Part shown: positions 1 to 64,000 of the stretch, piece by piece | Position numbering within the stretch: position 1 is the stretch's first letter | Layout: every line of letters begins with the position of its first letter | Assembly (NCBI GenBank): GCA_048938025.1 | Contig: JBHLMP010000006.1 | Coordinates: 23,316-87,315, forward strand | Source: Promethearchaeota archaeon | Lineage (GTDB): Archaea > Asgardarchaeota > Lokiarchaeia > Sigyniarchaeales > SOKP01 | Direction of reading: 5' to 3' | DNA length: 64,000 bases | The notes under the pieces: model-generated | What the model saw: only the letters and a program-made list of their open reading frames with translations | What the model was told of the DNA's origin: nothing | Databases searched by the model: none | Made by a program: the position numbers and the translations under genes

Positions 1-451
1 CCTTCTTGATAGTCGAGCATTTTCTCTAAATTATGTATTTTTACATCTTCCGTAATTAAATCTTTATCTCTCAAATTTCCTTCACAATTAAATTATCAGC
101 TTTTTAAATTAAATAAAGAAATTCTACATATAAAATTAAATTCGAACATGTTTTATCTTTTCACATTTATAATATATTATATGTGTATTAATCAAATTCG
201 AAAATCATTTGATATTTTATGAAGCGAGAAAAAAAAATTGCTATCGTTATCATCGTAACAACAATAATTCTGTTTGTATCTATTCTTTTGTTTATTATGA
301 GTACTTCTATTAGTCCGTGAACGCCTTAAAATGGGAATTAATTTATTTAAAAAAGTGAATGACTCTTGTAAAAAATGTTAGTTACAAGAAGACAACCTTG
401 TGCAGGTTTTAAATTGTTTTAATAAATAAATTTATTTAAGATGATTTTAAT

Positions 452-763
452 ATGAATGAAACATTTTCCGAGCGAGTTAAACAACTAATTAAACAAATTC
501 CAAATGGAAAGGTTTCAACATATGGTCAAATTGCTGCTCGTGCTGGAAATCCGAGAGCTGCACGACAAGTAGCATGGATATTGCATTCTTGTTCGAAGAA
601 AGATAATTTACCATGGCATAGGGTTATTAATAGTAAGGGAAGGATTTCATTGCCTTATGATGGTGGTTATCAAATGCAGAAAAAGCTATTAGAGCTAGAG
701 GGGATTGTTTTTAATGAAGATGATATTATTGATCTTGAAATTTATATTTGTCGAGTAGAGTAA
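452..763 (+). CDS. Alkyltransferase-like (ATL) protein: MGMT/Ogt DNA-binding domain without the acceptor cysteine
   Basis: 103-aa ORF. It has an Ogt-type HTH (VSTYGQIAARAG). The motif PWHRVIN (nt 611-625) sits where active methyltransferases carry PCHRV. Confidence 0.8.
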   Translation: MNETFSERVKQLIKQIPNGKVSTYGQIAARAGNPRAARQVAWILHSCSKKDNLPWHRVINSKGRISLPYDGGYQMQKKLLELEGIVFNEDDIIDLEIYICRVE

Positions 764-795
764 TTTAAAAATTCAAAAAAATTGAGAGAAAAGAT

Positions 796-1248
796 ATGGT
801 AATAAAATATAAAGATATTTTGGATATCCTTGCGCCATGTGGGCTTAGTTGCCGTAAATGTTTTGCAAACTCTAATGGGGAAATAAGAAAAAAAAGCATG
901 GAATTACAAGAACAGTTAGGATCTTTTGATAGATATGCTGAGAGATTCTCAACATTCCTACCCGTATTTAAAAATTACCCCTCATTTAAAGAATTACTTA
1001 CATATTTAACACAAGAGAATTGTAGTGGATGTAGAAAAGGATCTTGTTTTTATCCTGATTGTGGAGTAAGAAGTTGTTATAAAGATAAAGGAGTTGACTT
1101 TTGTTTTCAATGTGATGAATTTCCTTGTGATAAAACTAATTTTGACCCCGATCTTAAGAGGAGGTGGATTCAAATGAATAATCAGATGAAAGAAGTAGGA
1201 TTGAAATTATATTACCAAAATACTAAAGATTTACTAAGATATGAATAA
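796..1248 (+). CDS. DUF3795-type cysteine-rich protein
   Basis: 150 aa with multiple CxxC-type clusters (CGLSCRKC, CSGCRKGSC, CFQCDEFPC) typical of the DUF3795 family. Confidence 0.6.
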   Translation: MVIKYKDILDILAPCGLSCRKCFANSNGEIRKKSMELQEQLGSFDRYAERFSTFLPVFKNYPSFKELLTYLTQENCSGCRKGSCFYPDCGVRSCYKDKGVDFCFQCDEFPCDKTNFDPDLKRRWIQMNNQMKEVGLKLYYQNTKDLLRYE

Positions 1249-1284
1249 AAGGAAAAAAAAAATGAGATAGTTAAATTTAGGATT

Positions 1285-3390
1285 TTATAGCCAAGGCGGA
1301 ATCTGCATAGGTGCATCCACAATCCATTCCGGATAGATATAACCATTTGATGTAACAATTGATTTTGTTCCACCAGATTGCCATTGTACCCATAAAGCGA
1401 CAGAATAAATTGTCTCTGTAATTGGATCATACCCTTCAATTAAATCATGGTATATATTAAATGCAATATTACCTCCAGCTCCTTCAAATGGATTAGTTTT
1501 ATCTATAGTTTCTAATTGAGCTACAATATCATCAGAATCAATGGATTGTACTTTGTTAATCGCGTCTGACAGCATAAAAACAGAATCATAGGATCCTATT
1601 GCTGTATAAAAAGGATCCTTAGCCCATATTGCTGTATATGAATCCCACATTGGTATTGTTATACTTGTTTTATTAGTTCTTGTTGTTGATTGTACTACTA
1701 ATTGATATTTACATGCTCCTGCTGAATATTGCCAGTAATCTTCAAATTCAGACATATAATCAATCCCAGCAATCATAAAATCGGGTTGAAGAGCCTCATA
1801 TTGAGTCATCAATTTGATTCCACCTTGTGCTGAGATGAGAGGAAAAACGATTTGTGCTCCATCAGTGTGTAATTGGTATACATATCCAGTAAAATCTGCA
1901 GAAGTAGCTGTAATTGGATACGCAATTTCACTTACTATTGTAAAATTAAACCAAGGATTAATAGTTAACCCATAGTATCCATAAGGTACATAATAACCGT
2001 GTAAAATGTTTGACCAAGGTGTCGTCCATTCAAGATTTTCCCTTATAATTCCAACTTTAGTCACGTTTACGCCTAATGCTGCCTCCAAGGCAGGTTTAAG
2101 CGTTAAAGCATAAAATTCAACAATTTCCTTCGCTAAAGATGTAGAATTGATAGGCATTGTACGGAAACAATATTTATATTTAGCATAATCCATGGCAACA
2201 GTTGTACAGAATGAATCTGTAGATGCTCCTGTATTTATGAAAATTTTATGCTCGTCCATTACCGCTTCCCGATATGTCATTACTGCTTCTGTTCTATATC
2301 CACCAATGAAAAAATCAGGATCATGTTGAAGGATCAGATTCTCTGCTGCTAAGACTCCCTGACTAACATTTAATAAGGGAATAGCTTCGTAGGTATTTTC
2401 ACCTACAATTCCAAGATAGTAAGTACCATTGGGAAAAGTCGGATCCATAGAATTATAAATTAAAATACCTCCAGCTTCGTTTATCTGTCTTATAGCTAAA
2501 TATGATCCTTGAAATGTACCTTCACCCGATATATCAGTAAAATCAGCAAGGGTTCCAATCTTAATTATATGATCTTCAGGAGTATCAATTGGTGCCCCTG
2601 GGACAAATAAAACACCCGAGTATAAATAAGGAATATCTATGTTTACAATTTCACTATTAGTAGTCTCCTCATTACCAGCGTTGTCTATAGCATAGTATTC
2701 GATGGTGTGATTTCTTTTAGCATAACCCCCTAATGTGAATAACCCAGTATATGATGTCCATGGTCCATTATCTATTCGGTATTCGATGCTATCAACCCCT
2801 GAACCAGTACCATCATCTGCCAATAAAGTGAAGGTCGTGCTATTACTAACTATATTGGGCAAAGATTCAGGAGTATAAGATATAGAACTAGATGGGTTCA
2901 TACTGTCGATGATCAATTGATAAGAGCTTACATAAGCAATATTATTTGTTTCATCAGACTCACTTACATCATTATCACTATCGATAATCCAACCTATATA
3001 AAATATTCCATCTGGGATTCCAATATCTGGAAATATACCACTCCATGTTGAAAAACTATAATTTAAAGAAGATATTGATGGGATTGTATCAACTCCTAAC
3101 AAATAATCATCTACCGTAATAATAGTATTAGTTGAAACGTAATAGCTTACATTAAAGGCACCTGTTGATGATTGCCCAAGATTCTCGACATAACACCATA
3201 CTTGAATTATAGTAAAGCCGGGTTTAACTGCCGTTGGAAAAAAATCAGAATAAAGTGGTCCTCTATCTGTCAAATCTGGTGGACTTTTTTTTCCTTTTGG
3301 CAAAAAACTTACCCAGGTGATCGCAATAGAACTCACACCAATAATAATGGCTATTAAAATGGCTATTATTGTTCTTTTTTGTATTTTCAT
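1285..3390 (-). CDS. Membrane-anchored extracellular solute-binding protein (type I periplasmic-binding fold, Liv-like) with N-terminal CARDB and Ig-like modules
   Basis: N-terminal TM anchor. CARDB hallmark ending ESDETNN. Ig-like module SGVDSIEYRIDNGPWTSYTG...YYAIDNAGNEE. C-terminal ~430 aa resemble branched-chain amino-acid binding proteins (IKIGTLADFTD...QINEAGGI). Confidence 0.6.
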   Translation of the reverse strand: MKIQKRTIIAILIAIIIGVSSIAITWVSFLPKGKKSPPDLTDRGPLYSDFFPTAVKPGFTIIQVWCYVENLGQSSTGAFNVSYYVSTNTIITVDDYLLGVDTIPSISSLNYSFSTWSGIFPDIGIPDGIFYIGWIIDSDNDVSESDETNNIAYVSSYQLIIDSMNPSSSISYTPESLPNIVSNSTTFTLLADDGTGSGVDSIEYRIDNGPWTSYTGLFTLGGYAKRNHTIEYYAIDNAGNEETTNSEIVNIDIPYLYSGVLFVPGAPIDTPEDHIIKIGTLADFTDISGEGTFQGSYLAIRQINEAGGILIYNSMDPTFPNGTYYLGIVGENTYEAIPLLNVSQGVLAAENLILQHDPDFFIGGYRTEAVMTYREAVMDEHKIFINTGASTDSFCTTVAMDYAKYKYCFRTMPINSTSLAKEIVEFYALTLKPALEAALGVNVTKVGIIRENLEWTTPWSNILHGYYVPYGYYGLTINPWFNFTIVSEIAYPITATSADFTGYVYQLHTDGAQIVFPLISAQGGIKLMTQYEALQPDFMIAGIDYMSEFEDYWQYSAGACKYQLVVQSTTRTNKTSITIPMWDSYTAIWAKDPFYTAIGSYDSVFMLSDAINKVQSIDSDDIVAQLETIDKTNPFEGAGGNIAFNIYHDLIEGYDPITETIYSVALWVQWQSGGTKSIVTSNGYIYPEWIVDAPMQIPPWL

Positions 3391-3559
3391 TTTAATATTC
3401 TCCTAATTGGATATTCATTATAAATATATCAATAATAGATTTAAAGTTTTCCTTAAATCATAAATTTTTAGGGGAACTTCTAAATATTTCCTTTCTTGGA
3501 GGTGTTATGATATCTATAGCAAGATAATCACAATATTACCATTCTCTTTTTGTAGTATC

Positions 3560-3821
3560 TTTACTGGTGGATGAGGAAATTAAAAGATTTGTAAAATATT
3601 TATTATAAAAAGGATCTTGTTTATATCCTGATTTTGAAGTAAGAAACTGTTATTAAAGTAAAACTATTGAATTATGCTTCCACTGCGATGAATTTCCTTG
3701 TGAAAAAACTAATTTTGATTCTGATCTTAAGAGAAGGTGGATTCAAATGAATAATCAGATGAAAGAAATAGATATTAAATCATGCTATCAGAAGTCTAAA
3801 GATTTATCAAGGTATAGGTAA
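3560..3821 (+). pseudogene. Decayed duplicate of the 3' part of the DUF3795 gene
   Basis: nt 3612-3821 align base-for-base with 1039-1248. The core gatgaatttccttgtga...aggtggattcaaatgaataatcagatgaaagaa is nearly identical. The copy has in-frame stops and no start. Confidence 0.8.
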
Positions 3822-3839
3822 GATATTTCAAAAAAATAA

Positions 3840-4307
3840 TTAAGTTAAAGATAAAATAAATTTTCTAATTTTGTTACTATATAGTCCTTCTTTAATTTCT
3901 TTTTTATTAATTTCCAGAGTTGATAGTGGTTGTTTATCACATAATTTTGCTATGTTTTCAAATGCTTTATGATCTCCTTTCCCACCCTTAGTACAGAAAA
4001 AGGCAACATTCTTAATCTTACTCCTATACTCTGTAATATATGTTCTTATTGGCGTACTCATTCTTTTACTCCATATAGGCGTTCCAATTATGATTAAATC
4101 ATATAATTCAGGATTTTTTTCAATCTCTTTAATTATTGTTAATTTCTCTCTTGTAGCATCTGCACCAGCTCTAAGAAATCCTATAACTCCTGATCGCTTT
4201 TTAGTATCAAATATTTCTTCATACTCGCAATTTAACTCTCTTGAAATTAATTCACCAATCTTCTTTGTATTACCTGTTCTTGAGTAAAAAACTACTAAAA
4301 AACCCAT
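3840..4307 (-). CDS. Flavodoxin-family protein
   Basis: 155 aa. N-terminal FMN-phosphate loop VVFYSRTGNTKK. IIIGTPIW motif. Confidence 0.7.
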   Translation of the reverse strand: MGFLVVFYSRTGNTKKIGELISRELNCEYEEIFDTKKRSGVIGFLRAGADATREKLTIIKEIEKNPELYDLIIIGTPIWSKRMSTPIRTYITEYRSKIKNVAFFCTKGGKGDHKAFENIAKLCDKQPLSTLEINKKEIKEGLYSNKIRKFILSLT

Positions 4308-4481
4308 AATAAGTTATTTAACTAAAAAAAACTATTAAAACTTTAGATTTCTAATTTAAATAATAGAAATGAATTTTTCAGTAAATTTAAAAGAATTATA
4401 TTGAATAATTTAATATAAACCATTAATTCAAATTCTCATAAGAATATATTTTAAAGTTAACTAAAGTACATTATCCCGATT

Positions 4482-5327
4482 ATGATCATTTGGATATTAG
4501 ATTCCGAATCTGGAACAAAATTATTATATAAATCATTTTTGAAAACGAGTGCCGATGAGGATATTGTTTCTGGTTTTTTAACAGCGTTTCATCATTTTTC
4601 TATGGTTGAATTTAAGCAATCATTAGAATCTATAGAAATGGGTGGATTAAGATGGAGTTATATATTAGAGCCAGAGTATCAATTACTTTTTGTGGCAGCA
4701 GACACCAAAAGTGTAAGAACTGAAATGCTAATGGGGAGATTAAATGTTATAAGAGAAGCATTCGTAAAGGAATTTAAATCCGCATGGGAAAAAAAAGGTC
4801 ACAGTTGGGATGGAAATATTAATATTTTTTTACCTTTTATTGATGTAATTGAGGATTATTATAATCAATGGGAAGAGGTTGAAACATTAACCCATGTTGC
4901 AGATTTTTTTGATATCTTGGGTGTTTTTCAACACATATTAATTTCAATTAGAAATATTATGGATCATAAAATGTATAGTAAGTCCAAAAATGAAATTTTA
5001 AATCTCATTGATAAATCGTATAATACTATTAAAAATCAAGCAAAATACAAAAATCATCCAGAATTGAAAAATATCTCCTATTCTAAAGAGGCTTGGTTTA
5101 ATATAATTGATATAAACCTTATTAAGGGTGAAAAAAAATTAGTTATGACGTATTTGAAATCAATTCTTAGACAAATTGTAACTATTTTAAAGGAAGTAAA
5201 AGGAGAGAATTTATGTTTAAGATATTTTAGCGAAGAACATATTTATGCTTACATTTATAATAATATGAAATTATTAAAAGATTTAAAACTAGATTTGTTT
5301 TTTTTGGAACTTTTTCTATTATTATAA
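4482..5327 (+). CDS. Longin/roadblock-like domain protein with helical C-terminal region
   Basis: The first ~100 aa (IIWILDSESGTKLLYKSF...IVSGFLTAFHHFSMVEF...LRWSYILEPEYQLLFVAAD) have a beta-beta-alpha-beta-beta-beta pattern. They resemble the cytosolic domains of the ORFs at 15169 and 17593. Confidence 0.5.
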   Translation: MIIWILDSESGTKLLYKSFLKTSADEDIVSGFLTAFHHFSMVEFKQSLESIEMGGLRWSYILEPEYQLLFVAADTKSVRTEMLMGRLNVIREAFVKEFKSAWEKKGHSWDGNINIFLPFIDVIEDYYNQWEEVETLTHVADFFDILGVFQHILISIRNIMDHKMYSKSKNEILNLIDKSYNTIKNQAKYKNHPELKNISYSKEAWFNIIDINLIKGEKKLVMTYLKSILRQIVTILKEVKGENLCLRYFSEEHIYAYIYNNMKLLKDLKLDLFFLELFLLL

Positions 5328-5569
5328 TAATTAATCATAGGCTTTTGGTTATATATAGCCCTCATTTTAATTTAAGGAAGGGTCTTATTGCCAATATTAT
5401 TTTATGATTTAGGTACGACTAAAAAGTTTAAATATGATTATGATAATTATATAATTAGTGGAGGTAAAAATAAGAGTTATAAGAGTCGCGTATAATATTA
5501 GATTCAAATGAATAACCTCCCAATAATTAAACATTTTATAGGAATCTAAAAGCATATATAAAATACTTA

Positions 5570-6139
5570 GTGAGAGTAGTGGAAATTATACCGAATTTTT
5601 CATTTGGGTTATTAAATGGATGGATTTATTTCGTATTCTATTTAATTGTTTTTATTTTAGTGTTGAGTACGTGTTCTAAAGAGGTAAAAAAGCGATTATA
5701 CGATAGATCTTTATGGGATAAAAAAATAAAAATAATTACAGCTATTGGGAAATTATTTTCATTTGCTAATATTATCATGATTTTCTTAGCAACTATACAA
5801 TTCGGTACAATAGAGTTTATTATTGGAACGGTATTATATTCGGTTGGTCTAATAGGTTTAGGAATCGCTATTATTAATTATCGAAATGCACCTTTAGATA
5901 AACCAATAACTATCGGATTATATAAAATATCTCGTAATCCACAAATGGTTATGATTTATATCATGTTTGCTGGAATGATTTTAATAATCGGTTCTTGGAT
6001 TAATCTGATTTTTTTATGTATTTCGATTATATGTGCTCATTTCAGTATACTAGGGGAAGAAAAAGCTTTAACTGAACAATATGGAGAATTATATGATAAT
6101 TATAAGACAAAAGTACCAAGATATTTTATGTTTTTTTAA
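5570..6139 (+). CDS. ICMT/PEMT-family integral membrane methyltransferase
   Basis: Multi-TM protein with the C-terminal signature GLYKISRNPQM...GEEKALTEQYGELYDNYKTKVPRY. GTG start. Confidence 0.7.
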   Translation: MRVVEIIPNFSFGLLNGWIYFVFYLIVFILVLSTCSKEVKKRLYDRSLWDKKIKIITAIGKLFSFANIIMIFLATIQFGTIEFIIGTVLYSVGLIGLGIAIINYRNAPLDKPITIGLYKISRNPQMVMIYIMFAGMILIIGSWINLIFLCISIICAHFSILGEEKALTEQYGELYDNYKTKVPRYFMFF

Positions 6140-6154
6140 AAGAATAAGAGCTAA

Positions 6155-6778
6155 TTGAAAATGATTAAACCAATTATTATTAAAATATTTATTATCACAG
6201 TTATTAGTTTCTTTCTTATAGGATTGTTTGTACCTATGGCTATAATAAAAAAAAAAGGCAAAGATCCTCATGGAACACATGAAGGAGCTTCATTACTGAC
6301 TAGATTAACGCCTTATACTATTTTTACTTGGTTAACATATATTATTTTATTTGTCATAGATGGTAAAACAATCTTAAATTTTTTAGTTTTTGAATTTGTA
6401 ATTTCAGACATTTTCATATTTATCGGTATAATTATGATATCTTTGGGTTTACTAATAGATTTATGGGGAACAATCGCACTAGGAACTAACTTTAGGATTG
6501 AACTTCCAAAAGAAGAAATCTCTCTAAATACTACTGGAATTTATAGGTTAATGAGAAATCCCATTGTTATGGGAGTTTATTTGCTTGTTACTGGAAGTTT
6601 TCTTATTATTCCGACAATAATTTCACTGATCTTCTTAATAGCAAACATTTTGACTTTTGATTCAAAAATAAGAGATGAGGAAAGATTCCTTGCTAAACGA
6701 TTTGGAGAAGAATATAAAAATTATTGCACAAAAGTAGGAAGATATCTTCCATTTAGTATAATAAAGAATAAAAGATAA
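6155..6778 (+). CDS. ICMT/PEMT-family integral membrane methyltransferase (paralog 2)
   Basis: GIYRLMRNPIVMG...RDEERFLAKRFGEEYKNYCTKVGRYLP signature. Multi-TM. Confidence 0.7.
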   Translation: MKMIKPIIIKIFIITVISFFLIGLFVPMAIIKKKGKDPHGTHEGASLLTRLTPYTIFTWLTYIILFVIDGKTILNFLVFEFVISDIFIFIGIIMISLGLLIDLWGTIALGTNFRIELPKEEISLNTTGIYRLMRNPIVMGVYLLVTGSFLIIPTIISLIFLIANILTFDSKIRDEERFLAKRFGEEYKNYCTKVGRYLPFSIIKNKR

Positions 6779-6938
6779 CATGTGTTGGTGATAAGATATC
6801 AGGGAATCAGCAAATTATGGAAATTGGGTACCATTAAATTTATTATACTTTTTAATAGGTGCAAATTTAATTTTATTAATCCCTTCCTTATTCCCAATTC
6901 CTCTAATCGTTAGAATAGTATTATGGGTAATTATAGGA

Positions 6939-7562
6939 TTGCTTCTTTTACCATCTTCTTATTTATTTTATTTATTTTATAAATTTTCAGTAAATAATAA
7001 AGAGTTACAATATATGGTCTGGAATTTAGTCATCAATAAATTATCTTGGAATGGACAAGGCAAAGCGCTTGATATTGGCACCGGAGCTGGAGCATTAGCA
7101 ATAGAGCTTGCTAAGAAATTCCCTGAATCTAAAGTTTGGGGAATTGATTATTGGGGAAAAATATGGAATTATTCTAAACTTAAGTGCGAGAGAAATGCTA
7201 AAGTCGAGGGTGTTGCAGATCAGGTTGTATTTCAAAAAGCGCATGCTTCAAAATTGCCTTTTAAAGATGGTGAATTTGATGTTATTATGAGTAATTTCGT
7301 ATATCATGAAATTCGAGATGCAAAAGATAAAACCAAACTCATTAATGAGTCTTTTCGAGTTTTGAAAAAAGGAGGGGCCTTTTCTTTGCAAGATATCTTT
7401 AAAAGTAAAAAGAAATTTGGTGATATTGAACAATTAATCAGAGAGATTAAGAAATGGGGCATTGAGGAGGTTAATTTCATCGAAACAACTCAAGAAATTC
7501 CAATACCTAAGTTGTTGAAATTTGAACTCAAAACAATGGGTTTATTATATGGAGTAAAGTAG
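6939..7562 (+). CDS. Class I SAM-dependent methyltransferase
   Basis: Motif I LDIGTGAGALA, acidic loop GIDYW, post-I VIMSNFVYHE. The start is uncertain: TTG at 6939 or ATG at 7014, and the frame is open from 6795. Confidence 0.75.
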   Translation: MLLLPSSYLFYLFYKFSVNNKELQYMVWNLVINKLSWNGQGKALDIGTGAGALAIELAKKFPESKVWGIDYWGKIWNYSKLKCERNAKVEGVADQVVFQKAHASKLPFKDGEFDVIMSNFVYHEIRDAKDKTKLINESFRVLKKGGAFSLQDIFKSKKKFGDIEQLIREIKKWGIEEVNFIETTQEIPIPKLLKFELKTMGLLYGVK

Positions 7563-7569
7563 ACTTAAA

Positions 7570-8217
7570 ATGGGCTTAAAGCAAAAATTAGTTAATCAAA
7601 TAAGAAAACCTAGTGGAAAAGTAGGACGAATAATTGCCAGGGGTATGAATAAAGGGCATGCAAAATTAGCAAAGTGGGGTTTATCTAAAATTGTTATAGA
7701 ACCAAATTATATTATTTTAGATATTGGATGTGGGGGTGGGGGAAATATAAAGCGTTTTGCTGAGATTATAGTAGATGGAAAAATATATGGAATTGATTAT
7801 TCAGAAACAGCCGTATCGGTAAGTAAGGAAGTTAATAAGAGATATCTTGAAAATGGAACTGTTGAAATATACAATGCTTCTGTTTCATCTTTACCTTTTG
7901 AAGATAATTTCTTTGATATCATAAGTGGTTTTGAAGCTTATTACTTTTGGCCAGATTTACCAACAGATTTAAAAGAAATCTATAGAGTTCTTAAACCAAA
8001 AGGAAAAATAATTTTAGTTAATGAAGGGTATTTATGTAATAATGAGAAAAAAAGAAAAAAAGCTCAAATGTGGTCAGAATTGGGGAAATTTCCTCTTCAT
8101 ACTCCTGAAGAATATAATGATTTATTAACTAATGCTGGTTTTTCTAATATCCAAATTTTTGAAGAAAATAAAAAGGGTTGGATTACAATTATAGGTAAAA
8201 AAATTCGCGTTATATGA
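7570..8217 (+). CDS. Class I SAM-dependent methyltransferase
   Basis: Motif I LDIGCGGGGN, GIDYSE, LKPKGKIIL. Confidence 0.75.
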   Translation: MGLKQKLVNQIRKPSGKVGRIIARGMNKGHAKLAKWGLSKIVIEPNYIILDIGCGGGGNIKRFAEIIVDGKIYGIDYSETAVSVSKEVNKRYLENGTVEIYNASVSSLPFEDNFFDIISGFEAYYFWPDLPTDLKEIYRVLKPKGKIILVNEGYLCNNEKKRKKAQMWSELGKFPLHTPEEYNDLLTNAGFSNIQIFEENKKGWITIIGKKIRVI

Positions 8218-8320
8218 GTATGAAGATGTTATAAAAAAATATGAAAATATGGACTATACAAATATTAAATACAATTGAAAAAATTGAATTAATAAGATTT
8301 TAAAAAATAGCTGATTTAAA

Positions 8321-8818
8321 ATGAATAAAAAACGACATGAGGGTCATGAGAGGGAAATTCCAAATGCCCATATATTTCATGCCATATTACCAATAGGATT
8401 TGCAGCAATATGGATACTAGATTCAAGAATATTCCAATTCTCAACTTTTTTAAACAATTTTGTACCTTTTATAATTCGTTTAATACTCTTTGTATTAGTT
8501 TTTGCGATTGCTATTACTTTTATAATACTGTCTCACCGTGCCCTATTTAAATCACATCACCCACCTAGTAGCTTGATTACTAATGGAATTCTTGGATATG
8601 TGAGAAATCCAATGTATTTTGGCATTTTATTAATTTATGTGGCATTAATATTCTTTTCCATTTCATTAATTTGTATTGGTCTCTTTGTTATAGTATTTCT
8701 GGTTTATAATTGGATGGTAAATTTTGAAGAAAAAATTCTTCTGGATATGTTTAGTAATCAATTTTTAGAATATAAAAAAAAAGTACCAAAATGGATTCCA
8801 AATCCCTTTAAAAAGTAA
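8321..8818 (+). CDS. ICMT/PEMT-family integral membrane methyltransferase (paralog 3)
   Basis: GILGYVRNPMYFG...NFEEKILLDMFSNQFLEYKKKVPKWIP signature. Multi-TM. Confidence 0.7.
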   Translation: MNKKRHEGHEREIPNAHIFHAILPIGFAAIWILDSRIFQFSTFLNNFVPFIIRLILFVLVFAIAITFIILSHRALFKSHHPPSSLITNGILGYVRNPMYFGILLIYVALIFFSISLICIGLFVIVFLVYNWMVNFEEKILLDMFSNQFLEYKKKVPKWIPNPFKK

Positions 8819-8837
8819 AAAGAAAGGACCCGTAGTA

Positions 8838-9236
8838 ATGGTTTCTGAGCAAATATGGAAAAAAATATGGTTGATATTTGGGATTATTTTTTTATTTATT
8901 TCAATTTTTATGTTATTTTTTGGCTCCTCACTAGCTTCAATAACAAGAACCAGACCGTTCTCAGATCGCGCTAGAGCTATGATAAGTTTCTTCTGGATTT
9001 GGATGTTTATATATAATGGAATAGGATTCATTTTACTTTATAAAAATACTGAAAAGTATAAAATTTTATTAATTTTAGCGATTCCTGCGGGAATAATCTT
9101 TACAATTCTTCAAATAATCTATATCATAATAGGGCTTTTTGAATTTGTATTCTCAGAAATTATGTGGGCGGTAAGTTCCTTAATATGGTCAATAATAGCA
9201 ATAGTATATTTTTTTGATAAAAAAAGGCATGCGTAA
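8838..9236 (+). CDS. Hypothetical membrane protein (about 4 TM)
   Basis: 132-aa hydrophobic ORF, co-directional and tightly spaced in the + strand gene array. No recognisable motif. Confidence 0.5.
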   Translation: MVSEQIWKKIWLIFGIIFLFISIFMLFFGSSLASITRTRPFSDRARAMISFFWIWMFIYNGIGFILLYKNTEKYKILLILAIPAGIIFTILQIIYIIIGLFEFVFSEIMWAVSSLIWSIIAIVYFFDKKRHA

Positions 9237-9272
9237 TGCATTTAATTAGTTGAAATTGTGAATTAGAATAAC

Positions 9273-9986
9273 ATGAAGAATATGCATAAATTTGTAAAAG
9301 TAGGATTTACAAACTGCTATCTATTAGAATGTAATTCTGGATATCTACTGATCGATACTGGATATCCACATCATTATGAGAAATTTGTATCCAAACTAAA
9401 AAGAAAGTATAATATTCATATAACTGAAATAAGATATTTGCTTTTAACTCATCATCATGATGATCATGCTGGATTTGCAGCAGAATTACTGAAAAACTCT
9501 AAAGCAAAATTGTTACTCCATGAAAAAGCTCTGAAAAGATTAGAATTAGGAACCACTGAAGAAGAAGGCAAACCAGTTAATTTTAGACTTAAAATTGTTC
9601 TTAAAATATTTAGTATATTTCACGAGTTTTCCTATCCTCCTATTATCACTTCTAAAAATCACATAATTTTAAAAGACTTTGAAGTCAATAAGGATCTTCT
9701 AAGAAATATTGGAATAGATGGAACTATTCTTTATACACCTGGACACACCAAAGATGGAATTTCAGTAATCTTAAAAGATGGTTCCGTCTTTCCAGGAGAT
9801 AATACTATGAATTCATGGTATTTTAATATATTTGGAATAAAAAAAAGACCTATTTATATCCAAGATATCGGGTTAATTTTCAATAGTTGGAAGAGATATA
9901 TCGAATTTGGTGGAAAATTTGTATATCCAGCACATGGTAAACCTTTTGACATTAAATATCTAATAAAATATCTTAAAGAAAACTAG
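9273..9986 (+). CDS. MBL-fold metallo-hydrolase
   Basis: HxHxDH motif (LLTHHHDDHAG) and downstream TPGHT histidine. Confidence 0.8.
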   Translation: MKNMHKFVKVGFTNCYLLECNSGYLLIDTGYPHHYEKFVSKLKRKYNIHITEIRYLLLTHHHDDHAGFAAELLKNSKAKLLLHEKALKRLELGTTEEEGKPVNFRLKIVLKIFSIFHEFSYPPIITSKNHIILKDFEVNKDLLRNIGIDGTILYTPGHTKDGISVILKDGSVFPGDNTMNSWYFNIFGIKKRPIYIQDIGLIFNSWKRYIEFGGKFVYPAHGKPFDIKYLIKYLKEN

Positions 9987-10089
9987 GTTTTATTTTTGGA
10001 TTTTAGCAAAACCTTATTACAAAAGAATACATACAATTCTTAATTGTTGCATTTTTAGCAAATGTACACAATTGTTTTAGGTTTTATCA

Positions 10090-10350
10090 ATGGCAAAAGC
10101 AAAAGGAACAGTAAAATGGTTTAATAGTAAAAAAGGCTATGGCTTTATTACTCCTGATGATGGTTCGAGTGATTTATTTGTTCACTATTCCACTATTCAA
10201 GCCGAAAGTGGCGATTTTAAGATAATTTATGAAGGGGATATAGTAGAATATGAAGTCACTCAAGGACAGAAAGGGCCACAAGCCAGCAATGTCGTAGTTA
10301 TTGAAAAAGGACCTCGACAGAGTTTTCATGGCCGGAAATCTTTTTATTAA
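10090..10350 (+). CDS. csp: Cold-shock domain protein (CspA family) with short basic C-terminal tail
   Basis: [15 protein letters not shown] (RNP1) and DLFVHY (RNP2). Confidence 0.9.
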
Positions 10351-10475
10351 TAAAATAGTTTATTAATTAAGAAAGAGAATAGGTAATAAAAATAAGGAAT
10401 TTTGGAAGATAGTAAATATGTGAGGAAAGATTTGTTAATTTCTTTTTAATATTTCTCTACGTCTGACAGGTTCCC

Positions 10476-10495
10476 TTTTTTTTTTTTATTTTTTT
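10476..10495 (+). terminator. T12-A-T7 tract downstream of csp
   Basis: Read directly. Lies ~125 nt after the csp stop, so the assignment to csp is tentative. Confidence 0.3.
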
Positions 10496-10567
10496 AACGC
10501 TCTAAATTGAAGCTAAGTAATAAAATTATTAAGAATAGTAGTGATTTATAATTAAAAATCATGATTT

Positions 10568-11242
10568 TTGTATAAAATGAGCCAGTTGAATGAGAATAAG
10601 ACATGGACGAGAGAACGAGTTGAAAGATATATCCAATCAACGGAGAAATTAATTAATTATAGATATAAACCATTTGCCAAGCAAGTACTGGATTCTATAA
10701 ATGAGTTTGGTATAGAAGGGATTCCAAAAATTTTAGATATTGGATGTGGGCCAGGCATTCTCTTATTTGAAATTAAGAAAATTATTCCTGACGTAAAGTT
10801 AGTTGGGGTTGATTCCTCAGAACAAATGTTAAATTTTGCCAAAGAGAAAGCAGAACACAATAATATTGATGAGCTTGAACTATTGAAAGGTTTGGCTGAA
10901 GATATTCCATTACCAAATGATGATATAGAGGTGGTTGTATGCCTAAATTGTCTTCATGATTTTAAGGATGCGAAACAGACAATAGAACAAGTATACCGAG
11001 TATTGCGGAGTGGAGGGATTTTTATTTTGAAAGATAAAAATGGTGCTTATCCTCGATGGAAAATGCGTTTACATTTTATTCCATTAATTCTTAGGACAGG
11101 TTTAAAGAGAGCTCGGGCTTATTTAAGAAGCGAGCCATTTTGGCTTGAACCGCATCAAGTATATGATTGGATGAGCCAATTAGGGTTTCAAGAGATTAGT
11201 GTTTCAAATAAACCTGATTATGTTATTATAGGAAAAAAATGA
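10568..11242 (+). CDS. Class I SAM-dependent methyltransferase
   Basis: Motif I LDIGCGPGIL, GVDSSEQM, LRSGGIFIL. The ATG at 10577 is a more likely start than the TTG at 10568. Confidence 0.75.
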   Translation: MYKMSQLNENKTWTRERVERYIQSTEKLINYRYKPFAKQVLDSINEFGIEGIPKILDIGCGPGILLFEIKKIIPDVKLVGVDSSEQMLNFAKEKAEHNNIDELELLKGLAEDIPLPNDDIEVVVCLNCLHDFKDAKQTIEQVYRVLRSGGIFILKDKNGAYPRWKMRLHFIPLILRTGLKRARAYLRSEPFWLEPHQVYDWMSQLGFQEISVSNKPDYVIIGKK

Positions 11243-11244
11243 GT

Positions 11245-11715
11245 TTACAGTTTTAACTCAAAAAATTTAGCACCCTCATAAGGATTATAACGATAAGGAT
11301 CTATTTCTTCAAATCCTAAAGAAAGATATAAGGTTATTGCTTCTTTCATAAATGGAAGTGTGTCTAAACGCATATGTGTATATCCCAATTTCCGAGCAGT
11401 ATTAAATATTTGTTTTGCTAACGCTTTTCCTATGCCTTTTCCTCGATATCTTAATCGAACATAGAGCCTTTTCATCTCACAGATGCCTTCATCAAAATTT
11501 CTTAGAGCTACACATCCTGCTAATTTATTTTTATAAAATGCTAAGAGAAGAGATCCCTCTGGTAATGAATAATCACCAGGTAAGGATTCTAGTTCCTCAT
11601 TAAAATTTTGAAATTCTAAATCTATGTTTAAGTAGTTAGCATATTCTTTAAATAGCTCGGATGCTTGTTCTATTCGTTCTTTAGATGTTACCTGTTTAAT
11701 CTCTAGCATGAGCAT
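11245..11715 (-). CDS. GNAT-family N-acetyltransferase
   Basis: Acetyl-CoA motif A RYRGKGIGKALAK. About 155 aa, a typical size. Confidence 0.8.
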   Translation of the reverse strand: MLMLEIKQVTSKERIEQASELFKEYANYLNIDLEFQNFNEELESLPGDYSLPEGSLLLAFYKNKLAGCVALRNFDEGICEMKRLYVRLRYRGKGIGKALAKQIFNTARKLGYTHMRLDTLPFMKEAITLYLSLGFEEIDPYRYNPYEGAKFFELKL

Positions 11716-11833
11716 CTAAGAAGAACATTTCTGTATAGTTTAAAAATAATTTGAATTTTGATCAAAGAATTTATATAAGATTTAAAAGTATTTTTCTTAA
11801 ATTAAATATAAACAATAGAGGTAGAAATAAAGA

Positions 11834-12286
11834 ATGGTAAAAGTAAAATATGGAACTCAAGAGTTTGCGGATGCTTATCGTGATGCCCTAAATAAAAATG
11901 AGAATTACAAGGACGCTGCTGCCGATTGGGAAGGTGACTTTGTCTGGGTAGCCACTCCAAGCGGAAATTTAGACCATGAACAGAGAATGTGGATTGGACT
12001 TTATCATGGTAAATGTACAGGTTGTAAAGCATTGGATCCAGATGATAAAGTAAGACTTTTACAACCAGGAGAAAAACCGAGTGGAGAAGGGTATGAAGTT
12101 GAATATATATACACTACTGATTATGAAACATGGAAAAAAATCACTATTGGTGAAGCAGATTCTATTAGAATGATGTTAAGTGGAAAAGCAAAACTCGAAG
12201 GAGATATGGCTAAAGTTATGAAATATACTAGAGCAGCTGCTGAACTTACAGTTTCTGCTCAACAACTTGATATAGAATGGCTTTAA
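11834..12286 (+). CDS. SCP2 (sterol carrier protein 2)-like domain protein
   Basis: C-terminal MMLSGKAKLEGDMAKVMKY is the characteristic SCP2 helix motif. Confidence 0.65.
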   Translation: MVKVKYGTQEFADAYRDALNKNENYKDAAADWEGDFVWVATPSGNLDHEQRMWIGLYHGKCTGCKALDPDDKVRLLQPGEKPSGEGYEVEYIYTTDYETWKKITIGEADSIRMMLSGKAKLEGDMAKVMKYTRAAAELTVSAQQLDIEWL

Positions 12287-12381
12287 AAAATAAATAGGGA
12301 AGTTGATAAATATAAAGATTTTTAAAAAGAAACGTTGAACTAATAATATTTAAATTCAAATTCAATTTAAATAAAAAATAA

Positions 12382-12906
12382 GTGAGAAATTTGGCTACTA
12401 CAAAAGGTAAACTTACTCTTTTTTCCATCATATATATAATTGTAGGATTCTTACATATACTAATTCCCGTATGGGGTGTTGTTCTTGAGGAACCATTTAA
12501 TTATGCAGAGTTTTATTGGTATTGGGGATTCTACTTTCATGCTAGTGAGGGAAACTTCGATACAGGGACCATTGGTAATGAAGGTATCCTATTTGCTGGT
12601 AGAACTGCTATGATAATGATGATAATTTGCTTTATAATCCTACTAATAACTTTTATTTTAGCTAGAACATTAGACATTTTTAAAACTGAGAAAAATCTAA
12701 GTCTTTTTGGAGTTATATGGCTCATAATGGGCATTTTACTATTAATTGCTCCATCTATATATGTTGCAGAAGTAAGTGATGACATATTTCATGATTATGT
12801 TTGGGGAGTCGGAATATATTTTTCATATATTCTAGCAATTGTGCCTTTATTACTAGGAATACTTATTCTCTATATGAAATCGAAAGGACAAAAAATTGGG
12901 ACTTAA
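12382..12906 (+). CDS. Hypothetical membrane protein
   Basis: 174 aa with 4-5 hydrophobic segments. GTG start. Followed by a hairpin plus T-run. Confidence 0.5.
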   Translation: MRNLATTKGKLTLFSIIYIIVGFLHILIPVWGVVLEEPFNYAEFYWYWGFYFHASEGNFDTGTIGNEGILFAGRTAMIMMIICFIILLITFILARTLDIFKTEKNLSLFGVIWLIMGILLLIAPSIYVAEVSDDIFHDYVWGVGIYFSYILAIVPLLLGILILYMKSKGQKIGT

Positions 12907-12920
12907 TTCATGTAAATAGT

Positions 12921-12951
12921 ATCTTAATGGAGTTAAGATAATTTTTTTTTT
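12921..12951 (+). terminator. Hairpin (ATCTTAA-N5-TTAAGAT) followed by a T10 run
   Basis: Read directly. Begins 15 nt after the stop of 12382-12906. Confidence 0.5.
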
Positions 12952-12991
12952 ATCTCTTTTTATTTTTTTTTAAATAACAAAAGATATCTAC

Positions 12992-14242
12992 TTATCGCCA
13001 TTCAGTACCACAATGACCGCATTTATATTTATGACCATAAACTCGTGGATATGCAAATATTATATGAGTTTTATCAATTATTTCCCGAATGAGATCTTTG
13101 TTAGCATTTCCACATTTAGGACATCTACGCCTTCCCTCAGAACTTCCCTCTAAAATTATTTGTCCTTCTTTTTCTAGTTCAGGAGAGATGATTGATTTCA
13201 ATTCTTCTACCAAAGAATAAGAAGAAATAGCCTGTTCTGTTTCCTCAACATTTAGCTCTTGGGTATCTATTGTAATCTTTTCTTCCATCTTTAATGCAGG
13301 TTCCATTAATTGTTCAGTCTCAACTTTTAAAGGTTTTTGAGAGGGGACCTTAAGTTCTTCATGAGGTTGAGGAATTGCTACTTCCACTACTTTTTTACCT
13401 TTTTCTTTAAACCTTTTATTTTCATCCTCGAGAGCGACTACTTGTTCTTGTAAAATAGCGATTTCTTTTTCTAATTGTGCAATATCCGGTTTTTGCATCT
13501 TTAAAAAGTCAATGTTATTTCTTAATAAATTGGTTTCGTTTACCAATTCATGGATTTTTTCATTTTTATTAAGAATTAAATTTTCTAATCTATTAACTTC
13601 TTCCATCAAGTTTGCTATAGTATTACGAGTACTCTCAATGAACTCAACATCAGGTTTTTCTTTCTCTTTGAGTATCCTATTATTATCCTCTAATTCAGCA
13701 ATCATTGCTTCTAAATCTATAACTTCTTCCTCTAATTGTGCAATTGTAGCCAACTCAGTTTTTAAATCTCGGATATTATTTTTTAACACTCTATTTTCAT
13801 GTTCTAATTCAGAAGCTTGATTTTTTAATGGTTCAAGATTTTTCTCTAATCTATGGTACTCTTCTGTTAAATTTTCGATTTTTTTAGTATACTCTTTTAA
13901 AATCAGGGGATCCACTGTTTCACCTAAATTTTCTTTTTGTTTCGAAAATTCAAGATTTAAATTTTCAATTTTTTTTTGTAAAATTTCACTTTCATAATCT
14001 TTCTGAGCTAACTCTTTTCGCTGTGAAGAAACCATATTTTTTAAAATTGTAATTTCTTCTGATTCATTTAAACTATCGGCGGTAACTTTGCCACTTAATA
14101 AGGTTCGTGAATTCTGTTCTTCTAATTGAGCATTTAACCTATTAATCTCATTATTCAATTTTTCTATAATCTTTTCCAATTCTGCTCTGTTCCTTTCTTC
14201 TTCTTCAGCTTTATCAATTAAATCCTTTAAATTTTCGCTCAT
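12992..14242 (-). CDS. Long coiled-coil protein with C-terminal CxxC...CxxC zinc ribbon
   Basis: About 290 aa of heptad-rich E/K/L/N sequence with an internal ~52-aa duplication. C-terminus CPKCGN...CGHCG. Confidence 0.6.
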   Translation of the reverse strand: MSENLKDLIDKAEEEERNRAELEKIIEKLNNEINRLNAQLEEQNSRTLLSGKVTADSLNESEEITILKNMVSSQRKELAQKDYESEILQKKIENLNLEFSKQKENLGETVDPLILKEYTKKIENLTEEYHRLEKNLEPLKNQASELEHENRVLKNNIRDLKTELATIAQLEEEVIDLEAMIAELEDNNRILKEKEKPDVEFIESTRNTIANLMEEVNRLENLILNKNEKIHELVNETNLLRNNIDFLKMQKPDIAQLEKEIAILQEQVVALEDENKRFKEKGKKVVEVAIPQPHEELKVPSQKPLKVETEQLMEPALKMEEKITIDTQELNVEETEQAISSYSLVEELKSIISPELEKEGQIILEGSSEGRRRCPKCGNANKDLIREIIDKTHIIFAYPRVYGHKYKCGHCGTEWR

Positions 14243-14405
14243 CGTATTAAAATTTCCATAATTTTATTTAAACATTTCCAATTTTCTAGAAAGATAATGA
14301 AGTTCTAATTAAAAAATTTAAGGAGACTAGATTAAGAATAAAATAATATGAGCATTGCAGAAATCTAAAAAATAATTAATTAAATGTCATATTAATTTGG
14401 ATATC

Positions 14406-14441
14406 AAAGCTTTATAAATAATTAATTAAAGCTTTATAAAT
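14406..14441. promoter_or_regulatory. Tandem 14-bp direct repeat AAAGCTTTATAAAT (BRE/TATA-like), 22-bp period
   Basis: Copies at 14406-14419 and 14428-14441, in the divergent region between 12992-14242 (-) and 14518-15105 (+). Confidence 0.4.
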
Positions 14442-14517
14442 GTTTGAATATTTACTACTCTTACTTTAAGGTTAAATCTTACAATAAAAATAAAAAAATA
14501 AATGAAGGGTAATTAAA

Positions 14518-15105
14518 ATGGAAGATGTAAGTGATGAAATTTTCTGGAAAAATATAATTAAACAGTATTGGAAAATATTCGTCATTTGTATAATCGCAGT
14601 AATCGTATGTGCTATAGGAGTACTTCTAGTCCTTGTTTGGTTTATAGAAACCTCTACTCTTGGGGGGCAAGGTGAATGGACTTTTAATCAGTGGACATTA
14701 AATTATGTTGTTGGCTTTATGATTTTGATAATTCTTTGGGAGTTATTACTTGTAGGAGTTCCAGCAGCCCTATTTTTTGGTGTAGGGGGATATCTATGGT
14801 GGAAGAAATTACCTGATGAAGAAAAACAAGTATTCAAAGGAAGAGAAAAGAGGGAAAAGAAAAAATACAAACATTCAAAAAACTGGGGTGGCGGTGGAGG
14901 ATTTAATATATTTATGTTTATAGCCTACTGTATCGTTATCGCGATTGATGGAAACTATAATACTAGATTTGGACAATTAGATTACAGCTATTTCATTTAT
15001 GCTTGGTTTTTTACTATTATGTGGCTTTTGATAATTTTTGGCATTCCTGTGGTTATTATACTTTTGATTGTTTATTTTAAAGTATGGAGAAAAAAATTAG
15101 AGTAA
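14518..15105 (+). CDS. Hypothetical 4-TM membrane protein with basic loop and Gly5 tract
   Basis: Hydrophobic segments flank KGREKREKKKYKHSKNWGGGGG. A T-run follows the stop. Confidence 0.5.
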   Translation: MEDVSDEIFWKNIIKQYWKIFVICIIAVIVCAIGVLLVLVWFIETSTLGGQGEWTFNQWTLNYVVGFMILIILWELLLVGVPAALFFGVGGYLWWKKLPDEEKQVFKGREKREKKKYKHSKNWGGGGGFNIFMFIAYCIVIAIDGNYNTRFGQLDYSYFIYAWFFTIMWLLIIFGIPVVIILLIVYFKVWRKKLE

Positions 15106-15107
15106 AA

Positions 15108-15130
15108 TTTTTTTTATTATTATTTTTTTT
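15108..15130 (+). terminator. Oligo-T tracts (T8...T8) after the stop codon
   Basis: Starts 3 nt after the TAA of 14518-15105. Archaeal terminators are oligo-T signals. Confidence 0.45.
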
Positions 15131-15168
15131 GCATAAAACCTCTTAAATTCAAGAAAAAAAGATATAAA

Positions 15169-17445
15169 TTATTCTTTAGGTTGAAAGACTTTTTTCTTTA
15201 TCAAATTAAGGATTGTTTCAGCCTCTTTTGCATCAAAACCCTTTCTTATTGATAATAGACTAGTAACAGTAAAATAATCCTTGTTTTGCTTTTTCATAAT
15301 CACTTTAGCTCGACTTGCCATGGATTTTTCATCCGACTTAAGTTTAATATCTCGTTTAATTATTTCTAATGGATATATTAAAGCTGTTTGTAAATGTTGT
15401 TCAAGTAATTCACCGATTCCTTTAAGTGGTGTTATATTTCCATTAAAGCTTTCAATTATATTACCATATCTTTTATTAATATCATAAGATAAAGCTCTAA
15501 TTGATTCTAAAAAGTCATGTGAAGGATTTTCTTTCATAATAAGCAAAATTCTAAAAGTCTTAAATTCTGACATTAAGATTTTTGAATCGTGATATTCCAA
15601 TTTTATTGTCTGAGATTGTTCACTAGCTCCAGTTAATTCAATACCAAAGCTACGAATTGCTTCAAGAAATCCAGCAATTAATGAAGCATCAATAGATTTA
15701 CCAGCATAAATCTGCTCGTATATATTTAACCCAGATTTCTTATGTGTAATAATCAAATAATCTAAATTTAAAACATCCATATATTTATTAAAAATACTCT
15801 GTCTGTATACCTCATGTTTTCTCTTAGAGATTTTAACAAGTTTATATGTGGTAAAACTAGCAATAGATAAAATTGCTACAGCAGATACTATTATAACAAT
15901 TAGCATCGGATCTAAGACAAAAGGAATACTTACTTTAAATTCTTGAGTAATAACACCTGCATCCGTAGCATTATTCCAGAAAATGTAAGCCTTATAAATC
16001 CCTTCATTAGGACTAGATGGAAGTTGATAACTCAGTATGAGATCTTCTGTTCCGATTGAATCTATTATATAAACTTCATCTGGCTGAGCGGGATAACCTA
16101 ATGAATTAATTAACCTAAAAGTAATATTTCCTGGAGGAATTGGAGACAGAACAGAAAATTGTATTTCTTGACCTGCTCCAAACTTTGTTTTTTGTACATT
16201 TAAAGGAAGTTGTATATTTGGAGAATTTGCTGTTATTCTCCAGTCCGATCCCTCTATTATTGTATTATTCTGAAGAAATATAAAGTGATTTATTGGATCT
16301 TTTATAACATCTATGGTAATATTTTCCCATCCAAAACCTATATCTCTATATATAGTTAAATTATACCAATTGTTTGGATATATAAATTTAATAGAATAGT
16401 TACTATAACATCTATCAAACTGTTGAGTCATTATCCAAGTATTTTTCAAATTCTCTTTAATTAATAATTCCCACTCCGTATCAAGAATATTTTGAAGTTT
16501 TATATGATAACTTAAATTGAATAATAACTCAGAGACTCGATTATTTACTATTGGTATATTATATATTTCAGATAAAGGAGAAATATCTTTACTGATATTT
16601 AATTGACCTGTTTCAGGTTCTGTTCCATTTAAGATGGGATAATAAATACCATCAATAATTGCACTCATATTAATTTCCTCTGGATCAAAAGATTTATCTA
16701 CTCTTTGAATTAATTTATATAATAAAGGTTCTCCCTTAGCTTCCCAGTTCCATTTTGCTCCGTCATGTTTTGCTGTATTCAAATTAGCATTAATAGATCC
16801 ACTATCATTGTAATACCAATTATATGCTGTTCTATCACCAGGAATATTCATTTCAGTTCCATTCATTACCAAATAATATTGACCACTTGAAAGTGATATT
16901 GGATTTTCGAAAGTTTGGATATACCAATCAAAATTATTAGTCATATTTATTGGTACCGTTCCATAAATATTATCATCTGGTATGTTTTCTGCACCATTAT
17001 ATCCTTGTATTTGTATATATGCTGGAATTGATGGATCTTCACCACTACGAACTCCATATATATATACTCCAAAAATATCTGTAGGTACGGTAATATTAAT
17101 TTGCACACCATATCCATATTCACCCTTAAAACCGACTGTTTTGGTTTCATCTCCCTCTTCTTCAATTGTTATAATTTCTTTTCCTAACTTTATATCAGTA
17201 AAATTAAGCTCCATATTTGTAATGTTCCAAGTTGCTGATGGTAAAGGAATATTTATTGAACTTATGTCTATACTTATATTTATATTATCTGAATATTCAA
17301 TCATAGGGACGTTTGAATTTATCTCAAGTGATTCATCATTATTTTGAGCATTAACAAAATTGGTGATATAAATTAAACTTACTAAGAAAAGAGTTATGAT
17401 TGTGAATCCTATTATATAAGATCTTGATTTATATACCTCTTTCAA
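15169..17445 (-). CDS. Single-pass membrane protein: sequon-rich ectodomain, TM helix, cytosolic longin/roadblock-like plus winged-helix-like tail (paralog A)
   Basis: N-terminal signal/anchor, about 490-aa ectodomain with many NxS/T sequons, and TM helix LDPMLIVIIVSAVAILSIASF. The 224-aa cytosolic tail (nt 15172-15843) contains LDYLIITHKKSGLNIYEQ...LIAGFLEAIRSFGIEL...IKLEYHDSKILMSEF. Confidence 0.6.
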   Translation of the reverse strand: MKEVYKSRSYIIGFTIITLFLVSLIYITNFVNAQNNDESLEINSNVPMIEYSDNINISIDISSINIPLPSATWNITNMELNFTDIKLGKEIITIEEEGDETKTVGFKGEYGYGVQINITVPTDIFGVYIYGVRSGEDPSIPAYIQIQGYNGAENIPDDNIYGTVPINMTNNFDWYIQTFENPISLSSGQYYLVMNGTEMNIPGDRTAYNWYYNDSGSINANLNTAKHDGAKWNWEAKGEPLLYKLIQRVDKSFDPEEINMSAIIDGIYYPILNGTEPETGQLNISKDISPLSEIYNIPIVNNRVSELLFNLSYHIKLQNILDTEWELLIKENLKNTWIMTQQFDRCYSNYSIKFIYPNNWYNLTIYRDIGFGWENITIDVIKDPINHFIFLQNNTIIEGSDWRITANSPNIQLPLNVQKTKFGAGQEIQFSVLSPIPPGNITFRLINSLGYPAQPDEVYIIDSIGTEDLILSYQLPSSPNEGIYKAYIFWNNATDAGVITQEFKVSIPFVLDPMLIVIIVSAVAILSIASFTTYKLVKISKRKHEVYRQSIFNKYMDVLNLDYLIITHKKSGLNIYEQIYAGKSIDASLIAGFLEAIRSFGIELTGASEQSQTIKLEYHDSKILMSEFKTFRILLIMKENPSHDFLESIRALSYDINKRYGNIIESFNGNITPLKGIGELLEQHLQTALIYPLEIIKRDIKLKSDEKSMASRAKVIMKKQNKDYFTVTSLLSIRKGFDAKEAETILNLIKKKVFQPKE

Positions 17446-17592
17446 ATATAAACCCCCGAAATATTAAAATCAAACTAAAATGCTTAAGAATATAGTCTCA
17501 ATTAGTCTATTTAAATTTTGATTTTATTGCTTATAGGATTCATAAATAATAATTAATAAGTATTCAAAATTAAAGATTTGAAGAATTTAAGA

Positions 17593-19905
17593 TTAAACAG
17601 CAACTTGAAAAATATTTTTCTCTATTAATTTAAGAATTATTTCAATATCTTTAGGGCTGCAAGTTGTTTCAGATATTAAATCTTTAATATGAAAAAAATC
17701 TGTACCCTTTTTTTTCATAATTGATATTGCATCATCAATAAAATATTTCTCATTAGGGCTAATTCGAATTTTCTCTAATTTATCTCCATTAACAAATTTT
17801 AGAGGATATACAATTGATACATTAAGATGTTTTACAAGTAAATCTTCTATAGTTTTAAATTTTCTAACATCTCCATCAAATTGATCAATTAAATTCCCAT
17901 AATTCTTATAGATATCATAAGCTAAATCTTCAAGTGAATAGAGTAAAAATTCTGATGGACTTTCTTTTAATATGAGAATTAATCTAATATTTACAAATTC
18001 GCTCATTAATACAATTGAATTTCTATATTCTAATTTTATGGTCTGAGATTGATTTTCAACTTTCATTAATTCAATTCCAAATGAAGAAAGGGCTTGTAAA
18101 AACCCGGAAATTAAAGTACCATTTAAATCTTTACTTGTAAAACTTTGTTCATAAACACTTAATCCAGATCTCTTATTTGTCACAATAAGATAATCAAGGT
18201 TCATAATATCCATACATTTACTGAATTTTTTATGCTCTTCCTCAATCTTACTAGCTCGAATCTTTTTAATTGTTCGATAAGATATTAATCCCCCAACAAT
18301 CCCTACTATTCCTAGTATAACACCAGTAACAATCCATATTGGATCTATAGTAAAGGGGATCGGAGGTTTAGCTACTTGAAAGTCTTGAGACTGAACACCT
18401 GCATCTGTGTTATTATTCCAATAAATTAAAATATAATATGAGCCTTCACGTGAATTTGATGGAATTGTATAAGAAAATAACTGTTCTGTAGAACTAATTT
18501 CTCTTGTTTCTATTGGTTCTTCATAACCAAAACCTAATGAATTGATAAAAAAGAATGTTAGATTACCTTCGGGTGCTGGTGCAGAAACAGTAAATTGTAA
18601 TTCTTGTCCTGGTTCCCAATCCAAGACAGGAAGGTTTAAGTCAAAAATTATATCTGGCGAATTTGCAGTGATTCTCCATTCAGCACCACCAAGTATAATA
18701 CTATTAGGAATGAGAATTGTATTTGTATTATTATCTATAATGGTACTAGATGTAAGGTTATCCCATGATAATCCTAATTTTCGAGATATTGTAAAGTTAT
18801 ACCAACTATCTGGATAATTAAACTTTACATAATAGTTAGAACCTACACTATTTAAAAGCGGAAATAGTGACCAACGATTATTAGATTCTTCAACAATTGC
18901 AGAGGCTTTAGTTGAAAAGTTATTGTTTAGAGTAATTGAAAAATTATAATCATAATTTAATATCAGAGACTGATTAATCATGATGGGAATATTTAAATCA
19001 ATCTCCTCAGAAAAGTGAGTTAAATCGGATAAATTTAAGAACCCATCCCCTATAGTTAATCCATCAGTTATTTCATAATTATCTCCATTAAATTGAGCAG
19101 TCATATTTAATTCTGAAGGAAAATATAGTTGATTTGGATCAGAAATTTTCAATTTGCATAAGAAACTTGAATTTACTGTACCAATAGCCCAAGAAGTTAT
19201 ATAAGAGGAAGAATGCAAGAAAGGAATCTCAGGATCTAAATCATCTTTCTGCCAAAAATACTTTGCTTGATCATCTATAGGTAACCCAGTTCCGTTCATT
19301 ACTAATGAATAATTTCCAATCGGTAATGTAATAGGATTTGTAATAAAATCTTGATAATACCAATCTAAATCAGTAGATATATTTAAATTGATAGATCTAT
19401 AAATTATACCATTAGGTATGGAATTAATTTCGTTAAATCCTTGAAGTTGGAATTTAATTGTCTCGTTTGCCTGTGGGGTTTTATATGCTTTGATGTACAC
19501 ACCTAGTAAATCGGTTTCCTCCAAAATTTCAATTTGAGTCGCTAGAGCAAAGGTTCGAAAATTAACATTTTTATTCCATACTTGCCCCAATGCAGTTTCA
19601 CTTTCTTCAATAACTCTAACATCACTTCCTAAACTTATGTCAGAAAAATTAATTTGTATATTTGAAATTGTCCAATTTGGTTCTGGTAAATCGATTTGAA
19701 TTGAACTAACATTCTCTTTCAATCCTTCAATTTGACAATATTCATAAAATCCAAATTTAGATGAAATTGTAAAAGGTTCACCATTAGTTTGAGCATTTGA
19801 AAATCCTATGAAATTATTTAAAAATAAAAGAAAAAAGAATAGAACTAATATGATTCCTAAAACAGTTTTCGATTTAGATATACTTAGTCCCATAAAATTG
19901 ATCAA
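17593..19905 (-). CDS. Single-pass membrane protein, paralog B of 15169-17445
   Basis: Same architecture as paralog A. Shared blocks WRITANSP, FINSLGF and LDYLIVTNKRSGLSVYEQ...LISGFLQALSSFGIEL...IKLEYRNSIVLMSEF. Alternative start at 19893. Confidence 0.6.
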   Translation of the reverse strand: MINFMGLSISKSKTVLGIILVLFFFLLFLNNFIGFSNAQTNGEPFTISSKFGFYEYCQIEGLKENVSSIQIDLPEPNWTISNIQINFSDISLGSDVRVIEESETALGQVWNKNVNFRTFALATQIEILEETDLLGVYIKAYKTPQANETIKFQLQGFNEINSIPNGIIYRSINLNISTDLDWYYQDFITNPITLPIGNYSLVMNGTGLPIDDQAKYFWQKDDLDPEIPFLHSSSYITSWAIGTVNSSFLCKLKISDPNQLYFPSELNMTAQFNGDNYEITDGLTIGDGFLNLSDLTHFSEEIDLNIPIMINQSLILNYDYNFSITLNNNFSTKASAIVEESNNRWSLFPLLNSVGSNYYVKFNYPDSWYNFTISRKLGLSWDNLTSSTIIDNNTNTILIPNSIILGGAEWRITANSPDIIFDLNLPVLDWEPGQELQFTVSAPAPEGNLTFFFINSLGFGYEEPIETREISSTEQLFSYTIPSNSREGSYYILIYWNNNTDAGVQSQDFQVAKPPIPFTIDPIWIVTGVILGIVGIVGGLISYRTIKKIRASKIEEEHKKFSKCMDIMNLDYLIVTNKRSGLSVYEQSFTSKDLNGTLISGFLQALSSFGIELMKVENQSQTIKLEYRNSIVLMSEFVNIRLILILKESPSEFLLYSLEDLAYDIYKNYGNLIDQFDGDVRKFKTIEDLLVKHLNVSIVYPLKFVNGDKLEKIRISPNEKYFIDDAISIMKKKGTDFFHIKDLISETTCSPKDIEIILKLIEKNIFQVAV

Positions 19906-20099
19906 TATATATATTCTAATTGTGAAGATGCTTGATTAAATCTTAATAGCAAATCCCCGTATATAAAAAAATTCGTAATATTTTATAAATTTATGTTTGT
20001 TTTATTCACCTTTTTCAGCTAACTTTTTAGAATATCAAAATTTATTCTTTTCTACTCATCTTTTTCTAAGTAGCCGCTATTCTTTTTGGATTTTTTGTC

Positions 20100-20290
20100 T
20101 GAGCTTTAATCGCTTCATGAAGTAATTTATTCACTAACTTAGATCGCTCTATTAGGCATACAGGTTGGATTTGTACAGAAATGATTTGTAAACCTTATAC
20201 CTTCTTTTGCCAATCTATCAATATTTGGTGTCTTTATAATCGGATTTCCAGCAAATCCTAAATGATCTGTTCTTTTAATTTTTCACTCAT
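20100..20290 (-). pseudogene. Sulfatase (arylsulfatase-family) N-terminal remnant, frameshifted and truncated
   Basis: The minus-strand translation of ~20142-20267 reads [41 protein letters not shown], which includes the CxPxR sulfatase signature. The ATG at 20290 is out of frame with it, and the frame ends after ~42 aa. Confidence 0.7.
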
Positions 20291-20340
20291 TTAATTTTAC
20301 TTCGTTTTTTCAAAATATATTATTTTCTCATAATGTTGGT

Positions 20341-21516
20341 TCAACAGTCTTTCAGAGGAGTCATAAATCCACCAGCAGTTCTTTCTGTTAATGGACTCAT
20401 TGAATTGCATTCCTTAATTTGAACATTTGTATCTAAATAAAATGTGCCAATCTTCTGAGCTTTATCATACAACTCGTTTTTTAAATTATCTTCGATTGAA
20501 TTAAATAAATAAAACTTAAAAAGTGGTTCAGAATTTTCTTCAACATCCCAAATTCCGTTTATTTTTCCATTTATCAAAATAGTAGCTGCAGCATTACCGG
20601 ACCGATCAAAAACTCTGTCATAATTACTATAGTTAATATATCTTCCCCGTTCTTTATATCCCATAAGATAAGGATCGAGTTCAGGCAAAAAATTTAAGAC
20701 TTTTTCCTTAGAATTATCAACATCTTTTAATTGATTCATATCAGACTTAAAGATAATAAAATCACCCTCAATATTCAAGACTTTTATTCTCTCTAACTGT
20801 TCTTCGATAATTTTTAATGCTCCTCGTATCTTTGTCTTTGTTAAACCTGTCCACCAAGAAATATCACTTTCAGTTACTGGACCATATGATTTCACATATC
20901 TTTCGACTAGCTGCTTTATTGCATCTTTTTCATTAAATTCTGCTAAATGTATGGTTGGAAACTGTTCACTGAAGAGAATATATTTATTTCGTCTGTCTTT
21001 CCAATCTTTAATGGGTCTACCTCTAATTAATAAGCCATGATTACACATCAATTGAATAATTGCCGGTATATTTGATTCTGAATTCAAATCTTTCCGTATT
21101 TCAGATGCAGATAACTCTTTTCCTTTTAAAATTTTAATAATAGAATTTGATATCTCTTGGTAATCTTTTAAAGAAATTTTATGATACTCCATATATTTTT
21201 GGAAAGTTTTTTCAGAAAGTTTAAATGTTGCAGCATGTACAATAGGAATCATGTTTTTTGTTTGAATAAACAAAGTTCTGCGCATACCGCGAATTCTACC
21301 CATAGTTTTGTTTATGTAGAGTTCTTTTTCTAAATCAGCTTTTTTGAAATTTCGTGTTCTTATAAAAAGTGCCAAATAAGATGTTTTAAGGTCGGTAGAA
21401 TGAAGGCCGCATAGATCTTCAGTTATTTGAATAATATCGTTAGTCTTATTATCTTCAGTTAAATGTTGTTTTTTTAAAACTAATTTATTTACTTGGATTA
21501 AATCGAAAGTATTCAT
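20341..21516 (-). CDS. Winged-helix DNA-binding protein of the AlkZ/YcaQ (DUF1006) DNA-glycosylase-like family
   Basis: 391 aa. Family-like blocks LHSTDLKTSYLALFIRT and LPELDPYLMGYKERGRY (compare the LLPxFDxxLLGYxDR pattern). Confidence 0.55.
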   Translation of the reverse strand: MNTFDLIQVNKLVLKKQHLTEDNKTNDIIQITEDLCGLHSTDLKTSYLALFIRTRNFKKADLEKELYINKTMGRIRGMRRTLFIQTKNMIPIVHAATFKLSEKTFQKYMEYHKISLKDYQEISNSIIKILKGKELSASEIRKDLNSESNIPAIIQLMCNHGLLIRGRPIKDWKDRRNKYILFSEQFPTIHLAEFNEKDAIKQLVERYVKSYGPVTESDISWWTGLTKTKIRGALKIIEEQLERIKVLNIEGDFIIFKSDMNQLKDVDNSKEKVLNFLPELDPYLMGYKERGRYINYSNYDRVFDRSGNAAATILINGKINGIWDVEENSEPLFKFYLFNSIEDNLKNELYDKAQKIGTFYLDTNVQIKECNSMSPLTERTAGGFMTPLKDC

Positions 21517-21566
21517 ATAGTATCGACTAGTAATATTATCATTAAAAATAAAAAAATTGATTAAAA

Positions 21567-22166
21567 TTAAGATTTAATTTTTTTAAGCACAAAAGCAAAG
21601 TTTCTACCTAATCTCTCAAATGTTTGTATACCCTCTTCATCATTCAATACATCTCCCGGATCCTTACCCACTCCAAGGTTCCAATAGCTTGAGCCAACAA
21701 CTATCATCTGCTTTATCAAGAAAAAATAGTTAATGCTAGAAAAGACATGAACCGCTCCTGCTCTTCTAACGGCAACCACTGCAGCACCAACTTTATTTTT
21801 TAAATGTCTTCCTGTAGCATATCCAGCTCTTTCTATTAATGCTTTTGTACTTGTAGTTAGATTTGAGAAATAAGTTGGTGATCCAATGATGATTCCGTCT
21901 GCTTCAAGCATTTTTTGGATATATTCATTCATTTTATCATTTGGTAAAACACATTTTTGATCATCATTGTCTACACATTGTAAACAAGCGGTACATCCTT
22001 GTAATTTTTCCATTCCTATCCAATTATAATCACATTCGATTCCTGCAGCCTTTAATTCTTTCATAACAGTATTTAAGCAATGATATGTATTTCCTTCCTT
22101 TCTTGGACTTCCATTAAATAATACGACTTTCACTTTTAGTACTCCTAAATTATGATTATTTTTCAA
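21567..22166 (-). CDS. NADPH-dependent FMN reductase / iron-sulfur flavoprotein (Isf)-like
   Basis: VVLFNGSPRKEGNT flavodoxin-like start and compact Cys cluster GCTACLQC...C. Confidence 0.7.
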   Translation of the reverse strand: MKNNHNLGVLKVKVVLFNGSPRKEGNTYHCLNTVMKELKAAGIECDYNWIGMEKLQGCTACLQCVDNDDQKCVLPNDKMNEYIQKMLEADGIIIGSPTYFSNLTTSTKALIERAGYATGRHLKNKVGAAVVAVRRAGAVHVFSSINYFFLIKQMIVVGSSYWNLGVGKDPGDVLNDEEGIQTFERLGRNFAFVLKKIKS

Positions 22167-22246
22167 TAATTATTATTATACTATTAATTTTACCAATGAT
22201 TACATTTTAAAAATTGGAAAAAAAGGAGATTTTGATAAATAAGTAT

Positions 22247-22990
22247 TTACTTTTTTTTTAGAAATAATCTTTCCATCCATTTTGGGAGCATAAAGCCTCC
22301 GTAAAATTCGATTGAGCTCGAAATTAAGATCAACCTAGCTACTATTAGTATGATAATTGAAATTCCACTCAAAATTTCTAATACTGAGCCCAAAACAAAG
22401 GATGTAAAAGCAGCAAAAAGCAATTTTCCTTTTAATCTGATTTCAGGACTGCCAGATTTTAAGGATTGGCGAGCAAAAAAGAAACCAGTTATTAGTACCA
22501 TCAAAACAAGGAAAAGTTGGTAAGCTGTAACAAAGAATTCATACTCAGCATCAACAGGACTAGTAACTTCTCCTATTAATGTATGGTCAATTAGGAGTAC
22601 TGTGAAAAATACCATTTCGAATATAATTCCAGTAATTGCAAAAATTAGTAAAATTGTTGTCTGTCTTTTTTTATAGAGAAGATCGGTGAAGGCAGTCATC
22701 CAAATATACGCGGTTATTGGTAATGGAACCACTCCAATTATAAAATAATACTGAGGTGCTGACATATAGCCATTACCATCAGTTAATAATGCGACTAAAA
22801 ATGAAGAAGAACTCGCATACCAACTCGAGACAATTCCAAGCCAAACAAGACCGACGAGTAATATTATTCTATTTTTTGATTTAGGATATTTTGCGATAAT
22901 GGTAATCCCAATTACTATTGATATCAGAACAAAGATTAAGCTAAAAATTCCATTTATAAACTCATCCGGAGTTAAAGTCATAAATATCAC
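22247..22990 (-). CDS. Hypothetical polytopic membrane protein (about 7 TM)
   Basis: 247-aa ORF, hydrophobic throughout. No motif recognised. Confidence 0.5.
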   Translation of the reverse strand: MIFMTLTPDEFINGIFSLIFVLISIVIGITIIAKYPKSKNRIILLVGLVWLGIVSSWYASSSSFLVALLTDGNGYMSAPQYYFIIGVVPLPITAYIWMTAFTDLLYKKRQTTILLIFAITGIIFEMVFFTVLLIDHTLIGEVTSPVDAEYEFFVTAYQLFLVLMVLITGFFFARQSLKSGSPEIRLKGKLLFAAFTSFVLGSVLEILSGISIIILIVARLILISSSIEFYGGFMLPKWMERLFLKKK

Positions 22991-23101
22991 TTTTTTCTAA
23001 TTCATTAAAGATGTTATTCATTGATTTAATATGTGTAATAGTCCAATAAATAATATTATATCACAAATTTATTAATTTATTATTAATCCATTAGAATCTC
23101 T

Positions 23102-23497
23102 CTATTCTAATCTTTCAATTCTAAAAATAACTGGTCTAAACCAATCAGTACATCCCGTAATTACGGTACCCTTTTGTTTCATGCCAATAATATTACCTCC
23201 TGATGCTATGGTCATTATATCTTTACGTATATCTGCCCAAGCCCAATCACAAAAACCTTCCGGTACACTTGCTAAATTCGGATCTATGATGAATTCTTGA
23301 CCATCTTCAAAACGTTCACATAAATTTATATCATGATATCGGTCTATGATGTATTCTTCAATTAAATCTTTATTAATTGAACGTTTAAGTACAGTTATTT
23401 TACATTTTGGCATCTTAGAACCCATTTTGAAATCCTCTTTTTTAATTAAAATAAATTTTCGCTTTTTAACATAAATTATTTTAGAGCTGTTTTTCAT
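23102..23497 (-). CDS. TIGR04076-family protein
   Basis: MPKCKITVLKR...CERFEDGQEF...PEGFCDWAW...GCTDWFRPVIFRIERL matches the family pattern. The true start is probably at 23425 or 23413. Confidence 0.65.
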   Translation of the reverse strand: MKNSSKIIYVKKRKFILIKKEDFKMGSKMPKCKITVLKRSINKDLIEEYIIDRYHDINLCERFEDGQEFIIDPNLASVPEGFCDWAWADIRKDIMTIASGGNIIGMKQKGTVITGCTDWFRPVIFRIERLE

Positions 23498-23531
23498 ATA
23501 TTTTCATATAATAAAGAATTTATTCAAATCC

Positions 23532-24779
23532 ATGAATTCTATCATACTTGAACGTCCTGAATTACTTGCTCCTTGTCAAGATTTTAATTCATTAAGGTTT
23601 GTTGTTGGGATAGCAGATGCTATATATTTTGGAGTAAGTAAGTATAGCATGCGCATAAAGGCAAAAGGTTTTAAAAGTGACGATTTAAGAAAAATTGCAG
23701 AGTTTTGCCATAACCAGAATCCACCTATGAAAGCCTACTTAACTACAAATATTTTAATTTATGATTCTGAATTACAAGATTTAGAAACTTTGATCTTAGA
23801 AGCTAAAGAAGCAAAGATTGATGCTATAATTGCTCATGATCTTGCTGTACTAAAATTTGCAAAACAAAATAAGATGGATTTTCATATATCAACCCAAGCA
23901 AATGTGTCTAACATTGAAGCAGCAAAATTTTATGAAGAATTAGGGGCTGAAAGGATTATTTTAGCAAGAGAGCTCTCTTTAAAGCAAATAAAACTCATTA
24001 AACATCACCTCTCAAAAACTAAAATTGAATCTTTTGTTCACGGTTCGATGTGTACTTCAATTTCAGGAAGATGTTATTTGTCTGCTACTGTTTGTGATTC
24101 TGAGGAATATTCAGCAAACCGAGGAAATTGTGTTCAGCCATGTAGGAGAGAATGGCGAGTTATTGACGATGAGAATAATGAATTTATCTATGATGGTCAA
24201 ATGTTTTTGAACACGAAAGATTTGTGTATGATTGAATATATTCCTCATCTTATTGATGCGAACATAGATGCTTTTAAAATAGAAGGTAGATTGAAGGATC
24301 CACTTTATATAAAAGTAGTAACAGAATGTTATAAAGAAGCTCTTGATAGTTTTTTTAATAGAACTTATACAAAAGAAAGAATTAAAAATTGGCTTCAAAG
24401 ACTATCTAAAGTGTATAATCGGGGCTTTCATACTGGTTTTTATTTTAGAAGACCTACTATTGAAGATATTCAATTAGAGCAAAGAGGTAATATTTCGCCT
24501 TACAAAAAACATTATCTTGGGAAGATTATAGCTTTTGATAAGATGAGTAAAACAGCCAATGTTCTGCTTGAAAGTTTAGAAGTACCACTAAAATTAGGAG
24601 ATGAAATTATAATCATTGGGAATAACACTTATTCAATAGAAACCATAAAAAAAATGATTTATAAAGGTGAGAAGATCAAGAGTATTGTAAGGAAAAGATA
24701 TAGCGATCCAGTAAAAATTAATTTACGTATTGACAATTGCGAAACAAACGATAAAATTTATATCATTTCAAAAACATAA
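23532..24779 (+). CDS. Peptidase U32 family protein
   Basis: ESFVHGSMCTSISGRCYLS fits the U32 signature E-x-F-x2-G-[SA]-[LIVM]-C-x4-G-x-C-x-[LIVM]-S. Confidence 0.85.
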   Translation: MNSIILERPELLAPCQDFNSLRFVVGIADAIYFGVSKYSMRIKAKGFKSDDLRKIAEFCHNQNPPMKAYLTTNILIYDSELQDLETLILEAKEAKIDAIIAHDLAVLKFAKQNKMDFHISTQANVSNIEAAKFYEELGAERIILARELSLKQIKLIKHHLSKTKIESFVHGSMCTSISGRCYLSATVCDSEEYSANRGNCVQPCRREWRVIDDENNEFIYDGQMFLNTKDLCMIEYIPHLIDANIDAFKIEGRLKDPLYIKVVTECYKEALDSFFNRTYTKERIKNWLQRLSKVYNRGFHTGFYFRRPTIEDIQLEQRGNISPYKKHYLGKIIAFDKMSKTANVLLESLEVPLKLGDEIIIIGNNTYSIETIKKMIYKGEKIKSIVRKRYSDPVKINLRIDNCETNDKIYIISKT

Positions 24780-24836
24780 TCAAATGATTTTTGTCAGACT
24801 CCAATCTAATTATAGAAAATATTATCAGATACAATT

Positions 24837-25508
24837 ATGACCTTTGAGGAGAAAAGAAGAAGATTGGTTGAAAGTCTTACAAGTCGAAAAATCTTAACAG
24901 ATCCAAAAGTAGTTAGAGCAATGTTAATAGTTCCTAGACACAAATTTGTACCTGAAGAGGCTGTTTCTTCTGCTTATATGGATTCTCCTCTATCAATTGG
25001 TCAAGGTCAAACAATAAGCGCACCTCATATGAACGCCATGATGTGTGAATATCTTGAACTTAAAGAGGGAGAAAAGGTTTTAGAAGTTGGAACAGGTTCG
25101 GGATATCATGCTGCTTTATGTGCAGAATTAGTTGCCCCAAAAGATTCAGAATCAAAAGGGCATGTATACACAATTGAACGCATCAAACAGTTAGTTGAAG
25201 GAGCTAAACGTAATCTGAAAGATACAGGATATGAGAATATTGTAACGGTAATTCATGGTGATGGTACATTAGGATATCCAGAGGCAGCTCCATATGATAA
25301 GATTTTAGTAACTGCTGCTTCACCTAGCAAAATTCCTCAACCGCTAAAAGAACAATTAAAAAATGGTGGAGTATTGTGCGTTCCAGCAGGTTCGAAAAAT
25401 TTTGCCCAAAACTTATATATTATTAAAAAAAGAGGAGAAAAATTCGAAACCAAACGTGTTTCTGGAGTAAGATTTGTTCCTCTAATTGGAAAATATGGAT
25501 TTGATTAA
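24837..25508 (+). CDS. pcm: Protein-L-isoaspartate O-methyltransferase
   Basis: PRHKFVPE, GQTISAPHM and VLEVGTGSGYHAA motifs. Confidence 0.9.
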   Translation: MTFEEKRRRLVESLTSRKILTDPKVVRAMLIVPRHKFVPEEAVSSAYMDSPLSIGQGQTISAPHMNAMMCEYLELKEGEKVLEVGTGSGYHAALCAELVAPKDSESKGHVYTIERIKQLVEGAKRNLKDTGYENIVTVIHGDGTLGYPEAAPYDKILVTAASPSKIPQPLKEQLKNGGVLCVPAGSKNFAQNLYIIKKRGEKFETKRVSGVRFVPLIGKYGFD

Positions 25509-25813
25509 ATTATAGAATATTAAATTATTCTTAAAATGAGTTTATTCAGAAAAATTATGTTTTAGCTTTTTTTCCATTAATTTTTTACGAACACTTTTTA
25601 CGTATTCGTTATTTTGTATTCTATCTTTTATAGATTTGTTATTATAGGCCCAGCCATTACGCTTTTCAAAGTTATTTCCTTTAATTGTAACTCATTCTCT
25701 TTTTTTAATGTTTCTTTACTTTTATTACTACATTAATATTTAAAAAGATAATCAAAACCGACAGAAGTCCTCCTAATCCTAACAAAATTGTAAAAGATAT
25801 AAAAGTATAAATA

Positions 25814-28003
25814 TTAAAAAATCTTTATTTGGAGAGTAATTTCAAAATTTTTACCTATTTTAATGAGAGGAGTAACATTTATTCCTTGATAGATCTTTTT
25901 ATATCCTTCTTCAGTGTAGGCATATGCAATTATTGGAAATTTATTAATTTTAACTGAATCTACTTTACTCAAAATAGTAAATTCGATATTTAAGTTGTAA
26001 GAATCATCATATGCTTTAAAATGGGATCCCTCATATTGGAAAGGCTCTAGTAGATCTTTTTCCTTATCATCCTTGAGTTCTACTTGAGCACTCTCCCATC
26101 GGAATTTATTTGTATCCCCATTAAAGAAAAAGGGAAGATCAATTGCTAGCTGTAAATTATTAACAATCCTCTCTAGTTCTTCTTCTTGACCAGGGATTTC
26201 CTCAAAATTAACTCTTAGTATTGCTTCAATTTGGTTCTCTTCAACATAAATATCTTTTGTAATCAAACACGGATTTCTAAAATTTGTTTTGGTATCTTTT
26301 ACTGTTCCATGTTTTTCCATTTCTAAAATTGCGAGTTTAACATCTTTTTCACTACTTGTAACCTTAAAATTACCGTCAATAAAATCACCAAACTCATAAT
26401 ATTGATCCGTATACAATTGTTCCAGATTATCATCTTTGTGTAAAAATCTTATCCGCAACATGCTCCGCCTAAATTTATCTACTAAAACCTCTTTATCTTT
26501 AAGTTTTTTACTTTCATGATAAGCTTCTTGCCATCTTGTTAATGTATTAAGTACATTATAAGATTTAGGTTTGTAATCTAATTCAAAAATCGTCCCACCG
26601 TTAGAGGGATTAATATAAAGATTAAGTAATTTTGATTCAATCAAATAATCTGTTTTACTATCTTTGTTAAAATCTAAAGGAGTTATATAAATATATGATT
26701 CTAAAGCTGGATTCATTAGAGTGTTTATCTCATCAATTAACTTCTCAGCATTAATTAAGTGAGAATATACTGAAAATCTTAAAAATTGTAAATAAACTCC
26801 TCCAAAAAGCCCATGCCAATAGCAGTCATTACACTGTGACTTATAAATCTCATCCCATGCTTCATTTATTTTATCTAGAATTTTTGGAATTAAGACGTCA
26901 TCATCGACTTCTATTAATCGTTCTTCTGCCTTAATAAGTTTTTCTCTTACATAAAGCATTTTTTTGTGCATATTATTAGATTCAGGATATTTCACGAGAA
27001 AATATCGCCAAAATCCTCCCTTTAAAAACAAATACTCATCTTGTTTTTCAGGGTCATCTTTCAATGCTTTCCTAATTTTTTTAAAACGCTTTCGAATTGG
27101 TGTTAATAACACCCATTCTTCCATTTTATCATAACTTGCTGTGGGAAGATACACCAATCCTTTTGCTGCAAATTGCTCCATATATTCAGATAATGTTAAA
27201 GATTTAATCCATTTATTATTTTTAATCTGTTCAAAAAAGGAAGGAATAAATGGCTTTCCATTATCACCATCCTTATGTCCTTGGCCTTCAACATAGCAGA
27301 TTTCGTGGGTTGTACCCCACACTCCCATCTTTTCTGCATCTGAGATCAGTAATGCTACTCTATCACCTTGAAAATCTGCCATTTTCTTTAAATAATCAAT
27401 TGAATAATAACTTGGCTTCCATGGTGTCAAATATCTCAGCTCTTCATTGATTGGAAAGACTCTTAACGTTTTTCCATCATCTTCAGTAATATAAGTGTAA
27501 AATGTATTTTCTTCAGTTATCCCTGTTGATCGAAAATGATTGTCATCAACTATTACATATGTTAAACCAACATCATTTAGAAAGGAAGGATAATTGGGTT
27601 CCCAAACTCTTTCAGATAACCATGCACCTTTCACATCTAATCCAAATTCTGCTTGGATTAATTCTGATAACTTTTTTATTTGAGCAATCTTATCACGGTA
27701 TGGTATAATAGAAAAAATAGGCTCATAATAACCACCACCAATTATTTCAACTTGGTTTCTTCTTGCCATTTCCTTTAGCTTTTGAATGAATTCAGGTTTG
27801 TTTTCAATAAGCCATTCCAGCAAATTACCTGAAAAATGTAAAGTAAATTTAATTTCTGGAAATAGATATAAATTTTCTACTAAAGGCTCATAAGACTTCT
27901 TATAAACATCCTCAATAACCCAAATGAAGTTATTAACTGGCTGGTGAAAGTGAAATACAATAGGGAGGTTTATAGTTTTTTCACTCATAATTCTAGATTG
28001 CAT
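25814..28003 (-). CDS. GH57-family alpha-glucan enzyme (4-alpha-glucanotransferase / alpha-amylase type)
   Basis: VFHFHQP N-terminus, GGYYEPI, WLSERVWEP blocks, and a long C-terminal beta-rich region. Possible start at 27988. Confidence 0.8.
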   Translation of the reverse strand: MQSRIMSEKTINLPIVFHFHQPVNNFIWVIEDVYKKSYEPLVENLYLFPEIKFTLHFSGNLLEWLIENKPEFIQKLKEMARRNQVEIIGGGYYEPIFSIIPYRDKIAQIKKLSELIQAEFGLDVKGAWLSERVWEPNYPSFLNDVGLTYVIVDDNHFRSTGITEENTFYTYITEDDGKTLRVFPINEELRYLTPWKPSYYSIDYLKKMADFQGDRVALLISDAEKMGVWGTTHEICYVEGQGHKDGDNGKPFIPSFFEQIKNNKWIKSLTLSEYMEQFAAKGLVYLPTASYDKMEEWVLLTPIRKRFKKIRKALKDDPEKQDEYLFLKGGFWRYFLVKYPESNNMHKKMLYVREKLIKAEERLIEVDDDVLIPKILDKINEAWDEIYKSQCNDCYWHGLFGGVYLQFLRFSVYSHLINAEKLIDEINTLMNPALESYIYITPLDFNKDSKTDYLIESKLLNLYINPSNGGTIFELDYKPKSYNVLNTLTRWQEAYHESKKLKDKEVLVDKFRRSMLRIRFLHKDDNLEQLYTDQYYEFGDFIDGNFKVTSSEKDVKLAILEMEKHGTVKDTKTNFRNPCLITKDIYVEENQIEAILRVNFEEIPGQEEELERIVNNLQLAIDLPFFFNGDTNKFRWESAQVELKDDKEKDLLEPFQYEGSHFKAYDDSYNLNIEFTILSKVDSVKINKFPIIAYAYTEEGYKKIYQGINVTPLIKIGKNFEITLQIKIF

Positions 28004-28224
28004 TTTTCCATTAGTTTAATATAAGTAAAAGAGGATTGCTTATAAAAAATAACATTATTAATATTAATTTTTTTTATTATACTAAGGGAAACTGAGACGA
28101 TAACTAAAATTCAAAAAAAAATACAAATTTTATTAATCTACAATAATTTAGTTGATCATTAAATTTTGTGGATTTGGTATTTTTGAAAATCATAGATCTA
28201 TACTTTATAATATTGAACTCTTAA

Positions 28225-29544
28225 ATGGATGGCTTACATATGTTCACTAAAATTAAACGTATGTATAATGAATACCCCAATACATTTAAAGTGCTGACTC
28301 TTGCTAGTTTTATTGACCGCTTAGGAGGTTTTTTATTATTCCCTTTTTTTTCCTTGTATATAACCGATCATTTTGGAGTGGGGATGACCGAAGTAGGAAT
28401 TCTATTTGCAATCTTAGCGGGAGGAAGTATAATCGGTAGTGCTATCGGAGGAGCATTAGCTGATAAATATGGTCGCCGTCTATTGCTCTTATTTGGTTTG
28501 GTTATAAGCGGGACAGGAAGTATATTGATGGGACTAGCCGATGAACTGTATATTTTTTACATACTCGCTGCATTTTTCGGCGTGATAGGTGATCTTGGAA
28601 ATCCTGCACGACAAGCAATGGTAGTGGATTTACTTCCAACAGAGAAACAAGCAGAAGGATTTGGTATTTTACGAGTGGCAGTTAATCTTTCAGCAGTGAT
28701 CGGTCCTAGTCTTGGTGGATTTTTAGCAACCCAATCCTATATGATCTTATTTATTGGAGATGCTGTGGGCAGCATAATTACCGCATTTATTGTTTATAGT
28801 GTCATTCCTGAGACGAAACCTCAAAAACTTGATGACGCACCAGAAGAGACAGTAGCGAAAACTTTCATAGGATATAAAGACGTGTTAAAGGATTGGGTAT
28901 TTGTGTTATTTCTCAGTGTTTCTGCAATAACAGTATTAGTATATATGCAAATGAATAGCACCCTTTCAGTATTTTTACGGGACGTTCATGGATTCCCAGC
29001 ACAGGGATTTGGTTTGTTATTAAGTATGAATGCGATTATGGTGGTATTGTTTCAATTCTGGATAACAAGAAAGATTTCAAAGTATGCTCCCATGAAGATG
29101 ATATCTCTTGGAACGCTGTTATATATGATTGGATTTGGTATGTATGGTTTTGCCTCCACAGTATACATGTTTTTTATTGCCATGGCAATTCTCACGGTGG
29201 GAGAGATGATCGCAATGCCAATTGGTCAAACTGCAGCTGCATCTTTTGCATCTGAAGACAAAAGAGGACGGTATATGGCAGTGTACGGTTTCCATTGGGC
29301 GATTCCAACTTTATTTGGGGTTTATACCGCTGGATTAGTCATGGATAATATTAGTCCATACTGGGTGTGGTATTTGGCGGGGATTCTGTCTCTATTTTCA
29401 GCGGTAGGTTTTTGGCTACTCCATGGTCCTACAAAAAAGCGCTTTTCAGAAGTAATGGAAGTTTCAAAAGTAGTGGAAACTCCAATAATAATGGAAGCTC
29501 CAAGAGTAATAGAACCCATAAAAGAAGATTTACATAAACCATGA
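28225..29544 (+). CDS. MFS transporter
   Basis: 12 hydrophobic segments. MFS loop motif GGALADKYGRR between TM2 and TM3. Confidence 0.85.
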   Translation: MDGLHMFTKIKRMYNEYPNTFKVLTLASFIDRLGGFLLFPFFSLYITDHFGVGMTEVGILFAILAGGSIIGSAIGGALADKYGRRLLLLFGLVISGTGSILMGLADELYIFYILAAFFGVIGDLGNPARQAMVVDLLPTEKQAEGFGILRVAVNLSAVIGPSLGGFLATQSYMILFIGDAVGSIITAFIVYSVIPETKPQKLDDAPEETVAKTFIGYKDVLKDWVFVLFLSVSAITVLVYMQMNSTLSVFLRDVHGFPAQGFGLLLSMNAIMVVLFQFWITRKISKYAPMKMISLGTLLYMIGFGMYGFASTVYMFFIAMAILTVGEMIAMPIGQTAAASFASEDKRGRYMAVYGFHWAIPTLFGVYTAGLVMDNISPYWVWYLAGILSLFSAVGFWLLHGPTKKRFSEVMEVSKVVETPIIMEAPRVIEPIKEDLHKP

Positions 29545-29698
29545 TATTATTAGCGAATATATATTTCTTTATCATTTTAATATAGTTTTATTGCAAATAT
29601 TCCAAAATTTATGATGATTAAATTTAAATTATGGAGATATTAGTAAAAGATTTTTACTTATAAAAGATAACTAGTTATAATACTGAAGATTGGATTAA

Positions 29699-31432
29699 AT
29701 GAATAGTATGTTAAGCTTTATTGATAACAATTTGGTACAAGATATCTTTAATTCTAATGAATTTAAAGGATGGCTTCTTTCAAAAAGATGGTTTGGAGAT
29801 AAATCTGCATTATCTAATCTTGAGTTCAAGATTAACCTAAATTATTTTGAAATTCTTTCTGAAAGGATACTACTAACTGTAATAGATATTCAAAAACCGG
29901 AATATAAAAAATCTTATTTCTTGCCTTTAATTTATTACGAAAAGATTCAAGAAATTCTTGAGCTAAATGAAATAAGTAATAAAAAAAAAATTCTGGCCCT
30001 TACAGTTAATACCTTTAGTAAGAAAATAGTCTTAAATATTGAAGGAGAACAAAAAATATTCACAGTAAATTTAGTAGAAGGTGAATATTGTCTTTTCTTC
30101 TGGAAAAAAATATTATTTGATAAAGAGATCTCTGAAAGCTTTCCATCTCGTTCTTTAGATTTAACACTTTATACTGAACAGTTTCAAGATGAGGCTAATA
30201 TGAAAAAGGTTCAAAATTTAATTGAAACTAGTTTATATCCTGATCGATATTCACTCTCATTGACACAATTAGGAGGGGGAAATACCACAAATACCTTATT
30301 TTTATTATCAATTTTAAATAACAGAATGCCTGATCAAGAACCAAATACATATGTGTTAAAATCATATAAAGAATATTTGGAAAGTTTAGAACCAGCTACT
30401 TTGTTTATTTTAGTACAAAATGAATTTCCAAATGCACCTAAAATATATGGTACAATTAAATTGAGGGATAAAGAAACAATTGGTATCCTTGAAAACGTCC
30501 CTAATATAGGAAATTTGGGAGATATCTATTGGAGTGAACTTAATAACATGCTTAATAGGGAGTTTAAAGATTTTAACAAAGATTTCTCTCAATTAACCGA
30601 AAAATCTAACATTTCTCAAGTAATAAAGGAAACTTGTTATGAAACATTAAAAGTCTCTGATGAAATTGGATACTATATTAAAAGATTACATGAGTCTTTA
30701 ATTTACCCAGAAAGAGAAGAATATAACTTAGAATCTGTAGAAAGTAATAAGTATCTTGCATCTTATACAGAGAAACTTAATTCAATGATTACAGAATTAC
30801 AAAATACAATGAACCTTCAAACTGATAATTCATTTTTTAATTTACCTAAAATTAATTCAATACTAATTGATATTAAAGACATTATAGAGACTCTTAGAAT
30901 TGATTTTAAAGAAATAAAAATTCAAATTCAACCTGTGCATCAAGATTTGCATATGGAACAAATTTTGTATAATAAAATAAATGATCAATATCAGTACTAC
31001 TTTATAGATTTTGAAGGAGATCCACAATTAACTTTCACAGAAAAAAAAGGAAAATTTCCAATTGAAAAAGATTTAGCGTCCTTTTTAAGGGCATTAAGCT
31101 ATATAAAATTCAATACATTTCTTAAATTCATAGAACAAAAAGTGATTAGGAAGGGTAAATATGAAGTTCCTGAAGAAATTCTTTATAACATAATTTTTAG
31201 AAGAGCTGCTAGACCCATAAATAAAACACTTGATGTTGTTCTTAAGGTTTTAAACATCTGGGAATCAAAATTAATTGGAAAAATTTTAAAAAATTTAAAT
31301 GTACATTATACGCTAATTACCTACTTTTACATCGAAAGAGCATTACATGAATTAAACTATGAAATGCTATTTAGACCAAGTAAAATAATTGTGCCAATTT
31401 TAGGACTAAAAGAAATAATTGATAAAAGTTAA
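29699..31432 (+). CDS. Maltokinase (Mak/Pep2)-like aminoglycoside-phosphotransferase-fold kinase
   Basis: N-terminal cap WLLSKRWFGDK and catalytic-loop-like VHQDLHMEQIL, then DFEGDP. Confidence 0.5.
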   Translation: MNSMLSFIDNNLVQDIFNSNEFKGWLLSKRWFGDKSALSNLEFKINLNYFEILSERILLTVIDIQKPEYKKSYFLPLIYYEKIQEILELNEISNKKKILALTVNTFSKKIVLNIEGEQKIFTVNLVEGEYCLFFWKKILFDKEISESFPSRSLDLTLYTEQFQDEANMKKVQNLIETSLYPDRYSLSLTQLGGGNTTNTLFLLSILNNRMPDQEPNTYVLKSYKEYLESLEPATLFILVQNEFPNAPKIYGTIKLRDKETIGILENVPNIGNLGDIYWSELNNMLNREFKDFNKDFSQLTEKSNISQVIKETCYETLKVSDEIGYYIKRLHESLIYPEREEYNLESVESNKYLASYTEKLNSMITELQNTMNLQTDNSFFNLPKINSILIDIKDIIETLRIDFKEIKIQIQPVHQDLHMEQILYNKINDQYQYYFIDFEGDPQLTFTEKKGKFPIEKDLASFLRALSYIKFNTFLKFIEQKVIRKGKYEVPEEILYNIIFRRAARPINKTLDVVLKVLNIWESKLIGKILKNLNVHYTLITYFYIERALHELNYEMLFRPSKIIVPILGLKEIIDKS

Positions 31433-31435
31433 AAT

Positions 31436-31990
31436 CTATTCTTCTTCTATTTCTGGCATTTTAGCGAATTCATATGAATAGTGAGATGATGAACGATCTA
31501 CAGGACCAATCTCTTTTTTGTATTGTGTCCTTAAACTTTTACTAGATTTCATTTCTTCATCAGTATAATCATAAATATCTTTAGGATCATAGTTGATTAA
31601 TTTATAGATGAAAACTTCAACGAATTTTTTTGGTCCCAGTTTCTTTGAAATTAAAATATAATTCTCCTTATCAATGAATTTAGGAAAAAGTCCTAAATGT
31701 TCACATAAATCTAATTTATATTCAATATTATCTATTTGGCCTTCTAATCTTGCTATATCGTTAATAAAGCGAGCTAATTTATTCCCTAATTCCATCTGTT
31801 TTGCTCCATCTAATGGTTCAAGTAGTTTTCTAAAAGTACTCTTTTTTAAAATAATAAAATCTCGATTATTCAACGATTTAATAGCATTATTTTGTATCAC
31901 AAAATATTTTGACATGTCAAGATATTTACGAATGAAATCTGCTTTTGATAGACCTAGCTTAGAGCGCATTTTTTCAATGTTATTGTCCAA
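31436..31990 (-). CDS. Hypothetical protein
   Basis: 184-aa ORF with a coherent, non-low-complexity sequence. Convergent with 29699-31432. No motif recognised. Confidence 0.45.
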   Translation of the reverse strand: MDNNIEKMRSKLGLSKADFIRKYLDMSKYFVIQNNAIKSLNNRDFIILKKSTFRKLLEPLDGAKQMELGNKLARFINDIARLEGQIDNIEYKLDLCEHLGLFPKFIDKENYILISKKLGPKKFVEVFIYKLINYDPKDIYDYTDEEMKSSKSLRTQYKKEIGPVDRSSSHYSYEFAKMPEIEEE

Positions 31991-32824
31991 ATCTTCTTCA
32001 ATCCTTACCGTGATAACAGTAATCTTTTATTTCCTCCAATATTTGTTCATGTAATATTTGTATGCATAATATATCATTAGTATTTAAAGTAATAATAGTA
32101 TATAAATGATTGTTTTTTACAAAAATTACAAAAAATAATCTAAAATAGTATAGTCAGATAAAAGCCGTCTGATAATATTCTTATTCAAATCATTTCATCT
32201 GACGTTCCATATTGTCTATATTAAATATTAATTTGGTTTTATCCCCTTTTCGAAAGAATATTTGAGAAAAACAATTGAAATATTATCAAGTTATAAATTT
32301 TTTAGAGTTTACCTTAAATGTAACTAATATTTTTCTCTTAAATGGGATAGGCTTAATTTTTTTATATTCACATATAACGATATGTAAAAAAAAAATTCCA
32401 AAAAATCCCTTTAGGAACACAAAAATGTTGAAAACTCAATATGGTGGGATAATTATGGTATTTTTAATAAATTTTTATGAACTTTTTATTATTTTTTGAA
32501 TTGAACATAAATGGTAATTTAGTTGAAATTAATAACTAATTTTATTGAAACTTACAAAATTTATGTGATTATAAGTAAGAAGATTCACTTTTAAAGCAGA
32601 GTAAGTTTTTGATTGTTTTATTTTTGTTAAATGTTTATTTTATTTAAATAACTAATTGATAGACTTAAACAAATTTTTACATTTTTTGATATCAATTGTA
32701 ATTATTGTAATCATACTATATCATTAGTCTACAAATAATACACGAGGTAAATATAAATACCCTCTAAAATATTGGTTTCATGTAAATAACCATAAAAGAA
32801 TTATTAAGGGTTGATTAACAAGTA

Positions 32825-33148
32825 ATGGAAATTACCGAAACAGGTATTTTGGAAGTAAATCTAAAAAATAAAACGGATTCACTAACAATCGAATCTGATG
32901 AATTAATTGAAAAAATAGTTAAAGCCTTATCTTCTCGTACAAGACGCCAAATTTTACATCATATTCAAATTGAACCAATGGATGTTTCAAATATAGCTTC
33001 TAATTTAGAAATGACAGAAGCAAATATTTCAGCCCAGATAAAAAAACTTGAGGAGGCTGGGTTAATTTCATGTGATTATGCGTCTGGCGAGCATGGGGTT
33101 AGAAAGATTAGTAAGGTAAAATATGACAAGGTTTTAATTAAATTTTAA
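32825..33148 (+). CDS. ArsR-family winged-HTH transcriptional regulator
   Basis: LSSRTRRQILHHI...MDVSNIASNLEMTEANISAQIKKLEEAGLI is a typical ArsR recognition region. Confidence 0.75.
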   Translation: MEITETGILEVNLKNKTDSLTIESDELIEKIVKALSSRTRRQILHHIQIEPMDVSNIASNLEMTEANISAQIKKLEEAGLISCDYASGEHGVRKISKVKYDKVLIKF

Positions 33149-33302
33149 TTCATCAGAATTATTATTTATCTCTTTTTCTAAAGCATTGTGTAATTTCAAC
33201 TGAAATCAATAAGTTTCATAATCAAATTGTGTTTTAATTACTTAATTTAAATTATTTTATTAATTATATTTATTTACGTCTTATACTAAAGCAACAATTC
33301 AA

Positions 33303-34247
33303 ATGAAAGAAAGAGTTTCTTTTAAAATTCCCGGTCGAATATGTATCCTTGGCGATAAAGTTGATTTATTAGGTAATCCAGTCATAGCCATGGCAATTAA
33401 TTTAATGATGAAGATAAATTTTGTAGCAGAGAAAAATAATAGAGTAACCTTTTATAGCCATAATACCAAAGAAAAGACTGAATTTAGTTTAGGTGAATCT
33501 CCTCCTAAAAATATTGATCTAGGTTATTGGAGTGTTTTATATGAGCGCTTAAAGGAGAAGATCACTAGAGGTTTTTGTATAGAAGTGGATTCTGATATTC
33601 CAATTGGATGCGGATTATCGACTTCCGCAGCAGTATCTGTTGGATTTCTGAGAACGCTAAATGAGGCATTTGACTTGAATTTATCAAAACCTGAAATCGC
33701 TGAACTTGCATACTTAGGTGAGAATCATGATTTAGGAATTCAATGTGGGAGAATGGATCAATATAGTATAGCTTATGGAGGTGTGACTTTTATTTATACA
33801 GATGAAAATCCAAGAGTTGATATATTAGATATAAGTGAATTACCCATTGTTGTTGGAGATTCTATGGAAGAAAGAAAATCAATATCTGTATTAAACAGAG
33901 TTAAAAAACAAATAAAAGAAAAAGATAAAGCAACTTTAGATGCATTTAAAGTCATTGAAGAAGGGGTTTATCAGGGGCGAGAAGCTTTACTTAAAAAAGA
34001 TTTCAAAAAGTTAGGCAAACTAATGAATAGACAACAGGAACAAGAGATTATTCTAAAAGCGGAGACTGAAAAAATTCATACTTTATGCGAAGTATCTAAA
34101 AAGGCTGGAGCTTTAGGAGCTAAGCAAATGGGTGCTGGAGGGGGTGGATGTATGTTAGCAATATGTCCTGGGAAACAACAGGAAGTCGCTAAGGCTATTG
34201 AAGATGCTGGTGGAAGATCGTGGATTTTTGATATTTTCAATTATTAA
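33303..34247 (+). CDS. GHMP-family sugar kinase
   Basis: PGRICILGDKVDLLG N-terminal motif. Phosphate-binding motif PIGCGLSTSAAVSVG. C-terminal GAGGGGC. Confidence 0.75.
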   Translation: MKERVSFKIPGRICILGDKVDLLGNPVIAMAINLMMKINFVAEKNNRVTFYSHNTKEKTEFSLGESPPKNIDLGYWSVLYERLKEKITRGFCIEVDSDIPIGCGLSTSAAVSVGFLRTLNEAFDLNLSKPEIAELAYLGENHDLGIQCGRMDQYSIAYGGVTFIYTDENPRVDILDISELPIVVGDSMEERKSISVLNRVKKQIKEKDKATLDAFKVIEEGVYQGREALLKKDFKKLGKLMNRQQEQEIILKAETEKIHTLCEVSKKAGALGAKQMGAGGGGCMLAICPGKQQEVAKAIEDAGGRSWIFDIFNY

Positions 34248-34293
34248 ATTTTAGGAGATCTAAAGTAATAAGATAAAGTGGAGTAAAATCTAA

Positions 34294-35031
34294 TTGAAGG
34301 CTATTATTTTATGTGCTGGATATGGAACTCGTATGAAACCTTACACTGAAACATACCAGAAAACTATGATTCCTATTCATGGCAAACCTTTACTCGAGTA
34401 TCTTATAAAGGGCATTAAGTTAGCTGGTTTTAAAGATTTCATAATAGTAGTAGGATATAATAAAGAACAGATTATTGATTACTTTCAAGAAGGGAAAAAA
34501 TGGGATGTTAATATTGAATATATAGAACAACATGATTTAAATGGAACAGGAGGAGCATTATTATTATGTGAAGATTCAATCACAGATCAGCATTTCTTTC
34601 TAACTTGGGGAGATACTTTAGTAGCTTATGATGTTTATAGAGAAGTCTATGAAGTGTTTAAAAATGAATCTCCGGATTTTATTTTAGTTACTAATTATGT
34701 TCATGATCCTTATAAAGGAGCTGCTGTTTATTGTGAAGGAAATTACTGTATAGATATTGTTGAGAAACCACGAAAAGGAAAATCAACTACAAATTTAAAT
34801 AACGCAGGCATGTTTATTTTATCCAGAGATATATTTGATATATTAAAGATGCAAACTCCATCAAAACGAGGTGAAATAGAAGTACCTGATGCTATACAGC
34901 ATGGAATAAAAGAAAAGCATTGGAAATTACGAGTTGTTAAAATAGAAAAAGATCAATTCTATGGAGATTTTGGGGATGTTAAGAAATACGAGAAACTTGT
35001 GAAGAATACTGATTGGCTTAATCTCTTATAA
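34294..35031 (+). CDS. Sugar-1-phosphate nucleotidyltransferase
   Basis: KAIILCAGYGTRMKP (G-x-G-T-R signature). TTG start. Immediately downstream of the GHMP kinase. Confidence 0.8.
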   Translation: MKAIILCAGYGTRMKPYTETYQKTMIPIHGKPLLEYLIKGIKLAGFKDFIIVVGYNKEQIIDYFQEGKKWDVNIEYIEQHDLNGTGGALLLCEDSITDQHFFLTWGDTLVAYDVYREVYEVFKNESPDFILVTNYVHDPYKGAAVYCEGNYCIDIVEKPRKGKSTTNLNNAGMFILSRDIFDILKMQTPSKRGEIEVPDAIQHGIKEKHWKLRVVKIEKDQFYGDFGDVKKYEKLVKNTDWLNLL

Positions 35032-35040
35032 TAATCATTT

Positions 35041-37197
35041 TCAAATTGTTACTAGAACTAAAATATAATTTACTATTCCACCTATTAATAAAGCAAGACC
35101 TATTTCAAGAGCAGATATTTGTAAGGCATATTTCCAATTAGTTTCTTTTGCGATTAATACTATTGTTGCAAAACAAGGGATATAAAGCATAGTAACTAAA
35201 CTAAATACAACCATTTGGCTGGGTGATAATAATACTAAGAGACTTTTTCCCATAGAATTTGCTAAAACTGCTAGGAGTACTAGGGTTAATTCTTTTCTTA
35301 AAATCCCATAAATCAAAAAAATTCCTGTAATAACTGGTAAACCTAGCCAAAATCTTGTTATTGGTGATAAAATAAAATTTATAGGATCTAACAAGCGAAA
35401 CTTAAATACTATTTCTAAAATAATACCAGCTATAATTATAATAGGCAATGCTTTATAGACAAATTCTTTAGTTCTTATCCATGTTTGTTTTAAAATTACA
35501 GAGTAATTTGGTGCTCTGTATTCATGCATTTCCATAATTAATTCTGTACATTGACCTGGCATCACCTTATTCAGTATTTTTCCAACAATAATTATAACTG
35601 AAAAATTTATTGAAAATAATATTAAAACCCAAATGATGCCTAGATATCGTCCAATCAAGCCCAAAACTACTGTCATAACCGCTGCACACGGGATTAGGGA
35701 GGTCAAAGCAATTGAAATCTTTTTCTCTCTTTCAGTTTCCATAATCCTACAACCAGCACAAGCAGGAACATTACATCCGAATCCTAAGATCATAGGAATG
35801 ATAGTTTTACCATGAACACCTATAAAATGCATAAATCTATCCAGGAGAAATGCTGCTCTAGGCAAATAACCGGAATCCTGTAGAATCTCAATTATCAAGA
35901 AGAATGGAATAACATATACCAAAACACCACCAATAGCTCCAAAAAATCCACCAATACCACCATCCCAAAATATTAAAACCAATAGATTTTGCTCACCATA
36001 TGTCTGATAAATTTTATCACTCCACATAGTAAAAACCTCCTCAATCAATCCCCCGAAAAAGTTACCGATAAGAAAAGTAAATAGAAATATACCAATAAGT
36101 ACTAATGCTAAAATTACATACCCCCAGAAATAATGAGTTGTTATATAATCAAATTTTTCAGTTAAAGAAATCTTCATTTTTTCTGAAGGCTTTACTATCA
36201 TTGCTTTTTCAATAACTGTATGTATATTATTGTAGATTTCAGCCGAAATTATTGTGTTGATATCTTCACCATGATATTCCTCTAGTTCTTTACGATATTT
36301 ATCAACTAATTCAAGAATACTGGATGTTTTTTCATTACTTTTGAATAATTTTTCTATTTCTTCATCGTTCTCTAAAATTTTAATCGCTAGAAATCGTGGA
36401 GGAAAATTATATTTTGAAAAGTATTCTTTATGAGTATCTATTTTCTTAATTAGGCTCTTAATTTTTATTTCAACTTCTTTTCCATATGAAAGTATAGAAT
36501 TTAAATCTGGAAATTGAAATGTTTTTTTAGCTGAAATATTTTGTATACTTTCTTTTAGAGAATACCTTTTTAAATGTTCTTCGTGAGTCAGATGTTCATG
36601 GATTTCTTTTCCCCCTTGAATATAATGAAAGTGAGGATGATGATACACAACTAATTCTATAGCTTCTTCAAGTAATTGATGTACACCTTTACCTTGAACT
36701 GCAATTATTGGAATAACAGGTAATTTAAAGATTCTTTCTAACTCTTCAAAATTAAGCTCAATATATCTTTTTCGTAAGAGATCCATTTGATTAATGGCTA
36801 ATATCATTGGTATTTTTAATTCTAATAATTGGAAGGTAAAGAATAAGTTACGTTCAAGATTTGTAGCATCTATTACATTAATGATAATGTCCACTTCATC
36901 TGATACAAGATACTCTCTACTTACAATTTCTTCTAATGAATAAGTAGAAAGAGAATAAATTCCTGGTAAATCTACTATATTAAAATGATAACCTAAAAAG
37001 CTTAAGTATCCTTCCATCTTCTCTACGGTTTTTCCTGGCCAATTTCCAATAGTTTGAGAGAGTCCCGTTAATTGATTAAATATTACTGACTTTCCAACGT
37101 TCGCGTTACCAGCTAAAGCTATATTAATTGTATCCTTATACTTTTCTTTCTTTAACCCTAGTTTTTCTTCAGATTTATAACTAATTGCTTTTCTCAC
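35041..37197 (-). CDS. feoB: Ferrous iron transporter FeoB
   Basis: N-terminal G domain GNANVGKSVIFNQLTG and DLPGIYSL, followed by a large polytopic permease domain. Confidence 0.9.
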   Translation of the reverse strand: MRKAISYKSEEKLGLKKEKYKDTINIALAGNANVGKSVIFNQLTGLSQTIGNWPGKTVEKMEGYLSFLGYHFNIVDLPGIYSLSTYSLEEIVSREYLVSDEVDIIINVIDATNLERNLFFTFQLLELKIPMILAINQMDLLRKRYIELNFEELERIFKLPVIPIIAVQGKGVHQLLEEAIELVVYHHPHFHYIQGGKEIHEHLTHEEHLKRYSLKESIQNISAKKTFQFPDLNSILSYGKEVEIKIKSLIKKIDTHKEYFSKYNFPPRFLAIKILENDEEIEKLFKSNEKTSSILELVDKYRKELEEYHGEDINTIISAEIYNNIHTVIEKAMIVKPSEKMKISLTEKFDYITTHYFWGYVILALVLIGIFLFTFLIGNFFGGLIEEVFTMWSDKIYQTYGEQNLLVLIFWDGGIGGFFGAIGGVLVYVIPFFLIIEILQDSGYLPRAAFLLDRFMHFIGVHGKTIIPMILGFGCNVPACAGCRIMETEREKKISIALTSLIPCAAVMTVVLGLIGRYLGIIWVLILFSINFSVIIIVGKILNKVMPGQCTELIMEMHEYRAPNYSVILKQTWIRTKEFVYKALPIIIIAGIILEIVFKFRLLDPINFILSPITRFWLGLPVITGIFLIYGILRKELTLVLLAVLANSMGKSLLVLLSPSQMVVFSLVTMLYIPCFATIVLIAKETNWKYALQISALEIGLALLIGGIVNYILVLVTI

Positions 37198-37277
37198 GAT
37201 TTAATTTTTTGAAAAATATAATAAAATAACCTTTTATTTTGAAAATTTAAGGCGTATGCTCTATATTATTAAAGAGT

Positions 37278-37568
37278 TTAGGTCCTTTCTTTTTTTACCA
37301 TAATTTTAGATGCTAAACCTCTACCAATAACTAAACAAGACCCTTTAACAATTATTTCTATAGGTCCTCTAAAAAGGGCTGATCTTTTTTTTATCATTTT
37401 TACTCCCGGGATAATTCCTAAATTAGCAAGTCGCTTCTTTGCCATATAACCGGCATGTACTCTTAATACTATTACTTCTTCACCATTTTGACAATTAGAT
37501 AATCTATCAATTTGCCGGTATCTATGATGCCTTCTAGTAGAATAATTATTATGGATCAATTTCATCAT
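37278..37568 (-). CDS. feoA: FeoA-family protein
   Basis: SH3-like FeoA pattern (EVIVLRV...RLANLGIIPGVKMIK...GPIEIIVKGSCLVIGRGLASKIMV). Directly upstream of feoB. Confidence 0.8.
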   Translation of the reverse strand: MMKLIHNNYSTRRHHRYRQIDRLSNCQNGEEVIVLRVHAGYMAKKRLANLGIIPGVKMIKKRSALFRGPIEIIVKGSCLVIGRGLASKIMVKKERT

Positions 37569-37909
37569 TAATATGCTTTAAATCCCTAAATATAATATTG
37601 AAAATGAATATTTAAATTTTAGGTTTAACTAAAAGCATTACTAGTATCTTGTAAAGAGAGTTATTTATGATTGTATAGGATAAGTAGTTTAACTTTTTAA
37701 TAGAATTTAATTTTGTTTTAACACTGGAAATAATAAAATTATAATGAATTTAAAGATAAATAACTATACAAATATTAGATTGAAGATCTCGAAATCACTC
37801 CCTTTTACTTAAAAATAAATGAAATCTTATTTTTGTTTATTTCTTATAAGAAGTATAAGCTTGAAAATTTTAACTTAAAACAGTTAGACCTGAAGCAATA
37901 TGAATTGAA

Positions 37910-39058
37910 TTAAAACTCTTTATAATAAGAGATTAATGTATTTTTTATTTTTTCAAAATGTCCTAAATGCACCTTTAAGAGATCATCTAATGTTTCTCGG
38001 AGTCCTGCCTCTTGTACTTTCTTTAAGATTTTAAAATATGGTGATTCTTTGAGATTTTTTTCTAAAGGTTGATTTATTTCTGTACCTTTTAAGAGAAATT
38101 CGAGAGAGTCAACTTCTTTTACATTTATATTTTTTTGAATAATTTCTAACAACATTGTGTCAAAAGTAATCCTTAAAATAACTTCGTGATCAAAATCACC
38201 TGTTTTAGGCAATAGAACCTCCTTAAGAAGTGATATTGACTTTTGAAAGAGAGTAATTGAATCTTGTCCTAATTCTTTTATCTTTTGTCCAAAAGACCGA
38301 TTCTTAGTAAGAGTGAGACATAAAGTAGCTAGTGTTTGATATTCGGCTACAAAATGAATAAAGCGTGCTTTTGTGTTGAGAATTGTGTCTTTTGATTCTT
38401 CTTCACCTAAAAGTTCACCTAAATTATCAATAGATTTTCTGAAATATGTTGCTATTTCTAAGAATTTATTTGCTGAAGCTTCATAATCTTTGGCAGATAA
38501 TAGAAGAAGTGCATTTTTTTCTTCTTGTTCATATAATTCATCAAATTTGTTAATTCTCATAACAGCTTTTAAAATCAATCGTTTTCCTAAATCTTTTTTA
38601 ATACGAGAACGCTCATAAGCTTGTCCTGCTTTCAGAAGAAGAAGAGAAGAAGGGCTATGAAAGTCTTCTGGATCAGCTTTGATCAAATACTCAGAAGCTT
38701 TTTCCCAGCTTTCTCCAGCGGATTCCCAATCATTCATTTTATAAGAGAGATTTGCTAATCGCATGAGTAATTTAGCTGAGATTTCATATAGCTTTAATTC
38801 TTCAGTCTTTCTAATTATTGATTTTAATCGATAAAGTGCTTGAATATTATTCTTAAATTGAGATATAATCTGAACAATTCTAATAAATAATTCATCTAAT
38901 TTGATATAACTCCCTAAATCAATATAAATTTCAGCAGCTTTCTCATAAAGATCGATAGCTTCATCTCCTTTACCTTTATCAGCAAGATTCTCCGCTCTAT
39001 CAATTAATTGAATTGCTTCTAATTCTCTATCATCGTTATATGTATTACTAAACACCAT
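37910..39058 (-). CDS. All-helical TPR-like repeat protein (hypothetical)
   Basis: Repeated helix-hairpin patterns such as EAIDLYEKAAEIYIDLGSY and NDWESAGESWEKASEYL. Confidence 0.45.
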   Translation of the reverse strand: MVFSNTYNDDRELEAIQLIDRAENLADKGKGDEAIDLYEKAAEIYIDLGSYIKLDELFIRIVQIISQFKNNIQALYRLKSIIRKTEELKLYEISAKLLMRLANLSYKMNDWESAGESWEKASEYLIKADPEDFHSPSSLLLLKAGQAYERSRIKKDLGKRLILKAVMRINKFDELYEQEEKNALLLLSAKDYEASANKFLEIATYFRKSIDNLGELLGEEESKDTILNTKARFIHFVAEYQTLATLCLTLTKNRSFGQKIKELGQDSITLFQKSISLLKEVLLPKTGDFDHEVILRITFDTMLLEIIQKNINVKEVDSLEFLLKGTEINQPLEKNLKESPYFKILKKVQEAGLRETLDDLLKVHLGHFEKIKNTLISYYKEF

Positions 39059-39227
39059 ACTTTTTCAGCTTAAAAAGATAAAATGATATTTTGATATATT
39101 TAAACCAGAAATTTTCTTTATTATATTTATATCAAGTAATTATCTAGTATTTTAATTTATAGAATTTAAATAAATAAACTCTTATTTATACTTATTTATA
39201 CAAATAATTAGATGAAGGTTAGACTTT

Positions 39228-40115
39228 TTATTGATGATAAAAGAGCTTAATATTTCGATTTTTAACTATTTTTTTAAATTCGAAGCTTTGGTAAGCAGAT
39301 GAGAATGATTCTTTAGCATCTTCTATAGCTCCATAAAAAATGAAATTAGAAAACCATGTTGCAATAGACATTATACTAGCTCTTCTATAACGTGTATGGA
39401 ATTTAATATTTAGACGCGGTGATGAATATTGAAATAAGAATAGATTAGGTGCTGTGCCAACTGGAAGTTCTAGTGATGAACTAATTAAGCGTTGAGTTTC
39501 TAATATATGGGCTAAACTCTCCAAATTAATAACACCTCCATCAATCCAAATCTTTTTAACTCCTAAGTCTTTTAAACCTTCCAAGAGATTTACATTATTA
39601 GGTTGGTTTTTTTCCGTAATGTAAGCATATCTTTGAGTAGACGTCATATTTTCAGAGCTTATTATTAAAACCACTACTGAAAGTATTTTATATTTCTGAA
39701 TTATTTTTAATTCTTTATCGTTCTTTAAATTCGAAATGGTATTATAAATATATTGGTCGGGTTTAATACCTCTTTCATTAAGATATTCGACTCCACAAAT
39801 TCTAGACTCAAAATTTCCACCTAATACAAAAGGAGGATTAAAATGTTTCAAATAAAAAGCTAGATAACTAATCATAGCCTTGGGTGTAGATGCGGATATT
39901 TCAACTAAATTAGGTATTTTGTATTGATTTGATAATGAAATTTGTGTATTTATTGACTTTAAAGCTTTTCTCTCATCGAAAATTTCACTATTCTTACGAT
40001 TAACAAACGATTGACCTTGATAAAAAAGTGTCCCTATTAATACAGGGGGTAAATCAAAACTCCCTCGACCTACTTTTATGTGTCCGTAGGAATAAAATTT
40101 TGATTCTTTCATCAT
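39228..40115 (-). CDS. MtrH-family (pterin-binding) methyltransferase-like protein
   Basis: PPVLIGTLFYQGQSFV...EIFDERKA, IYNTIS and LPVGTAPN blocks parallel those of MtrH. Confidence 0.6.
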   Translation of the reverse strand: MMKESKFYSYGHIKVGRGSFDLPPVLIGTLFYQGQSFVNRKNSEIFDERKALKSINTQISLSNQYKIPNLVEISASTPKAMISYLAFYLKHFNPPFVLGGNFESRICGVEYLNERGIKPDQYIYNTISNLKNDKELKIIQKYKILSVVVLIISSENMTSTQRYAYITEKNQPNNVNLLEGLKDLGVKKIWIDGGVINLESLAHILETQRLISSSLELPVGTAPNLFLFQYSSPRLNIKFHTRYRRASIMSIATWFSNFIFYGAIEDAKESFSSAYQSFEFKKIVKNRNIKLFYHQ

Positions 40116-40252
40116 AAAACATCATTTTGGGTCTTGCCATTTTTCGGAGGATATAATTAGATATACTTCAATTAATTCAAATATTGCTTGAACATCTTTA
40201 AAACAAGATATAGCGGCTATTATCTTTAAAATTATAAAATTTATCTAAGCTA

Positions 40253-40540
40253 TTAAACAATTCTGTCTTTAGGTTTTCTTGTTTTTTTAATCTTTAACTT
40301 AATATCATGTTCTGAGATAAGCCAGACTAATACATCATAAGGTATCTTACGAAAATAGATTTCTGCCGCTTTTTCTCTGACTCGCTCTTTGTTCGTTAAC
40401 CTTGGATCTCGTTGAACAAGTAATTCTCGTTCGGCGAGCATCCAACATAAATTGTCATATGTGTAGTTCCTTTGTGAAAGATAATATGCAGCAACATTAA
40501 TTTGATCTTCTAAATCTATTTCTTTTCCACTCATTTTCAC
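40253..40540 (-). CDS. Hypothetical small helical protein with basic tail
   Basis: 95 aa. Lies 42 nt downstream of and co-directional with the vWA-zinc-finger gene. Confidence 0.45.
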   Translation of the reverse strand: MKMSGKEIDLEDQINVAAYYLSQRNYTYDNLCWMLAERELLVQRDPRLTNKERVREKAAEIYFRKIPYDVLVWLISEHDIKLKIKKTRKPKDRIV

Positions 40541-40582
40541 TCATTTTTATAAAATTTAATTTTTACTATGATTGCATTTTTT

Positions 40583-41785
40583 TTATTGAAGGTCAAGTTT
40601 GACACCACATTTTTTACACTGAGAATCTAATAATTTAACAAAGCAATCTTCATGGTATAGTTGACCACATTCTGGGTTACCACATTTAACTACTTTTTGA
40701 CCTTTCTCAAAAATAAATTGGCATATAGGACAACTTAAATAGAGATCATCCTCTCTAAGCGCATCAATATTCATTAATTTTGCCGAAAATGTCTGTGGTT
40801 TCTGAAAACTAGTTTCTTTTTTACCTTTTGAAAGAACCCTTAATTTCTGTATTTGGGAAACTTCAGTTGGGATTTTTAATAGATAAAAGCAGTGGGGACA
40901 CCTTGCAGTTCCAGATTTTTTTAATATACTGCTTTGTTGAGAATCTGCCCATGCTGCTAAACAATGAATATGAAATGGAGTTTGACAATTAGGACAATAT
41001 CTACCAGTAATATAAAATGATCCTTTAGTATATGGATTTTTATCAGAAAAGCAGATTGAGCATTTTTTAAAATCAGCTTCTCCTCTCAACTGTTTTATAC
41101 GCTGTTCTTGATCTTTTGTTAAATCTTGAACTCTTAATAAATTTGCAGCTATTTTCCTAAGGAAAGCTGGATTTTCAATATCGATTTTCTTTACTCCATA
41201 ATTTTTTACGTTAGCTTCAGCAAATTCATGAGCAGATTGTAATAAAGTTCCTCCATCATTATTAAAATAATATCTACCTCCTGTGAGATCACTTATTTTT
41301 TTTAAGATATTGACTTGGCTCGCGTCTCCAATTCTAAAAGTATCAATTTTTATATTTAATCCTTCTGCAAGACGAGCCATTCTTAAAGGATCGATAGCTG
41401 TATTTTTTGAATAGTTTCCATCAGAAATAAGAAGTATTTTAGGATTTTTAGCAGCAATTTTTCTTAATTCAGCAATAACAGTTTTAATTGATAAAGCTAG
41501 CCCTTCTCCCATATCAGAATTCCCTCCTAGTTTTATAGAATCCAATGCTGAAAAAAGGCTATTTATAAAAGTTGAAGTTGTAAAGTCTATAACCTTTTCT
41601 GCTATATCAGAAAATTTAATAATTGCAAACGCACTTGAAGTATCTAATTTAAATCTATCAGTTATTAATTTTTTAACAGCTTTAATACAACAAATTAATC
41701 GATTAGGAGTATAATCTGTTCTAAACATTGATCTTGATGTATCGATGCAAATAACGATATTTTCAGGGACTCTTTGCTCAGACAT
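40583..41785 (-). CDS. vWA-domain protein (p44/Ssl1-Rpn10-like) with two C-terminal C4HC3 cross-brace zinc fingers
   Basis: MIDAS DTSRSM followed by DYTPNRL. LTGGRYYF block. Finger 1 (aa 242-299): C-x2-C-x18-C-x2-C-x4-H-x2-C-x20-C-x2-C. Finger 2 (aa 352-393): C-x2-C-x12-C-x4-C-x4-H-x2-C-x8-C-x2-C. Confidence 0.65.
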   Translation of the reverse strand: MSEQRVPENIVICIDTSRSMFRTDYTPNRLICCIKAVKKLITDRFKLDTSSAFAIIKFSDIAEKVIDFTTSTFINSLFSALDSIKLGGNSDMGEGLALSIKTVIAELRKIAAKNPKILLISDGNYSKNTAIDPLRMARLAEGLNIKIDTFRIGDASQVNILKKISDLTGGRYYFNNDGGTLLQSAHEFAEANVKNYGVKKIDIENPAFLRKIAANLLRVQDLTKDQEQRIKQLRGEADFKKCSICFSDKNPYTKGSFYITGRYCPNCQTPFHIHCLAAWADSQQSSILKKSGTARCPHCFYLLKIPTEVSQIQKLRVLSKGKKETSFQKPQTFSAKLMNIDALREDDLYLSCPICQFIFEKGQKVVKCGNPECGQLYHEDCFVKLLDSQCKKCGVKLDLQ

Positions 41786-41996
41786 CTTATTTTGAAAATC
41801 TTATTGAGAATTTTGTTAGACAAAATCTAATAAATCTATTTTATATATGTATATTAATTTATAAATAAATAACAGTCTTCAGAAAAATAAAGTTTTATTT
41901 TCAATTATACTAATATTTAATAAAACGTTTTACAACTATTAAAATAAAGAATATATTATAAAATTAAAAAGTAAATGTAATTTAATCTGATGCATA

Positions 41997-43205
41997 ATGT
42001 CAGAGAATAGTGAAAAAGAGATTATTATTAAAGATTTTTTTAAAAGTAATGTAATTTTCTCAGAATTAGATGAAGTTTTAAGATTAAAGCCAGAAACTAT
42101 GATTGGTATAGATAAAGTAAGTTCTGATAAATTAGTTGAACATAATATCAAAACTGTTGAAGATCTAGCCAATCTATCAGTTGATAATCTCCCTGAGATT
42201 GAAGATTTATTACCTAATATATTTAGTAAGTGGGTCAAAATAGCTCAAGTCATACAAAAAGCTGTAAAAGAACAGTTAAGACGTCATAAGAAGCTTTTAA
42301 TGATCGGCTTAGATGCAGCGGGTAAAACATCAATCCTAGCAATAGTTCAAGATAAATTCTCGATTATAAAATCCTTGTTACCAACTAGAGGTGTAAAAAG
42401 AGAGAAACTAGACTTTTTCGGTTACCCGATTATAAGCTGGGACCTCGGAGGCCAAATTCAATATCGTGAGAAGCTATACTTCAATAGACCAGAATTATTT
42501 TTCACCGAGGCTGACCTTCTTTTATATGTTATTGACAGTCAAGATTTAGAAAGATTAACAGAATCAGCTAATTATTTTCGGGAAGTTCTAAATTCCTTAA
42601 TAGATTTACATGAGCAACCAAAGATTTTAATAGTTCTTAGTAAAAGTGATCCAGACTTTCGTAAATCATTCCAATGGCAAAAAAATGTTGAAAGTATCAG
42701 AAATAAATTTGACAAAGTTGCCGATGAATATGAGCAATTCACTGTAGATTATTGTGATACATCAATATTTCAACCCACGACCATCTGGCAAATGTTTAGT
42801 ATTGCCTTGAAGAAAGTTTCTGAAACTTCTGAAATTATCGAAAATATTCTTGAAGATTTTACTAGTCAGGTTGAGGGGAAAGCATCAAGTTTAGTTTCGA
42901 TGGACGGATTAATTTTTGGCAGTTATACCAAAACTAGTACTGATGAGATGTTAGTAAATAATACAGCACTTCTATTGCAAACACTTTCGAATTTTTATAA
43001 TTCAATTGGTCTTATTAGAGAAAAAACAATAAGTCTTGATTTACCACTTAATGGGTTTACTATTCGGGGTGAAAAATTGTTTGAGTATTCAGAGCTTCAA
43101 ATACCTGTATATTTATGGCTGCTTTCGGAAAACCCAGAATTATTACGAGGTAAAATTGATTATTTTAGAACACAATTATTGCCTTTGATTAACTTGTTCA
43201 TCTGA
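41997..43205 (+). CDS. Arf-like small GTPase with N-terminal HhH-like segment and C-terminal roadblock/LC7-like domain
   Basis: G1 GLDAAGKTS (Arf-type), switch I LPTRG, G3 WDLGGQ, G4 SKSD. aa ~280-402 show an alpha-beta-beta-alpha-beta-beta-beta-alpha pattern (ASSLVSMDGLIFGSY...). Confidence 0.7.
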   Translation: MSENSEKEIIIKDFFKSNVIFSELDEVLRLKPETMIGIDKVSSDKLVEHNIKTVEDLANLSVDNLPEIEDLLPNIFSKWVKIAQVIQKAVKEQLRRHKKLLMIGLDAAGKTSILAIVQDKFSIIKSLLPTRGVKREKLDFFGYPIISWDLGGQIQYREKLYFNRPELFFTEADLLLYVIDSQDLERLTESANYFREVLNSLIDLHEQPKILIVLSKSDPDFRKSFQWQKNVESIRNKFDKVADEYEQFTVDYCDTSIFQPTTIWQMFSIALKKVSETSEIIENILEDFTSQVEGKASSLVSMDGLIFGSYTKTSTDEMLVNNTALLLQTLSNFYNSIGLIREKTISLDLPLNGFTIRGEKLFEYSELQIPVYLWLLSENPELLRGKIDYFRTQLLPLINLFI

Positions 43206-43242
43206 TTTCAACTTTTTTTTAAAATTATCTTACCATTTTAAT

Positions 43243-43455
43243 TTATTCTAATTTCTTATTAGCTGTAAGTAAATATTCATTGCACTTTTCCATCATCTCA
43301 ATTGCTTTATTCAAATCATCAACAATTGAATCTAAACCTTTACTTTTTGCAATATCGCGCCATTTCAAAAATGATTCTTTGTGAGAATCATTGTGATCTG
43401 CCCAATGTTTCAATAATTTAGATAATTTTAAAATATCCTTATCTTGTTTATCCAA
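43243..43455 (-). CDS. Hypothetical small helical protein with HxxxHxxxH motif
   Basis: 70 aa. Contains HWADHNDSH. Lies downstream of cdhA but is separated from it by a T-run. Confidence 0.4.
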   Translation of the reverse strand: MDKQDKDILKLSKLLKHWADHNDSHKESFLKWRDIAKSKGLDSIVDDLNKAIEMMEKCNEYLLTANKKLE

Positions 43456-43570
43456 ACAATCTCACAATTTGAAAACTAAAAATAATATTATAAAAATATT
43501 ATGTATTATACATTAAATTTTTGACTTAAACTTCCAAACTTAGATTAAACTCAATAAATAATGCAATTTT

Positions 43571-43580
43571 AAAAAAAAAA
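43571..43580 (-). terminator. T10 run (minus strand) downstream of cdhA
   Basis: An A10 run on the + strand, 24-33 nt beyond the cdhA stop at 43604. Confidence 0.45.
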
Positions 43581-43603
43581 GAAATATAAAAATTAAAAAT
43601 AAA

Positions 43604-45952
43604 TTATGTATGGCATAATCTCTGAAGGAGAGTTGGATCTATAATCTCTTTTGGTTTCCAGCCCCTTTCTTTTAGATATTCTACGATATCATCTTTCATG
43701 CTAATAGGAATATCTGCCTCTACCCTAATGAATTTTTCTAAATCATTTGGGAATTTAACGCCCTTATATTTGCGTTCTAAGTCAATCCAATGAGAAAGCT
43801 TTATCATTCTTCCTTTCGAATTATCTGCTGGTCTTAAACACATTTTAGCAGTTAAACAAATAGCTTGTTCAATGGTTTCAGCTGTAGTTAATAAGTGTTC
43901 TGGACCAGGTCCAACTAAATGATCAGGAGTTCCATCTCTTGCATTCCATACCCTCCAGCTATCCTCATCGTCAGATCTACCAATATACATTCTTCTATAT
44001 TCTGCTGAATGTGGTCCAACAATTGCTGGTATACCCATACCATTTGCACTACTAGCAATACTAGCTGCTTTTTGGCTCATTGCACCCCACGCAACCCCCA
44101 CAGCTCCAACTCTGTTTAAAATATAATCAGAAATCTCTTCATAATTACCCCGGAGTGGTCTTCGGGCGAAAATGTTAGCTATTTTGATTGCAGCTCCATT
44201 AATGTGAGGATTTGAAACACATGAACCTACATTGACTAAGCCTCCTCTATCAAAATCACCAGGATATCGGTCATATAATGTTTTACCTTCCTCATCTTTA
44301 ACAAGCCCTATATCCATTGCTCCACAGCCTGATACAACTACAATATAATTACGTTTACAAAATTCTTCTGCCATTAATGCCAATTCCTGAATTTCTTTAC
44401 CATAATTAGCACAGCCAATGATGGCAACAACTCCCGGAATTTCTCCTAAGACTACAGGAGCTCCAACATTCCTGATTTCAACATCTTGAATTGGTCCTCT
44501 CCCAACTCTTATATTAAACGTCTCATTTCTGATCTTTTCTCGTCCAGCATACATGAGCAGTGTGAGTGGGGATACGTTCTTCATACAATCGGCTTCACAC
44601 CTACCACAATCTAAGCAATGATCAAAAGCATCAGCAAGAACAGAAAAATCTCCTTCCTTAACTAATCTAATTCCTTCAACAAGAGGTAAATCATTTGGAC
44701 AATTTCTCTGGCAATTTCCACATCCATTACAATGATAAGCCATTTCAATACAACCCTGCTCTTCTGGAACAGCGCTTTTTCCAGCTCTAATTGGTTTTAC
44801 TTTAATAGCAGTTTCAACAGCAACTTGACCTGCTTTTATAGGATCAAGAATTAGTACTCCCTCTGCTTTTCCACTAACTAAATCATCTATAATCTCTTCT
44901 ACTGGATCATCTGTTCTATCAGGCAAACCATTCATATTTTTTTCATTTGTCGCTATAAAAGGAGCATTAACCAGTTTTGCTTGCTCATAACTTCTTAGAT
45001 TTACACATTGTTCATCAACCATAACAACATCTGCTAAACCTGAACGGATATAGTGCATTTGTCGAGAAAGTGAACCAACAACTTTAGCTCCATCGTAATA
45101 ACGAGTTAAATCTAGAGCTGTGCAGCAAATCGCACCAACATCTACTTTATCTGATAGATTTTTTTCTCTCATATAATCGACGAGTTCTATTCCAGGTGCT
45201 ACATTATGACCTATCATTAGGATTGTTGATTTGTTTTCAGTATCCATTGTCCCCATACCTAACTCTACAAGTGGGACATCTGCTTCTCCCATTGGAAAAC
45301 CATATGCTGCAATTTGTACAGCATCTGCAATTTCCATACCGACAGCATCAGCTAAACCTGCTAAAAACGATTTTGCCTCGTAATCCAAATAACTTGCTTC
45401 TTGACCGGTATGTCCTGCAGCTAATAAGTGTGTAATAGTATAATGTACCCATTCCATTGCGGTCTCTAAATCCTCTAACGTTTCAGGTTTCATACCAACA
45501 ATTAAACGTGTACATGGCATTTCAACTTCAATGTTAGTTCCATAATTAATAGGTACATTGCCATATTTTTCTTTTAACCAATGTAATAAGTGATCTCCAT
45601 GAGCGCTATGACATGATGCTCCAATACAACAAGCAATTTCTACAATTCTCGATTGTTGAGTCTCCATATTGATTCCACAGGCTCCTGTTCTGCCTTTTGA
45701 TAAGTTACATTTACCAAAAGTACAAAGACAACACATGTCACAAATGGGCATATAAAATGGCTTATACCTCTCCATTAATTTGAAAAACCAACTACGCAGT
45801 GTAGGAATATGTGGTTCAGGAGTAGGGCCCATAGGTTCCCATTCTGTTTCGTCTCCGTATGAAACCTTTCCAGTAGTCAACTCGAAACCTTTTATTGTAC
45901 CCAAGGGTCCTTTATAAGAGTCTATTTTGAGTTTTGCGCCTTTTTTACTCAT
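43604..45952 (-). CDS. cdhA: Acetyl-CoA decarbonylase/synthase complex alpha subunit (anaerobic CO dehydrogenase catalytic subunit)
   Basis: N-terminal CDMCCLCTFGKCNL...GACGI cluster. Two ferredoxin-type CxxCxxCxxxCP motifs. C-terminal CODH blocks. Confidence 0.9.
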   Translation of the reverse strand: MSKKGAKLKIDSYKGPLGTIKGFELTTGKVSYGDETEWEPMGPTPEPHIPTLRSWFFKLMERYKPFYMPICDMCCLCTFGKCNLSKGRTGACGINMETQQSRIVEIACCIGASCHSAHGDHLLHWLKEKYGNVPINYGTNIEVEMPCTRLIVGMKPETLEDLETAMEWVHYTITHLLAAGHTGQEASYLDYEAKSFLAGLADAVGMEIADAVQIAAYGFPMGEADVPLVELGMGTMDTENKSTILMIGHNVAPGIELVDYMREKNLSDKVDVGAICCTALDLTRYYDGAKVVGSLSRQMHYIRSGLADVVMVDEQCVNLRSYEQAKLVNAPFIATNEKNMNGLPDRTDDPVEEIIDDLVSGKAEGVLILDPIKAGQVAVETAIKVKPIRAGKSAVPEEQGCIEMAYHCNGCGNCQRNCPNDLPLVEGIRLVKEGDFSVLADAFDHCLDCGRCEADCMKNVSPLTLLMYAGREKIRNETFNIRVGRGPIQDVEIRNVGAPVVLGEIPGVVAIIGCANYGKEIQELALMAEEFCKRNYIVVVSGCGAMDIGLVKDEEGKTLYDRYPGDFDRGGLVNVGSCVSNPHINGAAIKIANIFARRPLRGNYEEISDYILNRVGAVGVAWGAMSQKAASIASSANGMGIPAIVGPHSAEYRRMYIGRSDDEDSWRVWNARDGTPDHLVGPGPEHLLTTAETIEQAICLTAKMCLRPADNSKGRMIKLSHWIDLERKYKGVKFPNDLEKFIRVEADIPISMKDDIVEYLKERGWKPKEIIDPTLLQRLCHT

Positions 45953-46096
45953 ATTTTATCATTTTTATTTATATAATTTTTTTATTATTACATATTAAAT
46001 CTAATAATTATTCAAATTATTGATTTTATTAAAGGTATTCTATGAAGAGAATAAAATTGTGAATTTAAAACCTATTTATTATAATTTAAAGCAAAA

Positions 46097-46139
46097 GAGT
46101 GTAAACTTTGTATAATTTATGAGTGTGAAATTTCACACT
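46097..46139. promoter_or_regulatory. Perfect 18-bp palindrome AGTGTGAAATTTCACACT plus an upstream direct half-site GAGTGTAAA (candidate operator)
   Basis: Read directly at 46122-46139 and 46097-46105, in the divergent cdhA / Rab-like GTPase intergenic region. Confidence 0.45.
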
Positions 46140-46318
46140 ACGCCTACTTATATTAAAATTTCTTACATCTACGATATGTTTAAATTCAAAAATAATAATT
46201 ATTAGAATTTAAAATGCAAATATATTAAAAGGAATTATTTTATTAATAGAGTTGAGGAATTCTAGAAAAATGAACCTACCATTCTTAATTCCAAACATGA
46301 GTCAATATAATAGTAAAA

Positions 46319-46858
46319 ATGAGCAGAGCCAAAAGTCCTTTTTATAAAATATGTATAGTAGGAGACACTGGAGTTGGAAAAACTACATTAATGCATCAAT
46401 ATTTAGATTATAGATTTTTAGCAAATATCAGATCCACTATTGGTTCAGATTTTTTTATAAAACATCTTCAATTACCCGAAGATCATCAATCATTTACACT
46501 TCAAATTTGGGACTTAGCTGGGCAACAACATTATAAATGGGTAAGAAATGCTTTTTATAAAGGAGCGAAAGGAATTGTTTATGTATTTGATCTAACTCGA
46601 AGAGACACATTTGAAAATATTCCAAATTGGAAAAGTGAGGTTGAAGATGTTATTGGAGTTGTACCAAATATGTTTGTAGGTAATAAATTGGACCTTATTG
46701 AATCTATAGGGAGATTAGTAACAGATGAAGAAACACAGAAAATAAAAGGTGAATTAAATTCTATTAGATACGTAGAAACAAGTGCAAAAAAGGGTTTTGG
46801 GGTAAAAGATATTTTTCTTAATTTAACAAGAGAAATTTACAGTTCATGTCGAAAATAG
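46319..46858 (+). CDS. Rab/Ras-like small GTPase
   Basis: G1 GDTGVGKT, G3 WDLAGQ, G4 GNKLD, G5 ETSAK. 179 aa. No CaaX box (ends SSCRK). Confidence 0.85.
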   Translation: MSRAKSPFYKICIVGDTGVGKTTLMHQYLDYRFLANIRSTIGSDFFIKHLQLPEDHQSFTLQIWDLAGQQHYKWVRNAFYKGAKGIVYVFDLTRRDTFENIPNWKSEVEDVIGVVPNMFVGNKLDLIESIGRLVTDEETQKIKGELNSIRYVETSAKKGFGVKDIFLNLTREIYSSCRK

Positions 46859-46920
46859 AGTGTAAAAATTCTCAACAATTGTCTAAACCATTCAATAGGT
46901 TTAAATTTATGAACATGACT

Positions 46921-47517
46921 TTAAAGGGTAGAGAGAAAATCAGAAACTGCTTCTTCTGACGGTTCTGGATCGACAACAGAACTATCTAGTTCTTCACCTA
47001 TTATATCAAATGTATATGTGCATTTATCAGCACCTAATAGAACACATTCAGATTCCCTTCCATCAACATCAATTTTTAAGATTTCAAATACCCCTTGGAA
47101 GATGCCTAAGTAAAGTAAGCACAGGTTTTTAGCCATAATGTTATCTTCTTCTTGAGATGCTAGAGGATCATTTACACCTATTTGGATTTTATTTTTTCCA
47201 AAGTGTGCTCTTAATTGTCCATAGCCCATTAATTCCATAGATTCAAGAATACCTAGAAAAACATCTTTTTTAGTAGCAATATTTTCAAGAGCCCAATCTT
47301 TATTGTAAAAGAATTTTTCCATAAAAGATCTTCCCAGGGTTTTTCCTACCCAAGTTAATATATCATCAGCATTTGTACCAGCAAATTCAGTGAATTCGAT
47401 TAAGTCAATAGGTCTTAACATTAATAAGCGCATATCTTTCTTTTTTTCGCCGAAAAATAGTTGTCCTAATTTCTCGTCAATCATTAGTTGTAATTCTTTT
47501 TTCAATCTTTTTGACAT
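46921..47517 (-). CDS. V4R-domain protein (TRAPP Bet3-like fold)
   Basis: 198 aa. LRPIDLIEF...GKTLGRSF and the C-terminal conserved Cys pair ECVLLGADKCTYTF are typical of V4R. Confidence 0.6.
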   Translation of the reverse strand: MSKRLKKELQLMIDEKLGQLFFGEKKKDMRLLMLRPIDLIEFTEFAGTNADDILTWVGKTLGRSFMEKFFYNKDWALENIATKKDVFLGILESMELMGYGQLRAHFGKNKIQIGVNDPLASQEEDNIMAKNLCLLYLGIFQGVFEILKIDVDGRESECVLLGADKCTYTFDIIGEELDSSVVDPEPSEEAVSDFLSTL

Positions 47518-47642
47518 AGCTTTTCCCTATTTAAGTATTTCATTAAGATTATTAGGAATTTATATAATAGAAATTTAAGTGTCTAGATATTTAAATTTAA
47601 TGTTAAAGTTAGTTGAAATCTAAAATTCAAATATTAGGATTA

Positions 47643-48698
47643 TTAAGAAGCGACCAAATTAAAAATTGTTTGGATTACAGCATCAAGATTATGTTTAGTC
47701 TTTACTGAAGTGAAAAGAAATGCCCAATCTCTATGTTTAATATCTTCAAAATTAAAAAAATCATATAATTCTTCTTTTAATTTCTCTAGTTGATTTTCCC
47801 TGCTTTTTTCTGAAGATTTAATTAAATCTATTTTATTACCCACGATCAATAAAGGAATACCGAACAAATCATCTCTATTCACAATATTCCAGAATTCTTT
47901 TTTTGATTCTTCAAATCGTATTTGGTTAGCTATATCGATCATAAATACAACAATATTTGAGTCTTGTAAGCCAATCAACCATTTTTTTCGAAAATTTTGT
48001 TGACCTGGCATATCCCAAAAAGCCAGTAACCCTTTTTCTTGTTTTTCAATATATTCAATATTGAATTTTCGAGTCGGAGCAAAGAAATTATCATTGAATT
48101 CACCTGTTTTTATTCTTCTTACAAGGGATGTCTTGCCAACTTCATCAATTCCAAATAAAAAGACTTTAATAAATAATTCTTGCTGGTAATGATAGACAAT
48201 TTTAGGAGGTTTTTCAATAATTTCATCCCCATATCTTCTAATATCAATGAACATCGAAATTAGCAAATTTTCTATTTCAATTTCATCATCAAAAGAATAT
48301 ACTGTTCCATTAATTAATAATTCACTCAATAATTCTTCAAAAATTTCTTTATAATCATAAGGATTATCTTCTTCATCAAAAATTAGACCAATAAGTATTT
48401 TTCCATTTATACAAGATGTGTATATATTTAAATCATTAACAATTTGTGCAACAGGCTTATCAATTTTATAATGATTTGATTTTTCAGTTAAATCAGGGTT
48501 ATAAATTGATAAATTATTATGGATATTATTCTTGTTATTTAGATTTGCCTGATCATGACCAGTAATAATCATATTAACAAGATTTTTGTCATTGATATTT
48601 ATAATTTCATTTGGATAGCTATAGATATTAAGATCTTTTAAGTCTTGAAATTTTTTCCCTTTAAATAGAAAAATGTTATGTAACAATGAAATTTCCAA
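47643..48698 (-). CDS. Arf-like small GTPase with ~165-aa N-terminal extension
   Basis: G1 GIDEVGKTS, switch I APTRK, G3 WDMPGQ, G4 GNKID. The N-terminal region has no recognised motif. Confidence 0.75.
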   Translation of the reverse strand: MEISLLHNIFLFKGKKFQDLKDLNIYSYPNEIININDKNLVNMIITGHDQANLNNKNNIHNNLSIYNPDLTEKSNHYKIDKPVAQIVNDLNIYTSCINGKILIGLIFDEEDNPYDYKEIFEELLSELLINGTVYSFDDEIEIENLLISMFIDIRRYGDEIIEKPPKIVYHYQQELFIKVFLFGIDEVGKTSLVRRIKTGEFNDNFFAPTRKFNIEYIEKQEKGLLAFWDMPGQQNFRKKWLIGLQDSNIVVFMIDIANQIRFEESKKEFWNIVNRDDLFGIPLLIVGNKIDLIKSSEKSRENQLEKLKEELYDFFNFEDIKHRDWAFLFTSVKTKHNLDAVIQTIFNLVAS

Positions 48699-48869
48699 AA
48701 ATTCTTAATTCCTATAAGTTTGAGAATAAAGCCTAATTAAAAAAAGTTTGGAATCTTGCCTAATTTATAACTTTTAAAGTTTTTGGCTTAATAATTCTAG
48801 GAAAGTGACTTAACTCCTTTAAAAAACCTTATTAATAGATGAATAAGAAAAATTCAATTTAGAATTGTC

Positions 48870-50291
48870 TTATTCTTTGCTATCTTCTTCAACATCTGGA
48901 GTTTCTTGTTTATTATCAGAAGTTTCTGTTTCTGATGGAACCTCCGATTGCGGAGTTGATTTTGATGCTACAGGTGTTCCACAAATAGGACATTTTGACC
49001 AACCTGGTCTTAAACCGTAACCGCATTTTGAGCATTCTTGCATATCCTCATCTGGTTTCCATTCTGGAATATCTAAACCACCTTGTCTTTTACGAGCAAG
49101 TTCTTGTAATTCATCTTCTGTCCAAAACTCCATACCCTCAGGTAAACTGGAACCTCTCTCCTCGGCAAATTTGGTTAATTCTTCTTCCGACCAAATGGGC
49201 ATATCAGGTTGAGTAGCCATTCTTTTTTGTGCTTCTTTTGCTAAATCCTCAGCTGTCCATGCTTTAAGCTCTTGACCTCCTGGAGTTCTTACTACACCTG
49301 GTTGTTGAGGAGAAATTTGACTAGGTGCCTCAGTACCCATAACGCCTCCACTAATAGAAGGTGCACTACAACACTCAGCAGAAAACTTTAAAAGTGCTTC
49401 AAAACATTTTGAGAAGTTATTTGGATCTTTCCCTTCATCACTAACTAACATTAATGTAGTTTTATCAGCTGGTTGAGGAATAGCAATACCACATATGGCA
49501 ATATCTGATTTAAGTCGCCCTGATTCTATACCAGAAGTGAGCTTTTCCATTGATTTTGTCAAATCATCATCGTTCATCAAAAAATCACAGATTGGATCTC
49601 CGTGTCTCTGGAAACTATCATGATATTTAGCTAGTTGAGTTCTTGTTATCGTTGAGTTAAGAGATCTAATAATAGCATCTACATACGAAAAAATTTGAGA
49701 CTTAGGACCTTTTTGAGATCCTTCTAGCTTATAACCACCTAAATCAAGAGCTCCCGTAATAGGAGCAAATAGAGATGTTTCATTCTTCATTTTACCATAG
49801 ATTATTGGTCTTGAAATAACACATTTGATTTCTCCGTAATAGGCAATAGTATCATCAAAAAATTGAACTTTTCCATCATAGGTAATTCGTGGAACACTTC
49901 GGAAAATGACATCAGCCCAAGGCATTTCTTTTACTGGAATTATTACATAACATGTTTTATCAATTAAATCGCGCAATTTTTTAATGAATTCTTTTAAATC
50001 TTTTTTAATATCTTGATAATCTTCTTCGTTTAACTCTTCTTCTGCATTTTTCTCAAATTCTTTAAATTTCTCTTCATTTTTCTTGAGATTTCCCCCAAAT
50101 GATTTAACTTCTCCAACAGTATTACCTTGTAAGATAGATGTTGCATTTTCTATAATTTTTTTTTGAAAATCGGATAAATCAGCCTCAGTTTCACTTGAAA
50201 TAAGATAATCCTCGATATTGAATTGGATTTTATTAATAAAAACTTCAAACAATTTCTGTTCTGACAATTCCTTTACCTTTTTTCTATGCAA
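48870..50291 (-). CDS. Hypothetical protein with triple W-[ST]-x-E-[DE]-L repeat and C-terminal zinc ribbon
   Basis: The repeats are KAWTAEDLAKEAQKR, PIWSEEELTKFAEER and EFWTEDELQELARKR (nt 49086-49265). They are followed by CSKCG...CPICG (nt 48975-49034) and an acidic tail. Confidence 0.5.
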   Translation of the reverse strand: MHRKKVKELSEQKLFEVFINKIQFNIEDYLISSETEADLSDFQKKIIENATSILQGNTVGEVKSFGGNLKKNEEKFKEFEKNAEEELNEEDYQDIKKDLKEFIKKLRDLIDKTCYVIIPVKEMPWADVIFRSVPRITYDGKVQFFDDTIAYYGEIKCVISRPIIYGKMKNETSLFAPITGALDLGGYKLEGSQKGPKSQIFSYVDAIIRSLNSTITRTQLAKYHDSFQRHGDPICDFLMNDDDLTKSMEKLTSGIESGRLKSDIAICGIAIPQPADKTTLMLVSDEGKDPNNFSKCFEALLKFSAECCSAPSISGGVMGTEAPSQISPQQPGVVRTPGGQELKAWTAEDLAKEAQKRMATQPDMPIWSEEELTKFAEERGSSLPEGMEFWTEDELQELARKRQGGLDIPEWKPDEDMQECSKCGYGLRPGWSKCPICGTPVASKSTPQSEVPSETETSDNKQETPDVEEDSKE

Positions 50292-50444
50292 TTTTAGTTT
50301 CTTACTTATAAATATAGCAATGGAATGTATATAAAAATTTAATTGAATCTCGTTTTCTATATTTTGAGTAAAATTAAATAAAACGCAGAAATAATAAATA
50401 AAAAATAAATTTAAAACTTAAATCTAAGACCCTTAGGACCAATG

Positions 50445-51641
50445 TTAGCCCGTATAACATAAATTCCATGTAGGTTCATAATCATGAATAAGATTCATCA
50501 TAATATTATATGCTGCTGGCGTATAATAGTTATCAAGAGGAGGATAATCTCCATTCTCTCTAATCGCGAAATGCACATGTCCTAAGGAATCAAATTGTTG
50601 AAAATCACCAATAGGCCAACCTAGCATGATCCACTCTCCTATATTATCTAAGATATCTATTTTAGATAATGAAGTATTAACATCGTTCATATCACTTGTC
50701 CATAGCTCAAATATATATTCACATTGAATTATTTCATTAAATTGAATTGTTATATTTATAGCATAATTAGTTATAATTTCTAAACTATTTATTACTTGTA
50801 TTGATTTAACAAGTCCAGGTGCAGCAGTATACACCCTTCTATTGTCTTTAAAATAAAAATCAAATCCTAAATGTACTGACCCCCAAGGACAAGCAGTTGT
50901 ATTAGAATAGGTACGCGTTACATTATGAATATTAAGTCTTGAGGTAAAAGTAGTATTTACGTAATCTAATGGTGAGTTCTCATCGTAGCATAAATGTGGC
51001 CATTCAGGATGCCACATATGAACTAAACCCATCATTCTCTCATAAGCTGCTGGAGAATAGTATCTGTCAAGACGAGTACGTACATTATCCTCTATTACAT
51101 CAAAATGTATATGAGCCCCAGGACCAATCTGTAAAAATCTACCAATTTCCTGCCCAATCTCGACCCATTCTCCTACGGAACAATTTATTAATTGTTTTTG
51201 ATGCTCATGTTGGCTACTTTCATTAGTCCAAGGCTCAAAATTGTAATTTACATATACACTATTATTAAATCTTATAGTTACCTCAATCATATATCTATTT
51301 TCTGTAGTTTCGCCCCAATCTTTTTCTCGAATTATGCTTACTTGCCCAGGAGCTGCCGCCAAAACTTTTGAGTTGTTAATCAATGCAAAATCAAACCCCT
51401 CATGGGCTCTTGCCCATGGGCAGCTATTTGTGGAAGCCCAAGCACCATTAACAGCATAATTGTCGGACTCATTTTCAAAAATAACATCCATGTAATCTAA
51501 ACGATCCCATTCGTATCTTTCTCCAGGATCAAAAAACTCTTCTTCCCAAGGTGAATCTTCTAGAATTAGAGGTAATATGAAAAGTCCTGCCATAATTACT
51601 ATGGCAACTATAATAAGTGAAATGATACCTATTTTTTTCAT
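50445..51641 (-). CDS. Membrane-anchored protein with two tandem M23 (LytM-type) metallopeptidase-like domains
   Basis: N-terminal TM helix. Domain 1: AHEGFDF...APGQV...GAHIHFDV. Domain 2: VHLGFDF...APGLV...GHVHFAI. Both match the HxxxD and HxH motifs. Confidence 0.65.
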   Translation of the reverse strand: MKKIGIISLIIVAIVIMAGLFILPLILEDSPWEEEFFDPGERYEWDRLDYMDVIFENESDNYAVNGAWASTNSCPWARAHEGFDFALINNSKVLAAAPGQVSIIREKDWGETTENRYMIEVTIRFNNSVYVNYNFEPWTNESSQHEHQKQLINCSVGEWVEIGQEIGRFLQIGPGAHIHFDVIEDNVRTRLDRYYSPAAYERMMGLVHMWHPEWPHLCYDENSPLDYVNTTFTSRLNIHNVTRTYSNTTACPWGSVHLGFDFYFKDNRRVYTAAPGLVKSIQVINSLEIITNYAINITIQFNEIIQCEYIFELWTSDMNDVNTSLSKIDILDNIGEWIMLGWPIGDFQQFDSLGHVHFAIRENGDYPPLDNYYTPAAYNIMMNLIHDYEPTWNLCYTG

Positions 51642-51993
51642 AGATGAATGAAATAAAAAGAGATTTAAAAATATATCTGCTAAATTTAAATATTCTACTG
51701 ATTAGAACCAATATCCGATACATTTCTTTTTCCCTTTTCTCATGAGAATAAAAGAAAAAGTTATTTAACTTCTGAAGAAAAAATCATATTAAGGTTATAA
51801 TAATTTTTAATTATTATGAACAATATTTAGTTCTGTTCTAAGAAAATATAAAATTTTCATCCAAACTAATCTATTAATTTGAAAAAAAATTTGATATATT
51901 ATAAAATTAATTAAAACTTTTTATACTCAAAAAGAACCTCATAATTAAGCACAAAAAATTGTTTTTAAAAGAGTAATGCTTAAATAAGCCATT

Positions 51994-52015
51994 TCGGTTT
52001 AATATATTAATCCGA
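51994..52015. promoter_or_regulatory. 22-bp inverted repeat TCGGTTTAATA|TATTAATCCGA (one mismatch pair), a candidate RHH autoregulatory operator
   Basis: Lies immediately upstream of an A-rich/TATA-like AAAAAATCTTTATATAT (52016-52035) and ~80 nt upstream of the RHH gene start. Confidence 0.4.
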
Positions 52016-52091
52016 TAAAAAAAAATCTTTATATATTATCTTATCATTAAATGTTATATATAGAAAAAGTTAAGGATTAAGGCGATTCAAA

Positions 52092-52382
52092 TTGAAGATT
52101 GTCACAGTCAATATTCCGGATTCGTTTTTAGACTCAATTGAAAAATTAGTAGGAGAGGATGGTCTGTATCCCTCTAGGTCAGAACTAATTAGAGTTGCAG
52201 TTAGAGAATTTTTATTAAAAGAGTTAGCCTTAGCTAATAGGATGGCTAAGTATAAAGAAAGCGAAATTAAAGATTTTGATGAAAAAAATTACGTGAGAGT
52301 ACCTATTGAGACGACTGATGAAAATGATGAACCTGTAAGGGAGTTCAAAACGTACAAAATCGTAAGACGTTTAGAATATTAG
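52092..52382 (+). CDS. Ribbon-helix-helix (CopG/NikR-type) DNA-binding protein
   Basis: KIVTVNIPDSFLDSIEKLV...YPSRSELIRVAVREFL is a canonical RHH. TTG start. Confidence 0.75.
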   Translation: MKIVTVNIPDSFLDSIEKLVGEDGLYPSRSELIRVAVREFLLKELALANRMAKYKESEIKDFDEKNYVRVPIETTDENDEPVREFKTYKIVRRLEY

Positions 52383-52460
52383 AGGATTTGTTAGATCCTC
52401 AAAATATGAGTTAAAAAGGGATTAAATATCTTTCTCCTTATTCTTTTTATTTTTTTTTTT
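52382..52460 (+). terminator. Hairpin GAGGAT-N7-ATCCTC at the stop codon, plus a T11 run
   Basis: Hairpin at 52382-52400 and T-run at 52450-52460, both after the RHH gene. Confidence 0.4.
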
Positions 52461-52637
52461 AATTTCAGTTGAAATAATATTTAATTAAAAATTTTTCAAT
52501 ATTTTATCTAAGTTAATTCATAATGAAATACTATTTATAGAACTTCGGGTATATAAGAGATAGAATTAAAAGAAGAGGTTATATTTATTTCAGGAAAAAA
52601 AAGTTATGAAAAACAAGAAGTTTATGAGCCTAAATTC

Positions 52638-53870
52638 ATGGAATGGGGTATTATTAATAAAATTAATTTTAAAGATAAAACTACATATGATATTCCGATT
52701 AAGAGATGGGATCCTTTATCGACAGTAAAAATTAAATCTAAGGATTTTGGTCTTGGAAAAAAGCGTGAAAGGCATTATGGGCATTATTCCTACTTAAGTC
52801 CTATTAGAGGCAAAAGACCAAAGGGTTATGATGAAGTAGAAAAAAAAAGTGAACTTGAGCATTGCCCAAAAAAGATTTTTGCAAGAGTAAAGGATGTTTT
52901 TATGGCAGTCACAGAGGGAAAACCTATTTTTGATGATTGGGGTTATCAACTCGGTGATGGTTTCACTATCATTATAAATCAAGATGAAAAAAAGCTTGAC
53001 AATCCTTTTTCAGATATTCCTCATCGAATTAAAAGACTTCCTGATTCTTGTAAAGCAGTTACTTTGATAAATCGATATCCATCAATGGCTCGGATAATAG
53101 ATCCTAAAATAGAGGATTATATTGTTGAAAAATTACCTCCTCATCTAAAACTTGCGAGGGGTATAAATTTAGTAACCATTTCGAGAAAATTTTATCCTTC
53201 ATTATGTTTTAATTTAATCCCTGAAGAAATTATTGCTGCAATTTTTTTATCTATGAAAGCAGCAATCCTCTATTGTGTTCAAGAATCTATAGAACGTGAT
53301 TATTACGATATCCCAATAAATCCTTTTTTTAATATAGGAATGAAAGTAGGAGGGTCACAACCTCGAATACATAGTCAGGTATATGTTGATTTGAATGGTG
53401 ATGGTCATGGAGGTAGATTGGAAGGATATTTAAGGGCGTTTAAAGAGATGGGTAATAAGTGTCATCTATGTGAAACTACACATGGAAATACAGATCGTAT
53501 TATTTTAAATACCGAATTTTGGACTTTTTATACAACAGGAAGTCCAGTGAGAAATTATCACATTCGTTTTCATCCAAATGAGCACTTAAGAAGGTTTTCT
53601 CAATTGAAAATTAATCAATTAAATGATTTAGCAAAAGCTATAAGAATTATCTTTCAGGCACTTGATGATATAGAAATAGATAAGAATAGAAACCTTTTAT
53701 TTAATTGCTGTCCTTTTGGATATGATGATGATTTTCATTTATTTGGTGATATTATTCCACATGAGGTAATTGGTGGAGCAGAAATGGCAGATGACATGCG
53801 AGTTGCAAGGAAGTTACCCCATATAGCTGCAGCTGAAATCAGAAAGGCATTAATTAAGTATATTAATTAA
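52638..53870 (+). CDS. GalT-like (HIT-superfamily) hexose-1-phosphate nucleotidyltransferase/phosphorylase
   Basis: SPIRGKRP block, as in GalT (SPHRAKRP). Active-site-like GGSQPRIHSQVYV retains the nucleophile His and the Gln. Confidence 0.5.
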   Translation: MEWGIINKINFKDKTTYDIPIKRWDPLSTVKIKSKDFGLGKKRERHYGHYSYLSPIRGKRPKGYDEVEKKSELEHCPKKIFARVKDVFMAVTEGKPIFDDWGYQLGDGFTIIINQDEKKLDNPFSDIPHRIKRLPDSCKAVTLINRYPSMARIIDPKIEDYIVEKLPPHLKLARGINLVTISRKFYPSLCFNLIPEEIIAAIFLSMKAAILYCVQESIERDYYDIPINPFFNIGMKVGGSQPRIHSQVYVDLNGDGHGGRLEGYLRAFKEMGNKCHLCETTHGNTDRIILNTEFWTFYTTGSPVRNYHIRFHPNEHLRRFSQLKINQLNDLAKAIRIIFQALDDIEIDKNRNLLFNCCPFGYDDDFHLFGDIIPHEVIGGAEMADDMRVARKLPHIAAAEIRKALIKYIN

Positions 53871-53981
53871 TTTTTTCTACCTTTTCTATACTTATTTAAT
53901 AACTTTTAAATTTCAATTAAACTTAGATTTATATCTATTAATTGTTTAATAATTTGTGAGGATTTTTTTGAGGAAATCATA

Positions 53982-55130
53982 TTGAGAGAATGGTCTGCGA
54001 TAATTTTAGCAGGTGGAAAAGGTAAGAGGTTAATGCCATTAACTGCTTTGATTCCAAAACCACTTGTAAAAGTCACCAATGTTCCTATGGTAGATTATGC
54101 AATCGCTCATTTAATATTTGCAGATATAAAGCACATTACGCTTGCGTTGGCTTATATGGGCGAGGATATAAAAGATTATATTAAGAAAACATGGACTCCA
54201 GATAAATTGGGAGATGTAGAATTAGAATTTGAAATACAAGACAGTAAGGGTACTGCTGATGCTTATAGGCTTTTAAATGAGCATATAGACTCAGAAAAGG
54301 TTGTTGTATCGATGGCAGATATAGTTACAAATCTTCCAATGAAAGATTTTATGAATTTCCACTCTGAAAAAGAAGGATTGGCAACAATTTCAATGAAAAC
54401 AGTTGAAAGTCATATTTCTCAATATGGCGTTGTTTTATTAGATAAAAATAGGAAAATTTATCTATTTTTGGAAAAACCAGCTCCAATGGAATTATATTTG
54501 AGTAGTATGGCTCAAAGAACTGATTTGTTTTTACATACAAATATAATTAACACAGGGATTTATTGTTTTAATAAAAAAATTGGAGATATTCTCCATGAAA
54601 CTGGTTTAATGGATTTTGGGAGTGAAGTATTTCCATATCTCCTCGAAAACCAGTATGATTTGTATGGGTTTGTAAAAAATTATTATTGGCTTGATTGTGG
54701 TAATAATCAAACCTATATGTGGGCAAATTGGGATTTATTGCGGCATTATGCCTGGCCAATCACACCTAATGGGAAAGAATATGATGGAATTTATGTTATC
54801 GGAATTATCAATTCTGGTCAAAATATTACAATTGAAAAGCCAACGTGTTTTGGTGAGTTTGTTCAGTTAGCAAATCGAGTCAAAATTAAAGAACTTACAT
54901 CTATAGGCAATAATGTTACAATTGGAGAGGATACTGTAATTGAAAAGAGTGTTATCTGGGATGAGGTGAAAATTGGAGCTGGTTGTATTATCACTGAAAG
55001 TATAATTTGTAATAATTGCGAAATAGGAGATAATGTGGTTTTAGAAAGAGCAATAATTGCTCCTAATTGCAAAATTAGTGATAATTACCAAATAAGAGAA
55101 AAAACTCTTGAAATTGGTCAACAAGTTTAA
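53982..55130 (+). CDS. Sugar-1-phosphate nucleotidyltransferase with C-terminal left-handed beta-helix
   Basis: AIILAGGKGKRLMPLT N-terminus. Hexapeptide repeats IGNNVTIGEDTVIEKSVIWDEVKIGAGCII. TTG start. Confidence 0.8.
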   Translation: MREWSAIILAGGKGKRLMPLTALIPKPLVKVTNVPMVDYAIAHLIFADIKHITLALAYMGEDIKDYIKKTWTPDKLGDVELEFEIQDSKGTADAYRLLNEHIDSEKVVVSMADIVTNLPMKDFMNFHSEKEGLATISMKTVESHISQYGVVLLDKNRKIYLFLEKPAPMELYLSSMAQRTDLFLHTNIINTGIYCFNKKIGDILHETGLMDFGSEVFPYLLENQYDLYGFVKNYYWLDCGNNQTYMWANWDLLRHYAWPITPNGKEYDGIYVIGIINSGQNITIEKPTCFGEFVQLANRVKIKELTSIGNNVTIGEDTVIEKSVIWDEVKIGAGCIITESIICNNCEIGDNVVLERAIIAPNCKISDNYQIREKTLEIGQQV

Positions 55131-56846
55131 CTATTTTTTAGCGAAAGGTTCAAGATCTAAAGCTTCAAATATTCCATCATTAGCTTTAAGAGTTCCAAGA
55201 AAGTGCCACTCACCTTCTTCTACATTTTCCCCTTTACCATATGTCTCTGCCATATTGTAAAGTCTTTTAAAATTTTCATAATGAAGTGCTACTCTATTTT
55301 CGGCATAGTCTCTCGCGCTCCACGTTGTTATGAGGAATTGCCAATCACTACTTTCTAATAATAATAGTTCTCTCGCCATCTGTTTAAGAATTTTTATTAG
55401 ATTTGGATCAGGAGTATCTTTATATTTTGCGATGATTTCTTCGCTTTTCGCTTCACATTCGTATATTCTTATCCACGTCCAAGTTGTCCATTCGTTTAAC
55501 CACACCCAATGAGAACTTGCTTGCCCCCATGAACCTTCAATAATCTGTACAACCTTATTTGGAGGATTTTGTTCAACATACAACCTTGTATTTGTTAATT
55601 CAATTTCAGGATCATCTTCCATCCAACGAAGAACTCTTGCTAACCACCAGTTTCCCTCAAACCACCAATGTCCAAATAATTCTGCATCATAAGGTGCTAT
55701 AACTATTCCATTTCTCCCAAACTTATTTTTAAAATCTCTTAAGATATCTTTTGTTAGATTTAAATAATGACTAGCATTTTCATCTAGTTTTCCAGGAACA
55801 TCTTCTGGCCAATATAACCATTTTTCTCCTAAATCCAATTTAGGACTGGTAACCTTCCAGTACCTCAATCCAGAGGGCCAAGACTTCTTATGAAAGTCTA
55901 AGTATTCAGCACATCCAGGATAACCATGTTCTCCGCTCCATACTACGATTCCTGTTTTCTCATCTCTCGTAAAAAATCCAACTGGAGAAGGTGTAGATGG
56001 ATCAGTTGATACTAAATATACCTCATATTGAGACTTCTCAAAAGAAGTTGGAATTTCCTGATATTGTGATTCAAATTGCTTCCATAGTTCAGCAAGTAAT
56101 GGAAATCGAGCAGCATAAACTCCTTGAGACTTTCCACCTAAAAGTAGTGTTGTATCTATAAAAAAATATTTCAATCCATTTTTAGCGAGGAAATATTCTA
56201 CACCAGGTCTTTCATATTCTTCTTCAGTAATAGGGTTTTTCCAGCGATAACCAGGGCGATAACCACACTCAGGTAACCAAGCACCAGTGGGGGTTCTTCC
56301 AAAATGCCTTTTATAATTGTCAACAGCAGTCTTAAATTGAGCATCGATGGATGTATCTTTTGAAAGAAGAGGCGCATATCCATGGGTTGCGCCACAAGTA
56401 ATTATATCAATTAGGTTCATGTCCTGAAGTGTTTTAAATGCTCCTACGATATCCTTATTATATCTATGAATAAAATTATCTTTTACGCGTTCATAGAATT
56501 CTTGCCACCATTTAGTTAACTTTATTCTTCCTTCTTCATATTTATTTACGGTAAAGTCTTCATAATCATGAAGTGCAGCATTATATTTTTCATCTATATA
56601 CCCTAAAAATCCATTAATAAAGGATGGGTGACGTAACATTTCACATAGCACAGGTGTAATTCCAACAGTCAATTTTGGGTGATATCCATCATCAATTAAC
56701 TTGTATAATTCTATTAATAAGGGAATATAAGTTTCAGCAGCTGCTTCATTTACCCAGTCCATTCCATGGGGCCAGATACCATGCCCTAATACCCAAGGTA
56801 AATGTGAGTGTAATACTAATGAAAAAGATCCTAATGATTTAGTCAT
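55131..56846 (-). CDS. GH57-family 1,4-alpha-glucan branching enzyme
   Basis: FSLVLHSHLPWV, GYAPLL and AELFGHWWFEG blocks, plus a C-terminal helical (DUF1957-like) region. Confidence 0.8.
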   Translation of the reverse strand: MTKSLGSFSLVLHSHLPWVLGHGIWPHGMDWVNEAAAETYIPLLIELYKLIDDGYHPKLTVGITPVLCEMLRHPSFINGFLGYIDEKYNAALHDYEDFTVNKYEEGRIKLTKWWQEFYERVKDNFIHRYNKDIVGAFKTLQDMNLIDIITCGATHGYAPLLSKDTSIDAQFKTAVDNYKRHFGRTPTGAWLPECGYRPGYRWKNPITEEEYERPGVEYFLAKNGLKYFFIDTTLLLGGKSQGVYAARFPLLAELWKQFESQYQEIPTSFEKSQYEVYLVSTDPSTPSPVGFFTRDEKTGIVVWSGEHGYPGCAEYLDFHKKSWPSGLRYWKVTSPKLDLGEKWLYWPEDVPGKLDENASHYLNLTKDILRDFKNKFGRNGIVIAPYDAELFGHWWFEGNWWLARVLRWMEDDPEIELTNTRLYVEQNPPNKVVQIIEGSWGQASSHWVWLNEWTTWTWIRIYECEAKSEEIIAKYKDTPDPNLIKILKQMARELLLLESSDWQFLITTWSARDYAENRVALHYENFKRLYNMAETYGKGENVEEGEWHFLGTLKANDGIFEALDLEPFAKK

Positions 56847-57018
56847 GTTTATTTAATTTTTGATTTATAATTATAAATTATTTAATTGTGCATTTCTTAA
56901 ATACTAATCATCATTCTAATATTCTTGAAAACACAAAAAATATATATAGTAGATTTAGTATCATATACATACTCTCTATTTAACACATATTAAGAAATTC
57001 AAAAATTACTAGATCAAA

Positions 57019-58407
57019 ATGGTTGAAAATCTCAAGGACATGATCAAAGGAGGCAGAATTGTCGGTAGAGCTAATTATGTCTTTACTCCTGAGATATCAA
57101 GTTCTATTGGCTCTATACACGGTAGTTTATTTGGTCAAAATGAATCAATTGTAATTGGGAGAGATTATCATAATGATAGTAGAATGTTAAAAAGAGCATA
57201 TACTTCAGGAATTATGTCTACCGGTATTGATCTTTTAAACTTATCAGATTGCACATTTCCTATGCTACAATTTACTATTCGCCGTTTTGGTGCAAGTGGA
57301 GGAGTTTACGTTTCTGGGGGACATCTATATAGTGAAGATGTGGGGATTAGATTTGTAAATGCCGGTGGAATTGAATTAGCACAAACAGAAATTCAAAAAA
57401 TAGTTAAATCCTATAATAACTATCCAGAGAATGTAAGAAGAGTTGAACCGAACGAAATTGGACAGATTACAGCAATTCCGCAAACTGATGATATTTATAT
57501 TAAGTCTCTACAGCAATTTGTTAATAAAAAAAGAATAAAAAAAGCGGATTTAAGAATTGTTGTTGACTGTTCTTACGGACCTACGGGAAAAATTACTCCC
57601 CTTTTACTTAATGATATAGGAGTAGAAGTTATAGCTCTAAATACACATTATCGTGAGAGATCACAAAATCCAGTACCTAATATCAACACAATAAGAAATA
57701 CAGCAAATATAGTTAAAGCATCAAATAGTCATTTAGGTATTTGTTTTGATGTGGATGGGTCAAGAATTTTAGTAATTGATGAAAATGGTTTAGAAGTTAA
57801 TTTTGAAGAATTATTAATGCTTTTTGTATCATATGATGAAAGGATTCAAAAGTCAAAAGGAAATACAATTATAACAACACCTTCCATTTCACCTATAGTA
57901 AAAAGATTTATTGAAGATAATGGATTTCCCGTAAAACAAGTTGAAAACCTTCCAGGAGAGATTTCTAGGCAAATAAGAGAAGAACGTGCGTGTTTTGCTG
58001 CCTCTGATACTTTAAAGTTTTATCTACCAGAATATTCTCCATTTTCAGATGGTAATTTCATTCTTATTAAGATTCTTGAGATAATGACTAATCAGAATGA
58101 TTTGCTTAGCTCTCTAACAAGAGGTTTTCCTAAAGGGATAAAAATTAATAAATCAATCTCAATTTCACCTAGTTTGCTTGATACTTTTCATAATCAATTA
58201 ATAGAAGTAACGGAAGAACATAGATTCAAATATATTGATATAATTAATGAATTAAAAATTATTGATAATGATGTTTTTACTACAATAAAAGTTGCTCTTA
58301 ATAGAAGCGCTGTATTATTATCAGCAGAATCTTGTGTCGAGGATACTAATGCGGCAAAAAAAATGATTCAAAACTTAGAAGGGATAATACAGAATATGCA
58401 TGTTTAA
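57019..58407 (+). CDS. Phosphohexomutase (PGM/PMM)-fold protein with degenerate catalytic motifs
   Basis: Four-domain length. GVYVSGGHLY aligns to the xTASHNP phosphoserine loop but has Gly at the Ser position. FDVDGSR replaces DxDxDR. Confidence 0.6.
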   Translation: MVENLKDMIKGGRIVGRANYVFTPEISSSIGSIHGSLFGQNESIVIGRDYHNDSRMLKRAYTSGIMSTGIDLLNLSDCTFPMLQFTIRRFGASGGVYVSGGHLYSEDVGIRFVNAGGIELAQTEIQKIVKSYNNYPENVRRVEPNEIGQITAIPQTDDIYIKSLQQFVNKKRIKKADLRIVVDCSYGPTGKITPLLLNDIGVEVIALNTHYRERSQNPVPNINTIRNTANIVKASNSHLGICFDVDGSRILVIDENGLEVNFEELLMLFVSYDERIQKSKGNTIITTPSISPIVKRFIEDNGFPVKQVENLPGEISRQIREERACFAASDTLKFYLPEYSPFSDGNFILIKILEIMTNQNDLLSSLTRGFPKGIKINKSISISPSLLDTFHNQLIEVTEEHRFKYIDIINELKIIDNDVFTTIKVALNRSAVLLSAESCVEDTNAAKKMIQNLEGIIQNMHV

Positions 58408-58526
58408 AAAGTTTTATGATTATTCTTGTGTCTATCTTTTCTAAATGAGTTTAAAATTTAAAAAACATACAAATAATTATATAATAATATAATATTTTAA
58501 AAATAAAATTATAGGATGATATAACC

Positions 58527-59198
58527 TTGGCAGTTGACGTATATCAAATAATAATATTAGTAACGTTATTCATTATTTATGGGATCTTCTTAATGTTTGA
58601 TTTATTTGGAAGAAACGAGAATTATGGCTATTTAGCATATGTTGTAGCAGTTATCCCCATTAATTATCTCTGGTCTATGGGCTCAGATTATGTAATAGCA
58701 GCATATTTTATACTCTTCATCTTATGGGATATTACATTAATACGCGATACATTTGGGGTTTATTTTAAAAAGAATAAAGAAATTAATGAGATATTATTAT
58801 ACTTGGTTCTTGGAATTATAATACAAATAATAATTTCAGCGATTTTACCTGAAGGAGATTCTGCTTTACAAGTTAATACTGAACAATTATGGTTTTTTTG
58901 GTTGCCTAATATTCATTCAGCAGTTTTTGAGGGAGAATCGCTCATTTTAGGCTTTAAACTTGCAGCGAGTTTAATGGTTTTGCTTATAGTTTTACCATTA
59001 ATTCTAGATATTAAAGATGAAGAAATCCCACTTCCTATGTTTATTATCATCATCGCAATTTTTATCATTCCTTTTCTCTATATTAGTTATATTTGGCTTC
59101 CTGGTCCTGAAACATTAGGGGTTTTAACGTTCTTATTTTCAGTGATTCTATTTATAATCTTACTTCTAATAACTCGGAGTGGAAAAGAGACAAAATAA
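58527..59198 (+). CDS. Hypothetical polytopic membrane protein
   Basis: 223-aa hydrophobic ORF with a TTG start. No motif recognised. Confidence 0.45.
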   Translation: MAVDVYQIIILVTLFIIYGIFLMFDLFGRNENYGYLAYVVAVIPINYLWSMGSDYVIAAYFILFILWDITLIRDTFGVYFKKNKEINEILLYLVLGIIIQIIISAILPEGDSALQVNTEQLWFFWLPNIHSAVFEGESLILGFKLAASLMVLLIVLPLILDIKDEEIPLPMFIIIIAIFIIPFLYISYIWLPGPETLGVLTFLFSVILFIILLLITRSGKETK

Positions 59199-59366
59199 CC
59201 ATAAATTAATAATTATTTATTACTGGGAGTGGTAAAGAAGTTAAATACAAAAATTAATATTTTTTGTTTTTTCTATTAATTTTTTATTATTATTTTTATA
59301 TTTATATAATGATAGAATATCAAATTTAGAGAAAATCTAAATTAAAATCAATAAAAAGAGAATATC

Positions 59367-60365
59367 ATGGCAAAAAAAGTAACCCAATCTGATGAAGAGA
59401 GCGACGATAAAAATAAAAACTCAAAAATTTCACACAGTCTCAAAGATCTTCCTGGTGTTGGAGATGCAACAATAAAGAAATTAATTGATGCGGGCATTGT
59501 ATCTATTAGAACTCTGGCAATGTATCCATTACAAAAATTAATGGATGAAGCAGGGATAGGGGAAAAGACAGCTGAAAAAATAATTAGAGCAGCTCAGGAT
59601 ATCGAAAAAATGGGTTTTAAATCTGCAGATTTAATTTGGGAAAAGAGAAGAGCATTAAATAAATTAACTACGGGAAGCTCGAATTTAGATGAATTATTAA
59701 TTGGAGGTATTGAACCAGGTGCGGTTACAGAACTTTTCGGTGAATATAGAACTGGGAAAACCCAATTAACACATCAACTTTGTGTTAATGTACAACTATC
59801 TTACGAACAGGGGGGTCTTGAAGGAGCGGCTTTATATATAGATTCTGAAGGAACTTTTAGACCAGAAAGAATAATCCAGATGGCGTTAGCTAAAGATTTA
59901 GATCATAATAATATTTTAAAAAACATCATTATCGGACGAGCTTATAATAGCGATCATCAAATTCTCCTTGTGAAAGAAGCTCCGAAAATAATTTCAGAAA
60001 AAAATATAAAAATAATTGTAGTAGATTCATTAATAACGCATTTTCGAAGTGAATATATTGGAAGGGGGACTCTATCAGAACGTCAACAAATTTTAAATAC
60101 TCATATTCATGATTTATTAAGATTGACTGAAACCTATGATGAACTAGCTGTTGTTTTTACTAATCAGGTTTCAGCTAGACCTAATGTGTTTTATGGTAAT
60201 CCTTTAATACATACAGGTGGGAATATTGTTGCTCATGGAGCAACTATAAGAATCTTTTTAAGAAAAGGAAAAGGAGAACAGAGAATAGCTAAGGTTGTTG
60301 ATGCTCCTCATATACCTGAACAAGATACTGTTTTTTCAATAACTGAAAATGGAATTTCAGATTAA
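59367..60365 (+). CDS. radA: DNA repair and recombination protein RadA
   Basis: N-terminal HhH (LPGVGDATIKKLIDAG). Walker A GEYRTGKTQ. Walker B IIVVDS. Size typical of RadA/Rad51. Confidence 0.95.
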   Translation: MAKKVTQSDEESDDKNKNSKISHSLKDLPGVGDATIKKLIDAGIVSIRTLAMYPLQKLMDEAGIGEKTAEKIIRAAQDIEKMGFKSADLIWEKRRALNKLTTGSSNLDELLIGGIEPGAVTELFGEYRTGKTQLTHQLCVNVQLSYEQGGLEGAALYIDSEGTFRPERIIQMALAKDLDHNNILKNIIIGRAYNSDHQILLVKEAPKIISEKNIKIIVVDSLITHFRSEYIGRGTLSERQQILNTHIHDLLRLTETYDELAVVFTNQVSARPNVFYGNPLIHTGGNIVAHGATIRIFLRKGKGEQRIAKVVDAPHIPEQDTVFSITENGISD

Positions 60366-60420
60366 AATATAATCTCTTTTTAAAAGAAAATTATAAATAA
60401 AAGATTATAAATAAAAATTA

Positions 60421-60858
60421 CTAATAATTAAGATTTACCTCAACATCAATTCCTTCTCTCACAGCTTGGGTAACAGTACAATATTGTTCGAACATTTTTC
60501 TACATTGATCTGCTCTTTTACGGGTTTCAGGATCATCAATTTTAGCAAAAATATCTACATCAATTTTCCTTACTCTCCAAAATCCTTTCTCATTTCGAGC
60601 AATAGTTACTTCAGCTTCAGCTTTAAGATCATTAATTTTAAAATCTTTTTTTTGTAAACAAAATATAAAACTCGCACTTAAGCAACCTAATACTGCCATT
60701 GCTAACATTCTGGAGGGATTGGGACCTAGCATATCCACCTCATCTTTATGAGCTTCATCAATATAGCAATCTTTAACTTTGATTTCTCCAAGATCGCATT
60801 TAAATATCATTTCTTCTTCTAAAGTCAATCCTACTTTAGTTTTCATTACTTCCGACAT
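60421..60858 (-). CDS. OsmC/Ohr-family peroxiredoxin-like protein
   Basis: 145 aa with two conserved Cys contexts (LGCLSASF and QYCTVTQAV). Confidence 0.75.
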   Translation of the reverse strand: MSEVMKTKVGLTLEEEMIFKCDLGEIKVKDCYIDEAHKDEVDMLGPNPSRMLAMAVLGCLSASFIFCLQKKDFKINDLKAEAEVTIARNEKGFWRVRKIDVDIFAKIDDPETRKRADQCRKMFEQYCTVTQAVREGIDVEVNLNY

Positions 60859-60990
60859 TAAAATTTACCTCTATTACTAGATTTTTAGATTTTTTTCTAG
60901 TTCCATAATAATAATATAGGAACTAAGAATTTCTTAAATATTTTTTATATACTGTATAAATAAATTGAATTTATAACAATTTTTTAATAA

Positions 60991-61587
60991 TTATTGTGAT
61001 TCAATTTTCTTTAATTTAAAGTGACGATATAAATGGAATAGTATAAATGGAAAATAAAGTAATATGAGTAAGATATATGGAAATGCTAATATTGTTATAG
61101 ATAAAATCATTAAAAAAAAAATTAGAACTTCTATTACCATACAAATTTTATTGTTATAATATTTTTCATCAAAAAAGGAAGCAGGATTTTTATATTTACT
61201 CAAATAGTCAGATATGTTCTCAAATTCTTCTTTTGAAATTAAAAATTTGGGACCTATCTGTTTTTTTTGAAAATAAAAAAAATTTGTACCCCAATCAAGG
61301 GTGTCAATTAATACATGAATTGAGTAACTGTAACCACTTAGATATAAAGCTGGCCAATCCATCATATACCCTAAAATTATAAAAAATAAACTTGGAATTA
61401 TTGAATGTGTGATTAACATTCGGTGGTTTTTATCTTTAGCATATTTGGAAAGTAAAACATCAAAATCACTAATAAATGCAAAAAAGATTATCATAGAAAA
61501 TTCAAATAAATTAAAGTTAAAATAGTAATTAAGAATGGATGCTAAGATTACTCCTATTCCAAAATGAGTATTAATATGTATTAAAAT
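60991..61587 (-). CDS. DUF457 (YdjM-type) membrane-bound metal-dependent hydrolase; the start is probably non-canonical and upstream of the ATG at 61494
   Basis: The frame stays open for 31 codons upstream of the ATG. It encodes ILIHINTHFGIGVILASIL, the family's N-terminal His helix. No ATG, GTG or TTG is present in that stretch. Confidence 0.6.
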   Translation of the reverse strand: MLIHINTHFGIGVILASILNYYFNFNLFEFSMIIFFAFISDFDVLLSKYAKDKNHRMLITHSIIPSLFFIILGYMMDWPALYLSGYSYSIHVLIDTLDWGTNFFYFQKKQIGPKFLISKEEFENISDYLSKYKNPASFFDEKYYNNKICMVIEVLIFFLMILSITILAFPYILLILLYFPFILFHLYRHFKLKKIESQ

Positions 61588-61598
61588 TCACCATAATT

Positions 61599-62582
61599 TT
61601 ATATAATATATCTTCTTTGGTGTATTCTTTTTAAAACTTTTTCTTTTCTTTTAAAACCAGAAGGTCCTTTCTTTTCTACTAAAAAAGAAGCAGCTGCAGA
61701 AGCTAAATGAGCAGAATTCTCAATTTCGTTCCATGATTTATCGGAATGTATAAATTCATATAAAAATATCGAAAAATAGACATCTCCAGCTCCTGTTTCA
61801 TCAATAACCTTTCTAGCTTTAAAAGCCGGAATTTTCAAGATTTTCTCTCCTTTTTTAATAAGCATTGAACCTCTCTCGCCCAAGGTCATAATGAAGATTG
61901 CATTATTATCGTATTTAAGAAAATGATTCATGACTTTATATATATCTTCATTCTCACCTGCTAATAATTTCATTTCTTCTTCTGAACCTTTAAGGATCAA
62001 TTTATCTCCAATTAAATTTATTATTTCATCCATGTTTGAAATTATCTGTTCATCATATACATAAACAACTTCACCATCTTCTCTGATTTTTCTAAGAAAA
62101 CCCTGAAGATCTACACCTAAATATATATTAGGAAATTGTTTCAATATTTGTGAAATATAATCAATTGAAATTTCATTACATAAGGGCACTAGTACAATAA
62201 TATCAGGCGGGTTGTCAAGATACTCTACTGGAATATCATTAAATTTTAAATTAGGACTCCGAGATTTGAGAGTTAAGGTTCTAGAATGGTTATAATAGTC
62301 TAATACAAATTGAGTATTATTTACGTCTGAGTATTTTATTCCTTTTAAATCAATATTTTTATGATTAATTCCATCTAGCAATGAATAATCAAAATTTAAT
62401 GTCCCTAGATGTGAAATTATACTAATATTAACATCTTGAGAATAAGTACTCAAGGCTAAAGAACAATATGATACACTTCCTCCCAAGCTTGGCTTACTTC
62501 TTCGTTTAAATCTTATAATTGTATCAATAGCAAAGTGTCCTGTGAAAATAATGGAGGAGGATTTTTTATTTTGAAAAGTCAT
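61599..62582 (-). CDS. PfkB-family carbohydrate/nucleoside kinase
   Basis: C-terminal DETGAGDVY (GAGD anion-hole motif). N-terminal GGSVSY. Ribokinase-like length. Confidence 0.8.
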   Translation of the reverse strand: MTFQNKKSSSIIFTGHFAIDTIIRFKRRSKPSLGGSVSYCSLALSTYSQDVNISIISHLGTLNFDYSLLDGINHKNIDLKGIKYSDVNNTQFVLDYYNHSRTLTLKSRSPNLKFNDIPVEYLDNPPDIIVLVPLCNEISIDYISQILKQFPNIYLGVDLQGFLRKIREDGEVVYVYDEQIISNMDEIINLIGDKLILKGSEEEMKLLAGENEDIYKVMNHFLKYDNNAIFIMTLGERGSMLIKKGEKILKIPAFKARKVIDETGAGDVYFSIFLYEFIHSDKSWNEIENSAHLASAAASFLVEKKGPSGFKRKEKVLKRIHQRRYII

Positions 62583-63731
62583 TTATGATGATTTTAATTC
62601 TTCAATAATTTTATTCTTTTCTTCTATTGTCAACTTTAACTTATTTATTCTATTCTGCAAATCTTCAATTAAATCAGCCATTGGACCACTAGGGACGGCT
62701 TTCTGAGCAGGTTTTAACGTTTGTAATTTTGTAATTAAAATATCCTTCTCTTTTATTTGTTCTTGAAGATCCTTTACTTTATTTTCAAGATTATTAACTA
62801 AAGTTGCTGGTTTAGTTTCTTCTGATTTTAATTTTAAAGAGTTTTGCAATTTCGAAATTTCATTTCTAAGATCTTCATTTTCATTCTTAAGTTCTTTTAT
62901 CTCATTAGGTTCTAATCGAAAACCGCCTTTCGCTAAAGCTTGCTTTAATTCTGATTTTTCTTCGGTTAATTGCTTAATTATTCCTTTAGTTCGATTTAAA
63001 TCAGATTGTAAATCTTGGCAAAGCAGCTCAAGAGTGGTTGATGGAGATTGAGTTGATTGTGGCTTAATTTCTGGTTCTTTAGATATTTCGACAGGAACTA
63101 CATAATCTATTGGTAGTGTTTTTAATTTTTCAAGTAATTGTTCATTAAGAGCTTCATTTTCTTGCATCAATTCATCAATTTTTGTATCTTTAGTTTTGAT
63201 TGATTCTTCATATTCTGCAATTAATAATTTCTTTTTCGATAATTCTGACTGTAAATCTTCAATTAAAGTGTTAGTTACTGTTAATTCTGAATCCGATTCA
63301 ATACTAGGCTTAGGTTCTGGTTGCCTTGGTGTTGAATAACTTTCTATTCTTAATTCAGCAATCTCTCTTTCTTTTTCATTTAATTCTTCGTCTTTTTCAA
63401 GAATTATTCTTTCTAATGTTTTTACTTTTTCCTTTAGTTTGATGCTTTCTTGTTTGATAATTTCAGTTGCAGCTCCACTTCCAATCTGTCTTGGTTTTAG
63501 TTGTTCTTTTAATCTTTCGTTTTCTTCAATAGTTTCTTTAATAACTTTTTCAGTTCTACTAAGTAAATCAATGTTTTGCTTGATTTTATTTCTTAAATCT
63601 TCGTTTTCTTTTTCTACATCTTTAATTCTCTCAAAGGTATCTCCTATTACACTAGGTTTTTTCATTTTATTTTCCATCTTTTGTTTCCACAAACCGATAA
63701 AATCTTCTACTTTTTCATTATCTTCTGGCAT
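62583..63731 (-). CDS. Coiled-coil protein with three linker-plus-LxEDLQ modules
   Basis: E/K/L-rich heptads. The three modules are LIEDLQSELSKKK, LCQDLQSDLNRTK and LIEDLQNRINKLK, each preceded by a P/S/T/Q-rich linker. Its stop abuts the PfkB ATG. Confidence 0.6.
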   Translation of the reverse strand: MPEDNEKVEDFIGLWKQKMENKMKKPSVIGDTFERIKDVEKENEDLRNKIKQNIDLLSRTEKVIKETIEENERLKEQLKPRQIGSGAATEIIKQESIKLKEKVKTLERIILEKDEELNEKEREIAELRIESYSTPRQPEPKPSIESDSELTVTNTLIEDLQSELSKKKLLIAEYEESIKTKDTKIDELMQENEALNEQLLEKLKTLPIDYVVPVEISKEPEIKPQSTQSPSTTLELLCQDLQSDLNRTKGIIKQLTEEKSELKQALAKGGFRLEPNEIKELKNENEDLRNEISKLQNSLKLKSEETKPATLVNNLENKVKDLQEQIKEKDILITKLQTLKPAQKAVPSGPMADLIEDLQNRINKLKLTIEEKNKIIEELKSS

Positions 63732-63772
63732 TTTTCAAATTTTTTTTTCTTTTAATTATATAATTTATCTCT

Positions 63773-64000
63773 TTATTTTATAATAATTCCAGAGAAATAT
63801 CCAACACAATAACCAAGATTCTCTGTTATATCATAAGAAGTATAATATTGTAAAAATTTACCTTTTTTTGCATCTAAATTTTTACAAGTTAGCATTAATG
63901 TAGTTATCGTGTGTTTACCACATACGCTTCTAAAAGCAGCTTCAAAAGCTTTTTTAGGATTTAATTCAACAAATGCATCTATTAAATTTTGATCTCTTTT
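63773..64000 (-). CDS. 3' end of an unidentified CDS running off the window
   Basis: Open minus-strand frame from the window edge to TAA at 63773-63775. It reads ...CGKHTITTLMLTCKNLDAKKGKFLQYYTSYDITENLGYCVGYFSGIIIK. Confidence 0.5.
   Translation of the reverse strand, partial: KRDQNLIDAFVELNPKKAFEAAFRSVCGKHTITTLMLTCKNLDAKKGKFLQYYTSYDITENLGYCVGYFSGIIIK

Follow-up and report, generated by a model that had tools for sequence, protein, structure and literature searches.

Longin and roadblock domains usually act as dimers, and longin folds also have GTPase-independent roles in the regulation of SNAREs and as the cores of adaptors. Longin SNAREs (Sec22b, VAMP7, Ykt6) and phytolongins carry the longin domain on a membrane-anchored protein; both groups are type-IV, anchored by the tail, with the longin at the N-terminus and almost no lumenal part, and all but the phytolongins have a SNARE motif. 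Roadblock/longin dimers are known as platforms for small GTPases (PMC10933270). In Ragulator (LAMTOR1-5) on lysosomes, and in yeast EGO, membrane-held roadblock/longin dimers dock Rag GTPases, which themselves lack a lipid anchor, Ragulator itself being anchored by lipidation of LAMTOR1 rather than by a transmembrane glycoprotein, and having no ectodomain. In the SR-alpha/SR-beta pair, the longin-fold SRX domain binds an Arf-like GTPase at the membrane, the anchor being on the GTPase, SR-beta, and the longin being soluble. The nearest known prokaryotic design of membrane sensor, roadblock and small Ras-like GTPase is that of the actinobacterial conservons (CvnA-D) and MglA-MglB (PMC13343842, PMC13621833, PMC4316618); conservons are fixed four-gene operons with a histidine-kinase-like membrane sensor and the roadblock as a separate soluble subunit. 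Some 130 RB/longin asCOGs are known from Asgard genomes, where domains are extensively shuffled; among them are NPRL2-like longins joined to signalling domains (Liu et al.), and GTPase-longin/roadblock fusions also occur (Tran et al. 2024). The genes described here have the phylum and the fold class in common with these soluble Asgard proteins, but the available descriptions of the latter mention no transmembrane glycoprotein bearing the domain, and the present family is missed by Pfam longin and roadblock models. In contrast to the conservons, its longin is fused to the membrane protein, there is no kinase, and linkage to GTPases is seen in some subfamilies only; in contrast to the longin SNAREs, the longin lies C-terminal to the transmembrane (TM) helix, behind a 475-aa ectodomain predicted to be glycosylated, with no SNARE heptad region. 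A TM glycoprotein with a cytosolic longin-type tail was not found in the literature searched, in agreement with a first-pass annotation of the sequence, which was aware of no description of such a transmembrane signalling design.

In the window, that is, the whole 64-kb stretch of DNA analysed, the two genes, here called A and B, have the following parts.

15169-17445, minus strand: gene A, an open reading frame of 758 aa, 'downstream-type' TM-longin glycoprotein
17347-17445, minus strand: gene A putative signal peptide, aa 1-33, ending VNA/Q; hydrophobic segment aa 7-34
15910-17346, minus strand: gene A ectodomain, aa 34-512; all-beta, with several beta-sandwich domains in tandem and 17 N-x-S/T sequons
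15841-15909, minus strand: gene A TM helix, aa ~513-535; KD hydropathy maximum 2.62
15772-15840, minus strand: gene A basic juxtamembrane helix, aa 536-558; K/R-rich, running on from the TM helix straight into beta1
15376-15771, minus strand: gene A longin/roadblock-fold core, aa 559-690, from AF2/DSSP and Foldseek
15172-15375, minus strand: gene A C-terminal module, aa 691-758; small alpha/beta, possibly winged-helix-like
17593-19905, minus strand: gene B, an open reading frame of 770 aa, 'upstream-type' paralog with the architecture of gene A (signal aa 1-38, SNA/Q; ectodomain aa 39-521; TM aa ~522-543; tail aa 544-770)
17809-18204, minus strand: gene B longin/roadblock-fold core, aa ~568-699; 56% identity to the A core, 174 bits with the longin-core HMM

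The coordinates, lengths and common architecture proposed earlier for these neighbouring genes are borne out, the two products being 40% identical over their full length (E=4e-159); that of gene A is 100% identical to ACFFAQ_03055 (NCBI MAG Promethearchaeota protein; database entry P0050), annotated as 'hypothetical'. Both proteins contain two hydrophobic segments and no more, one N-terminal and one TM, with a K/R-rich stretch after the latter, as expected from the proposed N-terminal signal or anchor and single TM helix. The signal peptides look cleavable; residues A33 and Q34 of gene A are conserved in at least 90% of 107 homologs, and in the AlphaFold2 model of A a helix at aa 2-27 is followed by low pLDDT at aa 28-35. 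In the same model, aa 513-559 form one unbroken helix comprising the TM and juxtamembrane segments. Across the 107 homologs, the 16 positions that follow the TM helix contain on average 6.1 K+R, vs 0.5 in the 16 that precede it. Sequons number 17 in the A ectodomain (6.4±2.2 in shuffled sequence) and 18 in that of B (8.2±2.5), vs 1 and 3 in the respective tails, near chance expectation; per 100 aa, the homologs have 3.82 in the ectodomain (shuffled 1.57) and 0.41 in the tail (shuffled 0.62), the density being higher in the ectodomain in 107/107. Because of the positive-inside rule and this sequon asymmetry, a cytosolic location of the tail, as first suggested, is supported.

The ectodomain is therefore sequon-dense as claimed, well above shuffled sequence, although its length is about 475 rather than ~490 aa; the blocks WRITANSP and [LF]INSLG[YF] occur in both proteins, and at least 102 of the 107 homologs have a sequon at each of N81, N440, N195 and N259. 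The AF2 model of A has strands only at aa 40-510 (pLDDT about 90+), and its Foldseek matches are exclusively generic beta-sandwich arrays of adhesin, S-layer, CBM and phage-tail type. Such matches, together with heavy sequon decoration (10 positions kept in >75% of members), would suit a structural or adhesive surface glycoprotein in an unordered Lokiarchaeia coat, whose cytosolic longin would only anchor or sort it, by way of the cytoskeleton, ESCRT or adaptor-like factors or another longin, with no GTPase involved. 'Ca. L. ossiferum' indeed has no ordered S-layer, and its single membrane bears many surface proteins (PMC9834061). We consider this reading rather doubtful, in view of the conservation and reuse of the cytosolic core described below.

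For the tail of ~225 aa, AlphaFold2 gives a confident model (pLDDT 88.4, pTM 0.82), which supports a longin/roadblock-type fold. The beta-beta-alpha-beta-beta-beta-alpha order read from the sequence is reproduced by DSSP in gene A (b1 561-568, b2 574-579, a1 587-599, b3 613-618, b4 621-627, b5 631-637, a2 643-665, followed by a3 677-690), and the quoted pattern LDYLI[IV]T.K.SGL..YEQ...LI[AS]GFL.A..SFGIEL...QTIKLEY...LMSEF is present at the start of the tail. In the Foldseek check against the PDB, all 50 listed matches, of 1193 at E<=10, contain longin or roadblock domains (E from 7e-5 to 5e-3, TMt up to 0.68), so that the predicted longin/roadblock-like tail holds. The listed matches include AP sigma subunits, zeta-COP, sedlin, Tca17, Sec22b, VAMP7, Ykt6, SRX (PDB 1nrj, rank 23), Fuzzy/Inturned, DENND10, RagA/C C-terminal domains and LAMTOR, as well as GATOR1 and FLCN complex entries; the best per-target TM-scores among them belong to longin SNAREs (Sec22b 0.68, SYBL1 0.65). 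SNARE and adaptor sigma longins, the top fold matches, function without GTPase regulation, which again fits a surface glycoprotein with a merely anchoring longin. No match to the tail was obtained from Pfam, NCBIfam or PDB sequence models, longin and roadblock families included; of 48 members, a single one is matched by Pfam Robl_LC7, at E=0.11, there is no SRX Pfam match, and a sequence relationship to Ragulator is not detectable.

Two further readings turn on details of the core. A catalytic longin of the FLCN/NPRL2/SMCR8 type would stimulate GTP hydrolysis by Rag/Arf-like GTPases through an arginine finger, and a longin fold with a small C-terminal domain recalls NPRL2/3, the GATOR1 and FLCN entries lie among the listed matches, NPRL2-like longins are reported from Loki and Thor (Liu et al.), sister operons include Rag-like GTPases, and one arginine is near-invariant (R632 in 280/295). 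That arginine, however, is predicted to lie within strand b5; the GP motif immediately ahead of beta2, which marks GAP-type longins (PMC12290439), is present in 0/287 members, the glycine being conserved but followed by L, I or V; and Pfam NPR2, NPR3 and Folliculin gave no matches, which makes such an activity very unlikely. It is more improbable still that the tail is a cytosolic small-molecule sensor, reading a metabolite in a PAS/GAF-like pocket and, by inside-out signalling, altering the ectodomain's state. Longin folds do belong to a wider PAS/GAF-like group (PMC4917890), and the TM helix runs rigidly on into the longin domain in the model, but no PAS/GAF structure is among the best 50 of 1193 fold matches, and neither a cofactor-binding motif nor an output domain is seen.

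The C-terminal module (E693-695, H704-719, H727-730, H739-750, E754-756 in the DSSP of the AF2 model) is possibly winged-helix-like, as proposed, being compatible with this fold in predicted secondary structure; it has no Pfam or PDB sequence match. Winged helices of the NPRL3 and PCI types mediate protein interactions and do not bind DNA. If the module bound DNA, the longin being a dimerisation or ligand unit, A and B could be membrane-tethered transcription regulators or regulated-proteolysis sensors, with ToxR/CadC-like logic in reversed polarity. The module is lysine-rich, its helix-strand-helix-helix-strand order fits a winged helix, and soluble core relatives occur with winged-helix partners: the gene following P0309 encodes a tandem-wHTH protein matching HTH_NPRL3 (E=1.1e-7), and in P0308 the core is preceded by a PCI-like winged helix. 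These partners are, however, of the protein-binding types; hhalign finds no match between the module and the HTH_NPRL3 neighbour (probability 0.1), no HTH or wHTH model reaches E<=5 on it save in single members at E>0.03, and it is conserved less than the core, so that we regard a transcriptional role as very unlikely.

A and B are members of a large family that lacks annotation and is confined to Asgard archaea, the tail profile matching 1249 cluster representatives. Mean pairwise identity is 0.66 in the core (aa 559-666), 0.51 in the C-terminal module and 0.47 in the ectodomain, making the longin core the best-conserved part. A TM helix lies ahead of the tail in 250/251 proteins, at a median of 24 residues, and the tail is likewise C-terminal on proteins of 900-1765 aa; the core is thus a portable module, placed behind a TM helix on the C-termini of proteins with widely differing outer regions. 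This conservation of the cytosolic core rather than the ectodomain, and its reuse behind unrelated outer regions, indicate a specific cytosolic function and speak against a purely structural glycoprotein. Tandem copies are present at 33/80 loci, where partners are ~38% identical, whereas downstream copies are ~52% identical among themselves and upstream copies ~50%, forming two separate clades; gene A clusters in the 'DN' lineage (31 members) and gene B in the 'UP' lineage (23 members). On these sequence relationships, the pair is an old duplication, of which two orthologous lineages have been retained head-to-tail across many species.

Three further features of the window concern the genomic setting.

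12992-14242, minus strand: same-strand downstream neighbour, a 416-aa coiled-coil protein with a C-terminal zinc ribbon; linked by synteny only
14518-15105, plus strand: convergent neighbour, a 195-aa multi-pass membrane protein; linked by synteny only
4482-5327, plus strand: soluble longin relative of 281 aa, in which aa 5-134, at the N-terminus, form a longin core of the tail type

The multi-pass protein, with no significant Pfam match, lies immediately downstream on the opposite strand at 38/81 loci (median gap 59 bp), and the coiled-coil zinc-ribbon gene downstream on the same strand at 26 loci. The 281-aa protein matches the longin-core HMM (E=2e-11) and the small-longin HMM (E=5.7e-6), and has no Pfam match, hydrophobic segment or TM helix; it occupies the same position in L001 and L005. 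The A/B pair itself has neither a GTPase nor a small longin in cis. A link to the three small GTPases of the window is not supported, as these (41997-43205, 46319-46858, 47643-48698) lie 22-31 kb away, and 829 kb of sequence flanking 80 related species-level loci contain just 5 GTPase ORFs, with a GTPase directly downstream of the family gene at only 3/80. If small GTPases make up ~2% of genes (109/5381; PMC4917890), this is not above expectation. This absence of GTPases near most loci again suits a surface glycoprotein.

The broader claim of a relay to small GTPases thus finds no enrichment at the 80 loci, and keeps some ground in arrays of sister subfamilies, the operon-linked members falling in subfamilies other than A and B. 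There, a small soluble longin follows the family gene on the same strand at 14/14 informative metagenomic loci, at 12 of which the two genes are direct neighbours, 24-104 bp apart, and also in L050, L066, L035 and L041. Reciprocal HMM matches, the common a1 motif L[IL]S.FL.A..S and hhalign probabilities of 75% and 29% show it to be a relative of the tail core. The arrays of L041, L035, L083 and L084 also have Rag/Arf-like GTPases (Gtr1_RagA E=1e-19 to 1e-22) among their genes, and in L086 and L087 such GTPases are paired with small longins; the presence of these GTPases within the same gene array counts against a coat protein that has no GTPase partner. By position, L041 and L035 are orthologous to the window locus, sharing with it the upstream FMN reductase and the downstream coiled-coil zinc-ribbon gene, and in L041 the GTPase/longin cassette sits between the family gene and that zinc-ribbon gene. 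The operon GTPases match Pfam SRPRB (E about 1e-11), are short (183-188 aa), lack the fused C-terminal roadblock domain of Rag GTPases, and have neither an MG start nor a C-terminal CaaX motif. Lokiarchaeum is without prenyltransferases and CAAX motifs (PMC4917890, Table 1).

We tentatively favour, as possible though short of probable, a reading of A and B as a membrane-anchored longin platform recruiting cytosolic longin and/or GTPase partners. On the predicted topology, the signal peptide sends a heavily N-glycosylatable stalk of tandem beta-sandwich domains out of the cell, and a single helix spans the membrane and leads through the basic juxtamembrane helix directly into the cytosolic longin/roadblock-fold domain and the small alpha/beta module. 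Since A- and B-type genes are kept head-to-tail and these folds are usually dimeric, the two tails most likely form a heterodimer, and this anchored platform may recruit small soluble longins of the tail's kind and/or Rag/Arf-like small GTPases. Such an arrangement would resemble Ragulator tethering Rag GTPases, with Gtr1/RagA-like GTPases beside small longins in sister operons, or the SRX domain holding SR-beta, with the anchor on the longin and the polarity thus reversed. The ectodomain could be either a ligand sensor, making A and B true receptors, or a mere means of placing the platform at the cell surface. The family may thereby reveal how Asgard archaea fix GTPase switches to their membrane.

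Two adjacent open reading frames on the minus strand of the window encode large proteins of the same build:

15169-17445, minus strand: gene A, open reading frame of 758 aa
17593-19905, minus strand: gene B, open reading frame of 770 aa

Both exist with the positions and lengths that the first-pass annotation gave them, and the motifs it quoted are present. The two products align end to end with 40% identity (E=4e-159) and are therefore, over their whole length, true paralogs. The product of gene A is identical to the Promethearchaeota archaeon MAG protein ACFFAQ_03055, which is named 'hypothetical protein' and comes from a 95 kb contig. The G+C content is ~29% all along the window, and the antisense reading frames 16982-17347 (+) and 18542-18817 (+), which lie within the genes, were taken as spurious.

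Each of the two proteins contains exactly two hydrophobic segments. The N-terminal segment terminates in VNA before Q in gene A and in SNA before Q in gene B, a putative signal-peptidase site (A33-Q34) that is at least 90% conserved, and the second is a single TM helix (~aa 513-535 in A, 522-543 in B) with a K/R-rich stretch immediately C-terminal to it. Enrichment of sequons (N-x-S/T) is confined to the region between these segments, where gene A has 17 and gene B 18, as against 6.4±2.2 and 8.2±2.5 in composition-matched shuffles; the tails, i.e., the C-terminal ~225 aa, contain 1 (A) and 3 (B), near expectation. Across 107 homologs, the number of sequons per 100 aa is 3.82 in the ectodomain (1.57 after shuffling) and 0.41 in the tail (0.62 after shuffling), with the ectodomain being the denser in all 107, and sequons are positionally conserved at several sites, N81 being one in 107/107. 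In the family, the 16 residues that follow the TM helix contain on average 6.1 K+R, and the 16 that precede it 0.5. Thus, on the two hydrophobic segments, the sequon asymmetry and the K/R residues after the TM helix, A and B are predicted to be type-I single-pass membrane glycoproteins with a cytosolic tail. Signal peptide, sequon-bearing N-terminal domain, one TM helix and positive-inside C-terminus are all found by prediction, and the topology proposed earlier (signal, sequon-rich ectodomain, one TM helix, cytosolic tail) holds at that level, from hydropathy, sequons and K+R.

The tail was modeled with AlphaFold2 from a 48-sequence alignment (pLDDT 88.4, pTM 0.82), and consists in this model of a juxtamembrane helix, a β-β-α-β-β-β-α-α core and a small helix/strand module. 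The core shows the longin topology, a five-stranded antiparallel sheet sandwiched by helices in the order β-β-α-β-β-β-α(-α), which DSSP reads as E-E-H-E-E-E-H-H. In a Foldseek search of the PDB, the best 50 of 1193 matches (E<=10) are all longin- or roadblock-containing structures, with E-values of 7e-5 to 5e-3 and probabilities mostly of 1.00. The longins among these best 50 are AP-1/2/3/4/5 sigma subunits, zeta-COP, sedlin, Tca17, Sec22b (TMt 0.68), VAMP7, Ykt6, SRX, Fuzzy/Inturned and DENND10, the probability being 1.00 for Sec22b, VAMP7, sedlin, AP sigma subunits, zeta-COP and SRX, and the roadblock structures (RagA/C C-terminal domains, LAMTOR) are placed below them. The longin/roadblock-like tail of the first-pass annotation is thus borne out at the level of predicted structure, and the model supports assignment of the tail to the longin/roadblock fold class. 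The roadblock order α-β-β-α-β-β-β begins with a helix packed on the sheet; here, the helix that precedes β1 is an extension of the TM helix (H513-559). The full-length model shows no break in this helix through residue 559, and β1 starts at 561; thus, the domain is predicted to lie near the membrane and to be rigidly coupled to it.

Curated longin models (Pfam Longin, Sybindin, Sedlin_N, Clat_adaptor_s and SRX) gave no match at E<=5 to A, B or the 48 tail homologs, and the sole bridge to them is indirect, by an hhalign probability of 75% to a small protein with sub-threshold Sybindin and Longin matches. Neither the full-length sequences of A and B nor their tails had a significant match in Pfam or NCBIfam; Sec3_CC and PB1-F2, matched at E>0.003, were set aside as noise from coiled coils or composition. 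The tail-alignment profile had 0 matches at E<=10 among all PDB sequences, no weak Pfam family recurs in the 48 tail homologs at E<=5, and Robl_LC7 (PF03259) is hit by just one of the 48, at E=0.11 and with 12.7 bits against a cut-off of 23. Membership in the longin SNAREs or phytolongins, which have an N-terminal longin, a SNARE motif and a C-terminal anchor, was rejected, as the order is reversed here: signal peptide, ectodomain, TM helix and longin, with the tail at the extreme C-terminus.

The full-length model has a pLDDT of 83.7 overall and of >90 over most of aa 40-510, and its ectodomain is built of beta strands only, arranged in several tandem sandwich domains. Foldseek searches of the PDB and BFVD returned for the ectodomain only generic multi-beta-sandwich arrays with TM-scores <0.2, namely phage baseplate/tail proteins, complement MG domains, CBM-bearing enzymes, adhesins and an archaeal S-layer fragment, and a Pfam scan of seven relatives with longer ectodomains found only sub-threshold Big_13 and Big_3_5. 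Such matches to a model say 'exposed surface scaffold' and nothing more specific. The main rival to the platform reading given below is that these are structural or adhesive surface glycoproteins whose tail would be a cytosolic anchoring domain; in keeping with it, 'Ca. L. ossiferum' has no ordered S-layer and bears numerous surface proteins on its single membrane (PMC9834061). Mean pairwise identity is highest in the longin core (0.66), and falls to 0.51 in the C-terminal module and 0.47 in the ectodomain. Judged from these sequences, a protein variable outside and constrained inside, with the module reused behind different outer regions, shows the pattern that would be expected when the key interaction is cytosolic.

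A search with the ectodomain found >229 proteins, almost all of 745-785 aa, from Asgard MAGs, without a Pfam domain and named hypothetical. The exhaustive tail profile search returned 1249 cluster representatives at E<=1e-3 (162 at E<=1e-30) and located the tail also at the extreme C-terminus of proteins of 900-1765 aa. A TM helix precedes the tail in 250 of the 251 proteins with enough sequence, the medians being 24 residues from the end of the helix to the tail and 1 residue beyond the tail. The 77 loci in species-representative genomes belong essentially all to Promethearchaeota and allied Asgard labels. One member lies on a 3985 bp contig (L065, DATKTW010000014.1) that was assigned to an actinobacterium, 'Candidatus Nanopelagicaceae bacterium'; most likely the contig is mis-binned Asgard DNA and the gene no bacterial homolog.

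Two or three family genes are present in 33/80 loci, nearly all head-to-tail with gaps of 90-290 bp; in the genomes closest to the window, L004 and L005 (54-6675), three stand in a row where the window has two. Tandem partners are ~38% identical, compared with ~52% among downstream copies and ~50% among upstream copies across species, and in clustering gene A groups with 27 downstream copies and gene B with 13 upstream copies. Since partners are less alike than same-position copies and fall into separate clusters, the duplication is an old one, after which the two lineages were kept as neighbours. Longin/roadblock domains typically act as homo- or heterodimers (PMC10933270), and by analogy it would be natural, given this co-retention, for the A and B tails to form a heterodimer.

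The closest known systems are Ragulator/EGO-Rag, SRX-SR-beta, the longin SNAREs and phytolongins, MglB, the conservons and the soluble Asgard roadblock/longin families, the last including NPRL2-like longins fused to signaling domains. In MglB and conservon systems, the membrane sensor, roadblock protein and GTPase are separate proteins (PMC13343842, PMC4316618). The conservon is a four-gene operon of a histidine-kinase-like sensor, a roadblock protein, a DUF742 protein and a small GTPase, and neither a kinase nor a DUF742 domain occurs in the family proteins or their neighbours. In none of these systems is a C-terminal cytosolic longin found together with a signal peptide, a glycosylated ectodomain and a single TM helix, and no mention of such an architecture was found in the literature searched, outside which lay the asCOG supplementary tables (Liu et al.) and Klinger et al. 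2016; the family may have been listed before under a generic 'longin-like' label, in an existing asCOG or among the '41 longin-like' Loki proteins. Both the fold and the logic, that of a longin platform tethered to a membrane, are known; the architecture is undescribed, and the family is unannotated and specific to Asgard archaea.

Longins of the GAP type (FLCN, NPRL2, SMCR8, C9orf72) carry a Gly-Pro motif at the end of the β1-β2 loop or the start of β2 (PMC12290439). This motif is present before β2 in 0/287 family members, which have GL (209), GI (25), GV (22) or SL (18) at the position, and by the published criterion the family is not of the GAP type. In GAP-type longins, a catalytic arginine finger adjoins the motif; in this family, R632 (gene A numbering) is nearly invariant (280/295 members) and lies within strand β5. 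The C-terminal module (aa 691-758) comprises, by DSSP, H704-719, a bridge at 725, H727-730, H739-750 and E754-756, and this modeled helix-strand-helix-helix-strand order is compatible with a winged helix (α1-β1-α2-α3-β2-β3). The module has no specific fold or sequence match, single members only reaching the MCM2 or APAF-1 WH at E 0.04-0.14; a Pfam scan at E<=5 gave no match, including to HTH_NPRL3 or the NPRL2-specific domain, and its hhalign probability against an HTH_NPRL3-positive Asgard protein is 0.1. Membership in NPRL2/3 was rejected, as the module does not match the product of the HTH_NPRL3-positive gene that follows the homolog P0309. P0309 is a standalone, soluble tail-core homolog of 139 aa, and 3' of its gene on the same strand lies that of a 148-aa tandem winged-helix protein above the Pfam HTH_NPRL3 threshold (32.1 bits, E=1.1e-7); the two (L081 6001-7032, and L082) could be a split 'longin + NPRL3-type wHTH' pair on an Asgard contig. 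P0308, a soluble NCBI metagenome protein of 237 aa in which an N-terminal PCI-like winged helix (E=3.6e-5) is fused to the longin core, is another non-membrane context of this core. Both came from a divergent longin-core profile search, which returned 3 proteins, the word index being limiting.

The immediate neighbours of the pair encode an AlkZ-like glycosylase, an FMN reductase, a small membrane protein and a coiled-coil zinc-ribbon protein. The genes of the window that bear on partners are:

4482-5327, plus strand: 281-aa soluble protein, tail-type longin core in the N-terminal 130 residues (E=2e-11)
12992-14242, minus strand: 416-aa coiled-coil protein, C-terminal CxxC...CxxC zinc ribbon
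14518-15105, plus strand: 195-aa multi-pass membrane protein, basic Gly-rich loop, no family assignment
41997-43205, plus strand: Rag/Arf-like small GTPase, 402 aa, Gtr1/RagA-Arf-like, N- and C-terminal extensions
46319-46858, plus strand: Ras-like small GTPase
47643-48698, minus strand: Arf-like small GTPase, ~165-aa N-terminal extension

The 195-aa membrane protein is the family's most conserved neighbour, convergent and directly downstream in 38/81 loci with a median gap of 59 bp, and homologs of the 416-aa protein follow a family gene on the same strand in 26 loci. The 281-aa protein, which has a ~150-aa helical region without a Pfam match after its core, lies 10 kb from the pair, keeps its position in L001 and L005, and is a candidate partner of the A and B tails. 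The 402-aa GTPase gene adjoins a divergent gene for a VWA + RING-finger protein (40583-41785, minus), and between the Ras-like and Arf-like GTPases lies a V4R-like protein (46921-47517, minus; Pfam V4R 25.0 bits vs a cut-off of 31). V4R is related to TRAPPC3/Bet3, and 46319-48698 looks like a classical Asgard GTPase-regulator cluster, positionally unrelated to the gene pair. The region 5570-11242 encodes three PEMT/ICMT-like membrane methyltransferases (5570-6139, 6155-6778, 8321-8818) and three SAM methyltransferases, a cluster that is syntenic in L001. Two of the PEMT/ICMT-like proteins also match isoprenylcysteine carboxyl methyltransferase, which deserves notice in a lineage said to be without CAAX prenylation.

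The first-pass annotation had A and B relaying a signal to small GTPases, a proposal that gained genomic support in sister subfamilies and none around the pair itself. There is no GTPase within 22 kb of the pair, the three of the window lying 22-31 kb away among unrelated genes. The survey of family neighbours across Asgard genomes, also suggested there, found 5 GTPase ORFs in 829 kb of flanks (80 loci), and a GTPase directly downstream of a family gene in only 3/80 loci; small GTPases make up ~2% of Lokiarchaeum genes (109 of 5381; PMC4917890), and 5 ORFs in 829 kb are therefore no enrichment. A place beside the cognate MglA-type/Ras-like GTPase, as in roadblock/MglB systems, is seen only in sister subfamilies and not in the window pair. 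According to Tran et al., GTPase genes of Asgard archaea do not in general share operons with genes for roadblock or longin proteins (PMC10933270), and therefore the missing linkage is weak evidence against GTPase coupling.

The supporting arrangements come from other loci. Two of them, L041 and L035, are positional orthologs of the window locus and, like it, have the FMN reductase gene on the upstream side and the coiled-coil zinc-ribbon gene on the downstream side; in L041 a GTPase/longin cassette is inserted between the family gene and the latter. After the family gene, on the same strand and with short gaps, come a Gtr1/RagA-Arf-like GTPase (183 aa), a 147-aa protein (sub-threshold Sybindin), a second Gtr1/RagA-Arf-like GTPase (188 aa) and a 143-aa protein (sub-threshold Longin). 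The two small proteins match the tail core in register (hhalign probability 75% and 29%) and have with it in common the α1 motif L[IL]S.FL.A..S, and the HMM matches are reciprocal; judged by these profiles, they are related to the tail core. A metagenome scan seeded with the small-longin family alone, i.e., such short soluble longins, found a small longin downstream of a TM-longin family gene in 14/14 loci with upstream sequence, of which 12 are directly adjacent (gaps 24-104 bp). L083 and L084 have a Rag/Arf-like GTPase between the family gene and the small longin and another GTPase after it, and the short contigs L086 and L087 carry GTPase-small-longin pairs. The operon GTPases have no MG start and no C-terminal CaaX motif. 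In clustering, the operon-linked members form subfamilies apart from the A and B lineages of the window, and this evidence therefore reaches the window genes only through family-level homology. A third, independent GTPase adjacency is found in L080, where a gene 194 bp downstream of a divergent family member encodes a 311-aa protein (2668-3603, +) whose Ras-like domain is C-terminal and preceded by an extension of ~135 aa.

Sequence comparison and modeling together point to the cytosolic core as the part of these proteins that is both constrained and portable, and to co-retention of A- and B-type genes; gene order indicates that the genes of sister subfamilies lie together with those of soluble longins of this type, sometimes also with Rag/Arf-like GTPases. 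On such evidence, GTPase coupling of the family is plausible. The tails would pair into a longin dimer held beneath the membrane as a platform, and this platform would recruit longins and GTPases from the cytosol, in a way functionally similar to Ragulator-Rag or SRX-SR-beta. A fuller version, which we regard as conceivable and rather unlikely, is that the family is an archaeal Ragulator-/SR-type tether. In that case, a tail heterodimer, either of A and B or of a tail and a small soluble longin, would dock Rag/Arf-like GTPases without lipid anchors at the plasma membrane, and their state would be coupled to contact of the ectodomain with a partner cell, surface or polymer.

Asgard archaea possess some hundred GTPases of the Ras superfamily, as well as longin and roadblock proteins by the dozen, and to our knowledge no site of action within the cell has been established for them. 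With prenylation enzymes absent (PMC4917890) and no membrane targeting by the Asgard proteins tested (PMC10933270), how the GTPases reach the membrane is a puzzle. A longin platform ~25 residues below the membrane, in a widespread and strongly conserved family, would offer a concrete route. In some lineages, one gene array holds soluble longins together with Rag/Arf-like GTPases, which makes for experimentally tractable candidates in the form of defined tails, small longins and GTPases of single operons. The family is also a candidate for the protein behind some of the surface densities on Lokiarchaeia that are so far unexplained. Should the GTPase link fail, a new use of the longin fold would still stand, as the cytosolic domain of a surface glycoprotein. 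Should the tether reading prove true, it would directly answer how Asgard GTPases find membranes without prenylation, and would reveal a receptor-to-small-GTPase signaling and membrane-identity system predating eukaryotes.

Follow-up and report, generated by a model that had tools for sequence, protein, structure and literature searches.

The TFIIH subunit p44/Ssl1 (GTF2H2) is built of an N-terminal vWA domain, a middle zinc module and a C-terminal RING-like domain. It binds XPD through the vWA domain and p34 through the RING, and Ssl1 has been reported to possess E3 activity. The same order of parts is found in a 400-aa protein encoded by the Lokiarchaeial DNA described here, a stretch of 64,000 nucleotides hereafter called the window. 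The two proteins differ in that p44 features DGSRT and misses the later Thr and Asp, whereas the MIDAS of the archaeal protein is intact; moreover, the middle module, a C4 ribbon in p44, is a complete C4HC3 RING in the archaeal protein, called here vWA-RING. The layouts are alike, a resemblance that does not demonstrate descent from a common p44/Rpn10 ancestor.

Other known proteins share some of these parts. Rpn10/PSMD4 has a related vWA domain, but carries UIMs, lacks zinc fingers and has a degenerate MIDAS. The closest vWA domains by profile are those of BatA/BatB-type proteins (PDB 4rck, 3ibs, 4jdu), which feature the same MIDAS and flanking motifs; these proteins carry membrane segments at the N-terminus but no zinc fingers, whereas the vWA-RING protein is predicted to be soluble and has two RINGs. 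In plants, RGLG1/2 combine a copine-type vWA domain with a C-terminal RING, and WAV3/SOR1 an N-terminal RING with a vWA domain. The logic is the same, a vWA binding module and a RING E3 domain in one chain, but vWA subtype, RING type and order all differ, the plant ligases have one RING instead of two, and neither Pfam Copine nor Vwaint matched the vWA-RING protein. At the level of single domains, the C4HC3 RINGs found at the C-terminus of FANCL and SLX1 are the best counterparts of the first finger (RING1), and RING-H2 domains of the Arkadia/RNF4 type those of the second (RING2); outside these domains, the proteins bear no relation to vWA-RING.

Small RING E3 proteins of Asgard ubiquitin/ESCRT clusters belong to the same phylum and to the same presumed pathway. 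They are short, single-RING and located inside ubiquitin operons, in contrast to the 400-aa vWA fusion, which lies away from any ubiquitin gene in the window: ubiquitin, E1, E2 and JAB genes were all missing among window ORFs of at least 90 aa. Lokiarchaeota genomes encode ubiquitin, E1, E2 and E3 (PMC9192718), and the Asgard E1/E2/RING-E3 cascade is functional in vitro (bioRxiv 10.1101/2023.07.25.550441). In the literature, no paper was found linking Asgard archaea with a vWA-RING protein or with TFIIH/p44. Among known prokaryotes, Asgard archaea stand closest to eukaryotes, and the protein bears on how much of the ubiquitin system and of the large eukaryotic complexes existed before eukaryotes arose.

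Organization and conservation of the vWA-RING protein

The gene occupies positions 40583..41785 on the minus strand, stop codon included. It starts with ATG, and encodes in succession a vWA domain, a linker, RING1 and RING2. An earlier note on this DNA had described a vWA domain and, after it, two C4HC3 zinc fingers of PHD/RING-variant kind; this architecture is upheld, with both fingers of RING type, and all the coordinates given there for ORF 40583-41785 (minus strand) agree with the ORF list. The available annotation is solely 'VWA domain-containing protein', with no specific family model.

The vWA domain (aa 9-190; 41216..41761, minus strand) was delimited by Pfam matches and by AlphaFold/Foldseek, and is modelled with a pLDDT of about 85-94. 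The MIDAS motif D15-T-S17-R-S19 (41729..41743, minus strand) is part of the DTSRSM sequence which, as already noticed, adjoins a DYTPNRL stretch (aa 12-35, ICIDTSRSMFRTDYTPNRLICCIK). Further MIDAS residues on the same strand are S90 (nt 41516-41518) and D122 (nt 41420-41422). A DxSxS motif, a later Thr/Ser and an Asp, all on a Rossmann-like alpha/beta fold, make up a complete metal-ion-dependent adhesion site, which is predicted to bind metal. The LTGGRYYF block is present at aa 167-174.

The helical linker (aa 204-236, ENPAFLRKIAANLLRVQDLTKDQEQRIKQLRGE; 41078..41176, minus strand) was recognized from conservation and from the model of the C-terminal part. In this model, obtained with a deeper alignment, the linker has a pLDDT above 90 and packs onto RING1, the two forming a predicted single module. 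A UIM/MIU in the linker helix (IAxxL; aa 206-219) was considered and discarded, as Pfam UIM is unmatched, the pattern does not fit and the helix is modelled within the RING1 module.

RING1 (aa 242-299; 40889..41062, minus strand) is a C4HC3 finger of FANCL/SLX1-like type, assigned from ligands, profiles and Foldseek. Its ligands are C242-x2-C245-x18-C264-x2-C267-x4-H272-x2-C275-x20-C296-x2-C299, and the F-H-x-x-C-L-x-x-W motif corresponds to F271-H-I-H-C-L-A-A-W279. RING2 (aa 352-393; 40607..40732, minus strand), also C4HC3 but RING-H2-like, was assigned from Pfam, profiles and Foldseek, and is arranged as C352-x2-C355-x12-C368-x4-C373-x4-H378-x2-C381-x8-C390-x2-C393. The nucleotide limits previously proposed for the two fingers are exact.

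Homologues of the vWA-RING protein are 358 (best E 1e-254), and the full-length ones measure about 400 aa. Asgard MAGs are the source of all family members for which an organism is given. With one orthologue per genome in at least 80 species-level genomes, the protein is among the most conserved RING proteins of Lokiarchaeia. The 16 zinc ligands are all invariant across 80 species-level orthologues, save one C381H, and all are also kept in 27 relatives at 22-40% identity, so that the eight ligands of each finger are maintained across 107 sequences. The ligands on which the earlier note relied are thus conserved in orthologues. The MIDAS residues D15, S17, S19, S90 and D122 are similarly invariant (80/80). 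Mean identity to the window protein, calculated on 79 orthologues, is highest in RING1 (82%), and is 77% in the linker and 65% in the vWA domain. In the linker, conservation of A213 and L216 does not fall below 90% even among distant relatives. In contrast, the MIDAS is degenerate in many distant members, and metal-dependent binding is hence not shared by the family as a whole. Scanning genomes with an alignment of the family recovered close orthologues only.

RING fingers and a plausible link to ubiquitin

Profiles built on the single fingers were compared to the PDB. RING1 retrieved the RINGs of FANCL (8e-4) and SLX1 (0.01), as well as those of listerin and Vps11; RING2 retrieved Arkadia (1.7e-9) and RNF4 (2.5e-8), along with RNF165, Hrd1 and gp78. 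Pfam zf-RING_2 matched RING2 at 32.7 bits, over a cut-off of 27.3. The match of Prokaryotic RING family 1 (PF14446) to the window protein is below the cut-off (19.2 bits vs 29.1), and 7 of 28 family members match it at E < 1e-3. The AlphaFold model of the C-terminal part has a mean pLDDT of 88. Foldseek matches to the model are single RING domains (probability 0.97-1.0), several of which were solved with a bound E2. RING1 matched the complex of the FANCL RING with Ube2T (4ccg, probability 0.98-0.99), and RING2 matched RNF165 (TM 0.67, rmsd 2.6 A, probability 1.0). By profiles and by the model, both fingers are predicted RING folds, in which the eight ligands, in cross-brace arrangement, would bind two zinc ions.

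RING1 has an Ile after ligand 1 (I244), where RINGs have Ile or Val, a Trp after ligand 6 (W279) and a Pro after ligand 7 (P297). By sequence, these residues correspond to the positions used by RINGs for E2 binding, and plausibly contact an E2. They are kept in 79, 80 and 79 of the 80 orthologues, respectively; in 28 divergent sequences W279 never changes, and I244 and P297 both reach 90% conservation or more. The Trp and the Pro of RING1 are both missing in RING2.

The association of a vWA domain with two RING-type zinc fingers makes a ubiquitin-ligase-like protein likely. The reading that we favour, with confidence about equal to doubt, is that this gene of a Lokiarchaeial (Asgard) archaeon encodes an E3-ligase-like protein of RING type, soluble and located in the cytosol. 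E3 activity, or a function as ubiquitin receptor, is what we infer from these features. The vWA domain would be the recognition module. As is general for vWA domains, the metal held by the MIDAS would mediate the contact with an acidic residue on the partner or substrate. The most conserved part of the protein, RING1, retains the Ile, Trp and Pro of E2-binding type, and would recruit a charged E2 of the Asgard ubiquitin system. RING2, more variable and devoid of these residues, may be an auxiliary zinc module comparable to the RING-like domain at the C-terminus of p44, and bind partners, mediate dimerisation or be structural. If the E3 is active, the protein would be a defined, testable ligase with a built-in binding domain, to be used with the reconstituted Asgard E1/E2 cascade.

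RING-like domains can also be purely structural, as the C-terminal RING of p44 that binds p34. The vWA-RING protein might accordingly be a non-catalytic scaffold of p44 type, the vWA domain and the fingers holding a multiprotein complex together with no transfer of ubiquitin. We regard this as unlikely. The top Foldseek match of the full-length model is indeed p44/Ssl1, though the match spans ~410 columns at rmsd >20 A, and little is therefore gained beyond the superposition of the vWA domains. A weak Pfam match to Tfb4/p34 goes in the same direction. In RING1, the basic linchpin is missing after the last ligand, as the residue following C299 is Phe in 78 and Tyr in 2 of the 80 orthologues. 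The linchpin, Arg or Lys, is a feature of highly active RINGs, in which it primes E2~Ub, and is not universal among active RINGs. The fingers had been likened in the earlier note to the C-terminal fingers of p44. RING2 aligns ligand for ligand to the p44 C-terminal RING-like domains with an hhalign probability of 93%, a value hardly different from the 92% at which RING1 and RING2 align to each other. The Pfam model C1_4 (PF07975) is unmatched in the window protein and in 28 family members, and the module next to the vWA domain is a full C4HC3 RING with E2-type Ile, Trp and Pro in place of the C4 ribbon of p44. Finger profiles fit active E3 RINGs far better than p44, and XPD, p34, p52 or p62-like genes were not found in any of the neighbourhoods examined.

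Affinities of the vWA domain

Pfam models VWA (55.3 bits, above the cut-off), VWA_2 (52.7 bits) and Ssl1 (PF04056) all match the vWA domain. Ssl1, a check suggested earlier, scores above the cut-off (37.5 vs 27 bits), and is matched by 13 of 28 family members, but also by 9 of 42 bacterial BatA-like proteins (E < 1e-3). Foldseek TM-scores are 0.79-0.83 for p44/Ssl1, 0.72 for BatB and 0.72-0.79 for Rpn10. The DxSxSM...D-x-PNRL sequence had been taken as signature of the Ssl1 clade; it turned out to be non-specific, being found also in the consensus of the 42 bacterial BatA-like vWA proteins.

These data raise the alternative that the protein is an ordinary prokaryotic BatA-type vWA protein in which the zinc fingers are incidental, with no special link to p44/Rpn10 or ubiquitin, acting perhaps in aggregation or in metal-dependent binding of proteins. 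This we consider unlikely, in spite of several similarities. The comparison to the PDB only partly bears out the earlier expectation, because TFIIH p44 and Rpn10 are among the best matches by sequence, but the best single one is the bacterial BatA-like 4rck. In a search of 1.8 billion proteins, the next-best matches after family members have BatA-like architecture, and best NCBIfam partial matches are BatA-like as well, though far below threshold. The BatA consensus shares the motifs DxSxSM..PNRL, GTAIG, TDG and TGGxYF. The hhalign score of the family is 246 with BatA-type domains (E 4e-40), 122 with p44 and 103 with Rpn10, the BatA set having been chosen as the best matches of the family itself. 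Against this reading, the N-terminal membrane domain of BatA is missing: PF07584 is present in 17 of 42 BatA-like proteins and in none of the family members, and the vWA domain begins here at residue 9. Neighbours of MoxR or Bat operon type are also missing, the fingers are predicted bona fide RING folds with E2-type residues, and all organism-labelled members come from Asgard MAGs. Furthermore, the family outscores BatA-type domains on p44 and Rpn10 models, and does so in both directions. The HMM of the eukaryotic p44 vWA domain gives to Loki orthologues a median of 42 bits, vs 20 bits for BatA-type vWA domains; Rpn10 sequences have a median of 57.6 bits by the family HMM, vs 33 bits by the BatA HMM.

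The designation of the domain as p44/Rpn10-type finds partial support in Ssl1, Foldseek and the p44 HMM, and is weakened by the closeness to BatA-type domains in profile comparisons and by unstable trees. In distance trees, the split joining the family to p44 and Rpn10 was found in 76/100 bootstraps with crude distances and in 43/100 with corrected distances, and dropped to 10/100 when slowly evolving orthologues alone represented the family. The outcome of distance phylogeny of the vWA domain varies with distance measure and with the members included, and signs of long-branch attraction are present. By sequence scores, the other prokaryotic vWA domains sampled are measurably more distant from p44/Rpn10 than that of the vWA-RING protein, but orthology is not established by this proximity.

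Core TFIIH subunits, with the exception of XPB and XPD, are usually regarded as eukaryotic inventions. A tentative scenario, to which we attach a low probability, is that no surviving archaeal protein is closer than the Asgard family to the vWA lineage of eukaryotic p44/Ssl1 (and Rpn10). A core subunit of TFIIH would then derive from a pre-eukaryotic protein that already possessed the succession of vWA domain, zinc module and terminal RING-like domain, and whose E3 RING was active. If the vWA lineage is truly sister to p44/Rpn10, the architecture of a TFIIH core subunit would originate before eukaryotes. If neither E3 activity nor this kinship holds, the protein is a tidy case of a vWA-RING fusion that arose separately from those of the plant ligases RGLG and WAV3.

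According to another reading, the fingers are PHD-like peptide readers or C1-like lipid binders, and the protein is an adaptor targeting the vWA domain to chromatin proteins or membranes. C4HC3 spacing is that of PHD fingers, PHD_NSD matches RING2 at 26.8 bits (cut-off 23.9), PHD and PKC C1 domains are among the PDB matches of the same finger (1e-4 to 1e-6), and C1_1 is matched by 11 of 28 family members. We deem this very unlikely nonetheless, since RING-H2 E3 ligases match RING2 two to four orders of magnitude better, RING1 matches the FANCL and SLX1 RINGs, and the best-superposed Foldseek matches are RINGs; in addition, no Trp of PHD type stands two residues ahead of ligand 7, while the Trp of RING type that follows ligand 6 never varies. 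An Rpn10-like ubiquitin receptor, docking on the proteasome or PAN through the vWA domain, is barely credible: the vWA domain of S. pombe Rpn10 is the second-best PDB profile match (4.9e-10), Rpn10 scores well on the family HMM as reported above, and a proteasome alpha-subunit gene is located 2.3 kb away from one distant member of the family, but Pfam UIM (PF02809), present in Rpn10 homologues, is unmatched in the window protein and in the family, the conserved helix after the vWA domain does not conform to a UIM and belongs, in the model, to the RING1 module, and the MIDAS is intact here and not in Rpn10.

Genomic neighbourhood

The vWA-RING gene shares with a GTPase gene a divergent intergenic region of 211 bp (41786..41996; limits and length are as previously described), which is about 85% A+T. 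Among 73 orthologous loci the median gap is 207 bp, and 70 have a gap no longer than 400 bp. The gene on the other side (41997..43205, plus strand) encodes a Rag/Arf-like GTPase of 402 aa, which begins with an HhH-like region, has an extension at the C-terminus, and is matched by Pfam Gtr1_RagA (78.6 bits) and Arf (69.3 bits). Residues 87-394 match PDB 8yl2_A at 4.7e-33. The protein is of the reported GTPase-roadblock type, an architecture described in Asgard archaea (PMC10933270).

The divergent pairing with the GTPase, pointed out in the earlier note, is found with the two genes on opposite strands in 73/73 Lokiarchaeial loci, and is confined to the Lokiarchaeial orthologue group. The whole 10-kb block is, however, syntenic. 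A functional coupling to the GTPase, as judged from conservation beyond Lokiarchaeia, was considered and rejected, as 8 distant family members have no orthologous GTPase neighbour. The Arf-like GTPases found near two distant members share with the window GTPase generic G-domain similarity alone. A small GTPase lies within 5 kb in about 3 of 9 independent contexts, a frequency estimated as not clearly above expectation in Asgard genomes, which are rich in GTPases.

On the other side, 42 nt downstream of the vWA-RING gene, the small ORF of 95 aa already noticed is confirmed (40253..40540, minus strand; the start is probably the ATG at 40534). No family match was found in Pfam and NCBIfam. The orientation of its homologues varies, 23 loci having them on the same strand and 20 on the opposite one, and 34 loci lack them; the ORF is not a stable partner of the vWA-RING gene. 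More constant is a 382-aa TPR/SNAP-like protein (37910..39058, minus strand), present in 59 of 60 orthologous loci. A TPR gene is also found directly downstream of a 41%-identical family member lacking the GTPase neighbour, and the two TPR proteins are 29% identical (E 2e-44). The TPR/SNAP-like protein is thus a possible partner of the vWA-RING protein. By position only, this protein and the neighbouring Rag-like GTPase would be candidate substrates of the putative ligase.

A role in anti-phage defence was discarded, since PADLOC gave no meaningful match for the vWA-RING protein or its neighbours. One distant family member is divergently adjoined by a ThiF/E1-like gene, a single case that could encode a sulfur-transfer enzyme. 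The paralogues MHA1729673 and MHA1730627 have neighbouring accessions, and hence probably belong to one assembly.

The vWA-RING gene and its family

The window (G+C about 29%) has an archaeal, Asgard-like gene content, including the CODH/ACS alpha subunit, MtrH, RadA and numerous small GTPases. The vWA-RING gene (40583..41785, minus strand) starts with ATG and encodes 400 aa. The vWA motif stretch, ICIDTSRSMFRTDYTPNRLICCIK, spans residues 12-35, and an LTGGRYYF block is found at residues 167-174. Finger 1 (nt 40889-41062) is C242-x2-C245-x18-C264-x2-C267-x4-H272-x2-C275-x20-C296-x2-C299 and includes F271-H-I-H-C-L-A-A-W279; finger 2 (nt 40607-40732) is C352-x2-C355-x12-C368-x4-C373-x4-H378-x2-C381-x8-C390-x2-C393. 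A gap of 211 bp (41786-41996) separates the gene from a divergent gene encoding a 402-aa GTPase, and a 95-aa ORF (40253-40540, minus strand) lies 42 nt 3' of it. Motifs, ligand spacing and coordinates of both fingers, gap and small ORF had all been described in the earlier note, and ORF translation proved them correct. In Pfam the protein scores 55.3 bits with VWA; of the models singled out in that note, VWA_2 gives 52.7 bits, and Ssl1 (37.5 bits, cut-off 27), zf-RING_2 (32.7, cut-off 27.3) and, for PHD, PHD_NSD (26.8, cut-off 23.9) exceed their cut-offs.

A search of 5.8 billion proteins identified 358 homologues. The best 120 are full-length (about 400 aa) throughout and 62-95% identical; where a name is given it is no more than 'VWA domain-containing protein' or 'YegL', and the source is a Promethearchaeota (Asgard) MAG. 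Relatives were found at 137 places in species-representative genomes, and the best 80 of these are Asgard MAGs without exception, isolate 9R3_44 being the closest (95% identity). In the alignment of the window protein with 79 translated orthologues from these 80 (n=80), MIDAS residues D15, S17, S19, S90 and D122 are invariant, as are the 16 zinc ligands save a single C381H; I244 is found in 79/80 sequences, W279 in 80/80 and P297 in 79/80. Mean identity is 82% in RING1 (finger 1), 77% in the preceding linker, 65% in the vWA domain, 61% in RING2 (finger 2) and 44% in the inter-finger spacer.

Searching 1.84 billion cluster representatives exhaustively by HMM gave about 45 clusters at E < 1e-30, with many full-length relatives only 22-40% identical. 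In 27 of these aligned with the window protein (28 sequences), W279 and 15 of the 16 ligands never vary; the remaining ligand, C381, is conserved in at least 90%, as are I244 and P297, and the DxSxS MIDAS motif is degenerate in many. The Cys/His ligands, whose conservation had been set beforehand as a refuting check, are hence kept in orthologues and distant relatives alike. Divergent members labelled by organism are all Promethearchaeota, Lokiarchaeia or Helarchaeota, and two have neighbouring accession numbers, and are therefore probably paralogues of one genome. The parts of the vWA-RING-RING array are each known; proteins that combine them make up an Asgard-restricted family, uncharacterised and with paralogues, for which neither a dedicated Pfam or NCBIfam model nor a description in the searchable literature was found. 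In three longer relatives (P0150, labelled Helarchaeota, P0154 and P0158; 619-686 aa), only vWA and RING1 are alignable (profile about 7-330), and roughly 300 extra residues are found where RING2 would be.

The fingers as RING domains and the predicted role

The finger-1 profile, built from the 28 divergent sequences, matched best the FANCL RING (E 8e-4), followed by the SLX1 C-terminal RING, the KDM2A PHD and the listerin, Vps11/PEP5 and NSE1 RINGs. The finger-2 profile retrieved RING-H2 ligases, Arkadia (1.7e-9) and RNF4 (2.5e-8) ahead of RNF165, RNF24, RCHY1, Hrd1 and gp78. AlphaFold with only 12 close sequences gave a good vWA model and poor fingers; the C-terminal half, modelled from a 25-sequence alignment, reached a mean pLDDT of 88, with values >90 for residues 207-316 (linker helices and RING1) and for RING2, and low confidence in the spacer between. 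In Foldseek this model matched single RING domains (probability 0.97-1.0), several solved in complex with an E2, among which RNF165 (TM 0.67, rmsd 2.6 Å), FANCL RING-Ube2T (4ccg), RNF13, RNF12, Ark2C and RNF38. Both fingers are RING folds, as judged by profile and structural model.

In characterised RINGs, an Ile after ligand 1, a Trp after ligand 6 and a Pro after ligand 7 make up the E2-binding surface. All three are present in RING1, where the residue after ligand 8 is Phe or Tyr rather than a basic linchpin; in RING2 the Trp and Pro of the E2-binding type are missing. The protein is predicted to be E3-like, with about an even chance of this being right. RING1 and linker would form the E2-recruiting catalytic core, RING2 may be an auxiliary zinc module, and the vWA/MIDAS would act as a metal-dependent binding module. 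Ubiquitin, E1, E2 and JAB domains were not found in the scanned window ORFs of at least 90 aa. Since the genes of the ubiquitylation cascade occupy a genomic region of their own in Lokiarchaeota (PMC9192718), and E1, E2 and RING-E3 of a Helarchaeial cascade work in vitro (bioRxiv 10.1101/2023.07.25.550441), the source genome is by analogy unlikely to lack conjugation machinery.

A non-catalytic scaffold resembling the TFIIH subunit p44 is a rather unlikely alternative. In p44 the vWA domain is followed by a C4 ribbon and a C4C4 RING-like domain (Pfam C1_4), whereas RING1 and RING2 follow it here. RING2 aligns by hhalign with the p44 RING-like alignment ligand for ligand over 48 columns (probability 93%, E 3e-7), a match no stronger than that of RING1 to RING2 (92%) and weaker than those of RING2 to RING-H2 domains. 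C1_4 (PF07975), also put forward in the earlier note, has no Pfam match in the window protein or in 28 family members, and no UIM is present in the vWA-RING protein. The p44 resemblance is therefore one of layout and modest vWA affinity, short of demonstrated orthology.

Affinity of the vWA domain

Ranked next after the family members in the search of cluster representatives were proteins of about 320-340 aa with a BatA-like architecture; 17 of the 42 aligned carry the Pfam BatA N-terminal domain. Their consensus, DxSxSMxxxDFxPNRLxAAK ... GTAIGxG ... LLTDG ... TGGxYFxA, has the same motifs as the pattern put forward as a p44/Rpn10 signature, which is therefore not specific to these proteins. 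PDB searches with the single protein ranked bacterial 4rck (4e-6) before p44 (1.3e-5) and Rpn10 (7e-4); with a 12-sequence profile, 4rck (1.9e-11) was followed by S. pombe Rpn10 (4.9e-10), human p44 (1.3e-8), plant Rpn10 (4e-7), BatB (5e-6), Ssl1 (1.3e-5) and BatA (3e-5). The family scored by hhalign 246 against the BatA-like set, a value inflated because the set was picked as the family's own best matches, 122 against p44 and 103 against Rpn10; p44 and Rpn10 scored 115 and 86 against BatA-like proteins, and 66 against each other. Even with this bias, the family is slightly closer than BatA-type domains to both eukaryotic groups.

The p44 HMM gave median scores of 42.4 bits for Loki orthologues, 20.5 for BatA-like proteins and 10.4 for other vWA domains, and the Rpn10 HMM 21.4 for Loki orthologues versus 14.9 for BatA-like proteins; p44 and Rpn10 scored 38.1 and 57.6 with the family HMM, and 26.6 and 33.0 with the BatA HMM. 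Rank-test p values overstate the significance of this cross-scoring, orthologues being non-independent samples; all comparisons nevertheless point the same way. Neighbour-joining grouped family, p44 and Rpn10 in 76/100 bootstraps with BLOSUM-based distances, in 43/100 with Kimura-corrected distances, and in 10/100 when only slowly evolving orthologues represented the family, a fall that suggests long-branch attraction. Ssl1 matches were found by Pfam in 13/28 family members and 9/42 BatA-like proteins. Foldseek ranked p44/Ssl1 first with the full-length model (E 3.5e-15), but those alignments have rmsd >20 Å; with the vWA domain alone, TM was 0.79-0.83 for p44/Ssl1, 0.72-0.79 for Rpn10 and 0.72 for BatB.

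The earlier assignment to a p44/Rpn10 type is partly supported: the family scores higher than BatA-type domains against the p44 and Rpn10 HMMs, but the motif is shared by BatA-like proteins and the trees are unstable. In our reading the domain is one of the intracellular vWA domains that form a broad BatA/Rpn10/p44 neighbourhood, and it keeps a prokaryotic, MIDAS-intact character, being measurably, but not decisively, nearer p44/Rpn10 than other sampled prokaryotic vWA domains. That the p44/Rpn10 vWA lineage has its archaeal sister in this family, with the p44-like layout already in place, is doubtful. That the protein is simply a prokaryotic vWA protein of the usual kind, unconnected with eukaryotic ones, as the BatA-like and 4rck matches suggest, is quite improbable; the HMM scores and the RING folds argue against it. 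An Rpn10-like receptor is very unlikely, the Rpn10 matches of the vWA domain coming in a protein devoid of a UIM. Reader-type fingers, to which the PHD_NSD score points, have a very small chance of being correct: PHD and C1 domains match the finger-2 profile 2-4 orders of magnitude worse than RING-H2 ligases, and the PHD-typical Trp two residues before ligand 7 is absent from both fingers.

Neighbours of the predicted E3-like gene and other window genes

The genes are arranged alike in two Lokiarchaeial contigs (of 3.3 and 1.8 Mb) and at the 80 species-level loci, in the order CdhA, DUF8180, GTPase (minus) facing vWA-RING (plus), an optional small ORF, MtrH and a TPR protein. The GTPase orthologue lies on the opposite strand in 73/73 loci with enough flank, at 400 bp or less in 70 of them (median 207 bp); MtrH is found in 60/60 loci and the TPR protein in 59/60. 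Because metabolic genes are equally conserved in the block, the GTPase pairing owes no less to block synteny than to functional coupling. The divergent pairing noted earlier holds at all 73 of these loci, but no orthologous GTPase adjoins the gene in eight distant family members, which have other neighbours. The GTPase (41997..43205, plus strand) is Rag/Gtr1- and Arf-like in Pfam, is homologous to PDB 8yl2 over residues 87-394, and fits, with a putative roadblock fold, the 'GTPase-roadblock' architecture described for Asgard archaea (PMC10933270).

The TPR protein is a better partner candidate, since a homologue (29% identical, E 2e-44) is kept directly downstream of a family member of 41% identity. 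It accompanies the gene there even though that relative has no GTPase neighbour. The protein (37910-39058, minus strand; L005:7285-8424 in a relative's locus), 382 aa in the window, has weak Pfam SNAP, RPN7 and MIT matches. The small ORF following the gene in the window is no stable partner: homologues are on the same strand as the vWA gene in 23 loci, on the opposite strand in 20 (43/77 loci with enough flank), and absent in 34. They are 53-93% identical (loci L001, L009-L051) and missing throughout a subclade of <=64% identity. The product has a basic C-terminus and no family match, and the gene inverts repeatedly as a single small unit while its neighbours stay fixed.

Two neighbourhoods, one case each, are suggestive. 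Family member P0270 (32% identity; L091:5001-6182) is divergent to a 274-aa ThiF/E1-like gene (L091:4017-4841, minus strand; PF00899, 142 bits), with genes for a VTT-domain membrane protein and an Arf-like GTPase of 440 aa downstream. Near P0123 (34% identity) are a gene for a proteasome alpha subunit, at a distance of 2.3 kb, and one for an Arf/Ras-like GTPase, at 3.3 kb (L089:4075-4794 and 5063-5653).

A 7-kb part of the window has three small GTPase genes and, between them, a V4R/TRAPPC3-like gene (41997-43205, 46319-46858, 46921-47517, 47643-48698). One GTPase is Rag-like and extended at the C-terminus, one is a Ras/Rab-like protein of 179 aa (Ras 152.8 bits), and the third, Arf-like, has a 170-aa extension at the N-terminus. 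CdhA is interspersed in this trafficking-type cluster of eukaryotic signature genes; in loci L001 and L002, too, the genes for the Arf-like GTPase and V4R are upstream of CdhA. Two adjacent genes (15169-17445 and 17593-19905, both minus strand) encode tandem paralogues, of 758 and 770 aa, that are 40% identical (E 4e-159) and have no Pfam match. On visual inspection, both show a large N-terminal part, a single hydrophobic stretch around residue 510-540 and a conserved C-terminal domain (LDYLIIT..SGL.IYEQ...GFL.A..SFGIEL) of roadblock- or longin-like appearance, for which a PDB sequence search gave no match. Four ORFs of 382-577 aa (12992-14242, minus; 29699-31432, plus; 52638-53870, plus; 62583-63731, minus) similarly lack Pfam matches at E <=1e-4. 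A run of plus-strand genes at 5570-8818 and 10568-11242 encodes three membrane methyltransferases of the PEMT/ICMT type and three class-I SAM methyltransferases.

Follow-up and report, generated by a model that had tools for sequence, protein, structure and literature searches.

Asgard Rag-like GTPases bear on how the nutrient-signalling and membrane-identity switches of eukaryotes originated. In Lokiarchaeum, Rag-like GTPases with a fused roadblock domain were reported in 2016 (PMC4917890), and GTPase-RB and 'XGR' architectures, along with a switch II insert, are among the features described for Asgard GTPases (PMC10933270). In the account of Tran et al. (2024), a mixture of Rag and Arf features characterises a large family of Asgard GTPases. 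Structures of Asgard Rag-like GTPases are held in three PDB entries dated 2025-26 (8YL2, 8ZLA and 9M28). LokiRagO (8YL2) is titled 'homo-tetrameric RagA-like small GTPase from Asgard Lokiarchaeota' and is apparently MK-D1 WP_147663357.1, an 'XGR' protein in Tran et al. 2024; this crystallised Lokiarchaeal paralogue is thus described as a homotetramer. LokiRagM (8ZLA/9M28) is titled 'monomeric Rag-like small GTPase from Asgard Lokiarchaeota' and is apparently WP_147662243.1, a 'GRX' protein. A literature search for 8YL2, LokiRagO and LokiRagM found no paper in the collection covered, and the descriptions given here are those of the PDB titles.

We have analysed a 64,000-nucleotide stretch of DNA (the window) from a Lokiarchaeota (Promethearchaeota) archaeon. 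Its ORF list and translations include a 402-aa protein encoded at 41997..43205 on the plus strand, which matches MFX1320625.1 (NCBI) exactly; that entry is annotated 'MAG: ADP-ribosylation factor-like protein [Promethearchaeota archaeon]'. We found 561 homologues, and nearly all of the top 120 are likewise 402 aa long. In the best 80 of the 102 species genomes with a match, the orthologues are at least 67% identical to this protein; the orthologue family is very strongly conserved across Promethearchaeota. The AF2 model (pLDDT 90.6, pTM 0.84) is confident and has three domains, giving the following layout.

41997..43205, plus strand: complete gene of the HhH-G-roadblock Rag-like GTPase, stop codon TGA at 43203-43205
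41997..42281, plus strand: (HhH)2-like domain, aa 1-95 (AF2 pLDDT about 90, family profile, Foldseek)
42282..42824, plus strand: G domain, aa 96-276 (Pfam Gtr1_RagA and Arf; BLASTP against human RagA)
42825..43202, plus strand: roadblock domain (CRD), aa 277-402 (AF2 topology, Foldseek superposition on Rag/Gtr)

We identify the 402-aa protein, with a probability of about 0.82, as an Asgard Rag/Gtr-like ('RagGtr') small GTPase of HhH-G-roadblock ('XGR') architecture. GTPases of the RagGtr kind are already known, and crystallised, from Lokiarchaeota; what is new here is the HhH identity of the N-terminal domain and the pairing of the gene with one for a vWA-RING protein. The protein leaves the current picture unchanged and adds one well-defined orthologue family to it. 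It also supplies three leads, namely that 'X' is an HhH module, that the tightest constraint falls on the roadblock, and that the vWA-RING protein is a concrete candidate partner, and so a starting point for testing what a Rag-like switch of archaea interacts with.

The closest match in the PDB is LokiRagO. A single-sequence phmmer search there aligned 8YL2 to aa 87-394 with an E-value of 4.7e-33 and gave 3e-28 for 8ZLA; the nearest eukaryotic chains to the G domain in this search were Arf/Arl proteins, at about 1e-12, and no eukaryotic Rag was among the 60 best matches listed. With the family profile the order was 8YL2 (4e-86), RagA (3.6e-33, spanning G domain and roadblock), Gtr1 (1e-29) and Arl3 (2e-28), the last ranking below both RagA and Gtr1 and leaving the final third of the G domain unmatched. 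Foldseek ranked full-length structures similarly, with LokiRagO (4e-21) ahead of RagA (4e-17) and then Gtr1, Gtr2 and RagC. In a rough neighbour-joining tree of the G domain, made by a crude method (Kimura distances over 179 columns, Thermus thermophilus MglA as outgroup), the 402-aa family joined LokiRagO, LokiRagM and RagA/C in a clade with 61% bootstrap, and grouped with Arf1 in 0-1%. MglA, which is 19.9% identical to the G domain, lay outside this clade. The earlier note had proposed a Rag/Gtr-like architecture carrying Arf-like motifs, and the Gtr1_RagA match, the RagA and Gtr1 profile ranks, the hhalign probability of 99.4 against human RagA and the Foldseek matches to Rag/Gtr all bear this out. 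Since this mixture is already documented in the Asgard RagGtr family, the reading is correct, not new. We found no MK-D1 orthologue in the supplement alignments of Tran et al. using the motifs PTRGV, FFGYP, YREK and PELFF, but that text is OCR-damaged, so the absence of an orthologue does not follow.

LokiRagO shares with the 402-aa protein the unit of G domain plus C-terminal roadblock (Foldseek TM normalised to target 0.78), a GLDN/AGKT P-loop, the DLGGQ motif and a long switch II. It differs in overall sequence (about 27-35% identity) and in its G4 motif, HKFD as against SKSD. The alignment begins at chain residue 34, so that LokiRagO has only some 33 residues before its G domain and lacks an HhH domain of 95 aa; we take it for another paralogue and not the orthologue. 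LokiRagM has a homologous G domain (34% identity), but this is N-terminal and followed by an extra C-terminal region, and global superposition is poor (TM 0.35-0.45). The eukaryotic proteins RagA/B, RagC/D, Gtr1 and Gtr2 have the G domain and C-terminal roadblock in the same arrangement, the same switch II length and the G5 TSI motif, at 17-23% identity. Unlike them, the 402-aa GTPase has an Arf-like P-loop and switch I, SKSD in place of HKxD, and the extra N-terminal HhH domain. Ragulator and TORC1 are not known from its archaeal context.

The C-terminal domain has, on the evidence of the predicted structure, a roadblock fold in the Rag arrangement. Its secondary structure in the AF2 model (helices 278-291, 314-336 and 387-399; strands 294-301, 306-311, 344-349, 354-364 and 369-377; pLDDT about 88-95) follows the order alpha-beta-beta-alpha-beta-beta-beta-alpha, exactly as had been read beforehand from nt 42834-43202 (aa 280-402). 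In Foldseek the G domain and roadblock superpose as a unit on chains of Rag/Gtr proteins (about 300-313 columns, TM normalised to target 0.76-0.79). Searched in isolation against Pfam, including Robl_LC7, the domain gave no match at E-values up to 10, and the roadblock call therefore rests on predicted structure. Of the Pfam families named in the earlier note, Arf (PF00025) and Gtr1_RagA (PF04670) thus matched and Robl_LC7 did not. Its two possible counter-findings were a C-terminal region not predicted to fold as a roadblock, with which the model disagrees, and a G domain grouping with MglA-like GTPases, which is at odds with the remoteness of MglA in identity, in the PDB matches listed and in the rough tree. 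The roadblock is also the most conserved of the domains, with a median identity of 82% in 80 orthologues.

Judging from RagA/C, Gtr1/2 and further proteins with roadblocks, the domain may mediate dimerisation and may serve as a platform for roadblock/longin-type regulators, and its high conservation would agree with such roles. A homo-oligomer would be more likely than a Rag-like heterodimer, because no second paralogue lies nearby: phmmer against the ORFs of the 64-kb window returned nothing but the protein itself, and BLASTP added only an Arf-like fusion at 47643-48698 (2e-5) and a Rab-like gene at 46319-46858 (0.08). With a paired paralogue absent from the window, an obligate heterodimer remains a conjecture. 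Elsewhere, a second lineage (L004) has tandem 404/402-aa pairs, and in L008 the distant relative has a short paralogue of 298 aa close by.

The conservation of the roadblock could also be read in terms of the bacterial MglA-MglB system, where a small GTPase is functionally coupled to a roadblock fold that acts as its GAP. On this alternative the protein would be an MglA-MglB-type fusion whose roadblock is its own GAP or GEF, either in cis or, in a dimer, in trans, and not a passive platform. In Rag/Gtr structures, however, a chain's roadblock domain does not touch the nucleotide pocket of that chain, and the modelled placement of G domain and roadblock matches that of Rag/Gtr chains. Moreover, MglA and MglB are separate polypeptides whereas this is a single fusion, the G domain is distant from MglA and outside its branch, MglA does not appear among the 60 best PDB matches listed for the family profile, and the C-terminal domain has no Robl_LC7 match. 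That roadblock proteins such as MglB regulate GTPases is established (PMC9481161), and Tran et al. remark that these paralogues lack the switch I arginine of MglA and 'may require GAPs'; even so, we regard a built-in regulator of this type as improbable.

The motifs of the G domain lie as follows.

42306..42332, plus strand: P-loop (G1) GLDAAGKTS, aa 104-112 (motif position)
42375..42395, plus strand: switch I LLPTRGV with Thr130, aa 127-133 (T130 invariant across 52 relatives)
42438..42455, plus strand: G3 and start of switch II, WDLGGQ with Gln153, aa 148-153 (motif position, alignments)
42639..42650, plus strand: G4 SKSD, aa 215-218 (K216 and D218 invariant among relatives)
42753..42767, plus strand: G5 CDTSI, aa 253-257 (aligned by hhalign to the FRTSIWD region of RagA and LTSIYD region of RagC)

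G104, G109 and K110 of the P-loop are invariant among 52 diverse relatives. The loop had been called identical to that of Arf/Arl; this is right for GLDAAGKT, which is identical to Arf1, and wrong at the ninth residue, which is Ser here and Thr in Arf1. WDLGGQ and the atypical G4 motif are present as first described. SKSD also occurs at G4 in the orthologues, while most wider relatives have HKxD and some NKxD, TKxD or SKxD; the 402-aa protein thus departs from the Rag-type HKxD but keeps its Lys and Asp. Wider relatives also combine HKxD with a GLDNAGKT P-loop. At G5, DTSI pairs with RTSI of RagA in hhalign. Since every nucleotide-binding element is kept (Lys110/Thr111, Thr130, Asp149/Gly152/Gln153 and Lys216/Asp218), the G domain is most likely, judging from its sequence, a working guanine-specific GTP/GDP switch.

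Rag-type and Arf-type traits are divided between different parts of the protein: the switch II length, the TSI of G5 and the contiguous C-terminal roadblock are of Rag type, and the P-loop and PTxG switch I are of Arf type. The Pfam Gtr1_RagA model matches aa 99-316 with 78.6 bits (6e-22; model positions 1-218 of 232), well above its curated cut-off of 22 bits. The Arf model matches aa 93-219 with 69 bits (4e-19) and spans only positions 10-127 of 174, ending at G4. With the G domain taken alone the two tie, at 68.4 bits for Arf and 68.2 bits for Gtr1_RagA, so that the label 'Arf-type' first given to this domain is too simple. The segment after WDLGGQ, comprising switch II and alpha2, exceeds that of Arf by 5 residues (1+4 gap positions against an Arf chain) and equals that of RagA in length; BLASTP against human RagA (2e-12) aligns switch II without a gap across aa 154-172.

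These data also bear on the identity implied by the NCBI annotation, an Arf-family GTPase to which unrelated domains were added on either side and which would work by an Arf-like interswitch toggle. The protein does share the GLDAAGKT P-loop, PTxG and WDxGGQ with Arf/Arl and Asgard ArfR, its best eukaryotic single-sequence matches are Arf/Arl, and the bit scores of the isolated G domain do not separate the families. Unlike Arf/Arl and ArfR, though, it has a roadblock domain and the longer switch II, with a Rag-type G5, and the Arf profile accounts for only the N-terminal two-thirds of its G domain. The amphipathic helix that abuts the G domain in Arf is not present, its place being taken by the folded domain of aa 1-95 (AF2 pLDDT 90). 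The full-length fold superposes on Rag/Gtr, and the bootstrap for grouping with Arf1 is negligible. An Arf-family GTPase with added domains is on this showing improbable, about as much so as the MglA-MglB-type fusion. Plain Arf and MglA-like identities were both rejected on the evidence set out for these two alternatives.

The N-terminal domain is a folded five-helix domain in the AF2 model, with helices at 3-12, 24-29, 40-48, 54-58 and 73-91/94. It is acidic (net charge -5, pI 4.9) and contains a helix-hairpin-helix motif.

42102..42179, plus strand: HhH motif IGIDKVSSDKLVEHNIKTVEDLANLS, aa 36-61, hairpin G37-I38-D39

The hairpin is G-I-D and not the canonical G-h-G; the NusA acidic repeats likewise have G-h-D, and several paralogues have canonical GIG at the same position. 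The single sequence matches Pfam HHH_5 at E 0.0026-0.026 (15-19 bits; 18.6 bits), under the cut-off of 27, and NCBIfam nusA_Cterm_rpt at E 3e-6, also under its cut-off. A profile of 27 N-terminal domains matches NusA AR2 in the PDB at E 1.1e-5 (profile positions 34-90), together with the Pol IV/Dpo4 thumb, the RAD51 and RAD51D N-domains and the Pol beta HhH modules, and 14 of the 27 members match HHH_5 (best 9e-7). The HhH match suggested by the earlier note is therefore significant at the level of the family profile, the single query sequence alone being sub-threshold. The top Foldseek matches are all HhH modules (NusA AR2, Dpo4 thumb, RAD51 N-domain), at E-values of only 0.09-0.7; NusA AR2 (6ib8_C) superposes with an rmsd of 1.8 Å over 54 columns at 30% identity. 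For the 402-aa GTPase the family profile thus gives the 'X' of 'XGR', left unnamed in the published scheme, an identity as an HhH domain of NusA-AR2/Rad51-N type. It resembles AR2, among the NusA AR2 and Rad51/RadA N-terminal (HhH)2 domains of Pfam HHH_5, in being acidic with a G-h-D hairpin, and differs from all of these in being fused to a GTPase, in its extra N-terminal helix (aa 3-12) and in a last HhH helix that runs directly into G-domain beta1. NusA AR2 is a protein-protein interaction module, and for an acidic domain with a hairpin like those of the NusA acidic repeats we infer that protein docking is more likely than DNA binding. Charge varies across the family, some paralogues having basic N-domains of pI up to 10.

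A candidate partner is encoded next to the GTPase gene.

37910..39058, minus strand: TPR/SNAP-like helical-repeat protein, 382 aa (Pfam TPR_12, weak SNAP)
40583..41785, minus strand: divergent neighbour, vWA with C-terminal RING-type zinc fingers, 400 aa (Pfam)
41786..41996, no strand: divergent AT-rich intergenic region of 211 bp between the GTPase and vWA-RING genes
about 41838-41868 and 41908-41925, no strand: conserved AT-rich boxes (alignment of 40 intergenic regions)
43213..43220, plus strand: oligo-T run of eight T (sequence read)
43243..43455, minus strand: convergent downstream gene, 70 aa (orthologues annotated DUF8180)

The vWA-RING protein matches Pfam VWA (1e-14), Ssl1 (3e-9) and zf-RING_2 (9e-8), and the solved vWA domains nearest to its own are those of TFIIH p44 (1.3e-5) and Rpn10. 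Its gene lies divergently upstream of the GTPase gene in all 70 of 70 loci, and a copy 41.5% identical adjoins the gene of a 36%-identical GTPase relative (P0127). The adjacency was not seen in the other HhH-bearing paralogue clades examined (P0124, P0130, P0141 and P0144), and is specific to the 402-aa orthologue line and P0127. Among close orthologues this synteny could be general collinearity, because MtrH and CdhA are also syntenic. Judged by gene adjacency alone, the vWA-RING protein is the likeliest candidate for a partner or effector of the GTPase. The TPR/SNAP-like gene is likewise syntenic in orthologous loci, and a 29%-identical copy stands beside the vWA-RING gene in the distant locus L008; against PDB sequences this neighbour returned designed-repeat noise only.

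It is conceivable, though unlikely, that the HhH-Rag-like GTPase, the vWA/double-RING protein (p44/Ssl1- or Rpn10-like) and the SNAP/TPR-like protein work together as a conserved module, where a Rag-type switch would gate a RING E3-like (ubiquitin-type) activity or scaffold assembly through HhH docking. If true, archaea would have a signalling unit of GTPase and ubiquitin ligase for which no counterpart has been described. Least probable of all is a nucleic-acid-associated GTPase whose HhH domain would bind DNA or RNA and anchor the switch on chromatin or the transcription machinery, perhaps with the p44/Ssl1-like neighbour: it has on its side the profile matches to the DNA-binding HhH modules of Pol IV/Dpo4, RAD51/RAD51D and Pol beta, the GIG hairpins and basic N-domains of some paralogues and the closeness of the neighbour's vWA domain to TFIIH p44, but must contend with an acidic N-domain bearing a G-I-D hairpin, a best match in both sequence and structure to the interaction module NusA AR2, and a charge that is not conserved across the family.

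Orthologous intergenic regions between the GTPase and vWA-RING genes have a median length of 217 bp among the 40 aligned (173 to 228 bp in 39 of them), and their conserved AT-rich boxes are candidate TATA/BRE elements. Downstream, the window copy of the 70-aa protein has no Pfam match; PF26551 is matched by its orthologues, and the gene is convergent in 77 of 78 loci. The T8 run begins 8 nt past the stop codon, with 7 nt between, and is likely an archaeal oligo-T terminator.

The GTPase gene (41997..43205, + strand) is an intact ORF encoding 402 amino acids, with a run of eight Ts starting 8 nt past the stop codon. An identical protein is in NCBI as MFX1320625.1, titled 'MAG: ADP-ribosylation factor-like protein [Promethearchaeota archaeon]'; 'Rag/Gtr-like GTPase with an N-terminal HhH domain' would be the more precise label. 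The motifs cited in the earlier note, which had described an Arf-type P-loop GTPase with a roadblock-like C-terminus and an HhH-like N-terminus, are all found where it placed them:

aa 36-61, HhH motif, IGIDKVSSDKLVEHNIKTVEDLANLS
aa 104-112, P-loop, GLDAAGKTS
aa 148-153, WDLGGQ
aa 215-218, G4, SKSD

AlphaFold2, supplied with an alignment of 52 relatives that are 23-89% identical to the query, gave a single-chain model of mean pLDDT 90.6 and pTM 0.84, with no segment below 50 and with three domains:

N-terminal five-helix domain: H3-12, H24-29, H40-48, H54-58, H73-91
Ras-like G domain: from beta1 (aa 98-104) to helix 260-274
C-terminal domain: H278-291, E294-301, E306-311, H314-336, E344-349, E354-364, E369-377, H387-399

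The predicted C-terminal domain has the roadblock topology alpha-beta-beta-alpha-beta-beta-beta-alpha that had been read from the sequence, and includes the C-terminal helix by which a full roadblock domain is told apart from the shorter LC7 kind (PMC10933270). Of the Pfam families named in the earlier note, Gtr1_RagA and Arf are both matched by the query; the isolated C-terminal domain matched no Pfam family, Robl_LC7 included.

The Gtr1_RagA match (6e-22, aa 99-316) spans nearly the entire model, against an Arf match (4e-19, aa 93-219) that is confined to model positions 10-127 of 174. Restricted to the G domain, the two scores are level: 68.2 bits for Gtr1_RagA and 68.4 bits for Arf. Sequence searches of the PDB with the query rank the 'GTP-binding proteins' 8yl2 (4.7e-33, aa 87-394) and 8zla/9m28 (3e-28) best, followed by Arf/Arl chains at ~1e-12. 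The family profile likewise finds 8yl2 (4e-86) and 8zla (1e-64) at the top, matches human RagA at 3.6e-33 over profile positions 93-368, that is over both G and roadblock domains, and then reaches Gtr1 (1e-29) and Arl3 (2e-28, positions 86-214 only). In Foldseek, 8yl2 bears the title 'Homo Tetrameric RagA-like small GTPase from Asgard Lokiarchaeota (LokiRagO)' and 8zla the title 'monomeric Rag-like small GTPase from Asgard Lokiarchaeota (LokiRagM)'. The query model superposes on RagA, RagC, Gtr1 and Gtr2 over ~300-313 columns (target-normalised TM 0.76-0.79), whereas Arf/Arl chains cover just ~180-200 columns.

Pairwise comparisons used human RagA, RagC and Arf1 and T. thermophilus MglA sequences that were verified against PDB chains beforehand. 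BLASTP aligns the query with RagA at 2e-12 and without gaps in switch II, where the alignment with an Arf chain has 1+4 gap positions. In hhalign the family matches RagA with probability 99.4, the DTSI motif aligning with RTSI and the alignment continuing into the opening strands of the roadblock domain. An NJ tree, kept simple on purpose (179 columns, 200 bootstraps), recovers a group of the family, LokiRagO/M and RagA/C with 61% bootstrap, and a grouping of the family with Arf1 in 0-1% of replicates; MglA falls outside the Rag-containing group, as does the Rab-like protein of the window. The Rag/Gtr-like architecture proposed earlier is borne out by profile and structural superposition: the observation is confirmed and its interpretation supported. 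Neither finding that would have told against it, a non-roadblock C-terminal fold or a G domain grouping with MglA-like GTPases, was obtained.

The mixture of Arf-like and Rag-like features is a trait of the whole family. Among the 150 best representatives of 50%-identity clusters, out of 2240 matches from an exhaustive search, the P-loop is nearly always the Arf-like GLDxAGK[TS], and G4 is chiefly the Rag-like HKxD, with NKxD, TKxD and SKxD as minorities. G4 is SKSD in the query's orthologue group and HKSD or NKSD in its nearest outgroups. This agrees with the literature, in which many Asgard Rag-type GTPases had been annotated as Arf and a switch II insert is noted for GTPase-roadblock architectures (Tran et al., PMC10933270). 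Rag-like GTPases with fused roadblock domains were reported in Lokiarchaeum in 2016 (PMC4917890), and eukaryotic Rags are nested among Asgard sequences in a RagGtr clade (bioRxiv 10.1101/2024.02.28.582541). The GTPase is a member of the Asgard Rag-like GTPases, which have already been crystallised, and its 'XGR' architecture is already catalogued, alongside 'GR', 'LGR' and 'GRX', in the supplement of Tran et al., where X is an unknown domain (PMC10933270). To this the present analysis adds that X is an HhH domain, how conservation is distributed over the protein, and the pairing with a vWA-RING gene.

The N-terminal domain is not present throughout the family, whose cluster representatives fall into three length classes:

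about 300-320 aa: G domain at the N-terminus
about 390-420 aa: N-terminal extension of ~95 aa
about 470-510 aa: longer N-terminal domain

The extension of the middle class is homologous to that of the query, since alignments extend to query residues 8-30. Many of its members carry the textbook motif 'hxGIGxxxxxxLxxxGIxTIxDLA', whose counterpart in the query is IGIDKV...NIKTVEDLA. Searched against PDB chains, a profile built from 27 of these domains matches the E. coli NusA acidic repeat AR2 (1.1e-5, profile positions 34-90), the Pol IV/Dpo4 thumb (2.5e-4), the N-domains of RAD51D (1e-3) and of RAD51 and RadA (5e-3 to 7e-3), and the RNA polymerase alpha CTD (0.04). Scanned singly, 14 of the 27 match Pfam HHH_5 (best 9e-7) and 10 match DUF4332. 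Modelled alone (pLDDT 90.2), the query domain retrieves HhH modules consistently in Foldseek but with weak E-values (0.09-0.7), the top match again being NusA AR2 (6ib8_C; rmsd 1.8 Å, 30% identity, 54 columns). The HhH-like resemblance noted earlier therefore reflects real homology at the family level.

NusA acidic repeats are protein-binding rather than DNA-binding modules. The query domain is itself acidic (net -5, pI 4.9), and in the profile alignment its G-I-D hairpin resembles the GVD and DID hairpins of those repeats. By this analogy we favor docking of a partner as the role of the HhH domain. DNA or RNA binding is the less likely role, and would be most plausible for basic paralogues with a retained GIG (net charge across members ranges from -6 to +8).

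The genes around the GTPase in the window (G+C about 30%) are as follows:

35041-37568, - strand: FeoB-like (718 aa; G and membrane domains) and FeoA-like (96 aa), from sequence reading only
37910-39058, - strand: TPR/SNAP-like helical-repeat protein, 382 aa; weak SNAP, MIT and RPN7 Pfam matches
39228-40115: MtrH-like gene
40583-41785, - strand: vWA-RING protein, 400 aa; N-terminal vWA and two C-terminal RING/PHD-like zinc modules
43243-43455, - strand: His-rich 70-aa protein (…HWADHNDSHKESF…), TTG start, convergent with the GTPase gene
43604-45952: CODH/ACS alpha
46319-46858, + strand: Rab/Ras-like small GTPase, 179 aa; Pfam Ras 8e-45
46921-47517, - strand: protein of 198 aa; weak V4R match (TRAPPC3/Bet3-related superfamily)
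47643-48698, - strand: Arf-like fusion, 351 aa; C-terminal G domain (Pfam Arf 2e-28) with GIDEVGKT, DMPGQ and NKID

With FeoB/FeoA-like, MtrH-like and CODH/ACS alpha genes around it, the GTPase has a core-metabolic setting and not that of a mobile island. The last three genes listed, all of a trafficking-type signature, cluster together. The CODH/ACS alpha, MtrH-like, Rab-like, V4R and Arf-like fusion genes are consistent with a Lokiarchaeota/Promethearchaeota genome. The ~170-aa N-terminal region of the Arf-like fusion has no Pfam match, and the protein could represent one of the fusions of a longin or roadblock domain with a GTPase that are reported from Lokiarchaeota.

A vWA and RING-finger gene lies divergently upstream of the GTPase in all 70 loci with sufficient flank, across a spacer with conserved AT-rich boxes, whose length falls within 173-228 bp at 39 of the 40 loci where it could be measured. 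The closest solved structures to the vWA domain are TFIIH p44 (1.3e-5) and Rpn10, and the whole protein recalls the architecture of TFIIH p44/Ssl1. Convergently downstream, 77 of 78 loci have a 70-aa gene of the DUF8180 type. DUF8180 (PF26551) is found on the orthologues, and the window copy had no Pfam match in the scan. MtrH, TPR/SNAP and CdhA are syntenic too, so a good part of this synteny is general collinearity. More telling for the pairing is the locus (L008) of P0127, an HhH-bearing relative 36% identical to the query, whose protein composition points to a source genome much richer in G+C. Its divergent neighbor is a full-length vWA and double-RING protein, 41.5% identical to that of the window, adjoined by a TPR/SNAP-like copy (2515-3618, 29% identical). 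In other HhH-bearing paralogue clades the neighbors are unrelated. Downstream of P0127 comes a short Rag-like paralogue of 298 aa, and between the two sits a tandem pair (6395-8184) of ~290-aa proteins that have a common N-terminal region (…KAAEFL…VYMFVGAGTIEG…) and end in an Arf-like G domain.

With one genome per species, relatives were found in 102 genomes, the best 80 being 67-96% identical over practically the full length and nearly all from Promethearchaeota-type MAGs. Some genomes bear other Asgard labels and one a bacterial label, probably reflecting binning or labelling. The contig labelled 'Candidatus Nanopelagicaceae bacterium' (L058, DATKTW010000126.1) encodes a 69%-identical full-length orthologue in the same Asgard synteny and is probably a mis-binned Promethearchaeota contig. 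Median identity at the same loci is 84.5% for CdhA, 73% for the GTPase, 65% for vWA-RING and 64% for the TPR/SNAP-like protein; within the GTPase it is 60% for the HhH, 73.5% for the G and 82% for the roadblock domain. Purifying selection on the GTPase is strong, and strongest on the roadblock domain.

The query has the full set of GTP-binding and catalytic-Gln residues, and its switch II and G5 are Rag-type. Since Lys216, Asp218, G104, G109, K110, T130, G151 and G152 are invariant in the alignment of 52 relatives, nucleotide binding and guanine specificity should be intact. Its roadblock domain is predicted to sit in the Rag arrangement. The GTPase would cycle between GTP and GDP states and would oligomerise through the roadblock domain in the manner of RagA/C, Gtr1/2 and free roadblock proteins. 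A homo-oligomer seems likelier, since the genes nearby include no partner paralogue and LokiRagO has been described as homotetrameric. The HhH domain and roadblock helices may then be offered to partners, with the vWA-RING protein as the leading candidate.

One of the other HhH-bearing clades, in another Promethearchaeota lineage (L004, GCA_019058355.1), has two HhH-G-roadblock paralogues of ~403 aa in tandem (1532-2746 and 2834-4042), which share 45% and 51% identity with the query. The two may pair as a Rag-like heterodimer; they recall two MK-D1 operon genes whose products were modelled as a Gtr1/Gtr2-like heterodimer (Tran et al., PMC10933270).
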